Assembly (NCBI RefSeq): GCF_037042905.1 | Contig: NC_087251.1 | Location: 41,666,001-41,730,000, forward strand | DNA length: 64,000 nucleotides | Direction: 5' to 3' | DNA from: Lytechinus pictus | Taxonomy: Eukaryota | Shown: positions 1 through 64,000 of the stretch, piece by piece | How positions within the stretch are numbered: the first letter of the stretch is position 1 | How the letters are laid out: every line of letters begins with the position of its first letter | Translations under genes and position numbers: made by a program | Notes under the pieces: generated by a model | The model's input: the letters and a program-made list of their open reading frames with translations, nothing else | Told to the model about the DNA's origin: nothing | The model's database searches: none

Positions 1-728
1 TACTGCATTTTTCTCTTTCCCATCTCAATTAAATCAATGTATGGATATGAATGCATTCCATTGGGGGTTTTCCCCTGCGTTTTCAATAACGCATGTTATT
101 CATATTCTCTGTTTTCTCTTAATTACTTTTGTTTTCGCCTTGAAAATGCGGTGCTGAGATAAAAAGGCGGATACTTTGTTTCCCGAGATCCTAAATCACT
201 TAAACCTAGTATTCCTAGGACGCCATTATCCATCATCTTAGTATTGATATTGTATACTAATGAATGTGAAAAATCATTGCATAAAAATCCTTATTTCCAT
301 CCAGTATACTTAACTCTGAAATTCAATGTTTTTTAATACATTTTAAGAGAGAAAGAAATTGTTTCGAGTTTAGTCAGACTTTTACAAAACATTTTCAGAT
401 CAAAAGTTATTTAAATTGAATCAAACCATTTCAGATGATATTTTAACTGACATTCTACTTGTCAAAGGGTTGATCTGAATGTTACATCGTCCATTCTAAA
501 TAGAATGCTTAATAGTGATGACAATGATAATGATAAATGATAATGATAATAATAGATAATAACTAAGCATGAGTAAGTTCATCACGTTTTGTATATTGAA
601 TTTGTACCACCAAACTCGTCATCGTTATTATAAATATTAATTGGAGAAAGTTACTAAATATTCGAAATTCAATAAAATGGTATACAAAAAGGGTAATTAA
701 CATCTAGTGTCATCGACTTCAGTTCGCA

Positions 729-1698
729 CACTCTTAAATAGTTGGGCAAATATATTTTTAACCAACACTGGTTAACATACTGGCCACACAACACTATTGT
801 TGGGTACTCAGTTTGCTATATGGTTGCTAACCCATGAGGTTTTACCCAACTTTCCAATTGCCCAACATTTGGTTGTATCGACATCAGGCCATTGTCTAAC
901 TCTAGAAAATCAACTTTTGGGCAATTATAGTAGATTAAGTTGGAACTTCCAACTATCAATATTGGGCGATAGTCGTCAAGTTCCAACTAAACCGGAGTAT
1001 CTCATGGAACTTTCTTTTAACTAATTTGAAATACGGGTTCTCTGAAAATTGAACTGCTTAGTCCACGAGTAAACATTATAATAGAAATCACAATATTTTG
1101 GGAACTCTTTAGCCACCAGCTGGGAATATTTTGCATTTGGTGCTGGTTAGTAAATTAAACTAATCTTTTGTGCATGATTAGAAAAGTTATGATCTCGTGC
1201 ATTCCATTACAGAAATTTCTCAAGACTATTGTAAATAAATATTAAGGAAAGCCATGCATTTTATTACAAGTTTAGTTTCTCATTGAATATCAGTATTTAA
1301 TTACAATTTTGCTAATTTCACATGGCACACGACCGATTTCACAAAATGCAAGTGATATAAAATGAACATGTAAAACATAATTGCCAAACTTTCCCCATCT
1401 TTGGTATACGACGAGATGACAAACCCTTATTAGTAAATAATAATGCTGGTCTTGGCAAAATTATACCTTTCTATCTCATATACCCAATGAAATTCACCCA
1501 ACTTTGGGGGAAAGTGTTCTCATCACCATATGGTGTTAGTAAAACATCATCAAATATTTGAGTAAACACAATCGCCCAACAATGGTAAAATAACTGGAAT
1601 GCTCAATTGAGTAAATAATGATTGCCCATAATCATGATATGCATTTTTTTAACCAACCAACAATATACCAACTGAATTAATCCAACTTTTTATGAGTG
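729..1698. mobile_element. Non-autonomous CACTA/EnSpm-like DNA transposon
   Basis: Imperfect TIRs CACTCTTAAATAGTTGG ... CCAACTTTTTATGAGTG, flanked by a 2-bp duplication CA (727-728, 1699-1700). No ORF. CAC...GTG ends with a 2-bp TSD are typical of animal EnSpm-type elements. Confidence 0.6.
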
Positions 1699-2222
1699 CA
1701 CCACTGTTTTGTGAAACCATGCAGATCTTTAGAGTTTGAACTTGTTTTTAATATTCTCCGCCTTAAAATAAGACGGAGGGATAGTAATCCTGTAATCCCG
1801 TACACTGTGTGTTGTCCGTATCGAATTTACACGATCTTCACTTGATATGAAATGACTGTGGACGGGTAAAGGCCTACTAACGGGATCGACGCATTGGAGA
1901 CCGTTCATGAACGCATCATGGTCGCCAAAGAGACCAAGCAATGATTTCTGTAACTACACCGTCCTAAAACAAGACGGAGTTACAACAACCTGTAGAGCGG
2001 ATTAAAAGTGATTACAGGTATGACACGGGCGCGTTGGGTGCTTTTCAATGTCAAATTTAGATCATCTTAACTTGATATGAAATGAGTGATTCCGGGTGTA
2101 GCGTGGACGCATCTGAGATCGATTATGAACGCACTGTGGTCGTATCAGAGGCGAAGGCAATACAGATACTATCTCGACGACCAGCACGTTTTACGCTGTC
2201 AGAGGAACTGGTTGGGATTGAT

Positions 2223-2470
2223 TATTTAGATTTTTAGATTTTATTCATTTTCCGTTCTCAAAGCACAACAAAATCAAAGTAACAATACATAGTCAAATTT
2301 AAAGTACAATATCAATCGGAATATGCGTAAGAATTAGAAGGTATACACGATGAGAACTAATGAGAACTAAAGTAACTTTGACTAATAACTATACATGTAT
2401 AAAACAGAACGGAGGGGCTTGCCAAGAAAAGCAAAGCTTGTATGGGAGGCAAGCCCCTGTATAACTTAGT
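2223..2470 (-). mobile_element. 3' tail fragment of a CR1/L2-group LINE
   Basis: Minus strand shows an 11-bp stem (2413-2423/2448-2458) around a TACAAGC..TTGCTTTT loop, then AATAAA and a short repeat tail. This is the same architecture as the 3' end of the LINE at 54714-54846. Confidence 0.55.
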
Positions 2471-3159
2471 TTCATTACGTAACTTAGAGACAACATTACA
2501 AAACTATAGTATAAAGGACAGACGGAAGACAGTTTAAAAGGAGGCTATACACAATTAAGTTAGGGATCATGGTTGCATTTATGATTGTTATAAAATAATG
2601 TTTCCTCATATTTTCAAGAAAGAGTATTATACCAGAAGACTTCCAATCAGTAGTTTAAATGGAAAAGATTATGATGTCGTGCCCTTAACGCTTTTCAGAG
2701 TAACTTGACAGATTTCTTTGTCCATTTTATGTACATATATAATTATTATGTCAATCCAACACCTTGCACGTTTTGTGGAGCACTTCTGGGTTAAGCGTGT
2801 TCTATTGCTTAGGTATATACCAAGGACCCATAGTCTGTGTGTTTGAACTGATGAACACTCATGAATGTGCATTAAAACACGTTCAGACGATCTTTGTCTA
2901 CCATTCATTAACCATTCATTGGTTAGGTTAGGCAGAGTAAATCTCTGTAAACCGGCTTAGCTCACGTTGATCCCATAAAAGGGTGCTTGGTTCGCCCCCC
3001 CCCCTCTTCAAACCCCCAAGGCTGACCCACTACTTAGTATTCATCAAACATCTTCTTCTGAGAGAGTGAGAGACAAAGAGATGTAGAAATAGAGATATAA
3101 AGAGAGAGAGGGGGGTAAAGATATTAAATAATTTTATGCTTACTCTAAAGCTCCACAAA

Positions 3160-3300
3160 ATTATTATTGTTATTATCATTATTATTTATTATCTTTATTA
3201 TTATTATTATTGTTGTTGTTCTTATTGTTATTATTATTATTATCATCATTATCATTATTATCATCAATATTATTATCATTATTATCATTATTTATCAATA
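3160..3300. repeat. (ATT/ATC/GTT)n compound microsatellite
   Basis: Visible trinucleotide repeat; explains the poly-Y/H/N ORFs in the track. Confidence 0.9.
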
Positions 3301-5020
3301 TTAATCCAGGTATACACTCCAATAGGTTTCTTCGTTCTGCAAATGAGAATTTCTTAACTGTCAAAAAACAAAATTTGTGGGTTCATATAGGTTTTTTTCA
3401 AGCTCTGTTCCCACGTCTCTAGAATTCTCTTCCAGCTTCTCTTTGTTTTATTCCCAATATTACAGTGTTCAGATCCAAATTAAAGACTTATCTCATGAAA
3501 AAAAAGCATGTTCAACATCGCTCCATTTACAGAGACCTTGATATTTTATTTTTTGATATAATAATAATTTCTCATTCACTTTTGGTTGTACATTACAGCG
3601 CTTTGATATGGATTTCATAAAAAGCGTCATATAATAAGACTAAGTTATTATAATCATAATTATTATTACTATTATTATATTATCATCTTCTCATTAATAT
3701 TGCTGTTATTGTTTAAGGACTATATACGCTTTTCCCATAATGTCAAAAAGTGCCTACAATAAGCAAACAAAAAAAAGTTACGAATATAAAATGATATCTT
3801 ACAATCATAGGGGTGTGGTTTCTATGTTTATTTATGTAAATATTTGTAACTGTTTTGATGTTTTGATATTTTTGTAACCATATATTGGTCTGTGAGCAGC
3901 CTTGTTATTTGTTTGCTCTCCCACATTATATATGTTTTTTCTCTCTAATTACTTCTGTAATGATTCACGAATTTCTTTTACGGTCAAAATATTTTGTATA
4001 TTTATTTTGTAAAATTGTGCTTTGTATTCTGATGTTTTGTGATTTCCTATACTGTAATGATGCCAATGACATTTATTTATTTATATACGAATGTGGAAAA
4101 TAAACGTAATGAACTAAAAATAACAACAAAAATCATGAACAATCCTAAAAATCTGGATTTGAAAATAGACAGCAAAACTCAGTTGCTTTGAAATAATATA
4201 AAAAAATGATTGGAAAAAGGTTGTAATCATATACGATTCGGACGGTAGTGGCTGTATTTTTTAACCATTACAACAAGCACCGCGACGTTTCCCTCAGTGC
4301 CTAAAGAGTTTTAAATTGCGATGCATCCTTTTTGTAATTCATGTCTTTTTGGAGACTAAAAATAATGTGCGTGAATGTTTTACATTCCACCTCCTCTCAT
4401 TCCTGCAGTATGTGTTTTCAGTTTGATTTCTTTATCTCGACTTCTATAAATGCTTGGTGCCCTCCAATTTATGATAATGAAGGTAGATGAAGTAGCAATG
4501 AAAGATATCTATCATTTTGAATCTTTGATTTGATGAATATCTCGAGGATAATCCCTCTCATCTTCGTCTTGATCAAACTCAACATGACTTCTCCCGTACT
4601 TTATCCCGACCCGGTTTCACAAAGTATAATCATTATGGGTACGATAATCCCTGAAATAAGACTGATACTCCGCCAGGGGTGTCCTACTCGTATTGTTTCA
4701 TTTGTATGGTTTTGTATTTTTCGACATATACATACATAGTCGAAAGAACAAAACCATACAGACCATTATTGTTTCAATACACACGACGCTCTGAAATGGT
4801 GTAAAAGCAACATTATTTGAGACAAAAATAATTCATTATTTTGAACACGATAAGACTGTATCTACTTGTTTGGCAGTACCGTATTAGGAGGGGTATTATA
4901 TTATTGTACAATTCTTAAACAAAAATTGAATGAAATCAAATAACTTAATACCTTACCAATCTCACCTGTCATATCAACGTATATCTGGATCCCTTCAGAA
5001 GACCAGTCACTTTGGCTTAA

Positions 5021-5377
5021 AGTGATTGGTTAACATTGGTTTGACTTGTCACACTTGTCACCTGTGTCTGTGATATGTTACAAAAATGAAGCCCAGAAAA
5101 AATTGCGTTCGAAAATAATTATTTAGTGCTTCAAAAATTTAAATATAAAGTGACCGAAAACACCATCTTAATTTCATCCCATACACTTATGTGTACTATT
5201 TAGGCGTCTATAAGACGCCTATTTACAAAATCGGGGTTTGCCTTGTAGTTTTAGCTTTTCATTCTCAATAATGGTTGTTTTCAGGGTTTATTAGTTCTAA
5301 TACATGCACTTGTACACATGTTTCATCTTGGTTTGAGAATTTTTTAAATCGGCTGCTCACAAAGTTAAACAATACCT
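5021..5377. mobile_element. TTAA-targeting MITE (Kolobok-like ends)
   Basis: TTAA at 5017-5020 and 5378-5381; imperfect TIR AGTGATTGGTTAAC / GTTAAACAATACCT (RR...YY termini). Confidence 0.65.
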
Positions 5378-6094
5378 TTAAGTTTCAGCCCATTTGTGGA
5401 CAATCAATTAAAAAAAGTTGGACTTGCTCGTAATCCTAAAAAATAATGCTATGGCAAGAATTCAAAAACTCATCCTCTCATTGCGTCATTGTACAGTGTG
5501 GTCAATTTGCTATTAATTTTATAATTGAAAATATGTCGAGTAATCATCATGAGACATTCAATAATATATGCTGTGTTTGATTTTACTGGAAATTGTAAGC
5601 AGGTTATTCTTTGGTGTTCATGATTCCATTTTCAATTTTACGTTTGAATGTGCCGTTTAAATAGTTTTCTTCCATAAATTACACATCGACTATGACAGTT
5701 TTCTCTACTTTCATAGTTCATACATGACTTTATATTACCTTAGCCTTACGTCCGCCGCGGCGCGCCGTTTGCCTGATGTTTCCGTCCCGTTATCATTGCA
5801 CTGTCTCCTAGTGTTGAAAATCGTTCCTTGCAGACGATACGACATTAGTCGCCTCAATAATAATATGTGTGAAGTGCGTTCCCGCCAATGGGATTAGAGC
5901 CGCCGCGAGATTTTCAATTTGACACGGAGTGTGATGCTAACCTAAAGAGGGAGAGAGTAGGGAGCGGGTCTTCGTAAAACTCGTTTAATCACATTCCAAT
6001 GGGCACTGAGACTCAATCAGTTAACATCAAGAGTAGATTCAAGGTTTACATTGTTGAGTTATATATTATATATAAATAATATAAGGTGTTTCTC

Positions 6095-6360
6095 TACTAC
6101 TTCATCCTCCTCCTCCTCTTCTTCTTTTTCCACCTCCTCCTACTTCTCTTCTTCTTCTCCTTCTTCTTCTCCTCCCTCTTCTTCGTCCTCCTCTTCTTCT
6201 TCATTTCTTCTTCTTTCTTCATTTTCTTTTTCTCTTTCCTCTTTTTCTTCTTTTTTCCTTTGTCTTCTTTTTCTTCTTCTCCCTCTCCTTCTTCTCCTTC
6301 TTCTTCATCATCATCTTCATCATCATCATCTTCTTCTTTGTCTTCTTTACCTTCTTATTC
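6095..6360. repeat. (TTC/TCC/ATC)n polypyrimidine microsatellite
   Basis: About 260 bp of near-pure pyrimidine trinucleotide repeat. Confidence 0.9.
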
Positions 6361-9119
6361 TCTGGCTAAATTGAGATGATGTTAATATTGCCATCGATAA
6401 TGGTACATTCAAATCTGAAAATTATCGAACGCTGTCAAAAGAAAATAAATGAGCTTGCCTATCAATGCTTAATTGTGTATGCTCTTGTTATTGTACTAAT
6501 ACTACAAAAGATGTATGCATGGGATACTTTTTTATTCCTAAATTTGACCTCTACATAATCTCCCTTTTTCACGTTGAGAAAAACCAACCGAATTCATATC
6601 TTCGCTTGCAATCGTACGCATATACTCAGTATTTTCTCCTGAGACGTATAGAATGGAATTTCTAGAAATCAGACTTCGTCTCTTTTTACGCTCTACTTGG
6701 CTAAAGCTAAAAGGGCTCACCATCTCGCCCCTGAAAAAGGAGAATAATATTTTGAAAAATCCAAACACAATATTCACAAACAGAAGTACATGGGGGTTAT
6801 CATGCAATAAATAAAATAAGGTGGGAGTAAGTGAGATAGAATAGAAGATAGAGGCGTAGCTATCTATCTTAAAAATCTTGCCCCCATTCTTATCTTTCCC
6901 CCTCCCCCTCCCATCTCCCAATCTCAATCGTACTGGCCCCGAGTGGCCAGCCCGCTACCACCGGGTGAGTGAACTTTCAACGGTGCGCTAAATATTAATA
7001 GGATCACTGCTAGGTGGATTAGACGGCCTCTGAGTTTTCCCGAACTATTTCCACTTGGTTGTGAGCCATTCTAGAAATTCAACTAGATAGCTTTCACTTC
7101 AATTCGCCCTTTCCCCTGCGGGTCAGACACTATTAGGCAAATCAACTTTTTCTTCTTCTTCTATACCGGGAGCAGAGTCCAAGATTAAATTAATCACTTT
7201 GACGGCGTTGGATGTTCATTATCACATTTTATATCATGAATACTGAACCAATAAACTTTGAAGAGCCAGTATTAATACACACCTCTCACTAACATTTTGT
7301 AAAAGGATACGATAATCATCATGGAAATTGTGGTAGTAGGCATATATACCCCCCCCCCCTCACTCGGAATGTAGTGGAAATCAAATCTTCCATATCTGTG
7401 AATAAGACAATAATGGACCATAGAACCTAATGAATAGCTCGATCAAAATAGTACAGCGACCTAGTCCATTTATTGAAACAAATAAAATTCAAATGATATT
7501 TGACCATTCTTTGTTTTTTAAAAGGAAAGAGAAAACATCGGTTTAAATTTATTTCATTTTTAGGCAATGATAAATGAATATCAATCCACACTTTAAAAGG
7601 GTTCGAATCCTAACTCGGAATTTTAGAAGATATTGCCCATATTTTCTCATTCTCTTCTGTGATGTTAGAGTATCTGAGAGAACTATTTAAGTAAAAGTAT
7701 TTTGGGGGTACTAATTAAGAGGGCATATTGAAGTAATGAACTCAATATTCCCTTGTTCGTAGATTTTTTAATCACCTTATTTTCTTCTTTGAAAATGGTA
7801 TAAACATAAGTCGTTGAACAAAAAGAAATGTTTGAAATTATCTCAACGAATCTGAACAAGTTGCTTCTTAAAACCACCTTCTTTTTTCTCCCTTGTGGGA
7901 ATATATTACACTTTATTTGTATCTGAAATCTTTTATTATATTAAAAAAAATAGGTTTTAAAGTATCTACATTATCTCATATCGACTTGGATTCTCAAATA
8001 ATATTCTCATGATTTTGGTTTTATTTTATTTCATTTCCCGGGGGATCATCGCTGTTATCATTATCATGACCGATATGTTACCATTATGATCATCCTTCAT
8101 ATTTTACCGTTATCATGTTTTTTAATCACTATCATCATTAATCATTATCATTATTGGTGGTTTAATCATCATAAAAGATAATATTAATAATAGCCAAGAA
8201 ATCGTCACATTTTTTACAATGATTTGTCATAAACATTAAAGAGTAAATAAAATCGTGTGGTGCAAAGTTTGAAACAGATAGCAGAATTTCATTGAATTTT
8301 TTTTATTTTTTTTTAAATCATACATTTTATAATTATAATCCTATTACTTTTCCATCATGGCGACCATATTTATATAGATACAATATAGGATAGAGTCGCG
8401 TGCGACCACTCGACTTAATCAATGTTTATTTTTGTTATTACTAAACATGTAATAACCATCCACTCCAGATACATATCTGAGGAGTGTAAACCGGTAGCCG
8501 ACCTGTGTTAAGATCTTATTTACACCGGGTCAAGTAGGAAATACTTTATACTAAAAGAGTATTCATATCGAGTCAATATTGAAATGAAAGTGATAGTCGG
8601 GAATGGGTAATGTTTGTTCATTGCCACTAAGTATACAAATCGGTAGGTTCTGATTGATTCCTTGCGAAAAACTCAATAAGAAATCAAATTTATACCGTTC
8701 TAAGTTTATTACTGATAACACTATTCGTGCAATTTTACTATTATAGCTACACTTACGCGTGGTTCGCCATGATAATGATGTCACCCAGCACTGTAATAGT
8801 ATTATGGCGCGTCAAAATATTTGTCGCACTCGGTAGTCCTTAATTCACTCTCAAATTAAAAACATTCTAAAGTTAGAGTGTATTATATGATTATCTTCAT
8901 TTTTGAATGGGTGGGTCATACCTCTAATGACACGATGTAAGGTCGATATTTTATTCTTAAACCAAGTTGTCGAGAAAGGAAAAAAAACGAACAAATTACT
9001 GAAGTTCAAATGCTTCCTCCAAACTGGACATCCACAGGAATTACGGGGATTTATAGAATACAGGAATACATCAAACACCTATCAAATAATTGTTTTTACT
9101 TTATCTACAGCTTTGTTTA

Positions 9120-9282
9120 GGAATGAAAGTTGACAACTCTGATAAATTGTCAGCGCTGACAATTTCAGTGAAATCCTTGATTTTGATTGGCTAAGAAGCA
9201 CTGGTATATGGCTGTTACCATAGTAACTGTCGGAGTTGACAATTTGGTCAGTGCTGACAATTTTCGTGAAAGACCCTCCAGG
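9120..9282. mobile_element. Degenerate palindromic MITE-like remnant
   Basis: Two copies of the self-complementary motif (TT)GTCAG(C/T)GCTGACAATTT around a central GATTGGCT...GTTACCATAGTAAC core. One end is eroded. Confidence 0.4.
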
Positions 9283-9789
9283 ACGATCCATGTGCCTTCA
9301 AGTCAACCCAGTGATATACTTTTTTCCCCAAAAAACATTTTCCTTGTCATTAACCGAAGGCAGACTATTATATCATCATTTTCTTTTGTGACATTTCTTT
9401 TTGCCATTGTTCTTTATAATAATTTTTGCTAGCTTTTTTAAATGTGTTAAATTACAACGTGTCTTTATGAGTTATTTCGGAGTAAACTTCACGGTATTTT
9501 CTATGTAATGTTTGTAATTGTTTATTATGTTTGAATAGCTTTGACATTGTTTTTACCCATATTCAGTGTCGTTTCTTAATCTTCGATTTGTATTATTCAA
9601 ATTGTATTATGTTTCGTTAGTAAATTTGAATGTATCTATGAAAAGCTTTATGAAACGGCCCCTGCTCTATTATCTTTCTTTATTTCTTTTTCCTGTTATT
9701 TCCATATCCCCTGTGGCGGTATATTTTTCTTGTTCTTTTTTCTGCTGTTCTCTGTCCTCTGTGTCCGTCTTCGTAGGCAATTCTACAAA

Positions 9790-10044
9790 AATCATTTAGA
9801 GGGGTCCACACACTACAAGATTTGCTTTTTAGTGGATCCCTCCATTTCCTCAGATCTTTATATAATGTTTATGATAATTTGCTTATATCTATTGCTTTCT
9901 TTTACCTATGGAAAAAATATGATATACTGTACATACATTAATTTACATTGTTTGTATAAATTTCATTTGCAATTGTCATTGTAATTATTTTTCGACCATT
10001 TTACTTTGTTCTGTTGAAAATGAAATAAAACAAATTGAATTGAA
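9790..10044 (+). mobile_element. 3' tail fragment of a CR1/L2-group LINE
   Basis: Stem GAGGGGTCCAC/GTGGATCCCTC around a TACAAGATTTGCTTTTT loop, ending in AATAAAACAAATTGAATTGAA like the LINE end at 54826-54846. Confidence 0.6.
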
Positions 10045-10919
10045 TACAAGTGTAGGCAGGGTTGAAACCTTTGGGCTTCAGTAATTTGTTTTAATTTCTC
10101 TTTTGTATGCAAGTATATATAAAGTAAATCATACAACATAATTTATAATCATAATTTTCAATGTAAATGAAATGATCAAGAAGTTTCCAATGCCAGATAA
10201 CTCTCGCCTATATTTACCAAAATATCATTTATTTTCCGTGAAGTATGAATACATTATTAGAGATATTCATTTTGTTCTAAAATGTTATGAGATGATATAT
10301 TTCATTTCAGAAAACAAGTGTTTGTATTCAAGGAGCCTTGGAAAGGAAAATAACTTATAGGTCTTCTTCCTTCTTAAAATCATGATAAAACACCACAGGT
10401 TCATTATCCTAACTTGGTTCTTACTTTATGTCACATGCTTAAAATAGGTAAAGATTATGTAAGGTATTTTGTCCTAGAAAAGGAAATGAAGATGTACGTC
10501 TTCGTGTGACGTTGTTTGATAGAAATAACCTCAAGTTATTGAAGAGGGTGGTTCTACAGAGTGATCTAACTATAACGATTCTTCAGATGGAGGACATAGG
10601 TCTTGATAGTTGTGGCTTGAATGAAACCTGACCAGTCTGACGCCAATGATTCATTTTCTTTCTTTTTGACGCATCTTCTGGACATCATGTCTACTGGTTT
10701 TTGTGATTAGCACCAAGAACGAGTCACAGGGAGAATAGGAAGACATATGATTGCAAAGATCAGCGGATCGAGCGCATCAATCGCGTTAGCATCCGCTTAA
10801 AAAAAAAGAAATAAAGAACATTTTCGTCTCTATACTGTCGTTGAATGCGATTGAACGCCATTCGGACGGTAGAGCTCGCGAAAGAATCGGGAACCGCGCA
10901 CAACCACTTAACTTAGCAT

Positions 10920-11160
10920 CATCAGTATTGGCAGATATGAGTCACGTGACCAAACACTGTGAGACCGTCTGTGATTGGTCAATAGAAATCCAGTGAGAAT
11001 GAAAGGAAGTCGGTCAAAGAATGGCTCTTGTACTTCTAAACGCATGACGTCGTCATAAACTTCTCTTTCTCTCTCTCCCTCCCCCTCTCTCGGTCTTCTG
11101 CCGGGGATTTTTACTGTCATTTTTTTTCTGTCAGGCGCTGGTATGTATAAGCAGTGAGAG
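10920..11160 (+). promoter_or_regulatory. Candidate promoter for the Otx beta-type transcript
   Basis: Two ATTGG (inverted CCAAT) boxes at 10927 and 10974, TGAGTCA (10938-10944) overlapping the perfect palindrome GTCACGTGAC (10941-10950), TGACGTC at 11045, a CT tract and TATAAG at 11146. Lies about 650 bp upstream of the beta ATG. TSS is inferred, not observed. Confidence 0.55.
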
Positions 11161-11795
11161 CTTCAGGCACCAGACTTGACCGCTACTAGCTGCTTGGCCA
11201 GCACAAACCCGATTTTACTCTCCGACTATCCGCTAATATTAATACCTGATTTAATCCGAGTATGTGCGCTTAACTAGTAATCTCATAACGTCTGTTGAAC
11301 ATCGTATAATTATCATCAGCTTATCCTATCGTACTTGTCGTTCAGTTGCATTTTAGGAACGTCGTTGGATAATTTTGCAATTTTTTTGTCTGCTCATTGT
11401 TTTAGTAAGATTTGCAATTTGACACTTATCTTGTAAAGATACCAACACCTGCTAAGCTTCTCTAACTTCAAGTATAGAACAGAAATCATCTTTGTGAAGA
11501 TTCTAGAAAAGAGAATTTGTGAATAACCAGTACACTGGAAAGGCATTCCAAACCAGATATTTTCACCACTCCTAAAATCTTTACTGCTACGTTTTAACGG
11601 AGAAGAAACACCTTCTTACGATCTCTAAGCGATAAAGTGAAGTTACATCCAGACAGCTTTGGAAGCAGTTTTCTGGAGATTGTTCTCATCACGGATTCTT
11701 ATCCTATTTTTCAGTTCGTGAGGCGGATAGACCCTACAGCCGCCAAGCTGGATCACTCAACACTGACGGGTCCCCGGACCTTCCCGGTAGCGAGC

Positions 11796-11940
11796 ATGGC
11801 GTACACGATCCCGCCTGTCCCGCCGCATCACCATCACCATCAGAACAAAATGAACGCACTCGGTGGGGCGTACTCGGTCAACGGGCGTTCGCTGGCGTCA
11901 CCAAACGTTGAACTCATGCATCCAGCCATGTCCTACCCAA
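11796..11940 (+). CDS. Otx: Otx beta-type alternative first coding exon (MAYTIPPVPPHHHHHQNKMNALGGAYSVNGRSLASPNVELMHPAMSYP)
   Basis: N-terminus resembles deuterostome Otx (YSVNG..L...LMHP..YP). GTAAGT donor at 11941 in phase 1 joins 23797 in frame to give ...[16 protein letters not shown]. Confidence 0.92.
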
Positions 11941-13819
11941 GTAAGTCCAATAGTTATAATTTTGTACTCCTTATCATATTTTCACATGTATGTTTTAGTC
12001 ATCAATCCGAAGACCAAAATGAAAATGATACTTCATTAAAAATAGTAATAATATTAATGAAGCATTTTTTGTATAGAGCTCAAAATACATATGCCAAATT
12101 GCATGTCTCTAACATGTCTAAGCGCTTTTTACATTATTGTTTACAAAATTCTTAATAAATGGGTTTCAACTCTTTCTAAATTGTTCATGAATTATGTTGG
12201 TATATTCCTAAGGTATTCTGGCAGATTATTCCATGAAACAGCGGCTGCATACGGAAACGATCTTTCCTTATGTGGCCTGTATACTTGTGACTTTTTTTAC
12301 TTGAACAAAGCATTCTTTCTGGTTTATATGTTATTAACAATTTCAGTGAGATGCAATGGAGCAAACGGCATGATGGGTACTTTATTTTGGGGTAAGATAA
12401 AAAATTAATGATATATTCTCATCCGGCAGAAATGAATATTTTGATAGTACGACCTATAACTTGTATCAGTTTATGATTATTTTTGGCGTCCTCAATATTG
12501 GACAGATATCGTGTCGGTTATTAAAATATCGGTATTAATCATAAAAACTTTGACAACGATCTTATATTAAAGAGAAAAATAGCCTTTATAGGTTAATTTC
12601 AACCTAGTTAAGTTTACCTTTAATCGGTGTATACTATATTTCACTTATATCATATTTCCCTTCTATTCAGTATATAATTACAATAATTTGTCTAAACGTT
12701 TCTTGTCTCTCATGGGAAATAGGGAATACGCTGTTGTCAATATTCCTGGATTTTAGAATATTGATAAATAACTATATTAATCTTACAAAATTGAAACTTG
12801 TTGTCGAACGGTAGGAAACAATAACGATGATCACATTTTGAGAGTGAATAAAAGAGAATGGTAGTTGAATTAGGTTTATCGAAAAGTCAAGATACAAATT
12901 ACAATGCAGAATTATATGAACACCCTTTTCAAGGTTGCGGAATTAATAATTATTTGATTTTAAATCCTCTTCAGAACCAAATCAATTGACTATGCGATTT
13001 TATAAGTGAAAACACTTTATTGATTGATTTCAACCGAGTAAATTTTTTTACCCTTTATCAATGTGCTTTATTCATTTTTATGCAATTGGACGTACATACG
13101 TAATTATACAATGTGACAGCATGAAAAGATTGGTTTCTAGAAAAATTAATAACCACATATTGCGTACAGTCGCTTACTGATATTCAGCCTATGTTTTGAT
13201 GATTTTTTTCCAGGAAATTATGTAGGTAAATTTCACTTTAATGAACATGCATATTCCATTCTTTATGTTCTTTATCAAACATGCACAAAAACATAATACG
13301 TCGTGAAGGTCCAACTGTTGTGTTTATTATAGGTTGCCGATTAATAAATATGATTTTGATATGATCAGATAAATATTCGTCTGAATAATATAACATGGAA
13401 GTTGTGTCGATATCTTCCTTTTTTGATTCGGTATGCGGCTATTTGTAAGGAGCACTGTACTACTTACTATGTAAATACAACCTTTTTTGTTGATTCAAAT
13501 CATTATCATTAAGACGCTTAAATTCGTGGTATATAGAGTCTAGGCCAAGAGAGGGCATCTCGTATAGGGCAGTGCAAACTTAACAAGTTATATTATCTTT
13601 GGACCAATCACAGAAACCAAACTCTTAGATTACTGATGGGTACCAGACTCATTTTATTTCATTGATAAATAGTTTTTATTTGATTGATTTGCTGATGGTG
13701 AGAGACACCCTTTTCAAAATTGGGGGACTAGAACGAGATTGACGCCATTGCAGTATTGGTCGATGTTATACTGTCAAACTAGATGAGTCGTTTAGAAAAA
13801 GAAATTTATCAATCAGAAC

Positions 13820-13929
13820 TATTATGTTATCATTATATTGATTATGAATAATAATATAATTGTTATTATTATCATTATAATTGTTAATATCATTATTATT
13901 ATTATTATCATTATTATGATTATTATTAT

Positions 13930-13968
<39 letters not shown>

Positions 13969-14080
13969 GTCCAGTAGTGGTATAGTAGCAGTAGACGTAG
14001 CAGTAGTAATAGTAGTAGTAGTAGTAGTAGTAGTATATTATTGATATAATTATCATCATCATCATCATTATCATTATTTT
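13820..14080. repeat. (ATT)n/(AGT)n/(ATC)n compound microsatellite
   Basis: Visible trinucleotide arrays. Confidence 0.9.
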
Positions 14081-17000
14081 CAGTGTCATTGAGTAACCAT
14101 TGTTATTTCTTGTTATCTCCTCAATCAGCCGGATAATTATTTTAAACAGGTACCTGTAATTACATTTTAAAAGCTTAGAATCTATATTTAGGCCTAAGTA
14201 GAGTATCAAAAGAATCAACTGAAATATATTCACATTTTCTCTCGCAAGTTGTTCTACCATTGGATGTTTCACTGCTGTCTTAACTATTGCTGACTTGATA
14301 TACAGTATGATTAAGTTTAGAATCAAGACATATACACGTATCAAATTTCTTTAATAATGTCTTTATCATGTATTTGAAGTATGTTTGATTATAATTAGTT
14401 TCTCATTTGAATTTTTTTTGATCAACCAATGCAGGTCTAGTTGAAACCTACCTACCTATGACGTTCTTATTCCTTTATTAATATTTATGATACTTACTTT
14501 GGAAAGCAGTTTTGCATAACTGAACAGACCTACCCTGCATGCAGTATGAAATAAAGAAAACAAACAAACAAACAAATAAATAAATAAATACTTCCATGAG
14601 GTCTATATAATCTTTAATCAAAATGAATCAGTTATAAATCCACGTAGAAATCATGAGAATCGGGTCAATGGCACAATGTACTTTTTTATCATTCTCATGC
14701 GGTGAAGTAGTATTGATATCATTTTTGGTATGGATACTCCTTTTTTATAATATTTTTTTTACTTGTTTTGTATACACCAATAGCCCTGGGTTCCGTTTTG
14801 CTCGTGCAAAAACTTGTTTATACTATTATAGGGCAGTATCATAATCGCAGTGATCTGTTTTAAGTCGGCAATCAAAGCTATCACTGATTCAATCTATTTA
14901 TTGAACTATTAGTTCTGGCTTGGTATGTTTTCTTGCACTAATACCAAGTCGTGGAGAGCTACTATTGTTTTCTTAAACATTCTCTCACATTATAGTGAAA
15001 GAATAGAGCGGGTGCAAAGGCTCTGTCATTCCTCCTATTCCCTATAAACCTTCTCGGGGAAGAATAGTAATCGCCCACATGCATGCATTCTATTGTTCCT
15101 CTTTAAATTAAAAGTCCAGAGCTATTCTGCACCCCTTTCGGAACACCCCATCGTTAAAACCTGACCCACAGAAGACAAAAATCGATTGCTTCGGGGCCGA
15201 ATAGAACGGAAGGTTTGGGGTTTAGGACCGGGGAACAGAAGGGATGCCGAGGTATGAATGGAATAAAGAATAACTCTTCTACCGAGATAGTCGAGTACTA
15301 ATCAACCGACACCATACCGTGACATAAGCCATCTCTGCACCCCTTTTCACCGAATATCGATCTTTTTTACTTTCTTTACCATCCCTTTCACCAGCTATGC
15401 ACCATGTGGAGTCATAAAAGATCCTTTGCAAGCTTTTAAATGAAAGTTATCTGTACCTCCCCGATGACCCCCTTGCTCTGTTGAAGGGTACGGAGCTGTG
15501 TCCTTTGGTATATAGCAATTGGAAATGCATGAATCTTGAAACATCGATTTTATCAAGGGGGTAATTTTAAACATAACAACCCCAAAGTATAATATATTAG
15601 AATGGAGGCGTGCCCTCCGATCGAATTCAAATAATATTTATTGTTCGTAAAATGGAAATCAACATCAGCGCCGTAAACAAAACGGGCGCTTCAACTTTGA
15701 AAAACAATTCCACAACTTCAATATGCTAATATTCGAAAATCATAAAATATAGATATTCTTATCAAGTTTCTCGTGTACCAGATCACAACCTATCCGGGGC
15801 TAGATTGTGATTGAAGATAATACTATCAACAATTGTCCCATTAGGCGAGTTATTCGGATTGGAAATGAAATGTATTTATTATCCAGACACAAATTTAAAT
15901 TTTGTGACAGTTAGAAGTCAATATGAAACTTATACATCTAAAACAATGTAGAATGCTTTCTATATTTAACAATTACTGGCTAATTAATAAATCAAATACA
16001 TTTTCAAAATGCTACCGATTTCCTTATAAAAAACGGATTGTATGCTAATCTATATATTATGAGCTATTGAGGCCCTTCAGTGATACCATTAAGACGATTG
16101 TAAAAGGGAACTTTACTTACAAAAAAAAAATTTAACCGACACTTGATGTATATTATGATTAATCAAGACTGACTTGTTTGGATAGCCGCAACGGGCTTTT
16201 GATAGGAATATCACTAGTTCATGATTGATTTCAAAGAGTAATTTGAAATCAAGCGACCTATAATCATTGCGAAAACTCTAAATGTTATACGCACGTGGTG
16301 CGATTAGTGAAGTTTAATCTGATGATAGCGATTATGAGCCTTCTGATCTCATGCTCAAGTGTCGTAAGTCGGATTAACATTGGTCTTAGTCTGTTCGGAG
16401 TGCGATCGCATCAGCTTTACTAACGGAGTTGTAGTATTTATATTGTGCTTAATTCGACGTTTAACATGTTTAAAGATTATTGGAATGATTAATACCATTA
16501 ATTCACAAAATCGACAAACAGCCTTTTCTACATTTACAGGAGTTGATATAAAATCCTTAAAATGTTGTTTTTCGCCTTTGATATTGGATTAAGGGTTTTG
16601 AATTCAGGAGCTGACAAAAGGCGCAACAAGACACCATGCCAACGCGCGCCAATTATTTTGGTCATTACCACTGCAAATTCACAGATGATAATCACAAATA
16701 AATTTAATCATTTCATATGCGAATCAGTACATTTCAGATTTAAAACGACAATACTGATGCTAATCTAACAAATCATAATGTCCTTTAATGACATGAGATC
16801 GAGGATACGATTTGAAACTTTTTAGACTGCGTGATTATTGACGAGGAAATATGCCATAGAATTACTACCTTAGGAGCTATTTTGATTGAGGAATCATTTT
16901 TTTTTCGTTGTACCATGTGTTCTTTTTACATATTCAGGCAAAATTGTTAATGTGCTCGAAAATAGAATATATTAAAATAAAAAGATATCCACAACATTCC

Positions 17001-19625
17001 CTTAGTTGTAGTTGATTGCAATTGATTTCCACGACAAACTAGATCTATTTATCATACTATTAGAAGAAATTGAATCCATTAATAGTTTGGTTGAAATTTC
17101 ATTTCATTATCAGCTTTGAACTTTCTTCCATTTTGGATTCACAAGATGTACTGATTGTTTGGTACTTTGAAAGTCTAATAATAATTACTGACTGTCAGAT
17201 CTGGATGGGGACTAATTCAGGGATCGTTGTTAAAGAGTGCGTGAAAGACGACTTCTTTATACAGACGATACCCTTCTTAACATCCCCTCCAAGGAGAGTT
17301 CGGGTGTCATTTCAATCCCAATGATGACGTTCACATTAGGAGAAGTTAGTCAGGGTTGAGGCAGATGATGCGATGCTTATAGCCTTCTCGGTACCCAGAT
17401 GCCGCAAAGCCTCGTGAAGGATGCGCTCGGTTTGGAAGGAGACAGGTATCGCCGTGAAAGCGCGGGAAACAACGCAGCATCGCAGACGGTATATAAGAGC
17501 TCTCAAGTTGAGAAGGGATTTCAAGAAGGAGGAGTGACTTCGGAGAATCCCTGAGGGAAAATGATAGGATGGAAGATAACTCGCATAGTTGACGCAAGAA
17601 GGGGGTATTTGTTAAACGGTGTCATCTGCGATTTCACTTTATTTGATCCTCAAGGAGACGAATCGATGTGGAGCACGGCGCGAAGAGCCTCGACCTCTTG
17701 GCAAAGTGCGATTTTTTGCAAAGATTTGTAGTCATCCGGAATTAAGAAAATTATTTGCCTTTTCACCATTTTGAGTGATGGAGTAAATGAGACATAAGTT
17801 ATCTATGCAGGATTAGGTTTGCAAACTACAATATTTTGTTCATTAATATTTTCAATCATGCTAAAAAGCGCTCAGAATAGTATTAAGCACTATAGAAATA
17901 TAACCTCCCATTTCAGTTAAGTACGAATTTAAACCAGTTTGTAATTATCTTATTGAAAAATATTTCAACATTTTGATGATTCATTAAGGATTTTTTTTTT
18001 TTTTTTTTGGGGGGGCAAAGTGAACTAAGTGTTTCTTACATCACAAAATAAGTCTTTTAATCGAGGCGCTCATTAATCATGTCGCTGCAAGAAATAAAAC
18101 AAATATTAGTCTCTATAAATAATAAGAAAGAAATTACAAAAAATTATGTATTATTTTCATAAATTTTATACCATGCTCTGACATCATTGGTATTAAGTCT
18201 CATATAATTAGATCAAAGGCACTTTGCCTTTATGAATTTTCATTTTTTGTAAAGATGTGCTATAAATGCGTGATATGTATATGTTTCTTTATGGAATGAA
18301 GGAGTGTTGAAGGTATGTATTTGCAATCGATGAATATTACAATCGCAGCTTTGCAACTCATAAATATTTCACTACAATAAGTCAATCTCGACTTTCCGTT
18401 GCGAGAAGCAATCTCATAATCTTATTACCCAACAAGATTAATTAGGGAGCCTGCAATTTACTTGTAAGTCTTTTGGTTGCACCTCTCACAAAAGAGCTGC
18501 AAAATTGTTGTTTATTAATCAATGACAATCAAATACACATCGATTGATTTATGATAAACTTGATTTCATATTTTAATCACAACATCAATGATATTTTTTA
18601 AATTTGAATGTAATTTGTCAACATAAATTATTAAAACAATCTCAATACGTTTGTTCAGAGGAGAGTTAGAAGACATTTAACATAATAAGTTCGATTACAA
18701 AGACGAGTGACCGATTTCACATGTTTCAGGAGCGTGGAATGTTTTCGTAGGAGTAAGAGGATGAATACAGGAGAAGTAACATTTTTGTTTGTGTTATAAT
18801 TTTTTAAAATAAAACTCCTAAATTCTTTAAGCGTTTTACTTTCTTATTCTTTTTCAGAAAATATTGAGAACAAAAATAATACGTAGTATTTTCCTGGCAG
18901 GCAACTAGGGATGGGTGAATGACCGTCAGAAAAGAAGTAAAACAAACATTAAGCGGAAAAAAACACAACATATTCCCACGAGCATTTCCTTTCTTAATCT
19001 GTCCATGTCAACAACAATAAAAACGATATAAATGTTTAATGGTGTCGGCATTGCGACGGTATGCTAAAGATGTTTAATGTTTTCGTGTTTGTACAATGTA
19101 TAGGAGAGATGGCTAGATGCGGGTAGCACTCTTGAGAGGTGTTTGTGACATTGCACGTCAGGATGTGTGTGTGTATTCACATTTTAATGACATTGTTTGA
19201 TCGATATTGTAGGCGTAAGATAATTCCTGCCCCCAGAATGAGGTGTGAATGGATGTCTTTTGATTGGGAAGAACCGAGAACCTTTACAAGATGCGGGTCG
19301 ATCTATTGTTTATCACTTCGTAGGAATGCGAGAAGAAAGCGCTTTGTCCGCCACCAAGTCTGTTGTGGACGGACAATAGACCGTGGAGGAGTTTTGTTTT
19401 CTTCGAATTTGCTGACTGACCATCGTGAATGAATGAATGAATGACGAGATCACATATGGATAGACTCATCGTGTTGTTCATTCTAATCGGTTTGCTTCCA
19501 GATTGATCTCGTACACACACTCTCACAAATCGCATTCGTTGCACTGTTGATTCAACCACTGCCAGGCCGGACCCAGAGCTGGACACTGATTTGCCTTGTA
19601 CTCCAAAATCGTATAACTTGTGACC

Positions 19626-20019
19626 ATGGAAACACTCGCCAACCACGCTAATCGTGAAATCAAAATGGAGTCTACTTCTCCGCAGGAGTTCAAGATGTTG
19701 AATATCAAGTCGGAGAAGATAGAGAGATCTGGGCTGTCGTCGTCGCCGCCGAGACTGGCCATCGACTGCGGGGACTCTGCTCGATCACCAATACCATCAC
19801 CCATGGACCCACCGGGAGGTCACAGGGTACCCTACCCAGTACAACTTCATTACCCTTACCAATATGCCTATAGCAATCCTATGTATGGAGAAGGAACCTT
19901 ACCACCACCGCCTGATCGGTATCTCCCGCCTCATCTTCATCAGCAGCAGCAGCATCCGATGTATCAGCCACCCATTACCGGCCCAATGTCCAGTGAAAAG
20001 CCGCATTCTAACGGCATCG
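19626..20019 (+). CDS. Otx: Otx alpha-type alternative first coding exon (METLANHANREIKMES...KPHSNGI)
   Basis: 131 codons of P/Y/Q/H-rich sequence; GTAAGG donor at 20020 in phase 1 joins 23797 in frame to give ...[16 protein letters not shown]. Two N-terminal isoforms from one gene are established for sea-urchin Otx. Confidence 0.9.
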
Positions 20020-23000
20020 GTAAGGCAGTGGCGTTTTCATGTTCGCACGCCATAAAAGCTCTCATTTGTATCATGGTGAAGATCTTCTTTTTCCTCTGGG
20101 TTGATCTGCCTCCTTCAAGATTGAATATTATTGCAGATCCCTCAAAAGGAATAATTTTCAAGCTATTTGTTCCATATTCTGACATATGGTTTCACTAGCC
20201 TTTGTCTAAGTAATATTATGTTAAAATTATGGAAAGCCAAACAATATCAGCCAAACTTGCCTATTTTTCATAATCGCATTCCAATTGCTTTTTCTTGTTT
20301 GCCCGCCATAAGTTATTTTTTGTATCATGATTAATAAGCTGCTTGGCCATATCATCAAATCCGTTTTTACTCACACGTGTCGAAGTATTATATTGAATAT
20401 GAAAAGCCTAAAAATGTCAGCCAAACTTGTCAACCTTTTAGTGTTTTAAACGCATTCAAACGCCATCGTAAGACGGGGGCGTTAATGTGTTTGCCCGCGA
20501 TAAAAGTTTTATTTTTGTACCACGTTGAAAGTACCTTAAAAGTCATATACAGCTGTTTGAATCACGTTCTAAAATCTGGTTTAATTTGCATGTGTCGAAG
20601 TATACGTTAACGTTATTAAAAGTAAAATAATGTCGGTCAAACTTGTTGCCTTTTATATTTCTTACATTTACGAATATCTTTCCCCATGATTTAAGTATGA
20701 AGAAAACTATTGTAGTTTGAGGTTGAGTGCTACATGTAATTGTGATAATTTGAGCGTCTATACGGCAAGTGCTTTGTGGCACATTTTGACATCCCATAGC
20801 TAAACCAATTTCTGAACCATGTGCCGAACTATAGCTGTGTGATTGTATAAAAGGAGACAGTCGACACAATTTATATGGGAACTTCTGATTCTAACATTTG
20901 GAATGTACATGTAATAATTATCATCATTATGCAACATAATAGCACACAATGTTTCCGAGCGCTACATACTATTACATGACTTTGTAATAGGTGTTAGGTG
21001 TGTAGACCTTTCCAGTGACGTAATATATATTTTTGGTGTGATTGGCGGATTTTATTAACCTTGTTGATAATCTCGATGAAATTTGAGTAATGCAAAGAGA
21101 CACTGTCATATCAATCACGCTAATGTTGATTTTTTTTTAATAAAACGATAGATGGGTGATTGCACTATTCTGTCCCTTAATGATGTTGGGGCTTGTTTCC
21201 ATTGATTAATTATAGTGTTAATGGCAGTACGACGCGAAGAACTAGGGTAGCTATATGGTTAATTTTCCTCTTTAAGATTATGGTGAATTATCTTTTTTTC
21301 CATTTGCCTCAATTTGTTATGGATTATACCAAGAAAAATCATTCTATCCATCTTAATTTTTTAAAAGGCAATATTGATTTTTTTGTTTTTACTGAAAGTC
21401 CGCATCCGGGACTTACATCCGGGTCTCACCGTCAACGAGAGGCGTGTAATAAAAGGAATGGTCAAGGTTGTTAGGAGGAAGGCAACAATGGAAACTTGAA
21501 AATAAGTTTTTACGAAACAAAGTTTAATTTTTTCAAAGTGATTTTTAGGTTTCACGAAGGGGGGATGCAAGAAAGTATTTGCATTTCATTGTTATCGTTA
21601 ATTTACATTATATCATTTTGTGACTATAGCCAAATTGTTTGTGCTTATCTAGTCCAAAATCAATTCTGAATTTGCATATTAATTGCGAGACGTATTTGAT
21701 CAAAAATTGACTTGCAGTTGATAATAAGTTCCTTAAAATACCAAATTGTCATTTTCTACCACGTCTATTAGAAAGGAAAGTATAGTATAGGTCTATATCA
21801 ATATGATATCTGGATAACAAATCGACGGTTGGATCGGCTATCAATCCTGTTACTTGGGAGGAGATTGATTTTAACTTGATGGATACAAATCTATTCAGTT
21901 CTATTGTAATTTAGATTAATGATTATAGCGATAGTATTATGTTGAACATTTTTAATGCACCGGCGTTGTTACAGCGTGTTCGCTTACGATAATAAGTAAT
22001 GGGTCTGAAATACGAGGGAGAATATTTCTAGACCCGCACTGCATTTCCCGGTTTTTTATCAGACTTGCCAAATAGAACCAATCAGCTAGTTGATCAATGG
22101 GGAATTTCTGTGACAGATTTTCAGATTTTATCTGACTCCTAAGCAATTATCATTAAAAGAGGTGATACCACCATTCATGTACATAATTTCTACACACTGC
22201 AGCACCGCCAAATCATAACAGTGCCAATAAAATACGGAAGCTTTTGCGGCGGGGTTCTTTGTATCTATTCACAACTTCAAAGATACCATAAATCATTCTG
22301 ACTATTTTTTTCAATCAAAGCCTGTCTTGGTGGAAATTTGGCACATCCGATTTCCATTCGAAGCATGTGATAAGTACATGTCCTCGGCTACATCATTATA
22401 GGTTTGGTATATCGTACGATGGCCACATGCATGAATTAAAGTTAGGGTGTTTATGGCCAAGCTTCGTCCCCATTTGCACCTCTCAAAAAAAAAAGAGGCC
22501 AATTTTCCGGTTTTCTGAAGGACCATTCTATGGAGCACAAACCAGTAAGTTTGTCTTAGCCATGCAGCTCCATTGAAGATGGATATCTGATAGGCCTGTA
22601 CCCTATCGGCACTCGTTCGGTCTCTCTTAGAACACCCCGTCCGCTGTCTTTCTCTCTCTCTCACACCCACAATGGAACGGGGCTAAAGGTGTCCCCTTTT
22701 AGGATACCGCCGCCCACAAACTCCCAATTCATTTCATTATTGAATGTTTCATTTTATGATAGCCAACTATTAAATCGACGCTTGTGTTTTCTTTCTTTCA
22801 TTCCTTGACGGAGCAATTTCTTTTTTTTTCTTGGGGGGGGGGGTGATATGATCACGCGTGGCTATTGTAAGATTGACTATGATCCCTGAGGTTTATAGTA
22901 CCAGTGTATAAGTAAACTATACACCGATGCGAGCCCGGTATTACCCATGTCGCTGTGACATTGAACTTGCACCCCTTACATCGGCGACTAACCCTCCGTG

Positions 23001-23556
23001 CTTTGTATGTATCGCAGGATCCACTTACCTCTCTTTCCAAAGCCCTCTTTTGTCTGGCTTCTCCTCCAATTTTTGGTCTAATTATCTAATTACAATTGAA
23101 CGTTGAGCTGCACCTAAACTAATGTGATCATCCGAACAATTAGGGTTTTGGAAAAATAAATTTCATCTACAAGCTTTTATTGTAATTGAATTCATGCATG
23201 GTAAAAGTGACTGGTCGTTGCTATCACAATTATGAACAATACGGAAGTTAATCTTGTAGCCACTTAACATCATTATTACGATTCACTGGAAAGTAATAAA
23301 AAAAAAAACTTTAAAAATTTGTTTTCTTGTGATTTTCACTGAATTTGGGTATTCTCTGGGATACAAAATGGTGATTTTATCTTGTTTATCGCATATTCTG
23401 AGTGATATATGATTAGAACACTATTCAGAGTAAAATGTAATATTAAAAATAATCATCAGATGTAAGTAACTTAGAACTGGGTTAATGAGTACAACACAAT
23501 GAAATGAATGGGAATGGTGAATCTTGATTGAAATCTTATATGACGTCAGTTTCTTA

Positions 23557-23711
23557 CAGGGGTGTGAGAGTTCAGATTTTTATCTGATTTCAGATTCAGC
23601 CTATTTTTGGCTTTCCTCTGTACAAAAAGTATGGGAGCTCTTTCTATTTCAGACTTTTTCAACACTTCAGCTTTTTTCAGATCTTTTTATTTGTGATCAC
23701 TCACACCCCTG
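23557..23711. mobile_element. 155-bp hAT-like MITE
   Basis: TIR CAGGGGTGTGAG / CTCACACCCCTG; perfect 8-bp TSD GTTTCTTA at 23549-23556 and 23712-23719. Confidence 0.85.
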
Positions 23712-23720
23712 GTTTCTTAA

Positions 23721-24002
<282 letters not shown>

Positions 24003-24084
24003 TGAAGCGTTATAGAACACTTCCCTGCTCAGACACTCTCTCAACCACCTTATCACACACAATCATCATCCACCCCCTCATTTA

Positions 24085-24291
24085 CACAGCAAAAACGTTG
24101 TTTAAACGTTTATACAACAGTGTTTACTATAAGGTAGTTGTTTAACAATCTATAATTTATTGAAAACAAAATATTGAAAACCAAACTTTGTTGTCTAAGA
24201 TTTAAAACGCTTGTTTAATCCGCTTAAACAACTTCTGTAAGGTTTATCTGGTAAACAACGTTGTATAAAAATTAAACAGCCTTTTTCTGTA
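24085..24291. mobile_element. Short CACTA/EnSpm-like MITE
   Basis: CACAGCAAAAAC... / ...CTTTTTCTGTA ends, TA on both flanks, internal TTGTTTAAAC/TAAACAAC repeats. Confidence 0.5.
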
Positions 24292-24910
24292 TATATCTAC
24301 GTTTGATTGTCGATAAGACAGTGGCTTCCTGGTTTGTTCTGATATAAACGTAATTCGCAATCAAATATTAATAATTATTATCATTATTATTCATTTGACC
24401 AAACCATAAATAACGTGAATTCGGAAATTTGTAGAGCTCCAGAGATGATACTGAGAGAAAAAAAACTTGATGTCTTTACACGATTCGAACTGCATGCATA
24501 GGGAAGACCTAAAAAACAACCAATAGCTGACAGTGATATAAAAAAAAGGTTTGTTACTCATGAGTTCTAAAAGTGGATAGGTGGTTTCAAGAGCCAAAGA
24601 TTTGGAGACTATGACTTATACATATAGATATAGGTGCTCATGTAATCCCTACCCAAAAATCATCGTGCTTGCTGTGATATCTATATCATATATATAGAAA
24701 CAATCCTTTCAATGCCAACATATATTTCAGGACTATTCACTCATACATTCAGAAACATATCTCTAGTCTGGTACAATAGTTGATATCAAATCTGTTCTTT
24801 TGAGGGTAGTCATTTTATTAGCCCAAACCTGAAATTCAGTGAGTGTTGTCTCCAAAAAGTCGGTTTTTATTTTGTTTTAAAATAGAATAAGATGATAATT
24901 AGAAAGTTAA

Positions 24911-25483
24911 AGGGATGGTCCAGGCTGGAGATATATATATCTCAATAAATAGAGTAAAATGCTGATAATTTTGATCAAAGTCGGATAACAAATAACAAAG
25001 TTATTGAATTTTAAAGATTTCCACTATTCCAGTGAAATAGTTCTAAGCATGTCTTTGTGAATATTCATTAGGTGGGCTGATGTTGTCATATCCCCACTTG
25101 TTCTTTTGCATTTCATTATATGAAATTAGGATTATTCATTTTTTTTTCTACCAAGAACTAAAACAATTGGATTGACAACTGATTAAGTGCATTAGTTATT
25201 TATTGCTATAACTTATTTACTTATCAACACATGTATAAAATATGATGATGATTTTATGTAATAACATAAGAAAAAGGAAAGTGGGGATGTGACATCATCA
25301 GCCGCCTAATGAATATTCATGACGATGTGCATAATAACTGTTTTTTTTACAAAATATTGATAAAACTTAAAATTTAATGACATCGTTATTTGTAATCGGA
25401 TTTTGATGAAATTTTCAGCATTTTGCTCTGTGAATTTTACTCTATTTATTTAGATATAAATATTTTCAGCCCGGACCATCCCT
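24911..25483. mobile_element. TTAA-targeting palindromic MITE (Kolobok-like)
   Basis: TTAA-AGGGATGGTCCAGGCTG ... CAGCCCGGACCATCCCT-TTGA; long imperfect inverted arms. Internal motifs are shared with 57133-57736. Confidence 0.8.
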
Positions 25484-26406
25484 TTGATATTTCGATGTAG
25501 AAATTATAAGCTAATTTGCAGTGTAATTGGAGTACTTTTTATTATTATAAACCAGAAATGGTCCCTTCATACGACGCATGTGTGCTTAAGGGGTTTAATG
25601 ACCGCATGATCAATGATGAATTGTTATCTCTATGAGATATGAAACAATAGCCGTATTCCATTAACTCTTCACTCTTAAAACAATTTAGCGAAAATAGCTA
25701 TATTATAACCAAAAATGAATAAATCCAGCTCACTTTAACGTCTTCTCGCATACCACCACTACCCATGAATCTATATTCAAAGGTTCAATTTGTGTAAAGT
25801 ATTCTAATTTTCAATGAAAACTTTGTTTATAATCCTGCATGGAAATAACATGTAATGGAGACCGTTCCTATAATAGTCGAGAACATATAAAATCCCTCAG
25901 GATTTTCAACATAACGCACAATCCAAATACCGAAACAGTAACAATGTTTTCTATCTGGATGGGTCAATTAGGGACCTCTTTGAATGCTTTACCATTCATT
26001 CTTCATGACAGAGTAGTAACCATCAATTACAAGTGACAATATCAAAAGAAATCAAGGGTGAAATTAAACAGTCCTGCATATCATTATAAAGAAAAACATG
26101 ACTGGGATACTTATTCTGAATTGTACCTCTATATTATAAAGTATCTTTATGCGGCGTGTCTGGATTGCATATTACCGAAAACTATTAGTCCTTGCAGTAT
26201 TGACATTCAACAAAAAAATTGACATTTGTGGTCGAGTGTGACTTGTTTCTTGAACCCAGCCTCTTTTCATCCATCCTACTCGCGGAACATATCAAAGCAA
26301 AATTGTAAGATTGCTTTTCATACAAAAAACACGCGCAGTCCCGGCATTTGTTTTGATATGCAGCATTAGAAGTAGTGAATAATCGTTAATACCTCGTATG
26401 CCTTTG

Positions 26407-26566
26407 TAGTAGAGCGGCTAAGCACCAAAATCGTTCACTTTTTGAAGAAAGCATGAAATTTTGCACATGGTATCTATGATACATGAGGATTGTAAAAAAA
26501 AATGGATCAAAAAAAAAAGCGCCCTCTGGGGGCCGCCATTTTGAATTCCAATATGGCCGCCAAAAT
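26407..26566 (+). repeat. Left TIR of the Academ element
   Basis: Reverse complement of 37103-37272 apart from scattered substitutions and one 10-nt indel. Confidence 0.92.
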
Positions 26567-27496
26567 CATAATACTTTTGGCCATATCTCCTGTTCTATTG
26601 CACCTAGGACTGAGATTCAAACGTCTTTACCCATGTTTTCAGTGTCTAGGAACATGATGGCAGTGTTAAAATCTATGTCAGAGGTCCGCCATATTGAATT
26701 CCAAGATGGCCGACAAAATAAAATTACTTTTGCGCTCGTTTTGTGCAGGTTTTTTTTTTTTTTGCTATTTCACCTTGGAGTTAAATCTAAACGACCATTC
26801 CTGTGTTTTTTTGTCCAGAAAGTTATTACTTATTATCATAATCTATATCAGAAGTCTGCAAAATTGAAATTAAGAAATAACACCCTCTGGGGCCGCCATT
26901 TTGAATTCAAATATGGCTGCAGAAATCAACATACCCTCTGTCCATATTTAGGAGTTCAAGTGTTTTCGATGTCTAAAAAAACATTGCCAATGTCAGAACT
27001 TGCATCTGCGGTATTTGATTTCAAGATGGCCGCCTTGCTATTACACAATATATGTGACAATATACGATATGCCAATGATCATGATACCTTTGAACATATT
27101 TCAAATGAGCTCATTTCACCATATAGCCACAATATAGTCTTTTTGCAAACCTGTTAATACCTATATTTGCACGAAGACAAGCACACAGTTCAAACTTATA
27201 TATCCATTTTGGTGATTTGAAAAATTTTGGTTGTGTCAAAATCAGAGGATTCTCAGATGGCCACCATGTAGTCCGCGCTAGTGCAACCATTAGGCATTGA
27301 CATACCCAAAATAAGAGTGTTAGACAGTTGGATTCCCAGGTAAGGATGTTGGCTAACCTTGGAGTGTCTTGCAGAGGATCCAATAATCAGCGAACAATTA
27401 ACTGCACTGTTGATGAGATGTTTGTCGAGATTTTTGTGGTATAGATGAAAAATAAGGGATAAGGATGTCCTGTCCACATTTATCTATTCTGATCTC

Positions 27497-30400
27497 CTAC
27501 TTATAACATACCCCTCCACATTTGCAAAGTGCAGTACATTCCAGCTTTGTCTTGAAGCACTTGCAGTTTCCCTTGCAAGATTTGATGCAGTTACAGGAAA
27601 TTAATTCAAGACAAGCTGCTTCGGCGATGGGCAAGGTGGACCACTTAGGAACAAAACCATCTGATTCGGTCGATTCCCACCCCCATTCAGTGACATCAGG
27701 AATTTGAGGTTGTATTTCAAGTGATTGTCCCCACACATGGCCTGACTGGTAAGCTGATCGCTTGATGTGTTGTTCTAAGACAGCTCTTGTGGGAGGGATG
27801 TTCTCGATGTTTCTTTTCATTTTTGCGAAAAGTTCCATTCTGGCTTCATTGACACGAGTCTCATCACTGGTCCGGCAGTACATCAGGACAACGAATCGTT
27901 CAAGTTCTAGAACAACTTCATCTGGTAGTTGTGCTGTACACGGCCGTGACAGTGCAACAAACGTGTTGGTGATATCTGGCCATGCAAGCAAAGTTTTCCA
28001 TGCAGATTTCTTCCCGTGGTTGGCGAAGTAGGATGTTACATCACATCCAGTGAATGCGTGAAAGAAAAGCAATCCTTTGGCCATCTCTGGGGATATTGCA
28101 TGGGCAATCTCATGGATTGGAATGTACCTGAAATCCTTGCCAGTTCCAAAAGCTATCCAGAGTTGCTCGATGTCTGGCAAGTCCTGGAAATGGGCAAGAG
28201 CGAGCACAACAACATCAGTATCAACAGTTCGTATCATTGCTCTCTTGAACCCGCAGTTCATAGCATCTTTGACATGAAGAAGGATACGCGTATCTGCTTC
28301 TTCATGCGAGCATGGTTGAAGTCCATCTGTGGTGTAATCCTCTCTAGAGGTGACAACAGAGTCCAGTAGGGTGGAAATGATGACCTTGTCACCTGTGTCC
28401 TTGGAAACACATTGTTGTCCTAGGAATTGGAAGAGTTCATCCTTATTGTTATCATTCCGCAAGAAGTTTTTCCAGTTCCCTGGAAGCTTCACATTACCAG
28501 ACACCCTCTTCCTTGTGCCTGTACCTCTGTTTGCTCTTGTTGAAAGCTTTAAACTGTTCTTGAGATACACGTCCCAAACAAGATCAACCCGCTTGACCTT
28601 TCCAAGTTCAAACAAGATGTGCGGGATGAATACTTCCTGTGCATATTCAGCAAAGGTTTTTGATTCCTTAACTGGAATCAGATGCACAAGCGCCGCACCA
28701 TCAAGGATTGTCACATCTGTAGATGGAGTGTTTGTGACAGCTGACGGAGTATTGAGGAGAGTCTCTAGCAATCTAACCAGATCTGATTTGGTTCCTTGTT
28801 TAAGTGTTCCAGACGAAGAAAGTGATGGGGGATATTTTTGGTTTTCATGCTTGAAGAACTCTTTGATGTCACCTTCTCTTGTCTGACTGGCAATGTATAG
28901 TCGTGAGAACAATGCGCAGTCGCTCTTCAGATCTATTATTGTCTGCTTTTCCTTGGATGGACCCACATGCTTTCGATTGCGGAAAAGTGGAAGTGAATTT
29001 CGTTTGATGGGTGCACTGATGGGTGTTTCGTTTTTCAAGAGGCGTTCCTCGATGAAGGTTTCATACTTCTTCTCTCCCAGGGTGTGAACTTGCTCCATAC
29101 TCTCCACAACTTTCTGCGGCATGACTTCTTGTGAATCTATTGTTACCAATTCCTTTGAACGATCCATGAATGGATTCCCCAACTCATCCATTACAGCAAC
29201 AAGGGATCGCACATCATCAGCAAAGGATTTTTGCGCCGATGGACTCTGTTCATGATGCTTTGGATTAGTATCCACAGGTGACTTGTCAGCACTGCTCTCA
29301 TACTCTTCAATGACCATGGCTAGATGCGGCCCTGCCACCATCCATCGTCGTAGGGCACCTGGATCTTCTGTCAGACCGATGGCTCCTCCGTTACCCTTGA
29401 CTTGAGCATTCACCTGCTCATGCGCGTGATCCAAACCAATTGCAGAGTATAGATTCCCAGTTTTGTTTGATGTGAATGCACCACGCATGAAGTGTTCATG
29501 TACATCTGGGCACTGCTTGGCAAGTCTTGCCATGTCCTTAATGTGTACAGGGATCCAACGGGCATAGTGGATATGGTCTAGCGCAAAGAACCATGGAGCT
29601 AGTTGAGACAATGTCTGCACGTACAACTCAAAATTTGATGTCCGAATCGATCGCACAAATGCCAACAAAGTCAGTTCTAGATCAAGCACTGTGCTCCAAA
29701 ATCGAAACATAGGGTAGAACTTGCTTTGCTGCTCACACCATTCTGTGAAGCTCTCCTCGGCAACAGGATACTGATGGATGGCTGATTCTTTTTCCTTCCT
29801 GAAAGATTGCCTTTGGAGAATGTACAGTGAAGAAGCAGTAATTTGATGGGCTCTCCTTGTCCGTGCTACATGTGATGCATGAATGAAACTATCCGCTGTC
29901 CCTTGTGTAGCAACTCCTGCTTGGGCGATAGCATTACTCCAACCAGTCATATCCAGCAAATCACCAAGCATTTTCAAGACAGCCATTTCGATATGAAGAG
30001 GGCCTAACATCATCACATACTTGTCTTCACCATAGCGCTCTGGGAATCGCCACTGGATCTGTTTCCCAAGGGCATACAAAGGTTGGTCCATCGTCAATAC
30101 TGGTGTTTGTCCTGGGTTTAACAAGTGTGTTGCTTGTTGGTTTGTATACATGCAATGTATTATTGTTGCAAATGAGTGTGATACTTCACGAAATAATGGC
30201 ATCAGTGCAATTGTAGTCGGCAGCTTACATGTATGTTGCATCTGCATATTTGCATGGTATGCAGCCCATGACACAAAATCACCAACCGAAAGGTCACCTT
30301 CTTCCATCAAAGATAACTGCTTCTCAAGCCATTTTTTCTCATTAATGCGGTCTTCATCAAACTTGTCCCTATCTGGTCGCATTGGTCCGTACGTCACTGG

Positions 30401-31472
30401 TGCTTTGTATTCCTTCGGCATTGATGGTGCAGGCAAGATGTTTGTGTATGCCAGAGGAAGAGGATGGATTCGCTTGCCTGTCTCCATGTCAACGAGACCT
30501 ATCGGGTCAGCATCTGTTCCTTGATTGTTCTCAGTGGGGTGCTGACACAAGGAATGGGCAGTTCCATGAAAAGAGCCAACTGCTGTCGTTGCGCTGGGAT
30601 TATGATCAATGTTGTCAACCTGTCCTGTCGTGAAAAGATCTTTCTTCAACTGAGGCGGGCAGACTACTCCATTCTCCTCAAAGCGATTGATGATGCCATT
30701 TGCGATAGATGATGATATTTTGAGAACCCGATCATATGATATTGCCAATCCATGCTTGTGGAGGCTGTCAATCAATTCACGATTTCGTGTCTGCGCATGA
30801 ACTTTCAGGCCTATGTAAGTCGGTACAGGGACCTCTCTGTCAGCGTTATGTCGAACTGCATCTTTCTTCACACGATTGCCCTGTATGCTATTGAATATTA
30901 TGAGTTCACTAATGGTTCGAGCTGCTCGTGTCGACGAACCATCTTTTCGCGTCTGCGACTTGATACTCGGACCATCAAGGATCATATTGACCAGTGCCAG
31001 CAGTCTGCTAGGAACTGTGTTTTCAGCTGAATCATTTATCAAGGATCCATTGAATTTTCTGCCTTGGGAGAAAAGTTGCTTCCTGATAATTAAAGCTGCA
31101 TTTGCCAGTTGTAGCGCTTCAGAATCATCATCATCAAAGCATGTCATTTGGATGGCATCTCCGATCGCAGTGTCGTATGTCAGGAGAACATCTCTTCCTT
31201 GCCTCACAGCTTTCAGATATGGACAATGCAATAGGAGCCGCTCTTTAAGACGGGTTGAATTGACCTTTATCTCTGTATTGTCCGGACTCAGTTCCACCAG
31301 GCGCTCTGTGTACACAGAGACAAGGTCTACAAGACGGAAGACAGGAACACTAGGCCCAACCATCCTCCTTTCATCAATGTAAGAGATCAGCTCCGCAAGT
31401 GCGATACTTTTATGGGACGAGTCGTGACTGTCAGAAGAGCCTTGAAGTCTTGTGTTTCTCACCCGTTTATAC
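27497..31472 (-). CDS. Academ transposase coding exon 2: DDE-type core, XPG/FEN1-like nuclease, CXC/Cys8 finger
   Basis: Open for 1324 codons. Core motifs GQVDNIDH, LTMDQPLY, LGPLHIEM, DHAHEQ; nuclease motifs LDG, VWDVY, HEEADTR, DTDV, FTGCDVTSYFANHGKKSAW; C-terminal CNCIKSCKGNCKCFKTKLECTALCKC. CTCTCTACAG acceptor ends at 31473. Confidence 0.88.
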
Positions 31473-31838
31473 CTGTAGAGAGAATGTGAAACGTAAATTA
31501 ATGGGAAGTTTGAAGTCCAAAACATTTGTAAAATATCTGTTCAGAATTTAAATATTCTTTTGAATTTCATAAAATTTTATTTATTTTCAATTATATTTTG
31601 TATCAAGATCAGTTTAGAATGTTTCATTTATATTAAATCATAAATATAACACAGACATTCAAAAGCAAACACACAATTTTACATGCATTTATTTATCGAT
31701 GCCTAAGCACCAAAAGGAATTTTGCAATTTTGTGCTGGGAGGGTACATACTTTTATATATTCCTCTGAAAAAAAAGCAAATTTTGATATCATATTCTAAT
31801 ATCACCACCACACAGATCTTTGATACGATAACGCAATT

Positions 31839-32638
31839 CGTCGATGGGCTGATAAAACCTCGTATCTCAAAAAAGCAAACTTTTCAGGAGAGCGAAAAAA
31901 CTTTCTTATTTTAAGAAATTATGTGAATATTCTATGTTATTTGAACTGAATACTATGTTTGATAATTGAATTAATATGAGATGGTTGGAACGTGCAATAT
32001 ATAATTGTGAAGGGGATATAATGAGTTACGAGGTTTTGGCACAAGAAAAAAAATCATAAAATGAGATAGGAGGTTTTTGTACAAATTATGAAATTTGATA
32101 TATTTTATAAGAATATGCAACTCATCATTCTTTGTTATGACTATAAGAAGGTAAATTACACCTTACACTTCACATTCATGAACAAAAAAGAGTAATTTTA
32201 ACCTGAAAAAGAGTGATTTCATAAAAAATTAAGATACAAGGTTTTATCAACCCAGCGTACCTAACGTTCATGGGCTGTTAAAACCTCGTATCTCAAAAAA
32301 ACCGAAATTTTTAGTAAAACGAAGAAAACAATCTTCCTTTCAAGAAACCATGTGTGTAGGCAATGTTATTTGAACCTTAGACAATGTTTGTTAATCATTT
32401 CGATTATGTGAAGTGGTTGAAATGCACTAAATATAATTTAGAAGGCGGGAAATGGAGTTACGAGGTCTGTGCACTTGGCCAAATTTGAATAAAAAGTTGA
32501 GATACAAGGTTTTTTTAAAGATATACAACTCCTGGGGTTTTCAGGAGATGAATTATACCTTAAACATCACATTTATATTTAAAAAAAAAATCATTTTCAC
32601 AAAAATTTGAGATACGAGGTTTTATCAGCCGATCGACG
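31839..32638. mobile_element. Head-to-tail dimer of a ~400-bp MITE inside the transposase intron
   Basis: Outer TIRs CGTCGAT(G/C)GGCTGATAAAACCTCGTATCTCAAA at both ends; an internal TIR-TIR junction at about 32230-32300; the two halves are alignable direct repeats. Confidence 0.75.
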
Positions 32639-33085
32639 GCATGTATCAGCATCAAACGATATAAAGCCTGGTATGAAACAAAAGATTTGAGGAAAACTTT
32701 TTACTAATTTTCTGGAAGGTTGCTATTTGACCATTAGTTATTTACAAATATGTGAGTGCAGTCTCATTTTGTTAGTAGATTTGAACATTTTGGTCTGTGA
32801 AAAAAAAAAAAAATCTGATATGCACTTTTCCTATGATCGTAAACTTTGTATTATTATATTTAACTGTTTGAAAGTTAATTTGAAATCATTATTCTTCCCA
32901 CCAAAATACTACAACCATAGAGATATAAAAACATGGCACATGATTTGTGGGCAGTGTCTACTTTTTGTCAATCTAGGCAGCTATCAACATTTAAAACTCT
33001 CCATAATCCTTTACTTATATTTCATGTTGCAATGAAACATCATCATAGGTCGCCCCTCACACCAATTTCTCATAAATCAACTCAC

Positions 33086-33732
33086 CTGTTGTATAGATCC
33101 GACAGGCAAGTCTTGTGATACTTTGCATCCAGTGCTATCATATCACCTGGGGCCAATTTAGCCAGGAGTCTTGTATCTTGAAGCTCTGTGGCATTCTTTC
33201 GAACTGTCTGGTCTATCCCAGTTGTTGTAACATCATGCAGTCCTGCAGTTCCAGCTTCTTTATCACAGAAAAAGCAAAGAGCTTGTTTCTGTCCAGTGGA
33301 ATGGTAGTCTTGAACACTAGTCCGTCTCACTTTAACTCTGCTGCTGCAGCTGATACCGTTGTCTGGTTCTAGTTCACGCTTTTCTATTTGCCGATCCAAT
33401 CTCATGTCACTGAACATATTCCGGCAAGTCTTATGCCACATTGCTTTGTTCGTTTGTAATGTCTCTTCAATGCCAGACCCATCGTCTAATTGTTCAGGAA
33501 CAACATTCAAAGGAACTTTGCCTAGTTCTTTAAATTTTAACAGATTTGTTGCGAATGACTGATAACTTGTCCCTTTAGCTTCATGATTCCCTCGCCCTCT
33601 ACCCTTCCAAGGCTGGGTAAGATATTCAGACGATTTCTCTTGACAGAGAATGCAGAGGGTCCAGTCCAATGGCGGCCGCTTTACTTCAGCCATTTCGCCA
33701 GGCTTTACTAGTCTGAACAGCTTCGACATCAT
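33086..33732 (-). CDS. Academ transposase coding exon 1 (two CxxC...HxxC putative zinc-binding units)
   Basis: ORF with LDWTLCILCQ...WHKTC and CFFCD...YHKTC. AACAG|GTGAG donor (phase 2) splices to 31472 in frame, giving ...LYN-R-YKRVRN. Confidence 0.85.
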
Positions 33733-33949
33733 GCATCACACAAGTGCTGCTGGACTGTGGGTAGCATCTGCACATCGGCACACTTGCTAACTGTTGCTAT
33801 TCTCAACCCTGATTATCTTCCTCTTGATCCTGGAAAAAAAAAAGAAGAAATGGCTTATGATAAAGCGATAAGCAATAATCATGATGAAAGACTTGTAAGA
33901 ATATAGCAAAAAGTGTTAAAAACTTCTCAATGAAGGTTTTAGCCAAATG

Positions 33950-34413
33950 CAGTGCTGCCAACACTGCGTGAGACATTTTAAATATTACTTGGCACGGTGA
34001 AACAGGCAACTAAAACAAAATTTACACAATGATTTGAATGAAAAAGATGAAGCATACTTCCAACAGCTGAATCAAATATTTTGTTCATTAGACAATGATA
34101 TCTATTGCTTAAAAAAGTATTCGTTTGAGTGTCAAAATAATTCTCTTTATTACTGGGTGTATTGGCAGGGATCTTTGTTTTATTTTGAAATAACTTATTT
34201 TTAAATAACAAAGGCATTTATTTCAGCTGCTGCAGCTTTTTGGATGGCTTATTTTTAAAGAATAAAGGCATTTGTATCAGCTAATACAGCTGGTTGGAAA
34301 GTTCTTGGCTTTATTCTATTGTTTATATTCTGTATTTATTTGCTGAAGTACTACCTTAGCAGCTAAAATATTGCCTTAAGCTTCAAATGTCTCACGCCAT
34401 GTTGACAGCCCTG
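33950..34413. mobile_element. MITE with CAG...CTG ends (hAT-like) nested in the Academ 5' region
   Basis: TIR CAGTGCTGCCAACACTGCGTGAGACATTT / AAATGTCTCACGCCATGTTGACAGCCCTG; degenerate flanking duplication CAAATG/CAAATA; absent from the paralogous site at about 35145-35165. Confidence 0.7.
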
Positions 34414-37102
34414 CAAATACGATATAATCATAGTGTAATGCACGGTGACCATCTTGTGGTGTATCATGACAGGCTGTATTTCAAAATACAAAAAAAAAGA
34501 ATACGAAAACATCTTTATGGAATGCAAATATTTGATTCATCAGCCCCCTCCCCCCAAAAAAAATCTTTAAATGTCCAGCAAACATATCATACCCCACTGT
34601 TTTCAGTTTCTTTTACACATCTTCTTTAAGAGACAATTATAATGAATGAATGCTAAACTCACCTAATTTTGTCCAACCAGAAGTCTATGCCTTTGGAAAG
34701 GAGGGTGCGTGTCTTCAGAAGAGAGGGTGATTGTCTTCTTCACTATCTGATGAACAGAAAGAGAAAAAAGAAATGTTTTCACCCTTTTCATGCTTTTCTA
34801 CATACAATGGAGACCAAAGTTAGATAATATTGTATTAAATTTTAAATTAAAATAGGATGGGGTTAGGTGTTAACAAAAGTAAACTGTCTATTTTTATTTT
34901 CAATTTTGCTAAAATTATGCATCAGATGATACAAAATATCATGAATATAATTTTGAAGTAACATAAGCAATAATTCTCAAGAGATTCATAAAATAATCAA
35001 TGCCATCTTGTTGAAATTAGAATTCTAAAATCGTATGTTCGGATACCCAACCTTTCCGGACGCTCAAAAATGCAATAATCACGGGGAAAGACTTGTAAGA
35101 ATATAGGGGGAAAAAAAGGTCAAAACTTCTCAATAAATGTTTTAGCCAAATACAACAAAATCATAGTGTGAAACACGGTGGTCATCTTGGCGTGTATCAT
35201 GACAGGCTGTATTTCACACAAGCCCTGTCACAATTACGACGAAGAATACAAAAATATCTTTATGGAATGCAATATTAGATTCATCAAACCCTCCCCCCCC
35301 CCATTTCAAGAAAATATATCATACCCAACTGTTCTTTGTTTCTCTTATGCATCTTCTTTAAGATACCATTATGATGAATGAATGCTAAACTTACCTAATT
35401 GTGTCCAACCAGAAGTCCATGTCTTTGGAAGAGAGGGTGTATGTCTTCTTCACTATCTGATGAACAGAAAGAGAGAAAAAAAAATGTTCATAAACTTCTT
35501 AAGCTTTTCTGAAATGGAGACCAAACTGGGTACCATTGCATTAAAAGAATGTGGGTTGGGTGTCCAGAGGCTTAACAAAAATAAATTGTCTAGTTTTTAT
35601 TTTCAATTTTGCCAAAATGATGCACCCGATAATAGAAAATATCATGAATATATCTCATTTTGAATAATACTAGTATTAATTCTCAAGAAATTCATAAAAT
35701 AATTAATGCCATCTTGTTGAAATTAGAATACTAAAATTGTTTGGATACCCAACCTGTCCGGACATTCAAGAACTAGGTATAGTCTACACTGTATTCTAGA
35801 AAGAGAATTGAAATTTCTATTGTTGCCAACTTGAGGAAGGAATGGCAATTGCCTCTGCTGCAACACCATTCCTGTCCTGAATGGATTAGAGTAGGTACAT
35901 TTTCTACTTTTTTATATTTATAAACAAAAAGAATGATATTCAAATACACTGTGCATTGATCTTAAATTATCTTTAATGAATTAACTCCATTGCTTTTTCA
36001 GTCAAGGTCTACAAGACTACATTATGGTCCTGATGTAGGTCTAGACTAAGTTTAGATATACATGCTTTTGATTACTTTACACCACATTTATTCTATAAAG
36101 GAGACAATAATAGTTGTATTCTAGTGAATCCTTTCTTGAATTCACAATTTCAGTGAAATCTATGATACCATATTATGCCTGGATCCTATCCTGGCTTCGG
36201 CCTAATGATCCTGAATTCGAGGCTAGGCTAGACTACCTTAGGGACTTAGGCTTAGCTAAGGCTTAGGCCTAATTGAAAGATCACAAAAATCTATGATGAC
36301 TCAACATTTTAATTCTCTTCAAAATTACCAGTGGAGACTGCATGTATACAACTTCATTTGACTGTTAAAAACTCTTCTGAATGATCATAGATCTATATTT
36401 GTAGACCTAGAGGTCTATGTAAATCTAGGCATACGTGCAAACATCACTTCTGTCAACCCGACATGATTTTGACTGGATGGGACTGGTGAACAGTACAACT
36501 ATTTAACATGAAAAATATTGGAAATATAAGCATTTATCTTGATAAAAATGTATTGTTTCATAACAACTACAGCATTGAAATATCATTTTCTACATGAGTT
36601 AATGCTAAACTTAGCAGAGACTTACCAGAGTAGACTGCCAAGAGATGTCAATAGATGAACAAAACTTTTGACCAACCAGAATGAAGCAGCTGTCCATATC
36701 TCCACAACAGAGGGCGCATGTCTTATTCACTTTTGTGATTCTGAAGAACTTGTCATTACTCTCTTTCAAGGGTTATAACTTTTTGGTAAAAAGTGTAATA
36801 ATCACCAACTTTTCACAATCTATTCAGCATACTTGAGGATATTTTTAAAAATTTATTTGATGACATTTAGTTGAATAATGATCATTTGATAGAATTTTGA
36901 ATCTCATGGTAAATCTGCAATTTTCAGAAAAATGTAAAACAAATAGGTTTTACTCCCATTATCAATAGAAACGAAAATTTTAAAAAAATCTTAATTGGTT
37001 CCATTATGCTAAGAATTTAATTTTCTTTAAATCCATACCTCATACATGTTTAAAACATGTTTTACAAGAAAGTTATAAGCTATTTTGTACGCTGGTGTTA
37101 AA

Positions 37103-37272
37103 ATTTTGGCGGCCATATTGGAATTCAAAATGGCGGCCGCCAGAGGGCGCTATTTTTTTGGATCCATTTTTTTTAATGATCCCTAATTATCATAGATACT
37201 ATGTGCAAAGTTTCACGCTTTCTTCAAAAAGTGAACGATTTGGATGTATTTTGGGTCTTAGCCGCTCCACTA
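37103..37272 (-). repeat. Right TIR of the Academ element
   Basis: Inverted copy of 26407-26566, ending CCACTA followed by the TSD TTG. Confidence 0.92.
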
Positions 37273-40200
37273 TTGTGCAAACCGTTTGACTATGTACATG
37301 CAGATTTAGTATGCTAATCCTTCGATCATTTCGTCTACTCGAGAACGCACTCCCGAGGATTACACCTACACTAACACGTAATCTACACTTTATTTTTTTT
37401 CCATGCATCTATGGCAGTAATTTGCCAGACTACTAGCCCTGGTGTGCTGCACCATGCAGACATCTCCTTACTGTGGGAAAAGGGAATTAATTCGCTACTT
37501 TCCACTAAGTGCATGGTTCACTACTATTTTTTCTCATATTTTCTGGATGAAAAAAAAAGAAAGAGAATGGAATTCTCAGGTTTCTACTTGTTCTTGCTAG
37601 ATTGTCGGTGTAACCAAGAAAAAGAGAATAGAGGAGTATTGTGAGTCGGGTGCTTGAGCCGCGGGGGATTGGAGTAGGCTCACAATAGACCAATCTTACA
37701 TTCAAACACTCAAAGACCATTGCAGTGCCTTGGGCGGCGGGATACGTGAATACTCGCTGGCTTGTCTAATTAGCCCCGCTTTCAATGTTCAGAGGTACCC
37801 CTCTACCAGCATGTCGCCCCCATTGATATACCCCTAGCACAACCCGTTACCAGTGGAATGCAAGAAACAGACAGGACTTGGGACCCACGTGTGGTTTACG
37901 GAGTCTCAAAGACCACAGGTGTACGCTACTTTGCTCCTTTTTCATTTTCGCCGAGTCTTTTGTCGGCTTCAAATGAATGAAGGTGAAAGAAAGAAGAAAA
38001 AAAGAGAGGGAGAGAGAAAAGAAAGAAATCACCATGGAAGTGCCTCGGGGTGTGAACGTGTGGTAAGAAGTGAGTTGGAGTCTATAAATGATGACTTGTT
38101 AATGTATTCTGGTAGTTAGAGTGTCAGGGTGACCCTCATGAACTTCACCACAAGTTCTTCTTTCCTTACCCTGCCATTTTTGAACACGGTAATTGACCGA
38201 AATCTGAATCCCAAGTCTCGATTAGAAACCTCGCCTGGTATTGTGAGTTGCTGACTAGCCATCCATTGTTCAACGGGCTGTTTTGTGCGACTTTCCTGCA
38301 TGTTCGTAAGAAAAGGGAAGAAAATTGTGACAGGTATCTGGAACAGCAACCCTCTGGTCCATTGAAACGTGCCCACCAAAAAAAAATGAAGGCCACTCAA
38401 ACTTGAACTACTTGCTACCATCTGAAACCTATCTTCGAAAGTCGACACGGGGTAATTTAACAAGCCTGGTTTATGAACGATGCTCTTATTTGTTAAGCAC
38501 AGAAACGTGGCCTAATTCACGGTCAATCAACTTGTAGTCATGAATCGAGTCCCAACTCCCCTGTTATTCACCAAACCCATTTTCCATTTCCCCTCGCAAA
38601 CAATTCTCATTCCATTTCGACTTCGATGTAGAGAGCGTTGTCACTCCGTTAAAAAATGCCAAAATCTCAAAACAGCACAAGTGCCACAACGTTGATTCAG
38701 TCACTGTATAATATTTTGAAGGTCGAACATTAAAACATCTTTGGTCGAGCATTTCGAAAATCGAGCATTTCAAATATTTCTTTGATTTCTTCTTTTTAAT
38801 AGTACAAAATTATTTTTTAGGATATTTCATTAAATAAGTACTAATTTCGAAAGATACTTATCTTCAAAGGGAGAGGACTTATTTTTGGAGGAGGAAGGGG
38901 GAAGGGTTCCGACCTATAAGGGTGGGGCTCATGTACTTGAAGAATCTCTGAGGTTTCTCTTTCATAATGGGATGGGGTAATACATGCGATTGTTCTCGTT
39001 TCTCTTACTCCCCCTTAATCAAATGAAACAGTTTTGTTTACGAACAAACACGCACGCTCATCCACTTTTCCCCCACTCTCACCAGCATGACCAACACTCT
39101 CTCTACAAGTTCCTTTCACAAAAGATCGCTGAAGTTGAAAGAAGATGAACAAAAACAAACTTCCATTAGAAGGCCATAGTTTTGGTGCAGTCGGTTAATA
39201 TAACCAAACGCAACAACGGATCAAAATTCAAGATGAACTTTTGGGGTTTTTGATAGAAAAGTCGACCCCCTCGGTACTTGCGTACTTGACTCTAGAAAAA
39301 AGACATAAATGAGTGACTTAAATCATGCGAACTATCTAGATACTCTCGATGGTCTATGTTTCAATCTGAACTCTCGGTGCATTTTTGTAACTGTACTGTA
39401 TATCACTGGGTTTTTACATTAAGCATGATTGCACTAAAGACTGTTAATTAGTGATGCAATTAGCAGTGTTTTCTAACCTATTATCATCATGATCATTAGA
39501 GGTGTTTGACGATCCGTCAAGTAGGAAGGAAGTGGCGTAAAAGCCCCCGTCTTCTGAACTACATAATTATTCCGTCGTAATTGTTTCATCTGCTCTCGAA
39601 TCTGCTGATGTACAATCATTACCTCATCAACATTACATGTAATTTGCTCCCGATGTATACCTGAAGAAATTGAGAAGAGAATGCAGTTCGAGCTGACATT
39701 CTTGCATCGGGGTGACGGCGAGACAGAAATTAATTATTAGATGATGAGGGGGATGCCAGGTACTTAACGCTCCATGATTAATTAAGCCGTGATTGGGTAA
39801 TTTTGATTGTCGTCGTCCGATTGAGATTAGCATACTTCAGAAGAACAAAAAGAAGACAATTGACAATTGAATAATGTCGAATGAAACTGGTGTGAATGAA
39901 TATTCTATATCGTTTCAATATTTCTGTAATATTATTTTCGCGAAGGAGTGGATTTTCGGATGCATTTCCGAAAATGGCTGCTTATCGAAATCGGTATTAC
40001 TTACACCAGACAATTCAAGATTGCTACGTTGATCTATCCAAACAAATTATGGAGATAATACTTATTAGATAGGCCTCCGGGATATACTTCATTTTCTATA
40101 TAATTATATACGCATTTTATACATCTTTGTACACTCAGATTTAATTTCAAATTCAATTTCACTAAAGAGAATTATCACAATGCAAAAAGCTATGAGAAAC

Positions 40201-41551
40201 ACCCGAAAACATTTTTATTTTATTTGAACATTCATATGGATGTTTGACGAAGACATCATTAGTGCTCGGTATAACACCTTTAAAAAAATATTTTTTACCA
40301 TTACCCGCCGTTGGTTAATCATGGTTTTTATTCGTGGCGGATTACTCATAGCGATGCGTACAAATAGCACACACATTTCTCACTCTATATGGGTGAATAT
40401 GCACCCATGGAATAACCGCAATGCTATTTAAAGTGTCCCATGCTCAAACACAAAGTACGTTCTCTTTACACAAGCCCCGCTCTCTGTGTGCTTGCGTTCA
40501 AATCAATAAAGCTATCGCTCTTACGTAACAATTTGATATGGACCGAGTAGTGCCTGTCTTTACCATTTTTCCCCATTTCTTAAGTTGCATTGACCATTAA
40601 CTTAAGAGCTCGAATAACCAGAAAGCTGACATAAAGTTTATGGGAAAAAATGTAGGCTTATATCAAGCATACATTCAGTGAGTCGATTGAAGCTCACTTT
40701 ATAAACTCATACAAGAACGCTAAGATGAAACATTTGAAAGTTAAAAATTGTAAGATTGTTAAATATCACTGTTGCTGGATATGTTGCAATGATGGTTGCT
40801 ATAAGTTCACATATCAATCAGTCTCCCTTTTTACACAGCATTTTATAACGCACATTAATTTTCATGCCCACTGCAACTGCTTGAGGTCGATATTGTACAA
40901 ATGATTTGAAACAATGTATACAGATCAATAATCATAACTTGTATCAAAGACTTAAAAGTGTATCGGGTAATCCCTCTATATCTACAGTTGAAATGGTTTA
41001 TCCTTGAAACCACTTTGCAAGACTGCAAATTGAAATAAAGTTTGGGAGGGTGACTAAAGAATAAACTGCACTCCTGCAGGATTCATTTTCGCCTAAGTTT
41101 GAGGCAAGTCCTACATGTACATGCTTTTGTGGAAAAAACAAATCAGCTTTGTTGGAATGGTTCTCCGAGTGCATTCTCATTACCGATCGATTGTTTGGAC
41201 CGGTCCGTATACAGAGACCGGTCCCATCAACTCGGCAGGAGTTCCCTGCTTGGTGGAACCTTAATGCTTACCCTGTGTACTGAGTAATTATTGACATTGA
41301 GTAGGTTGGGTTGAAGGACCTCTCGCCAAGTTGTGTACAGATTAACCCACAGCGAGTAATGAAGAATGGTCGGAATAAGGAGGGGGGGTATAACGATAAT
41401 GGACTTTCATGAGAATCATCCAAATAGCTGACCAAATGCATTATCTAACATGACAGTCTGATGAATTGAAACGTATTTCGTATATTGACGTTATATATTT
41501 TGTGAATGTTGTTTGATTAATGGTCTTTTATTTTTCATTACTTTTCTTTAG

Positions 41552-42139
41552 GTTTGGTTCAAAAACAGAAGAGCAAAATGCAGACAACAGCAACAGCAGC
41601 AACAGAACGGTCCGAACAGCAACAGCACAACGAACAAACCGCGTCCTGCAAAGAAGAAAACGCCACCGCCGACACCGCGTGAACCCGACGCGCCTACCAC
41701 CACATCGAGCGATACACCGCCTTTCAAAGCATCGCCATCCGTCTCGTCGAGCATGCCCAATAACAACAGTATTTGGAGCCCGGCATCGATAGCCCCTCAG
41801 CCCATGACAAGTGATCATTTATCAGCAAACATGAGTAATAACAGTTGTATGCAGCATTCCTACACCATGCCTAACGCGCAACCCGCTGCAGGCTACACAG
41901 CGCAGGGTTACCAGTCACCGTACTTTGGCGCCGGCCTTGACTACCTCTCTCATATGCCGCAATTCCCCGGCGCCATCAACCACCAGATGGCATCGAGTGC
42001 TATGAATAACGGGCCGATGACCACCATGGCGTCGCAGCTGCCTCCACCCCACCACGCCCATATGCCCATGGGCTCGATGTCGAGTGCAGAGTGTATCGAC
42101 GGTAAAGAACAGCCGCAATGGAAGTTCCAATCCTTGTAA
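41552..42139 (+). CDS. Otx: Otx last exon: VWFKNRRAKCRQQQ (K50), SIWSPASI motif, Otx tail DGKEQPQWKFQSL
   Basis: TTTTCTTTAG acceptor ends at 41551, phase 0 with 23948; 195 codons plus stop. K50, the WSP motif and the C-terminal WKFQxL are diagnostic for Otx. Confidence 0.98.
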   Translation, partial: VWFKNRRAKCRQQQQQQQNGPNSNSTTNKPRPAKKKTPPPTPREPDAPTTTSSDTPPFKASPSVSSSMPNNNSIWSPASIAPQPMTSDHLSANMSNNSCMQHSYTMPNAQPAAGYTAQGYQSPYFGAGLDYLSHMPQFPGAINHQMASSAMNNGPMTTMASQLPPPHHAHMPMGSMSSAECIDGKEQPQWKFQSL

Positions 42140-43911
42140 CCCAACCTGACAGAATCTCAGCACCGAGATGATCCCATTGAGTCCATCGTATCAATCGGGC
42201 GTGGTTCGGCAGCCAGGAAAATGTCTGGAAAATGTGCAAAATGACACTGATGTTCACAAAATGGCGGCTCGACTTAGCGAAATTACGACGCGCACACGAG
42301 GTTATGACAATGAAAGGACCAATGGGTATAGGAATCAGATTTGATTTATAAATGAATATTTTGAATGGAACCATCACTCAGGGAAATCTCGAGACAACAT
42401 GAGGTTTCTACCGTTTCGTAATGACTCCATTCCTGAAACGCAAGACATTGCCGTTCGGACAATCTGAAATGAATCACATCTTTGCTCTTTATAATGATTG
42501 ATAATAATCCATGAGATTTTCATGTGTTTCTCTTTTTTTCTAGCCATTTATGGTGTTATTAATCAAACTCGTTATCAGCACAATATTTATTGTTAAATGA
42601 GCTCATGCTAAAGCAAGCAAAACTTATTGCAAATCCGATGTGTTATGTTTTCATACAACTTTTAAGTTTAAGATATTTGAGGTTAAAATCCTCAATGATC
42701 GTAATGGTGGATATTTCTCTATCGAGCAAGTACATAACAAAATACCATCTTGTGAACAACTGATCAAACTGAAAAAGACTATGTTCTTATTCAACAAATT
42801 GCATCATGTGACTATTTAGTATGCCTATTATGAAAATATCGAATCAGTTTCTGCTTAATGTTATTTTAAGTTTTAGCGTGAGATCATGAAACAGATTGTG
42901 TTAGTACCTTGAATGAACGCATCTCACGTTGTCGAGTGCGTTTAATCTTAATTATTGTTGATCAAATGACCTTGTAAACAAGATGAACCACCAAAAACTT
43001 TCCCACCGAAAAAAATGTTAACAGGATTGACTGATTTATCCAACATGCAATGTAAATCTAGATGGTTTTATTTATTACAGTAGTATATGTATAGACAAGT
43101 GACAATTATGATTATCATTAACTCTGCATTACATTAGTGTGTTGCTATAAGTGAAACAAATTTCTTTCGTTTTCAATCATAGGATAATTCCTTCGAGAAT
43201 CCCAGAATTATTTGCAATCAACTCGTCTAGGTTAAGAATAATCAGCTCAAACTTATTTGTTTCTTTGTGTCTTGTATTTGATTGATTTGCTATTCTGTTA
43301 TGAACTTAATTGTTTGAATAATAAGTCGACTTTCTTTTTTTAAAACGTATTCTAAGACTAACTATCGGGCGTTTTGTACGACACATTGAAGTGTTGAACG
43401 AAGTTAACAACTATTTTATTGAGTCCAATTTTGTACCCCCTTTTCTTTGGTTTTAGTTTCCCAAGTTGGTTGGATATACAGGGTCAATGTTAATTTATGT
43501 GTTGTATAGAAAACAATGTTATAAAAGAATGTCACCTGACTGTGCTTATAAGGAACCATAATGGGAAACCTTTTGATTTTAAATTGAAAATATACTTATA
43601 AGTACCCATTGTGCGGATTTTAACTTTGATAACAGCCCCGATTCACTTTTTTTCAAGCGGGGCTTAATTTATATATCTTATATTATTGTGAAAGCAATCT
43701 CTCTAACACATCCAGTATTTAGAATTCTAATATTTATGTTTTGTAAATTATGTTTTTTTTCTTCTGATATTTATGTTGTCTTTTTTTTCTCTTCGTTTTG
43801 ACCACAAACCGCATGGTGTGTTTGAAAATGTATTGACATAATTATTTTCGTCTCGTTCCTTTTGCTTTATCTTCTCATACCTTTGCCTCAAATTCAAATA
43901 TTCTAAGTGTA

Positions 43912-43917
43912 AATAAA
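43912..43917 (+). terminator. Candidate Otx polyadenylation signal
   Basis: First canonical AATAAA I could find downstream of the stop codon, followed by a T-rich tract; implies a ~1.8-kb 3' UTR. Not confirmed. Confidence 0.35.
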
Positions 43918-44312
43918 TGATATATAGAGGGGGCAACGTCTTTATTTTTTTCCTTGATTCTATTCATTCCATGTTTAAAGTAGTGTCAGACAGACCGTGT
44001 AGTATACGTAGGTTATAGATATCTGAATATCTTCGTTATTTTCCCAATTGTTTCTAGCCTGACGCAACGTTAGGCATATTATGCACAGTTGAATGAAAAT
44101 ATTAAAAATTGCACGAAATATATTAAACGATATTCTGCCTTATTCATTTTTAAGTTCGTATCAAATAATAACTAAGATTATCAATTTGATAAAACTTATT
44201 TTGTATCCATCTTTCTGTATGAAAATGAGTGAGGAAATAAAGACGATGAGGGAGACGGAGAGAGGCAGAGAGAGAGAGAGAGGGGGGGGGGGTTGTAATA
44301 ATAAAAACCCTG

Positions 44313-45075
44313 TGATATGCATAAAAATCACTCCTTGTACGATCAAAATACAATGTTGAGATAGACAAATTATATCCCCGATTCTTACACAATATAATGG
44401 AGAGAGAGGAGTGTGGAGAGAGCGGGTGCGGGGGGGGGGGGGCTGGGTTTGTCAAGGAATAGCGCATCAACCAAAATTGAGATGCATCCCAAGCATTTTT
44501 TTTAAAATAAAGTCCAGCAGTTTCTTAACTTGTCAAAATTTTGATGTAGATTTCACAAAATAATTGAGGGGTATATTTTAGAATACCTTATCATTGTTCA
44601 TCATGACAGCTTGACTAACATGAGGAGGAGAACATGGGTCCTAGTTTTAACATTTTATCAATCTTGGACTTGTGTCAGTGAAATTTGAATCTTAACTCAA
44701 TGTTGTTGTCAATCGAATGACCTCCAACGGCTGATCTAATCTTTCGATTCGGGGAATCATATTAGACTTTTATGATTTATATGGTATAAATATACAAACT
44801 TAAGGCAAGTTTTCAAAAATAGATTGAATACGTTATAAAGATTTTTCCTCACATTAGTTCTTTTTTTTTTATAATGGACTTTATATAAAAAAAAAGAAGA
44901 AAATGCTTGGGGTGCATCAATTTTGATCAAACCTAGCCCCCCCCCCCCCCCCCGCTCTCTCCAGACTCCTCTCTCTCTCTCTCTCGATTGTATTGTGTAA
45001 AATCGGGGATATATATAATTTTTATATCTCAACATTGTATTTTGATCGTACAAAGAGTGATTTTATGCATATCAG
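44313..45075. mobile_element. Fold-back element with ~200-bp inverted arms
   Basis: 44313-44515 (GATATGCATAAAAATCACTC...TAAAGTCCA) is the imperfect reverse complement of about 44873-45075, including the GA and G tracts. No clear TSD. Confidence 0.7.
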
Positions 45076-45404
45076 TCACAAATGCGATTAAGAACTGTCA
45101 TACGAACGCCGTACGAACTATTTTTTAGAAAATATTGTAAGATCTTTTCAAAAAGGCCGTACGAATTCAGCGTTTGCAGACTGTTCGTATACCGGACCTA
45201 GGTTCGCAGCTTGGTCGATGGTCTTGGGCGTCGTACGAATCTCTCTCTTTTCGTAACACGGTCGTACAAACATTGTAAGAACTACACCGGATTTTGTAGG
45301 GTCGAGAGACACTTCTATATAGAAGCCTTAAATTCTTAAGATGATCGTCAGAACGCGCTGAGTTGATCATATAAGGCTCTTACGGCGTTTGTACGAACGC
45401 CTAA

Positions 45405-46577
45405 AGCCCCTCACAATTGACGTACGACCTGTTTACGACCGCCTGCAACAGATTTTTCTTGTTGTTGCACGATCGATCTCTTGGTGTCTTGCGAGCACTC
45501 GCAGTGGTTGTAGACGAACGCACGAATTTGAGGTGGTCGGAGGTGGTCGTGACTGGTCGCATCTGAATCTGAACATGTTCAAAATCCAAACGCGATCAAA
45601 TACGATTGGTTTACTCGCATCAGGTCGTACCATCGGTCGGGCGATCATCGTGTGAGTGTTGTTCAACGTTGTACGACTTGGTGCGAGAGGTGACACAATT
45701 ACGTATAGTCGCATTTAGTCGACTGGAGGTCGTACAACACTTGCACATGCGCTAGATACCTACAGAGACCAGTCTTGCGACTGGTTGCGATAATATAAGA
45801 CTGTTGCAAGACCGATCGAAATTACGGCTTACAACATTCCACTACCGTTGCATTCGCATGTATGCGACCGTACAGCCCCTTTCACAATTGACATCCGACC
45901 AGTTTACGACCGCCTGCAACAGTTTTTTTCTGCTGTTGCACGATCGATCTCTTGGTGACTTGCGAGCACTCGCAGTCGTTGTAGACGGTCGCACGAACTC
46001 GAGGTGGTCGTGACTGGTCACATCTGAACTTTGAACATGTTCAAAATCCGAACGCGATCAAATACGACCGATTCACTCGCATCAGCTCGTATCCGGGGTC
46101 GTACCATCGGTCGGGCGATCATCGTGGGAGTGTTGTTCAACGTTGCACGACTTGGTGCGAGAGGTGGCACAACTAAGTAGTCGCATTTACTCGACTGGAG
46201 GTCGTACAACACTTGCACATGTGCTAGCGACCTACATGTACAGAGACCTGTCTTGCGACTGGGTGCGATAATATGATGTGCCATAAGACTGTTGCAAGAC
46301 CGATCGCAACGGCTTACAACATTGCACTTCCGTTGTGTGCGACCGTTCCCCTCGCAATCCCTCGTGCAACACTCGCATGTGATCGCACGAGCACAATAGG
46401 ATCATAATCGACTTACTCGTGCAACGGGTTTTACTGGTTGTTTTTGTTGTACGACAGCTGTTGCAACTGTGAAAGCCTATGTGCGATATTATGAGATGAC
46501 TGGCGATTGATGCCTGTTGCAGCCTGTCGCACGACCAAAAGGTCGCAAGTGGTCGTACGTCAATTGTGAAAGGGGCT
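45405..46577. mobile_element. Harbinger/PIF-like non-autonomous element with a duplicated 5' part
   Basis: TIR AGCCCC(TT)TCACAATTGACGTACGACC / GGTCGTACGTCAATTGTGAAAGGGGCT; flanks TAA/TTA; 45405-45840 is repeated at about 45874-46325. Confidence 0.75.
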
Positions 46578-46844
46578 TTATATGAACAGAGATTCGTACG
46601 TCGCTTTAACAAACTTCTCTTGGAGTTTGTAAGGCGTAGGTACAATGTGTACAACTGTTGGGTAAATCTTCAAATGAATAACTGGAGAGTTTACGTAGTG
46701 GGTACGAACGTCTTTGCGACAACAGAAATCGTAAGATGGCCGTTAGTCTAACGAAAGAATAACTAAAGGCATTTTCGCGAACAGCGCACGAATTGTAGGG
46801 CCATTGTGTTACATAAATAATTTAGTTACTTAAGAAGGTCTTAA

Positions 46845-47780
46845 GGACGTTCCACAGTTAAAGTGAAATCCATGTCATTTTCACCAAACTTTGCACATAG
46901 ATACTTTAGAACCTTAATATTCGAAATATGCAAAAATTAACATAGGTCCATGTGCTTGATTTTTTGCTATAGAGCTTCAAAATTCACCCAAATTGATGTT
47001 CTTAAGAATTGCGCATTCAAAAGAATTTGGCATTTTTAGACCGCCCAAGATAACTACAATGAGTTTAAACCTCCATTACTCAGTCAAAATACATGAAAAA
47101 GTCATCAAATTTCGCAAGAGAGTTAATAATTGTATCGTTAGAATTGAGAATATATTAATAGTGCTATTTGTTTGCAATTTTAAGTTTAACAGCACTGTCA
47201 GTTCTTAAAAATGGCGTAAAAGATAACAAAATCCCAATCTAAAATATGTAAAATTTCAGTAACAAACTACAAACGTACAATAAATGCTGCACTTTATTCA
47301 AAATCCATGTCATTTTCACCAAAATTTGCAGAGTTGTAGAGGAAGGTATACCTAAGAGGTACAAACATTAAAAAATAGGGGTTCATGTGCTTGTTTTTAA
47401 ACTATCACCATTTTTATTAGAGCAAATGTGCTTTTTAAAACACCAAAAATGGGCCGAATGCTTAGTATCTATGTGAAGAAAAAATCCAAACCACTCTACC
47501 ATTTATTCAAACTCGGGGTAATATTCGTGATTCTTGGCAGCACTGCAGAGTAAAGTATTTTGAAATTGTAGAGAATATTTTTTTGAATGGTCCATGGAAT
47601 AATTCAATTTTTTAGCTTCATGAAATAACGCATCGGATCTGCAGTTAAAGTGCAGAAGATGAGAAAAATCAGCTCATACCCGCAGCTAATTAATCACCTG
47701 TTCATCCATTGTGACGTCAGCGCGCAGAGTGTAAACTATGCGCAGATCATAATGCGCACAAATATAACTGTGGAACGTCC
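46845..47780. mobile_element. TTAA-targeting non-autonomous DNA transposon (Kolobok-like)
   Basis: Perfect 16-bp TIR GGACGTTCCACAGTTA / TAACTGTGGAACGTCC; TTAA on both sides. Confidence 0.88.
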
Positions 47781-47896
47781 TTAAATTGTTGTTAAGAAAG
47801 CCGTAAGAACCATGCCCCATCTACGATGTGAACTCTTCGACTTTGTATACGAACAATGAGATTCATACGAACGCTTCGTTCGTATACGAAACGTAA

Positions 47897-48760
47897 AGCC
47901 TTGGTTACACCGGAATCGAATCAGCTGCGAATGCCATCCGAATATACACGTAGGCCTATTCGGGTGGAATCGAGAGTATTCTGTTCTCCCTCTGCGAATG
48001 TGAAAAACTCAGGAAGGCCTTCTGGAACATTCGCGGAGGGATTCTGCTCGTCACCTTTGAAAATAATGTTCAAAACCAGCCGAATACTCCCCAAAATACT
48101 CCCGAATGTGACCACAAGAAATTTCATTCGGGATGTATTCTGATGACACCCTGTTGGGTTAGGGGAGTCATATTCGGAGTATTCTGTAAAGATTATGACC
48201 TATTCGTATCATTCAGGGAGTAACAGACCGAGCTCGGCGTACATACAGCCATATTCGTTCCGATTCTGGTCAATATTCGGCTGTAATCGGAGTCAGCGGG
48301 CCACATTCGGGTCGATTCTGGCCACGATTCGGGTGAGATTCGGCTTTATTTGGGATTACCAAAATTGATTCGGGTCAATAAATTCTTGGTAAGTCTGCAC
48401 TCAATCGGTACCTATTCGGAACCCATTCGTCTTTATTCAGAGAACTCCCCGAATCAGAGACGAATGGGTACCGAATCTACCGAATTTATCCGAATTAGGC
48501 CGAATCATTCTGAATGTATTCTGGAAAATTCGGTTTTGGTGTAACTTTAGCTTAGGCTGGGTTGCACCGGAACCGAGTCAGCTGTGAATCCATCTGAATA
48601 CCCGTATTTGGGTGGTTTCGGGAGTAATATGTTCTACCTCCGAGAATGCGAGAAAATTTAGAGAGGATTCGGGAACATTCGAATCCACAGAAACCTCCGA
48701 ATTCGTCTAGAATCGGTCCGAATTTATTCTGGAGTATTCGGTTTTGGTGTAACCCTGGCT
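47897..48760. mobile_element. Two abutting related Harbinger-like MITEs (about 47897-48552 and 48555-48760)
   Basis: Both start (A/G)GCYKKGGTTRCACCGGAA and end TTCGGTTTTGGTGTAACYYTRGCT; outer flanks TAA; internal ATTCGG/CCGAAT repeats. Confidence 0.65.
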
Positions 48761-49486
48761 TAACACAAAATTATTTGGTTTGTTTGAAAAGAGCCCGAGC
48801 AAATCATTAAATTCGATCTGGACGAGAATAATAAATTACACATTTTTTGTAAGATTATCTGGGAGTGAAATGGCAAGGATCTGCCTTTGCGATACGCTGG
48901 AAATCTGGAGTGATGTCAGTCATTGCGACCATGATAAAGATGATACTTGGTGATGACCATTATGAATATATTGCCTTTACTTTTATTTTATTTTTTCACT
49001 TGAAATGTTTGGCGTGCCTCAGTTGGGGGACCGCAACTGAGGACGAGAACATTGTTGACATCTTTTATCTTGTGGGCAATATCCGAAAGTTCATTATTTT
49101 CGCATAATCATCATTTGCAAAGTTAGAATACTAAACCATTTCTTTCAGTCCTGATGATCTCACGGACGAGACTAGATACTGGACAAGGATAAATCACTGA
49201 ACTGTAATAGAAAAACCTCTTTATTGAGTGGTAGTTCTAAGTCATGAACCTATAGCTTTTAACTGGCAAGCGAAATCCGAATGGTGGCGCTATTTCAAAA
49301 TTGATGCGCAGGGATCTCTCACTGATCGCCCTCATCATCTTATCTTGGGTGAAGTCATCATGAAGGCTTTCTATACCCCATCAACTTTGTTGATAAAGTA
49401 AGGTAACCGAGCAAGCAGGCTACTCACTTAGCTTTGGGTGATTTTTGTTTTGAAGGAGTCTAGTGACTTATCAGAGTTGTATCCAT

Positions 49487-50940
49487 GCAACCGCGTAGCC
49501 AGGATTTCATTTTGGAGGGGGCGGTAAATGCACGCGAAGCGTGCCAACACTATCAGAGCGCGCGAAGCGCGCTCCCGAGGGGGTGGGTGCAGGGAGGGGG
49601 AGTTTCCCCCTCCCGCACGAAGCGCGAAGCTTTCGGTGTTTCATTAATTAAAATAAAAAGGAGCCGCCTCCCTTGTCTCTAGTACCTATATCAGCTCCAA
49701 TTCATTTGACTATATTGTGATTTTGAACCTTGTTTTCAAAAGTGATTGTAAAACGAACAAATAAGGGATAGAATGGAGGAAATTAAAATAATATTAACCC
49801 CACGCGAAGCGCGGAAGCTTAAGCGTTTTATAATTTTTTTTGCAAAGAAAATGGTCCCAAGAAAATGTTATTTTCTAAGTTATATTGAATACTTCCCTTG
49901 GAAAGATCAGATTTGATTACAAACAATTTAGCGACAGTGCATATCTTTACTCGCAAAACAGAGGAGAAGAAGGGTATATGCCGGGAGGAAGATATTCCTC
50001 CCCGCGCAGAGCAGTGAAACTCTGAAATTTCAAAGGGCGGACGTTTCATCAAATGCAGATATCTCTAATACCCCCATCAGCTCTTATTCAATTAATTTTC
50101 TAAGATTAGTGAACTTCATTACAAGGAAAATAGTGCGCAAAAAGTTGAAACTTCTGTGATTATTGAAATTATATAAAACAGGATGATGTATAATTTATTT
50201 CACTTATCCTGATGCGCTTCACTTTGAATGATAAAGAAACTTAAGTGTCGCAAAATTTCAAACTGAGGGCGCAAAACAGGACAAGAGATGAATGTGCAGG
50301 GAAATGACATGAAGTTGAATAGAATTTGATAAAACAATATTGTACTTTTTTAAATTTAATACGACACAAATTTTATACCTTCCTCTTTTTAAATTAGGAA
50401 CCTGTTTGCCCCAAATTATGGTTGTTTAGTAATGAGCTGAAAAGCGGGAGAAGTTGCCTAGGTGGAGGTGACGGCAGAAATTGAGATAAAGATTTTACCC
50501 GCCCGGAGCCGATAGACCAGAAGTTGCGCGATCAATTTAAAAAAAAGATAAATTCATATACTTCGGCCTAACCTTACTCTTATTCCATGCCCTAATGTAT
50601 ACATTTGAACTTTAACTGGCAAGAAACACATATAGCTGAGGTGGAAAAACAGGGTTAGAGAAAGGGTGAGGGAAACAAAGGAGAACTGCAATATTGTCAT
50701 TTAACCGCGCGCAGCGCGGAAGCAAAATTCATATATATAAATTTAGAGCAAGATATCTCACGGAGTTTCTTTTTTGAGAAAAAGTAAAGAATTAAAAAAA
50801 AACCCACAAAGCTACCTTTCTTCCCTTTCCTCCCTTCGCTTTTCCTTTTCTCCTCTCTTTTTTCCCTTCTTTTTTTTTCTTTTTGGGGACTTTTTTTTTT
50901 TTGGGGGGGGGGCGCCTGTATCCATGTTCATTCCAATCTG
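49487..50940. mobile_element. Degenerate non-autonomous element carrying CGCGAAGCGCG motifs
   Basis: Starts CAACCGCGTAGCCAGGATTT..GGAGGGGG, similar to the hAT-like MITE ends elsewhere in the window; GCGAAGC/GCGCAGC motifs at about 49530, 49556, 49623, 49803 and 50706. Right boundary uncertain. Confidence 0.45.
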
Positions 50941-52048
50941 AGGTTCGAGGGAAGAAGCTGTATTTATGAGCATACATTTGGACTAGTTGACGTCGGAGTT
51001 TGTAGCTATTGCTGTGCATAATACGTTGTAGTACGTTGATTCTAAAGGTGACATGACAGATAGATAGATAATGGTCTGATAATGAGAGAGAGCAAAACTG
51101 TTTTAGATTATTTTGTGTAAGTAGTAAGAGCAGATCAGAAAATAAATTTGCTACTTCAGTTTCATGATTTTAGCAAAGTACCTAATACCTCTTAATTTGA
51201 TATTCTGAACTCTTTCATCCCATGAATGGAAATATATTATTATCACAAACCGTTTTTTCCCCCCCGACTTGACTTTTCTCGAAACTGGAATAATAACGCC
51301 CTCTTCGGCGGCTTGCTGCAGGTGAAGGGAAAGTAAATAAGAACCATACAGGTGGATAAGATAACACGGAGTAGAATCTTGGACACGATAGACACAATCA
51401 TCTGTAAAAGTTGTTAACTCCGTGCCCAGTGGAAGACACCCTTCCCTTTCTAGGCATAAATTAACAAAAAACAAAATCATATAGCACTTATCTAAAGTGA
51501 TTTTCTTACATTCTAAGATTCAAATGGTATATTTAAGAATGATCTAAAACGATTTTTCTCCCCTAAAAATCTAAAAAAATTTGCACATTTCAAATGTCGA
51601 ATTCGTTGATTTATTTCCAAACAGAAAAATAGTATAAATTTAGAGCACATTACTCACGTTATGTGCTGATAACATAATATGCTCCGAACTTGCTCTGAAC
51701 CTTCTTGTTATTTTGTGATTTTATCTCCGTTTTACATCACCTGAACATGCTATAACTTTCTTCGTGTACTTTCTACGTGTCTAGAGGAACATTCGGATCA
51801 CCATGCTGCTTTTAAAACTGTATATTTAATGCCATATTATGACATGCTGCACTATGAGACTTGAAGCCTTTTCTGTCTACAGTCCCACAGCCTTGCTTCC
51901 TACGTAAGTTCAACTTTGATTTTGCACAGTTGTGGTATGCTGATTTGACTTAGCTTATACCTCATTACCTGTCCAGTAATCTCTATTCATCGAGCTTACA
52001 ACTAATCTGCTTATTGTTATTGACAAAGACTGAGGTGTAGTACTAACA

Positions 52049-54846
52049 ATGCCTGATACTAGAAGTACAAAGCCTCAGACCAGTGGCGTACCTAGGATTT
52101 TTCACAGGGGGGGGCAAATTCGTCCGCCAAAAAAATTTGACAAGCAAAAAAAAAAAAAAAAAAAAAAGTGTCTTCAAGACTCGTCAGGGGGGGGGGGCAG
52201 TCTGCACCCTTTGCCCCCCGTAGGTACGCTTGTGCCTCAGACCCAGTCCCAGGTTCCTGTAAAGGAAATTATAAGAGAAAGAAGCAGTCATACAGACAAT
52301 GAATGATAAATATTCAAGAACTTTGAGAAGCTTATAGATAAAGTAGAACAGCAAGAAGGAAAGATTCATGAACTTGAAAATCAAGTGGATAGAGTAGAGC
52401 ATGAAATAACAAATCTCAGAGCACAGGCAGAATGTCAAAATGAATGCATACAAAAGTTGCAAATGGCCCTAAATGACCAGGAGCAGTACTTGAGTCTCCT
52501 TTTGATATCAAACCAAGGAAATGCTCTTTTACTTTTTGCGAAGAATTCAGTGCTAATTATAGAAAATATGATAATAGTTTTTCACTACTTCATGTCAATA
52601 AATTGTAGGAGTTTATGCCAGAATTTCCATGCATTTTGTTCAATGTTAGCTTGCATAAATCATAAAGTTACAGCCATTGGTGTGACAGAGACCTGTTCAG
52701 TCAAGTACAAAAACTGAGATGTGTAATATAGATGGTTATAATCTTGTATACATAAACAGACAACATAAATTAGGAGGTGGTGTTGCCATTTATATAGATG
52801 AAAGGTATGATTTTATAATACGATCAGATCTGAATTGTAACATGCCTGAATGTGATATGCTGTTTTTAGAATTAAGATGTAAGAATTATAAACCAATGGA
52901 TGTGTTTATAGAGTTCCCAACACAAATATGGAGATTTGTCTGGATCAATTGGGTAATTGTTTAGATATTGTTAATAAGAATAATACAGAGGTCTACATTT
53001 TGGGTGATTACAACATTAATTTATTGAATGCAAGTACTCATGATAAAACAAATGTATTTTTGGAAAATATGTTTTCTCACAACCTGTACCCATTGATAAC
53101 GAAACCAAAAAGGATATCAAAAACATGTGCAACGTTAATAGATAACATTTTTTGTAATACACTACTGAGATAATAATATTGACTCTGGCTTGTTCATAGC
53201 TGACATATCAGACCACTTACCTATATTTTGTGTAAAGAAACTCAAAATGATTTTTAATCAATGGCAGTCACAATTACCAAAAAGACAGATAAATGATGAT
53301 AATATAATTAAATTTAATAGAACACTGTGTGAAGTTGATAGGAGTCATGTACTATAGTACTGATGATGCTAATAATTGTTACGATATTTTTATGTCAATC
53401 TTCCACTCAATCTATAATAAATGTTTTCCAGAAATGAAGTCAAAATCAAAAGCGAACGTTACTTTTAGGAAACCTTGGCTATCAAATGGCCTCATGAAAT
53501 CCATAAATAAGAAGAATAAAATGTATAAAAATTTACTGAACAATTATTCTGACAAGCAAAAGAAAAGTTACATTAAGTACAAAAACAAATTGATAAACTT
53601 ATTACGCAGTGCTAAATCCGAATATTATTCTAAACTCTTTAATCAAATTAGAGGAAACACACAAAGGATTTGGAATAACATAAATAATATACTGGGTAAT
53701 CAACGCTTTAAGAAGTTACCTTCAGTTATGTATTGCAATGATTCAAAGTTAAATTCATCAAAAGATATAGTAGAGCATTTTAATTCTTATTTTTTGAATA
53801 TCGGTAAGAATATTGCTGACAGAATTCCTCCTGTGGGTGTGTCATATGATTCATTTTTAACCGGAAACAAATCACCGAACTCTTTGTTCTTCAGACCTAC
53901 TTCTCCATATGAAATATTAAAAATTGTCCTTTCCTTAAATTCTTCAAAATCAAGCGGCCCCGATGGTATAGATCATAGAGTTATAAAGAAATCTATTCAT
54001 TATTTCATTGAGCCACTATGTTTTATATTTAATACATCAATTTCTACAGGAATTATGCCTAATCATCTGAAATTTGCCAAGGTAGTACCAGTTTTCAAAA
54101 AAGGAAATGCAAACGATTTAACTAATTATAGACCAATTGCTATCCTTCCTGTATTTTCAAAGATTCTTGAAAAAATAATTCATGAACGTTTATATAAATT
54201 TTTACAGATAAATAATTTGTTAACTGATGCTCAATTTGGCTTCAGGAAAAAATTCTCGACTTCATTAGCTGTCCCTAATTTATGTACTTATATTCAAAAT
54301 GAAATTGAAAAGGATAATTTTTGCATTAGACTTTTTATGGACTTGTCAAAGGTCTTGCCCTTAAATGGTTTGAAGATTATCTATCTCACAGAAGTCAATA
54401 TGTGATGGTCAATGGTGTCAATTCCTCTATACAGCATCTCAACTGTGGTGTCCCTCAAGGATCTGTCTTGGACCTTCTCTTGTTCCTTATATATGTCAAT
54501 GATATTATCAAATCTTCTTCTCTTCTCAAGTTTTCCCTGTTTGCCGACGATACTTGTGCACTCATGAGAAGCAGTAACATTAAAACAATTGTCTTGTCGG
54601 TAAACGGGGAAATAGCAAAAGTCTCTACCTGGTTCAAAGCAAATAAATTATCTCTGAATATAGCCAAAAACAAACTGTTTATAATTGTAAATTTTGTCAA
54701 TGTTATTGTTATGGGGGCCATTCTCTACAAGCAGTTTGCTTTTTTATGGTCCTAGCAATATTTTGTACCATTTATTACATAATTATGTACACTGTATGAT
54801 TTGTATATACATATTTTTATGGTTGAATAAAATTGAATTGAATTGA
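52049..54846 (+). pseudogene. Decayed CR1/L2-group LINE: ORF1 remnant, APE endonuclease and reverse transcriptase, with frameshifts and deletions
   Basis: Coiled-coil ORF1 piece (52049-52490). APE motifs SINCRSL, GVTET, GGGVAIY, LGDYNINLL, LIDNIF, SDHLPIF; RT motifs GPDGI, NYRPIAILPVFSKILEK, QFGFR, MDLSK, GVPQGSVL, FADDT split over several frames. 3' stem-loop and (TTGAA)n tail. Confidence 0.92.
52081..52234. mobile_element. hAT-like MITE inserted in LINE ORF1
   Basis: Perfect 8-bp TSD CCTCAGAC (52073-52080, 52235-52242); TIR CAGTGGCGTACCTA / TAGGTACGCTTGTG. Confidence 0.85.
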
Positions 54847-55700
54847 GTTATCACAACAACAGAGAATTTAATGAAACAAAATAGCTGGTATTCTCCCAAA
54901 AAGATATACTTGTAACAAAGAATGTGAATAATTAAGAAAAACATAACAATGATAAAACACGAGAATGGGACACAATCATCACAGGCTGCTACATTTCACC
55001 TCCAAATTCTCAAAAAGAAACCCCATAACTCGTTTACCAAATTAATGGACAAAGTACATCGTTGTGGAAGAGCGCCACCTATTGTTGCGTTTAAAAAAAT
55101 TGTAAGGGATCATTAAAATTTACCTTCAAGCAAGGATGTCTTAGACCCCCCCCCCATAATCTATGTATAATTAATTATTTACATTGGTTATTATAAAGAA
55201 TTCATCGGTGCTATCACCGTAACAATAGACATGTAATTTTCTCTGAAATACACAGAACAATAATACATAATTATTGATAATATATATAGGGTAAAGGGGA
55301 TGACCCCATTTATTTTAAGAAAGAAAAATATGTTTAATCAATGATCCATTTATTTTAATCGAGGTCAAGAAATATTAACTACATTGAATCTTAAGAAGCT
55401 TTGAAAATATCTGAATCGCTAGTAGAAGGAAGCCCCCAGCTTTGAATAGTAACTCAATATATTGAGGCCCATAATGATCACATTAACGTGATCACAGAGC
55501 GAGAACAATAATTGCTCTGGCTGCCGTCTCATTACAGTACGTGATGTTATGTCAATTTATTTACCACTCTTGAATAATATTCATGTCATACCATCTTGAA
55601 AAGAAGTTATCGGCTGGGTAATATGGGTAGAGGGTAACTATTTTATTACAAGGAAGAATCGGTGGCAGTTCTTCAAAGTAGTGCGTAGTTCAGTTTGGCC

Positions 55701-55921
55701 CATTGGCGGCGCAAGCCAAACAATTTAGGGGGGACCACCAAAATTTTTTGATAAGCAAAAAAAAAAAGGTTATATATCAACCAAAATTTTAGGGGGGACC
55801 GACAAAAAATTTTGACAAGCAAAAAAAAAAAAAAAAAAAAAAAAAGGTCATCAACGACAAATTTAGGGAGGGACCGTCCCCCACCTCAAAATTTAGCCCC
55901 CCCCCGCTTCCGCCGCCTATG
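55701..55921. mobile_element. hAT-like MITE
   Basis: TIR CATTGGCGGCG / CGCCGCCTATG; TSD GTTTGGCC / GTTTGGGC; shares AAAAAATTTGACAAGC-poly(A) with 52081-52234. Confidence 0.75.
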
Positions 55922-56699
55922 GTTTGGGCCCCTGTGAACTATTTCCTCACATCAGCCATAGAGGGAGACTCACAAAAGTCATCTTGTTCACCCCTGTGTT
56001 CACCCCCCCCCCTCCCCGTCTACTTCAGTAAGCAATTTTTTTTCTCCAAAATAAAGTGGACCGGGAGTATAATAAGACTTTTGTAAGTATATTCATATTT
56101 TTAGATTTTAGGAAGGTATAGCTATATACCCTTTGAGACAAGGGACCAACCACGGGGACCAAGTCGAGGAGAGACTTGGTTGAGAAATAGAGAGCTATTA
56201 TTTTCCTGACTATCCATAAAATTAGATTTCTACGTGATTCATTGTATACACAATCCATTTTGGCAGTAAAAAAAATATTAACGATTTTGTTTGCCTGTTT
56301 CACAAATCGAGCGCAAAGCGCGAGGTAAAATTTTTGATATAAGCCATACTGACTTGAAAGACCTGCGAAGGATTGTGTGCAGGACTCATGAAGATGATAT
56401 CATCTTCACCAATGGGAGCGCGAAGTGTGAGCTAAGAATTTTTAATATCCTGGTAAGACAGCTATATCATAACCATGAACAGGATTTATGTTAGTGACAC
56501 TTTATATTGTTGGGAATAGTGACTACATGAGAAAATTTTGAAAAGTTGAAGACAGTGTAAATGCTCTTTTTGAGCACTGTGCAACTTGAGTATGATGCTT
56601 CATACAACATTTACTGGATTACTGAACATTTTTTATTGCAGTTTTCAAAATTTCTGAGGGGCCCTATAACCCCACCCCCTTGCTGCCGCCACTGATTGT

Positions 56700-56840
56700 T
56701 GCTAATATAATATTCATAATATTATATTAATATTATTATAATATATTATATTATTATTATAATAATATTATAATAATATTATAATATATTATTATTACGT
56801 ATATTGTTATAATATTATTATTAATATTATATTATTCTAT
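56700..56840. repeat. AT-only low-complexity repeat
   Basis: Mixture of (ATT/AAT/AT) repeats. Confidence 0.85.
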
Positions 56841-57132
56841 TTAAAAATCATGACTGTTGGCATAGCATTTAGGGGGGGGGCAGTGGGACAACGAACGGTT
56901 CCCATCCTTATGGAGTGTTGAGAAAAATAAATTACAAACAGACAAAGATCCCAGCCCCCCCCCCCCCGCTTCCGCGGCCCCTGACTTTGTTGTGGGTTCA
57001 AAGGGTAAGTTCACAAAAGAAAGTGATAAATTTTCTTGCTCTACCGTTACGCTTTTTCATATTGTCTTGATTTATAGGTTCAAACGGAACTTCAGTGAAT
57101 ACCTTGTTATGGCTCTAAAACGTTAAACTTAA

Positions 57133-57736
57133 ATGTCAAGTCCACCTCAGAAAAAAAGTTGTTTTGAATCAACAGAGAAAAATCAGACAAGCATAATCCT
57201 GAAAATTTCATTAATAATCGGATGTAAAATAAGAAAGTTATGACATTTTGAAATTTTGCTTATTTTCACAAAATAGTTATATGCACAATTTAGTCACATG
57301 CATATGAGAGAATAGATGATGTCCCTCATTCACTATTTCTTTTGTTTTTTATTGTTTGAATTATACAATATTTCAATTTTTACAGATTTGATAATAAGGA
57401 CCAACTTGACTGAACCATATAATGTCAAGCAATGGTAACCCCACATGTTCAGTGAGAAATAAAACTTTGTTTCACAGGATAATGAGGAGAAAATTAGAAT
57501 ATTTCATATTTCAAATAATAAAATACAAAAGAAAAAGTGAGTGAGTGATGTCATCAGTTCCCTCATTTGCATACCGACCAGGATGTGCATATAACTATTA
57601 TGTGAAATTAAACGAAACTTTAAAATGTCATAACTTTCTTATTTTACATCCGATTTTGATGAAATTTTCAGTGTTATGCTAGTTGGATTTTTCTCTTTTT
57701 ATTCAAATCAACTTTTTGTTGGGGTTGACTTGTCCT
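57133..57736. mobile_element. TTAA-targeting palindromic MITE (Kolobok-like)
   Basis: TTAA on both sides; ~170-bp imperfect inverted arms (ATGTCAAGTCCACC... / ...GGTTGACTTGTCCT); related to 24911-25483. Confidence 0.82.
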
Positions 57737-59527
57737 TTAACCTTAAAAAATGCAGAAATGAAATGAAAATGGAAAAAATTAATGTTTGGAAGCACATGCA
57801 ATGCAAGCCCTCCGATGACGAATGTAGGTCGATCACAAGAACTCAACCCCCAACGCGCTCTTTTGGTTTTGCGCATTATTTTGGGGAAAGTAGTTCCGGT
57901 GATTGATTGCAAAGATAGTTTTCCAACGAAAATGTATTTTTTTAAATAGCAAACTGGGGCACAGATTGCTGATATATTAACAAAGTCTTTTTACTTTGAG
58001 TAGTAGTTGTAGTAGTATAGAGGAAGTAGTATCGTCCTTTTCTCCAGGGCCATGCTGCGTGATGAACGAGTTTTGCAGACCGGGGGTGCTGGATTGAAAA
58101 AAAAAGAGTGACAAGAAAAAAAAGGGGGTTTTCCGCTTCAATTTCAAGGTGATTTCTATGTTTTTAGCATACCACCATGATTTCCAGGTGGTGCTGCCTA
58201 TCGTGTATAACTATACACATCCCCCCTTAGAAAAATACCTTTCCAAGGCCATGCTTTTCCCTTTCCTTTTCTAATTTTTGTTTCCGGCTTGGAGGTGCAT
58301 GGTCTGGTGAAACTTTTGGGGATTAGATAAGTTACGGCTACCAGAGTAGTAAATAAACTCTGACGGCTACCAGTATGCTGCCCTCTCGCGCCGGGCACAC
58401 AAGTACTGACGGGGGAGGGATCGCCTGCAGTGTATAAGGGAATCGGATTCAATACCACTCGCTTATGAAAAATCACACTCAGATATACAAAGGAATGTGG
58501 TAATAAGAGAACAGTTTGTCCTCCCAAAGAATTGAAAGCCTTCTACATCGGTTATATTTACTGCTCCTCATAATTAATTTCATATAATGCTTTAATCATG
58601 TTAATACTTTCTTTCCTTTTTAGATCAGTAATGCAGAAATCTTAGCTAACTCTAACCTCTTATCGCTCGCATTTTTATTTCGTGAGATAGGGAACCTAGC
58701 TGTTTACGGTTACAAAAAGTGGTTAAAATTGACATTCCTTTTTTTTCTGGTAATAGGCCTATTTTCAAAATATCAGCTTGAGCTCGGGTTCGCGCTCGCA
58801 TTATTATTTTGATTACTAATTTTGTGGTGGTGTGACCTTAGTTCGCGCGTTACCTAATTTTGCGCACGGTTGAATATCTCGATATCTAATTAATATCTTG
58901 AAAAACTGATATCACCAACAGAAAAAGGGACTCAAAATTACTCAGTATGGTAATTTTATTGAAGGTAAGGTATCTGTAAGATTTAGAAAGTGTAATTTTT
59001 CTTTGAAATAATTAACATGACGTTAGAGACGTTAATATGAGTTTTAGCATTATTTATCTGGGTCGAAAGAGGGCGTTGGAAATTCGCCATGCCAAGATCG
59101 ACAAAGATTTAAAGTTCAGCCGTCGTGACTTTAAGATAATCGGTACAAGTCCAATGTTGTAAGTAAAAAGACCTTAATATTTCCTTAAAGTAATGTTTAA
59201 CTGAATACATGAAACCAAAATTAACTCAAGACGATAATTAATTTGTTGTTAATTTAGCTCATAACTTTGGAGAAAGTGTTTGGAGTTTACGTATATAGAA
59301 TACACGTGTGATAAACGTATATTGACATTGATAGGTACTTGGATGTGTACATGAAGAATGTTGCGTAATACCATACCGTTACTGTGTAGTAATCTCGCAC
59401 ACAGTGCATAGTACAGAGTAGGTTATTCATGTTCGAGTTGTAAACGAAATGGAATGTCAAAGAAACAAGTGTTGTTTCTTTGTTAGCTGAATTTGGTTCT
59501 TAATTGTTGAAATAGATACAGTATAGG

Positions 59528-61458
59528 CATAGGCGGAACCAGGGGGGCCCGGCCCCACCCCCCTTTTGGAGGAGCAAAAAAAAAGAAAAAAAGTGGGAAA
59601 GAAAAAGAAGGGAAAAGAGAGGAGAAAAAAAGAAAGGGAAACATAAGAGAAGGAAGACGAGTGAATAGAATAAGATGAGGGGGAGAAAATAATTTTTTTT
59701 AAATCTTTTATGTCGGGATATAAAATTTTCGCTCGCGCTTCGCGCTCGCATTGCTTTTTAGGTTACATATCTTGCTCAATATGGAGCTTAAAATATCAAA
59801 TTTGGAAGTCAATATACAAAACATATTTCAGCTCGGAAATTGAACTTTCATTATTTTGTTTGATTTACAAATTGATTTTTAAAAAGTGCTCTGTAAAAAT
59901 TATTTTTTATTGTCTGAATATTGGCATTTTCTGCTTGCGCTGCGCGCTCGCAAAATTTGATTTGTCAGGTACCTATTATTTTCCTGTATTCCATAAAGCT
60001 ATCAAAATATCCCTATTCAGGTCAGATTGTCAAAACGTATCAGCTAGCGCTGCACGCTTGCATTTTGATTGGTGAGTTATGTATATCTCAATATTAATTC
60101 TAGAACAAACTATACTTAAAATCCCCATTTGGTGACAGTTTATCAAAGAATTTCGGCTCGCGATTTCCGCTCGCATTGATTGTTGAAAGATATTGTCTTG
60201 CATCTTATTCATAATTACAAAAGTGCTTAAATGTCCAGTTTTCACGCCATAATATTAACAGATTTCGCGCTCTCATGCTTAGGAAGAGAAATAGGAAGAT
60301 AGTCATCATTTTCATATAATGTCCTTATATAATGTCCCGGTCCTATGTCAAAACTCAAAGTAATAATAATGAAACACATCAGCTCTTTTTAACTGTGATT
60401 CATATCCACCTCACAATTTTCCCACACAGTGCTTGAAAAAAAGAGCTTAAATTGACCCTTTTTTCAGATCGGAATATCATATATTTCTAGCAGCTCGCGC
60501 TTTGCGCTCGCTTTATTGATTTTCATAATAAGAAAGGTATATAGAATACCCAAATTCTAGGTCGAAATCTGAACACGCGTTTATTCAGATACGCAGCTTG
60601 TTCTCTATTTAAGTATATTTATCCAGTTTCAGATCACAATATCATATATTGTCTGCTCGCGCTTTGCGCTCGCATTATTAATGTAGGAAAATTTCCAATT
60701 ACTCCTCCTTTTCATGATTTACAAAACGTGAATAGAGTGTCCAGAATTTTTCCGCTCGCGCTTCGCGCTCGCATCAGTATATACTTATCCTGTTCACGAT
60801 TACAAAAAGTGCTTAGAAAACATTATTTGAAAGTTAAAGTATGTAACGTCTTCATGGCTAACAAGCAGCCGTTAACACAATCTTTTTTTATCAGATCAAA
60901 ACGTATATTAAAAATAGATTTTAAAAATTCTGCTCGCGTTTTGTGCTCGCATTATTAATGTAAGAAGATTTCCAATTACTCATCCTTTTCATGATCTAAA
61001 AAAATATGAATAGAGTGTCCCATTTTTAGGTTTAAATCTCGAAGTTTTCAGCTCGCGCTTCGCGCTCGCATCAATTATTTAGTTATATACTTATCTTCTT
61101 CCATTCTTCAGGTAAAAATGTCAAAAATTTCAGCTCGCGCTTCGCGCTTGCAATATTTGATAGTTGACATATGTAACGTCTTCGCGTTCGCAGCAATTAT
61201 TTAGTTGGATACACATCTCGTTTAGGATCATAAACATTGCCCAAAATGTTTAAATTTAAAGACAAAATACATAAAATAAACAAAAAGCTCGCACTTTTTA
61301 TATAAGGCTTATCATATTATATATACAAAGCTTAGAAGTGACTATTACCCCTTCAAAGAAACAAACAAAAATTGACTTCGAGCGGCCGATCGGGGAAAAT
61401 GTTGCTGAAAAAAAATTCCGCCCCCCCCCCCTATTGGCGAAGGCTGGATCCGCCCCTG
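59528..61458. mobile_element. Non-autonomous hAT-like element with an array of GCTCGCGCTTCGCGCTCGCA motifs
   Basis: Ends CATAGGCGGAACCAG / CTGGATCCGCCCCTG; near-duplicate flanks GTATAGG / ATATAGG; about 11 co-oriented copies of a 20-bp motif. Confidence 0.7.
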
Positions 61459-63064
61459 ATATAGGGTCTATGTATAAGTTTGGAAATAAGGTATTAAAGC
61501 CAGTTTTGGGTGCATGTGAAATCCCCGATAATTGCAAATTACAAATAGGTGAAATTAAAGCCTTAAGTTAGTTATTGGTTTGAGTAAAGTTATTGCTAGT
61601 CAATGATGCCTGATAGAGTATAAAGATAGTAGAGGCAAGGTAACATTTAGTATCGTAGTTGATATAAAAGACAAATGAGACTAAGTCAAGGTTTTGTTTA
61701 TTTAGCCACATATAGCCAAGTTTATTCAAGGTTATTTGAACAACATTAACAGAATCTAAAAGGTAAATTTAGTTACAGAAAACAAGAATATTTATTTATG
61801 CAAGATTCAAACGTCACAATTAATTTGTACAATACATAGACTATTTATTTTATCTCATTCAAGTACATGTTGTAAAATGTAACTGCATATATACAGATGC
61901 TTATTATTGTCTGTTTATATTACGCTACAGATTGAACATGCTAGACGGTATGCTAGATGGTATGCTAGATCGTATACTTGATGCATCGTATGATAACTGG
62001 AAATTCTGCGTCACCGAGTCTTTTGTTTGAGTACTGTCAACTGTCAAGTCACTCGTAGTTATACGTCACAGTATCAATTTGTGAAAATATTGACAAAATA
62101 TTGGCAAACTTTGTTACCGTTTGCGTCTACTCTGAGAAAATCCGAACTTCTCGACAAGCATCGAGAAATCGCAAGTTTACAGGCAGAGGAGCTCCAAATA
62201 AGTACCATAAGTAAAATGTGATACCTACCGAATTTGGCATTTCAACCTCCATCTGATACAACTATCTTACCTCTGTCTGCTTGATTTCGTTTCTAAAGCT
62301 TTGCAAAATGATCACACTTTTTAAAGTCACATTTTTTAATGAAACTTTTTCAGCCGAGCACGCACGAATCGATCGCCATGGAATTTTGAGATCGCGATAC
62401 CAGCGAAACCCTTGACTTACTTTCTAATTCCGTCAAGCGAATTTCACTTTGGGATCTTGCTTTTCGTTTGGTATTCATGATTTTGATTAATTTTGTGTGA
62501 ACTCTGAGAAATTTTTGATAGAAAATCAACTTCATTGTAATTTTTGAAATATGCGCAAATAATAGTCACCCCATTAACGTACAGGGCGAATCCCACTTTC
62601 GCCAATATAGGGGGGGGGGGGGGTGGACGATTTCATCCATAATTATTTTCCCTGTTCGGTCGCCCAAAGCTGATTTCATTTTCTTGGTTTCTTTGAAAGG
62701 GTACTCCTAACAAAATTATTAGCTTCATTCCTATACCTATAACCAAGATAATCGTGTATCATAAGCCTATAACGTAATAATAGGAGCGGGAAGCACGAGC
62801 TATTTTTTGTTGTTGTTGAAACTTTTGTATTCACCCTGAAAAAAATGAACGTTCTGAGCAATATTTGCGATCATGGACAAGATGCGTATGTTACTAGGGC
62901 CTAAATAATTACTGAGAGCACGAAGCATGAGCTGAAATGTACAATATACTGACCTGATCGAAAATAGCCTCTTGTCGAGGCAATTACTTTTTTGCCAGTC
63001 CAACCGAGGATTCATAATTTTCACTATGCTTTCGAAGGAAACGCCTGATATACTTGTTTTATAT

Positions 63065-64000
63065 AGCCCCAGTCACATATCGACCCCGGACCATCCCGGA
63101 TCTGATCCGGGGTTGTCCGGGGAAAGATCCGTGTTGGCACCTTGGGCATCCTTGGAGGTCCATGGTGGTACGTGTTGGTCCTTGAACGTCCGGGAGGCTA
63201 ACACGGCAGTTTTTGACTGTCAAAAACATCCGGCGTCATCCGTGGACTGCCGTGGACTGCCGGGTGGACAAGCAATCCGAATCCGGGATGGTCCGTGTAA
63301 CTGACATGTTGATCCGCATTGCTGACGTGTAGATCTGTGTAGTTGCCGTGTAGGTCCGTGTAGCTGCCTGGAGTATCCTTAGCAGTCCGTGTTTATTTTA
63401 CATCAATGTTATACGTCGCTGTTTACTTTATGAACTTTTCAGTAGTTGTTAAACAGTTGACATAAACATAATTATGCTTAATTTATTTAGGATTAAATAT
63501 TCAAAATTGAATTTGTTGTTTTAGATTTCAAGTATTTAACAACTACCGTAAAAACAGAATATGTGTGGTATAAATAACAGCGTTTTTATGGTAAAGGAAG
63601 TTTAGAGTTTTGATATTTTTTTGTAATTCACTCAGAAAACAATTACGATGTTGCGACAAGGATGAGAAAAAGAATGAAATAAATAAAACAAAATTCAGCT
63701 CATTTTTATGAGCAGATTTTCATTTCCGTGCTGGTCAATATAGCTGACGTGTTGGTCCGTGTTGCTGACGTGTTGTAACGTGTTGCTGACGTGTTGGTCC
63801 ATATGTAGCTGACGTGTTGGTCCGTGCTGCTGACGTGTTGGTCCGTGTAGCTGACGTGTTGATCCGGGTAGCTGACGTGTTGGTCCGTGTTGCTGACGTG
63901 TTGGTCCGTGTAGCTGACGTGCTGCTGAAGTGTTGTTCCGTGTAGCTGACGTGTTGGTCCGTGTAGCTGACGTGTTGGAATGTATTGCTGACGTGTTTGT
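63065..64000. repeat. Harbinger-like element start with a GCTGACGTGTTGGTCCGTGT(A/T) minisatellite running off the window end
   Basis: AGCCCCAGTCACATAT start at 63065, CCGG/CCGTG short repeats, and a 21-bp tandem unit with 12-bp variants from about 63740 to 64000. Confidence 0.6.

Follow-up and report, generated by a model that had tools for sequence, protein, structure and literature searches.

The window, a 64,000-nucleotide stretch of Lytechinus pictus DNA, contains on its plus strand the Otx homeobox exon (23797..23948) and the last coding exon of Otx (41552..42139, which encodes VWFKNRRAK...). The splice joint across the 17,603-bp intron that separates these exons (23949-41551) is seen in RNA in X21 (30 reads, 23 starts), X5, and X1, three sequencing runs from species A, which is the window's species label; X21 is raw RNA. 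An AcademX-type DNA transposon of 10,866 bp (26407..37272, minus strand), which is full-length by its ends, target site duplication (TSD), reading frame, empty allele, and predicted domains, lies antisense within this intron. It fills 61.7% of the intron, in agreement with the approximately 62% given by an earlier, sequence-only reading of the locus. That reading also held that the Otx transcript would be about 11 kb longer, and the intron indeed measures 17,603 bp with the element and 6,734 bp without it. The idea that the element supplies extra poly(A) signals in the Otx sense was rejected, as AATAAA occurs at 0.46/kb inside the element and at 0.74/kb in the rest of the intron. A scan of positions 23000-43000 against Rfam returned no matches.

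The element has TAG…CTA termini, with the left terminus at 26407 opening with TAGTAGAGCGGCTAAG and the right terminus at 37272 closing with its near-complement. The terminal inverted repeats (TIRs) are ~170 bp long and align (168/178 nt) with 84% identity and one 10-nt gap (E 6.7e-51). TTG flanks the element on the left (26404..26406) and, by direct reading of the sequence, on the right (37273..37275). Although a 3-bp match has by itself a chance of about 1 in 64, the TTG pair is credible because an independent contig represents the empty site with one TTG, and the two termini and perfect TSD that had been claimed for the element are accordingly confirmed. The 5' TIR (37095..37272, minus strand) is the 'long' end, consisting of an outer block of 16 bp, a spacer of 19 bp, and an inner block, while the 3' TIR (26407..26574, plus strand) is the 'short' end, in which the outer block is also 16 bp and the spacer is 9 bp. 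The same 10-bp inequality of the end spacers (19 versus 9) is present in L001, a 78%-identical relative, and just 2 of the 10 extra spacer letters are alike between the two elements. At the ends of L001 a duplication of 3 or 4 bp is lacking, and TA alone is seen there. An 18-28-bp motif is repeated near the ends of the window element (26525..27034), with four copies at the 3' end and one in the 5' TIR, and L001 carries eight copies; these subterminal repeats are likely to be transposase binding sites. The exact end pattern of the element had no match in metagenome contigs. A 225-codon plus-strand frame (26480-27157) was discarded as a candidate gene, since it sits in repeats and has no ATG-led support.

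Two further elements are nested in the transposon. The first is an inverted-repeat element of ~0.8 kb in the transposase intron (31838..32638) with 33-nt arms that are 97% complementary. The second is a 466-bp inverted-repeat element (33949..34414) with a 4-bp AAAT duplication, for which a paralogous unit provides the empty site. The 5' region contains two ~740-bp tandem units that are 85% alike (33850..35770, minus strand), and each is predicted, from sequence only, to hold one non-coding mini-exon of 60-85 nt, with acceptors at 35457 and 34747 and donors at 35394 and 34662. The two nested elements and the duplicated 5' region account for the size of the window element (10.9 kb) relative to L001 (6.4 kb).

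The transposase gene has two coding exons on the minus strand. The first (33086..33732; 647 nt, 216 codons) encodes two predicted C2-HC zinc modules that are weakly ZAD-like, and the second (27497..31472; 3,976 nt) comprises 1,324 codons plus the stop. A splice acceptor is predicted at 33830 for the first coding exon. The intervening intron (31473..33085; 1,613 nt, GT..AG) is in phase 2 within codon R216. As the sequence-only reading had proposed, joining 33732-33086 to 31472-27497 through the GT-AG intron yields 1,540 codons with a single terminal stop and none internally. The intron position is supported by homologous sequences: the best alignment runs across the exon junction in 104 of 120 homologues, the homologue P0127 is 68% identical over residues 2-1540 and continuous through the intron position, and L001 has a 223-nt GT..AG intron at the same codon. 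The R216 intron is lineage-specific: neither L002, which is 42% identical, nor the majority of homologues has it. Translation may start at M2 (33729) instead of M1, because relatives start at an equivalent MSK. The 33086/31472 joint, which the sequence-only reading proposed to seek in RNA, is absent among the 15 spliced RNA joints listed, out of 168. A 7,998-nt contig in X1 contains the intron unspliced. Element coverage in X1 and X5 ends at an A14 run on the transposase strand (26750..26763, minus strand). The idea that the stop codon directly following the donor reflects design was rejected, as any phase-2 intron starting GTRA yields one. No second long frame was found in the element, and neither exon had a Pfam helicase match.

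A structure model of the transposase (pLDDT 86, pTM 0.75) predicts an RNase H-fold DDE core with a helical insertion (29300..30952, minus strand) and a candidate catalytic triad of D502, D678, and E901. The top structural match to the core was the P element transposase (Z 10.3, rmsd 5.2, 369 residues aligned, 9% identity), followed by Hermes (Z 7.0) and RAG1 (Z 5.8), with ISCth4, Tn5, and integrase cores also matched; the structural likeness to P transposase is moderate. Residues ~1110-1476 (27692..28792, minus strand) are predicted to form a 5' nuclease domain of the EXO1/XPG/FEN1 type, the model matching EXO1 (Z 15.3, rmsd 3.6, 260 aligned), XPG (Z 11.6), and FEN1 (Z 11.6). The domain resembles EXO1, XPG, FEN1, GEN1, and XRN in its fold and in seven invariant carboxylates (D1140, D1183, E1274, D1276, D1300, D1302, and D1360), but differs from them in being fused to a transposase and in sharing only 8-14% identity. 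Together with the triad, these carboxylates make ten predicted catalytic acids that are invariant in 108/108 homologues. A cluster of 10 Cys lies at the C-terminus (residues 1503-1538; 27506..27613, minus strand), and nine of the 10 are kept in at least 90% of homologues. The second N-terminal zinc module gave weak matches only, to the P THAP domain (Z 2.5) and to ZAD domains (Z 3.1-4.7). A Foldseek search with the N-terminal model returned no match under E 0.001, and the matches listed for a 1,200-residue model were nearly all 5' nucleases, with no transposase among them. Neither exon of the window protein matched Pfam, and single and profile sequence searches of the PDB likewise gave no match to the protein; going by these PDB searches, Academ transposases have no close solved structure. 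DUF6589, which we take to be an Academ-linked Pfam domain, was touched at E < 0.1 by 8 of 22 family proteins, 3 of them above the curated cut-off, and not by the window protein.

Where does this element belong? TIRs beginning with TAG, a nuclease of the XPG type, and a C-terminal Cys8 zinc cluster are features of AcademX transposons. The window element has TIRs starting with TAG, a 3-bp TSD (TTG/TTG, with a single TTG in the empty allele), and a single protein of ~1,500 aa in which the modelled folds indicate a DDD/E core and an XPG-type nuclease and which ends in a cysteine cluster. The Academ label with its XPG and cysteine-cluster domains, first applied on sequence grounds, holds up on these features, and the element fits the nuclease-bearing AcademX type, from which it departs in its larger size, its lineage-specific R216 intron, and W1377L. 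The Academ superfamily and its AcademX lineage are reportedly covered by Kapitonov & Jurka (2010, Repbase Reports) and Kojima (2020, Mob DNA 11:15). PMC10045372, the one paper found to name AcademX in the literature covered, ascribes a 3- or 4-bp TSD and an encoded nuclease to AcademX and a 9-10-bp TSD and a helicase to AcademH, and suggests, without going further, that nuclease versus helicase explains the length of the TSD. AcademH belongs to the same superfamily, but its 9-10-bp TSD and Superfamily 2 helicase are absent from the window element, in which the TSD is 3 bp long, a nuclease is fused to the transposase, and no frame for a helicase was found. Academ elements have a DDD/E transposase of the RNase H fold according to PMC9587614 and PMC5751038. 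The P element, as described in PMC7776569, has end spacings of 9/21 bp, an 8-bp TSD, and a repressor produced through intron retention. The window element shares with it an RNase H fold with a helical insertion and unequal end spacing (9/19 bp), and protein truncation through intron retention may be a further parallel; it differs in its 3-bp TSD and fused 5' nuclease. P itself has a THAP domain and depends on GTP. The element is P-like in outline, yet outside the P superfamily. RAG1/Transib elements, with their 12/23 arrangement, are similar in having bipartite ends unequal by about one helical turn and in the weak RAG1 match, but they have a 5-bp TSD, and no heptamer/nonamer likeness was seen in the window ends. 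The database searches made gave no named Academ match to the element, the Atlas search returning nothing but unnamed clusters, and no description of it was found in the literature covered, which leaves out most subscription papers and Repbase Reports.

The finding that is new here is a contig, from another run under the same species label, that has the empty site with a single TTG. Record 3 of X1 (1,490 nt, depth 2.46) aligns to 25620-26403 and then to 37273-37983, and the stretch it skips is not GT..AG. Its flanks (778 + 710 letters) have 13 substitutions and 7 gap letters relative to the window, and on account of the substitutions we take the contig to be another haplotype; the empty allele is known from this one contig of one run. 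The contig rejoins the flanks in the way expected of an empty allele and substantiates the proposal that the insertion is possibly polymorphic. Among the listed pieces, the element diverges from the window by 16/10,212 (0.16%) in X1 and 28/6,032 (0.46%) in X5, compared with 32/2,397 (1.34%) and 17/1,209 (1.41%) for pieces of the Otx intron (Fisher, p 6e-13 and 8e-4), and a young age was likewise the earlier surmise. Near-identical copies of the element occur in X1, whose Otx site is empty. Mean depth of X21 RNA is 0.06 over 16 element bins versus 0.82 over 7 unique intron bins, and this near-absence of element reads is as expected if the Otx alleles of X21 are empty. Because another haplotype lacks the element at this position and the copies are closer than the Otx intron alleles, the insertion is read as young, polymorphic, and not domesticated, and the element in the Otx intron is likely a recent, segregating insertion and not a fixed part of the gene.

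We are confident that the locus holds a complete AcademX cut-and-paste transposon, antisense in the Otx intron, young and segregating, with a predicted DDE core that would cleave and rejoin the ends and a predicted EXO1/FEN-type nuclease that would likely trim single-stranded flaps. In such a mechanism, a transposase multimer would bind the inner block of the TIR together with the subterminal repeats and would pair one long end with one short end, as P transposase does with its 9- and 21-bp spacings. D502, D678, and E901 would then cleave the element ends and join them to target DNA, and the fused nuclease may remove 5' flaps or overhangs, either from the donor or from the product of strand transfer; such trimming could lead to the short 3-bp TSD as opposed to the 9-10 bp of the helicase-bearing AcademH. 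A promoter within the 5' end may drive transcription of the family. When the 1.6-kb intron is retained, the frame stops at codon 216, and this may hold transposase at a low level in most tissues. The Otx copy would be tolerated because it is antisense and intronic.

An alternative with the same insertion history is that this copy or the local family is no longer fully active and that mobility came from another master copy, which we hold to be possible but doubtful. An intact frame is no proof of activity, or of the potential autonomy put forward in the sequence-only reading, because youth alone predicts one; counting substitutions only, the 1,540-codon frame would escape a nonsense change with a probability of 0.81 at 0.1% divergence and 0.36 at 0.5%. 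In addition, the 7,998-nt contig retains the transposase intron, and 4 of the 6 window-private coding changes are non-synonymous, although these four are in variable columns. Two conserved columns of the nuclease half are changed in the window protein, namely position 1377, which is Leu in the window and Trp in 108/108 aligned homologues, and A1447V, and these changes may impair the nuclease. None of the 13 listed differences (out of 14) between the X1 copy and the window is at codon 1377, so Leu1377 is probably common to the recently multiplied copies, and the window protein retains all ten of its predicted catalytic acids as well as the cysteine cluster.

The family may instead have arrived in this species recently from another urchin lineage through horizontal transfer or hybrid introgression, bringing with it a passenger element in its intron, a reading we find tentative at best. 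X7 is a run from organism B, by guess DNA; the run comparisons cover species A and organism B and leave aside organisms C-F (word shares 0.24-0.32). Its element sequences diverge from the window by 72/4,543 (1.58%, non-coding included) versus 24/531 (4.5%) for the host intron (p 6e-5), where the host comparison is one intron piece and most host bins are at depth < 1. The nested intron element has summed depths of 27,473 and 14,326 in X7 versus at most 20 in the three species-A runs, and 86 X7 contigs have loose ends at its edge, 31838, while all four runs cover a control repeat (24909-25485) deeply; an L. variegatus model shares 95% identity across 290 aa. Against this, the host control is a single piece, contig depths when summed do not measure copy number, RNA is set against DNA, organism B could be a close sister species whose coverage is patchy, and filters can drop host exons. 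We consider unlikely a still fuller version of the preferred reading, in which AcademX works as a P-element-like machine, pairing of a long end (19-bp spacer) with a short end (9-bp spacer) is obligatory, the element's own fused EXO1/FEN nuclease trims the transposition intermediates, the family is jumping at present in a laboratory sea urchin, intron retention exerts control through a 216-residue fragment with two zinc modules, the family crossed recently between species, and Otx has a natural allele with a 2.6-fold longer intron.

An assembly artefact behind the filled allele, or a precise excision or misjoin behind the empty contig, is very improbable. The filled junctions are found in the window itself and in none of the listed rows of the runs compared, and the empty contig is of low depth, but misassembly would not generate a 3-bp duplication that is exact and sits precisely at the TIR ends, the differences in the contig's flanks indicate a different haplotype, and precise excision would be unlike cut-and-paste excision, which commonly leaves a footprint. 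Least credible of all, and already largely refuted by the empty allele, is that the element is a nested gene that has been domesticated, or that selection has fixed and maintained the insertion for its effect on Otx: the frame is intact, 7 of 17 listed same-species differences are synonymous (22% expected, p 0.066), and RNA of the element family appears to exist, but the site is empty in a second haplotype, the TSD and the two TIRs show no decay, the relative in L. variegatus has decayed and lies on a contig whose length differs from that of the Otx-bearing one, and among tip differences 5/15 are synonymous (p 0.23), so that the purifying selection once suggested for this locus is not upheld.

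As biology there is nothing unusual about an intronic transposon of young age, the family is very common, and AcademX was already known. Because this copy is young and complete, has a known empty allele, and comes from a tractable urchin, it is a ready substrate for testing three ideas: that TSD length is set by the fused nuclease, that transposition requires unlike ends, and that activity is gated by splicing. The natural Otx allele, with 10.9 kb added to the intron, could be used to probe the effects of intron length and an antisense unit on a timed developmental regulator. The NCBI annotation of Lytechinus pictus divides Otx into two models at precisely the element-bearing intron.

The transposon inserted antisense in the intron of the Otx homeobox is a real, young, polymorphic and coding-intact AcademX element. 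The ends, the TTG target site duplication, the two joined exons without a stop and the share of ~62% of the Otx intron that a sequence-only reading had measured are all present in the sequence: the element spans 26407-37272 (10,866 bp), has TAG…CTA termini and inverted repeats at its ends alignable over ~170 bp (E 6.7e-51), lies between two copies of TTG, and occupies 61.7% of the Otx intron (23949-41551), which is 6,734 bp without it. That reading had allowed for polymorphism, and an empty allele was indeed found as one contig (record 3, depth 2.46) of sequencing run X1, which aligns with 25620-26403 and continues at 37273-37983, so that the element is missing and a single TTG remains. Since the long flanks of the contig carry 13 substitutions, it represents another haplotype; the skipped segment lacks splice ends. 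Run X21, of which ~6% was sampled, has almost no reads over the element (mean depth 0.06 over element bins vs 0.82 over unique intron bins), and we infer that its Otx alleles are empty too.

Among the pieces listed, the element copies in X1 and in a further run, X5, differ from that of the window by 0.16% and 0.46%, vs 1.34% and 1.41% for pieces of the Otx intron, and the copies are therefore younger than ordinary allelic differences at Otx, in keeping with the earlier suggestion of youth. The alternative offered with that suggestion was purifying selection on the element. Among 20 coding differences listed, 17 lie between same-species copies, and 7 of these are synonymous vs 22% expected (p 0.066). 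This alternative was not supported: the site is empty in the X1 haplotype, and in so young a copy the frame would be expected to stay open without selection, with a computed chance of 0.81 at 0.1% divergence. Domestication was likewise rejected given the empty haplotype, the youth of the element and the tip differences listed (5/15 synonymous, p 0.23). The window's copy may be autonomous.

AcademX elements have an XPG nuclease, a Cys8 cluster and TAG termini. The element belongs to this group, in agreement with the earlier Academ label and with every AcademX feature tested; the C-terminal end of the transposase has ten cysteines. AcademX elements have target site duplications of 3-4 bp and encode a nuclease, whereas AcademH elements have 9-10 bp and encode a helicase, and the type of enzyme has been suggested to set duplication length (PMC10045372). 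Pfam and PDB sequence searches with the window's protein gave no match, and Academ is listed among the DDE superfamilies without a Pfam match (PMC9587614, PMC5751038). AcademX is a known, common and little-studied family, of which the window's copy is an additional member. The 90%-identity cluster of one protein found in our searches (P0011; 222 members) includes, among the 40 listed, proteins from the fish Muraenolepis orangiensis and the crab Chionoecetes opilio, which hints at contamination or at transfer between phyla. Two full-length family members labelled as bacterial MAG proteins of Sedimenticola sp. (P0087 and P0107) probably come from host DNA that was assigned to the bin of a symbiont.

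The two minus-strand transposase exons (33732-33086 and 31472-27497) flank a GT..AG intron of 1,613 nt and together form an uninterrupted frame of 1,540 codons. A protein search found 323 relatives among 8,000 candidates scored; the 120 listed are mostly 1,450-1,600 aa and 40-78% identical, and in 104 of them the top-scoring alignment with the joined protein crosses the exon junction, with P0127 (68% identical) aligning uninterrupted through it from residue 2 to 1540. The locus L001 holds a complete 6,391-bp relative (251-6641) with both ends (77% protein and 78% DNA identity), a frameshift near residue 25 and flanks that match by TA only. Because relatives align across the junction, L001 carries a GT..AG intron of 223 nt in the same phase of the same codon, and a second locus, L002 (42% identical), has none at the R216-codon position, the gene model appears sound and the intron a gain in this lineage.

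Runs X1 and X5 hold RNA, since both contain spliced Otx. The spliced transposase joint was not found among the 15 of 168 joints listed from the runs, and the transposase intron is present unspliced in an X1 contig of 7,998 nt. Coverage of the element ends at 26764 (X1) and 26780 (X5), beside an A14 run of the transposase strand; no X1 contig lies over 26404-26763, where two records fully account for the depth of 1.73. The longest 5' pieces among those listed end at 36932 and 36837. From these contigs, which carry neither strand nor ends, we infer a transposase-strand transcript that was primed at the A run and whose start lies several hundred bases in from the 5' end. Unspliced transposase RNA would stop at codon 216. 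P elements make a repressor by retaining an intron, and their KP protein of 207 aa also represses (PMC7776569). By analogy, intron retention may yield a repressor-type 216-codon product.

An AlphaFold2 model of residues 341-1540, made with 49 sequences, was confident (pLDDT 86, pTM 0.75). In a comparison with 48,161 solved chains, the C-terminal half of the model matched EXO1 (Z 15.3, rmsd 3.6, 260 aligned) and XRN1, GEN1, XPG and FEN1 (Z 11.4-12.1), and the N-terminal half matched P-element transposase (Z 10.3, rmsd 5.2, 369 aligned), followed by Hermes (Z 7.0), Tn5 and ISCth4 (5.9) and RAG1 (5.8). The secondary structure of the model places D502, D678 and E901 at two strand ends and in one helix as a putative RNase H-type triad, which is kept, together with seven predicted nuclease carboxylates, in 108/108 aligned homologues. 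The predicted fold of the first exon is two zinc modules, with ZAD domains as 6 of the top 7 matches (Z at most 4.7), a likeness that is only a lead. The window's protein deviates at 15 columns conserved in at least 85%, and most deviations are common to, or variable in, the three closest relatives. The clearest exceptions are A1447V and W1377L (W in 108/108 homologues), which could impair the nuclease half.

Each end of the element has a 16-bp outer block, followed by a spacer of 19 bp at the 5' end and 9 bp at the 3' end and then by an inner block common to both. The ends of L001 have 19/9 spacers of the same polarity, and only 2/10 of the extra spacer letters agree between the two elements, so the spacers are conserved in length but not in sequence. 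Unequal spacing is also known from the P element, with 9 and 21 bp (PMC7776569), and from the ends of some Transib elements, with 12 and 23 (PMC8355894), compared with 9/19 here. Since P transposase is the best structural match of the core, our preferred reading of these two elements is that a long end would pair with a short one.

The Otx intron divides the homeobox between ESRVQ and VWFKNRRAK, and its joint is supported by 30 reads with 23 starts in X21, a raw RNA run, and by contigs in X5 and X1. The Otx protein is 100% identical to Lytechinus pictus models in three comparable exons (one model 98% in one exon), and L. variegatus Otx is 93% identical in the most variable exon, which makes L. 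pictus the probable host. The spliced reads probably derive from empty alleles. Poly(A) signals in the Otx sense are not enriched within the element, and no effect on Otx was seen. NCBI holds one whole L. pictus model (XP_054758253.1) and two halves split at this intron (XP_063958784.1, XP_063957581.1); one half runs into the intron after ESRVQ and the other begins with a spurious exon at 41157-41255 (proteins P0337, P0338, P0340). RNA shows a single intron where the halves break, and the insertion is a likely cause of the split. Otx is a four-exon gene in two strongylocentrotid urchins, in a study whose main text does not mention transposons (PMC12784935). The element is of value as a substrate ready for testing and as a naturally occurring allele of Otx.

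In X7, a run of organism B presumed to be DNA, the element differs by 1.58% vs 4.5% for the one host piece listed, and little of the host intron aligns at 90%. A recent transfer of the family between urchin lineages, judged against this single host control, is a possible if doubtful reading. In L. variegatus, one protein model represents a decayed copy (95% identical over 290 aa). Most of the Otx intron cannot be aligned with organism B, but a block at 38032-38569 is 95% identical there; it lies ~760 bp from the transposon's promoter end and is possibly a conserved Otx enhancer.

An inverted-repeat element of ~0.8 kb with no clear target site duplication (31838-32638) lies inside the transposase intron; its summed depth, which is not copy number, is 27,473/14,326 in X7 vs at most 20 in the three species-A runs. 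In contrast, an abundant inverted-repeat element of ~580 bp in the Otx intron (24909-25485; TTAA left, TTGA right), used as a control and which we take to be Kolobok- or piggyBac-like, is very deep in all four runs. Of two tandem units of ~740 bp, one contains a 466-bp inverted-repeat element (33949-34414) with an AAAT duplication and the other shows the empty site of this element, which predates the jump into Otx because the X1 copy carries it too. Several further inverted-repeat elements with arms of 34-85 nt lie downstream of Otx (44324-47799 and 57153-57717). The window also holds a broken non-LTR retrotransposon (52310-54755; RT fragment 53308-54405, Pfam RVT_1 E 2.8e-09, with adjoining frames), ~9 dispersed copies, 80-950 bp apart, of a GCTCGCGCTTCGCGCTCGC-like palindromic motif (58772-61218) and a tandem array of a ~21-bp unit (63273-64000) that extends past the window's end.

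Follow-up and report, generated by a model that had tools for sequence, protein, structure and literature searches.

Judged from their sequences, the ends of Academ DNA transposons are two-layered: an outer region of about 105 bp is common to the families, and inside it lies a variable slot of about 55 bp, at about TIR positions 110–165. A YY1-like word that matches its consensus recurs in this slot, and comparison of the ends indicates that it is conserved beyond chance; a CTCF-like word stands there in a few ends, among them both ends of the element described here. We regard the chances as evenly balanced that host factors bind to such words, next to the sites used by the transposase, and maintain or mould the ends so that transposition can take place. 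The element lies in the window, by which we mean the whole 64,000-nucleotide stretch of Lytechinus pictus DNA that was analysed. The papers cited below by identifier were each drawn on in part, and statements about them refer to the parts used.

The homeobox of the Otx gene in the window is split by a 17,603-nt intron (23949–41551), and the element lies inside this intron (Table 1). By sequence comparison and structure prediction it is an AcademX element, as its TSD of 3 bp, its DDE transposase with a nuclease fold and its long TIRs with TAG ends indicate; the Academ identity and the location in the Otx intron that an earlier note on this DNA had proposed are thus borne out by the TIRs, the TSD, the transposase and the Otx exons on both sides. 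The two TIRs align over 152 nt at 88%. AcademX elements are described in PMC10045372 as having a 3–4-bp TSD and a transposase with a nuclease, and the window element is like that lineage in its 3-bp TSD, in its DDE transposase fused to a domain of 5′-nuclease fold and in its long TIRs. Bivalve Academ elements have a mean length of 5.6 kb (PMC10294476); the window element, at 10.9 kb and with an intron, is about twice as long. An internal duplication of about 700 bp (85% identity, 34571–35743) in the long 5′ non-coding region helps to explain this size, and within the transposase intron lies a nested high-copy repeat that has short inverted repeats (31829–32645). The same Otx intron also holds a very high-copy MITE with 52-nt inverted ends (24909–25485), which is related to 57153–57717. 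Elsewhere in the window there are at least nine dispersed copies of a GCTCGCGCTTCGCGCTCGCA-type word (58772–61218), a 21-bp tandem array (63273–64000) and broken LINE-like reverse-transcriptase frames (52310–54755), whose identity was read from their translation.

Table 1. Features of the AcademX element and its surroundings (window coordinates)
Feature	Coordinates	Strand	Basis
AcademX DNA transposon, 10,866 bp, ends TAG...CTA	26407..37272	- (that of the transposase)	end location and empty-allele junction
TSD TTG, left copy (3 bp)	26404..26406	+	single copy kept in empty allele
TSD TTG, right copy (3 bp)	37273..37275	+	single copy kept in empty allele
Left TIR, the 3′ and "short" end of the element	26407..26566	+	TIR alignment
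Right TIR, the 5′ and "long" end of the element, spacing of boxes A and B longer by 10 bp	37103..37272	-	TIR alignment
Outer boxes A (TIR 1–16) and B (TIR 25–58), left end, putative transposase sites	26407..26464	+	common to Academ families
Outer boxes A and B, right end, putative transposase sites	37205..37272	-	common to Academ families
CTCF-like 14-mer, left, one mismatch, facing outward from the element, at TIR position 113	26519..26532	-	consensus match
CTCF-like 14-mer, right, exact, facing outward from the element, at TIR position 123	37137..37150	+	consensus match
Third CTCF-like word, two mismatches, background level	36704..36717	+	consensus match
YY1-like inverted pair, left TIR (26532–26542 and 26550–26560)	26532..26560	.	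pattern match
YY1-like inverted pair, right TIR (37109–37119 and 37127–37137)	37109..37137	.	pattern match
YY1-like inverted pair, second copy, left subterminal, no CTCF-like word	26685..26712	.	repeat and pattern match
YY1-like inverted pair, third copy, left subterminal, no CTCF-like word	26892..26920	.	repeat and pattern match
Single YY1-like word	27023..27033	+	pattern match
Transposase coding exon 1, Cys/His-rich N-terminus	33086..33732	-	GT-AG and open frame; splice predicted
Transposase coding exon 2: winged-helix-like domain, DDE core, XPG/FEN1-type nuclease, Cys-rich C-terminus	27497..31472	-	frame, alignment, models
Otx exon, first homeobox part, start approximate	23797..23948	+	sequence; spliced Otx in runs
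Otx exon, end of homeobox and C-terminus	41552..42139	+	sequence; spliced Otx in runs

Two minus-strand exons joined across a predicted GT-AG intron of 1613 nt give an intact transposase frame of 1540 aa, in which the DDE residues D502, D678 and E901 are conserved in the alignment. The model of the DDE core (pLDDT 84.9) has the P-element transposase as its best structural match (Z 10.9, rmsd 4.9, 337 aligned), followed by Hermes and integrases; Foldseek returned no match to this model at E 0.001. The nuclease model (pLDDT 93.8) matches Xrn1/2, flap endonucleases, Exo1 and XPG, with a best E of 2.4e-5, and the winged-helix-like domain of the transposase model was found at Z about 6, as one among many generic matches. 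No helicase frame is present among the ORFs of at least 100 aa in the element. Pfam has no family for the window transposase (DUF6589 is found in seven of the 30 members of the alignment), and a PDB sequence search with it gave nothing useful. Relatives of the transposase occur in cnidarians, an annelid, a crab and a fish (seven named among the 120 relatives listed), and viral contigs had neither a transposase relative nor a match to the TIR word. The TAG ends and the Cys-rich C-terminus fit what we take to be typical Academ features.

A metagenome scan confirmed 579 stretches, of which the best 80 yielded 73 loci (691,454 bp). With an outer-TIR profile, 68 ends with a terminus were placed, and three of these were dropped (one misplaced and two extra degenerate); the resulting set of 65 ends represents 37 families, the window and L001 being counted as one, and these families are related to one another, so that counts of them are not independent. 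The ends have in common a box A (TIR positions 1–16), a box B (25–58) and a box C (about 90–102), and agreement with the window per 10-nt block is 0.51–0.72 over TIR positions 1–60 as against 0.26–0.35 over positions 101–185. In all 18 two-ended elements, that is, the window element (26423 versus 37247–37256) and 17 related loci, the spacing between boxes A and B differs by 8–11 bp, or one helical turn, between the two ends; the long end is the 5′ end in 16 of them and the 3′ end in two. Decay was considered as the cause of the 10-bp gap in the left TIR of the window and was rejected, since this gap is the long/short end rule of the family. The TSD is a clean 3 bp in nine of the 18 elements and 2 bp in three, and six have none. 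Among the related loci, L045 has an internal inverted duplication of box B in one end (9062–9176, 12799), and in L043 a single-exon Ig-NACHT-LRR gene (14125–18204) that belongs to a large family (120 relatives listed) adjoins the Academ copy. An Academ cluster at 90% identity near L032 and L034 (protein P0008), in which the ends have YY1-like pairs, has named members in a fish and a crab, and this suggests transfer between phyla.

The YY1 and CTCF words had been named ahead of seeing the related loci, so that the tests on these two are not post hoc. The patterns used, AANATGGCNGC for YY1 and the 14-mer CCRSYAGRKGGCRS for CTCF, are consensus words and not real matrices, and for the word tests the slot was counted as TIR positions 100–175. 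All five motif strings listed in the earlier note are present in the window at the positions it gave, and the counts show that they are not random: the YY1-like pattern has nine matches in the window where 0.37 are expected, seven of them within the element's ends, and the CTCF-like pattern at up to two mismatches has three where 0.23 are expected. The YY1-like word turned out to be half of an inverted pair, the second half of which the note had lacked. This pair stands at TIR positions 126, 279 and 486, and there are more YY1-like units at the 3′ end of the window element than at its 5′ end.

Across the survey, the YY1-like word is found in the slot in 13 of the 37 families; it is found in none of the 37 outer TIRs, in two and none of 37 in the inner regions, and in one of 34 flanks. 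Each of 300 letter-shuffled decoy words was found in the slot of at most one of the 37 families, and dinucleotide shuffles gave a mean of 0.13 and a maximum of 2. With the window's family left out, 12 of 36 families still have the word in the slot, and its density is 6.35 per kb in slots as against 0.036 elsewhere. An unbiased count of slot 8-mers has the YY1-like word at its top, and 34 of the 40 YY1-like matches in the first 600 bases lie at positions 100–149. The word forms an inverted pair in nine of the 37 families, and L001 has the pair twice at each end. When the presence of the word is placed on a transposase tree of 39 rows (eight near-duplicates left out), it is scattered, with eight changes needed to account for the 14 rows that have it, which is not expected from one fixed transposase specificity.

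CTCF-type words are found in the slots of two of the 37 families, and independent support comes from one family, L006. The exact 14-mer occurs only twice in the 691,454 bp of the 73 loci, and these two matches are the two TIRs of L006, where the words stand at positions 113 and 123 and point outward, in the same register and orientation as in the window. A clade of the window, L001 and L006 is rejected (p-AU 3e-58; this group was named after the first tree had been seen). The decoy fraction for the CTCF word is 0.0025 for exact matches, 0.05 at one mismatch and 0.36 at two, and L001 has two mismatches in this register. In L012 the register reads TTGACCTTTGGCGACC, with 11 of 16 letters equal to those of the window; L008 and L016 have 10 of 16, and L044 is similar. 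The L012-type word would be a related box, which resembles a nuclear-receptor direct repeat and to which CTCF is not expected to bind, and the CTCF word itself may have arisen by drift within a broader box at this register.

Some details that the earlier note had attached to the CTCF-like words did not hold. The overlap of the CTCF and YY1 words that it described in each TIR is indeed present in the window, but the two words are separate in L006, and the overlap was rejected as a conserved design. The third CTCF-like site, which it had placed at 36702–36718, is at background level and was rejected as meaningful: it has two mismatches, five of the eight window matches to CCRSYAGRKGGCRS with two mismatches allowed lie outside the element, and the closest relative, L001, has no alignable counterpart. 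The TIR places the same word on the left and on the right; the divergent orientation of the two is therefore automatic and amounts to one observation rather than two.

Slot words other than YY1 and CTCF were noticed by eye before they were tested and are post hoc; a GC-box is found in two, a CRE in two, an RFX word in one, an E-box in one and a nuclear-receptor repeat in four of the 37 families. The core panel minus YY1 and CTCF has words in four of 37 slots and in three of 37 in one inner region, the slots of 21 of the 37 families contain none of the 11 core panel words, and 11 of the 18 panel words (NRF1, ETS, NFY, AP1, ZNF143, BANP, MEF2, TATA, E2F, REST and P53) show no slot excess. TGACCT repeats, which are nuclear-receptor-like, occupy the slot in one assembly across several transposase clades (L012 at 12918, L029 at 12123, L031, L044, L069, L016 and L045). 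Slot content may track the host, although the comparisons of one assembly with the rest are not significant for the nuclear-receptor half-site (five of 13 versus two of 24 families, p 0.07), the YY1 word (four of 13 versus nine of 24, p 0.73) or the CTCF word (none of 13 versus two of 24, p 0.53).

The insertion is not fixed but segregating, and an exact empty allele exists, as seen in a single contig. This contig, from run X3 (organism A), joins 25620–26403 directly to 37273–37983 with one TTG left; it has a depth of 2.46 and 778 and 710 letters on the two sides at about 99% identity, and it lacks exactly the element and one TSD copy. A flank contig of organism B ends exactly at 37273, which is consistent with an empty site, and the site is probably also empty in this relative. 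Run X9 of organism B has the transposase (27681–33810) at about 98–99% identity and the Otx intron flank at only about 90–95%; the high identity of the transposase may be due to coding constraint, recent shared activity or horizontal transfer. The TIR bins in organism B are deeper (197 and 105 as against 6–27, depth not being equal to copy number), and they suggest TIR-bearing derivatives. Otx is spliced straight across the intron in runs X1, X3 and X21, which need not carry the insertion, and runs with spliced Otx contain family sequence as well. Run X21 has no reads over the element, a weak observation since the left intron flank is also thin (0.17–0.38). A 5567-nt contig of run X1 joins 36022 to 31558 and so skips 4.46 kb, with transposase exon 1 among the missing sequence; it also shows a deletion of 5 bp at 28799 and may be a deletion derivative or an odd splice form.

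The earlier note took the two outward-facing words for a divergent boundary signal and the element for a cassette that repartitions the Otx enhancers. As a host-adopted, orientation-dependent CTCF boundary or loop this can be given hardly any credence, even though the two words, which lie within Otx, point outward and fit the consensus, and TE-borne CTCF sites are loop anchors in mammals (PMC7786948). The orientation is forced by the symmetry of the TIRs, and in the parts of PMC13317027 used here echinoderm boundary CTCF motifs have no orientation pattern and no loop-anchor enrichment, so the divergent pair is not supported as a boundary signal. An adopted function in repartitioning enhancers is likewise unsupported in view of the empty allele in the species, probably shared by the relative, and Otx is spliced across the intron in the three runs named above. 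According to the same source, echinoderm CTCF is missing two zinc fingers, and its motifs are overrepresented both at echinoderm boundaries and in open chromatin that is not dynamic. The sea-urchin protein is divergent and binds weakly in mouse cells (bioRxiv 2026.10.19.759930), and its weak binding to mammalian chromatin is accompanied by no rescue of loops or insulation in the parts of these reports used (bioRxiv 2026.10.19.760054, 2026.10.19.759930). Invertebrate CTCF prefers a 3′ cytosine (bioRxiv 2026.10.19.759930), and both TIR words of the window end in one; together with the boundary and open-chromatin motifs this makes CTCF binding plausible, but not a vertebrate-type divergent boundary. 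Host factors might also serve the element by insulating or silencing it, with CTCF forming a barrier whatever its orientation and YY1 recruiting Polycomb, so that read-in is limited and the insertion is tolerable to the host. The words at both ends, the enrichment of echinoderm boundary CTCF motifs regardless of orientation (PMC13317027), the YY1-bound silencers of mariner (PMC4777549), and the placement of a 10.9-kb insertion within an essential gene's intron would agree with this. It is nevertheless distinctly unlikely, as the slot adjoins the transposase boxes at a fixed register, activator words fill it in other families, CTCF-type words are limited to just two of the 37, and sea-urchin CTCF gave no insulation in mammalian cells in the parts used of the two reports (bioRxiv 2026.10.19.760054, 2026.10.19.759930). 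That the slot drives transcription of the element itself, as a promoter or enhancer, is very improbable: YY1 marks ubiquitous promoters in amphioxus (PMC6292497), invertebrate CTCF is promoter-biased (bioRxiv 2026.10.19.759930, bioRxiv 2020.05.07.078311), the 5′ TIR is upstream of the transposase gene and family sequence accompanies spliced Otx in the runs, but some 3.4 kb separate that TIR from the start codon, and the greater number of YY1-like units at the 3′ end counts against a promoter-only role.

The words could instead belong to the transposase, the slot words being subterminal transposase sites, the YY1-like pair a dimer site repeated inward and the CTCF look a product of drift in a conserved box at TIR 113–128. 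Such a reading would account for the inward repeats of the pair in the window and, twice per end, in L001, which are like the subterminal repeats of other DNA transposons, for the frequency of inverted pairs among the families, and for the related word in the CTCF register of several of them; moreover, the transposase has a winged-helix-like domain and Cys-rich modules of its own. We think it unlikely, however, in that the YY1-like word is missing in 24 of the 37 families, although the outer boxes are common to them and their transposases are about as close to that of the window as those of most carriers; the word is scattered over the transposase tree, and the words that replace it are unrelated in sequence and resemble other host-factor words. 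Nor is there much to be said for a slot kept for fold-back into a hairpin or cruciform, with the factor-like words as by-products of palindromy, a reading to which we attach scarcely any probability. RFX-, CRE- and E-box-like words are indeed palindromic, and the folding z is below -2 in ten of 37 slots as against three and four of 37 control regions. This excess, however, comes from the YY1 pairs: slots without a YY1-like word have a mean folding z of -0.57, with three of 26 below -2, similar to the controls; L050, L060 and L067, with a single YY1-like word, have positive folding z; and the CTCF, GC-box and direct-repeat words are not palindromes. The hairpin was accordingly rejected as a general cause of the slot.

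A side remark of the earlier note, that the ends may recruit host factors, fares better, and the presence of slot words beyond chance across families lends it support. If host factors do bind beside the transposase sites, outer boxes A–C, whose conservation is seen directly, would be what the transposase binds and cuts, and the inner slot of about 55 bp would hold look-alike sites for ubiquitous host DNA-binding proteins, presumably occupied by them, with YY1 the commonest, CTCF found in two or more distant families, and other factors elsewhere. CTCF and YY1 motifs are hallmarks of constitutively open chromatin, in echinoderms as in amphioxus (PMC13317027, PMC6292497), and YY1 binds mariner DNA in EMSA (PMC4777549). 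A constitutive host factor docked by each end might leave that end nucleosome-poor, perhaps unmethylated, or bent or bridged, and an open or bridged end would allow the transposase to load and to pair the ends wherever a copy lands. Sp1, CTCF and RFX sites are said, in work by Lienert in 2011, to keep DNA unmethylated in mammals. Any of several factors would suffice, and the slot could thus turn over while the outer boxes persist. The function would most likely be selfish, in that the words would be kept by selection on transposition rather than by a benefit to Otx, and any effect of this copy on Otx would be a side effect.

Host proteins that act at transposon ends and aid paired-end assembly include IHF and HU in bacterial elements and HMGB1 in Sleeping Beauty and RAG; those are loosely specific bending proteins, whereas the Academ candidates are sequence-specific factors that appear to be interchangeable. 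The mammalian TE-borne CTCF sites (B2 SINE, HERV, MER20; PMC7786948) are likewise CTCF-like words spread by mobile elements. Here, in contrast, an intact cut-and-paste element has the word within its TIR, at a constant spacing from the cut site, and the lineage is one that lacks orientation-dependent looping; host adoption is not implied. Mariner is also a DNA transposon with repeated YY1 sites, but these act in silencing and lie in the last 300 bp of its coding region (PMC4777549), whereas the Academ words occur in both TIRs, often in the form of inverted pairs, and give way to other factor-like words from one family to another. RAG signals and Transib ends, with their 12/23 rule (PMC1131882), resemble Academ in that the conserved boxes of the two ends are spaced one helical turn apart; Academ is another superfamily, and the likeness concerns the spacing of boxes A and B, not the slot or a pairing rule. 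TE-borne CTCF sites (PMC7786948) and YY1 sites in mariner (PMC4777549) are thus known, and a host-factor slot in Academ TIRs would be new; we found no paper on host-factor words in Academ TIRs among those compared (including the part of PMC12784935 used), and a prior note in Kojima 2020 or Repbase is possible.

More broadly, we tentatively suggest, as a proposal that goes well beyond the window and is itself rather doubtful, that Academ elements across animals have, inside each end and always at the same distance, a host-factor socket whose content can be exchanged: families would plug in sites for YY1, CTCF, RFX, Sp/KLF, CREB, USF or nuclear receptors and thereby open their ends, in step with a RAG-like long/short rule. 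Such a socket touches on two open questions, how a transposase gains access to ends that lie in chromatin and what reason mobile elements have for carrying sites of host factors at all. Most work on such sites concerns their later adoption by the host; here they keep a constant register next to what are presumably the transposase boxes, and one site is exchanged for another from family to family. The filled and empty Otx alleles form a natural pair for asking whether the two CTCF-like words insulate in an echinoderm. If the proposal is true, Academ elements would have seeded invertebrate genomes with sites of constitutively open chromatin, CTCF sites among them, for their own selfish benefit, earlier than and separately from any role of CTCF in looping.
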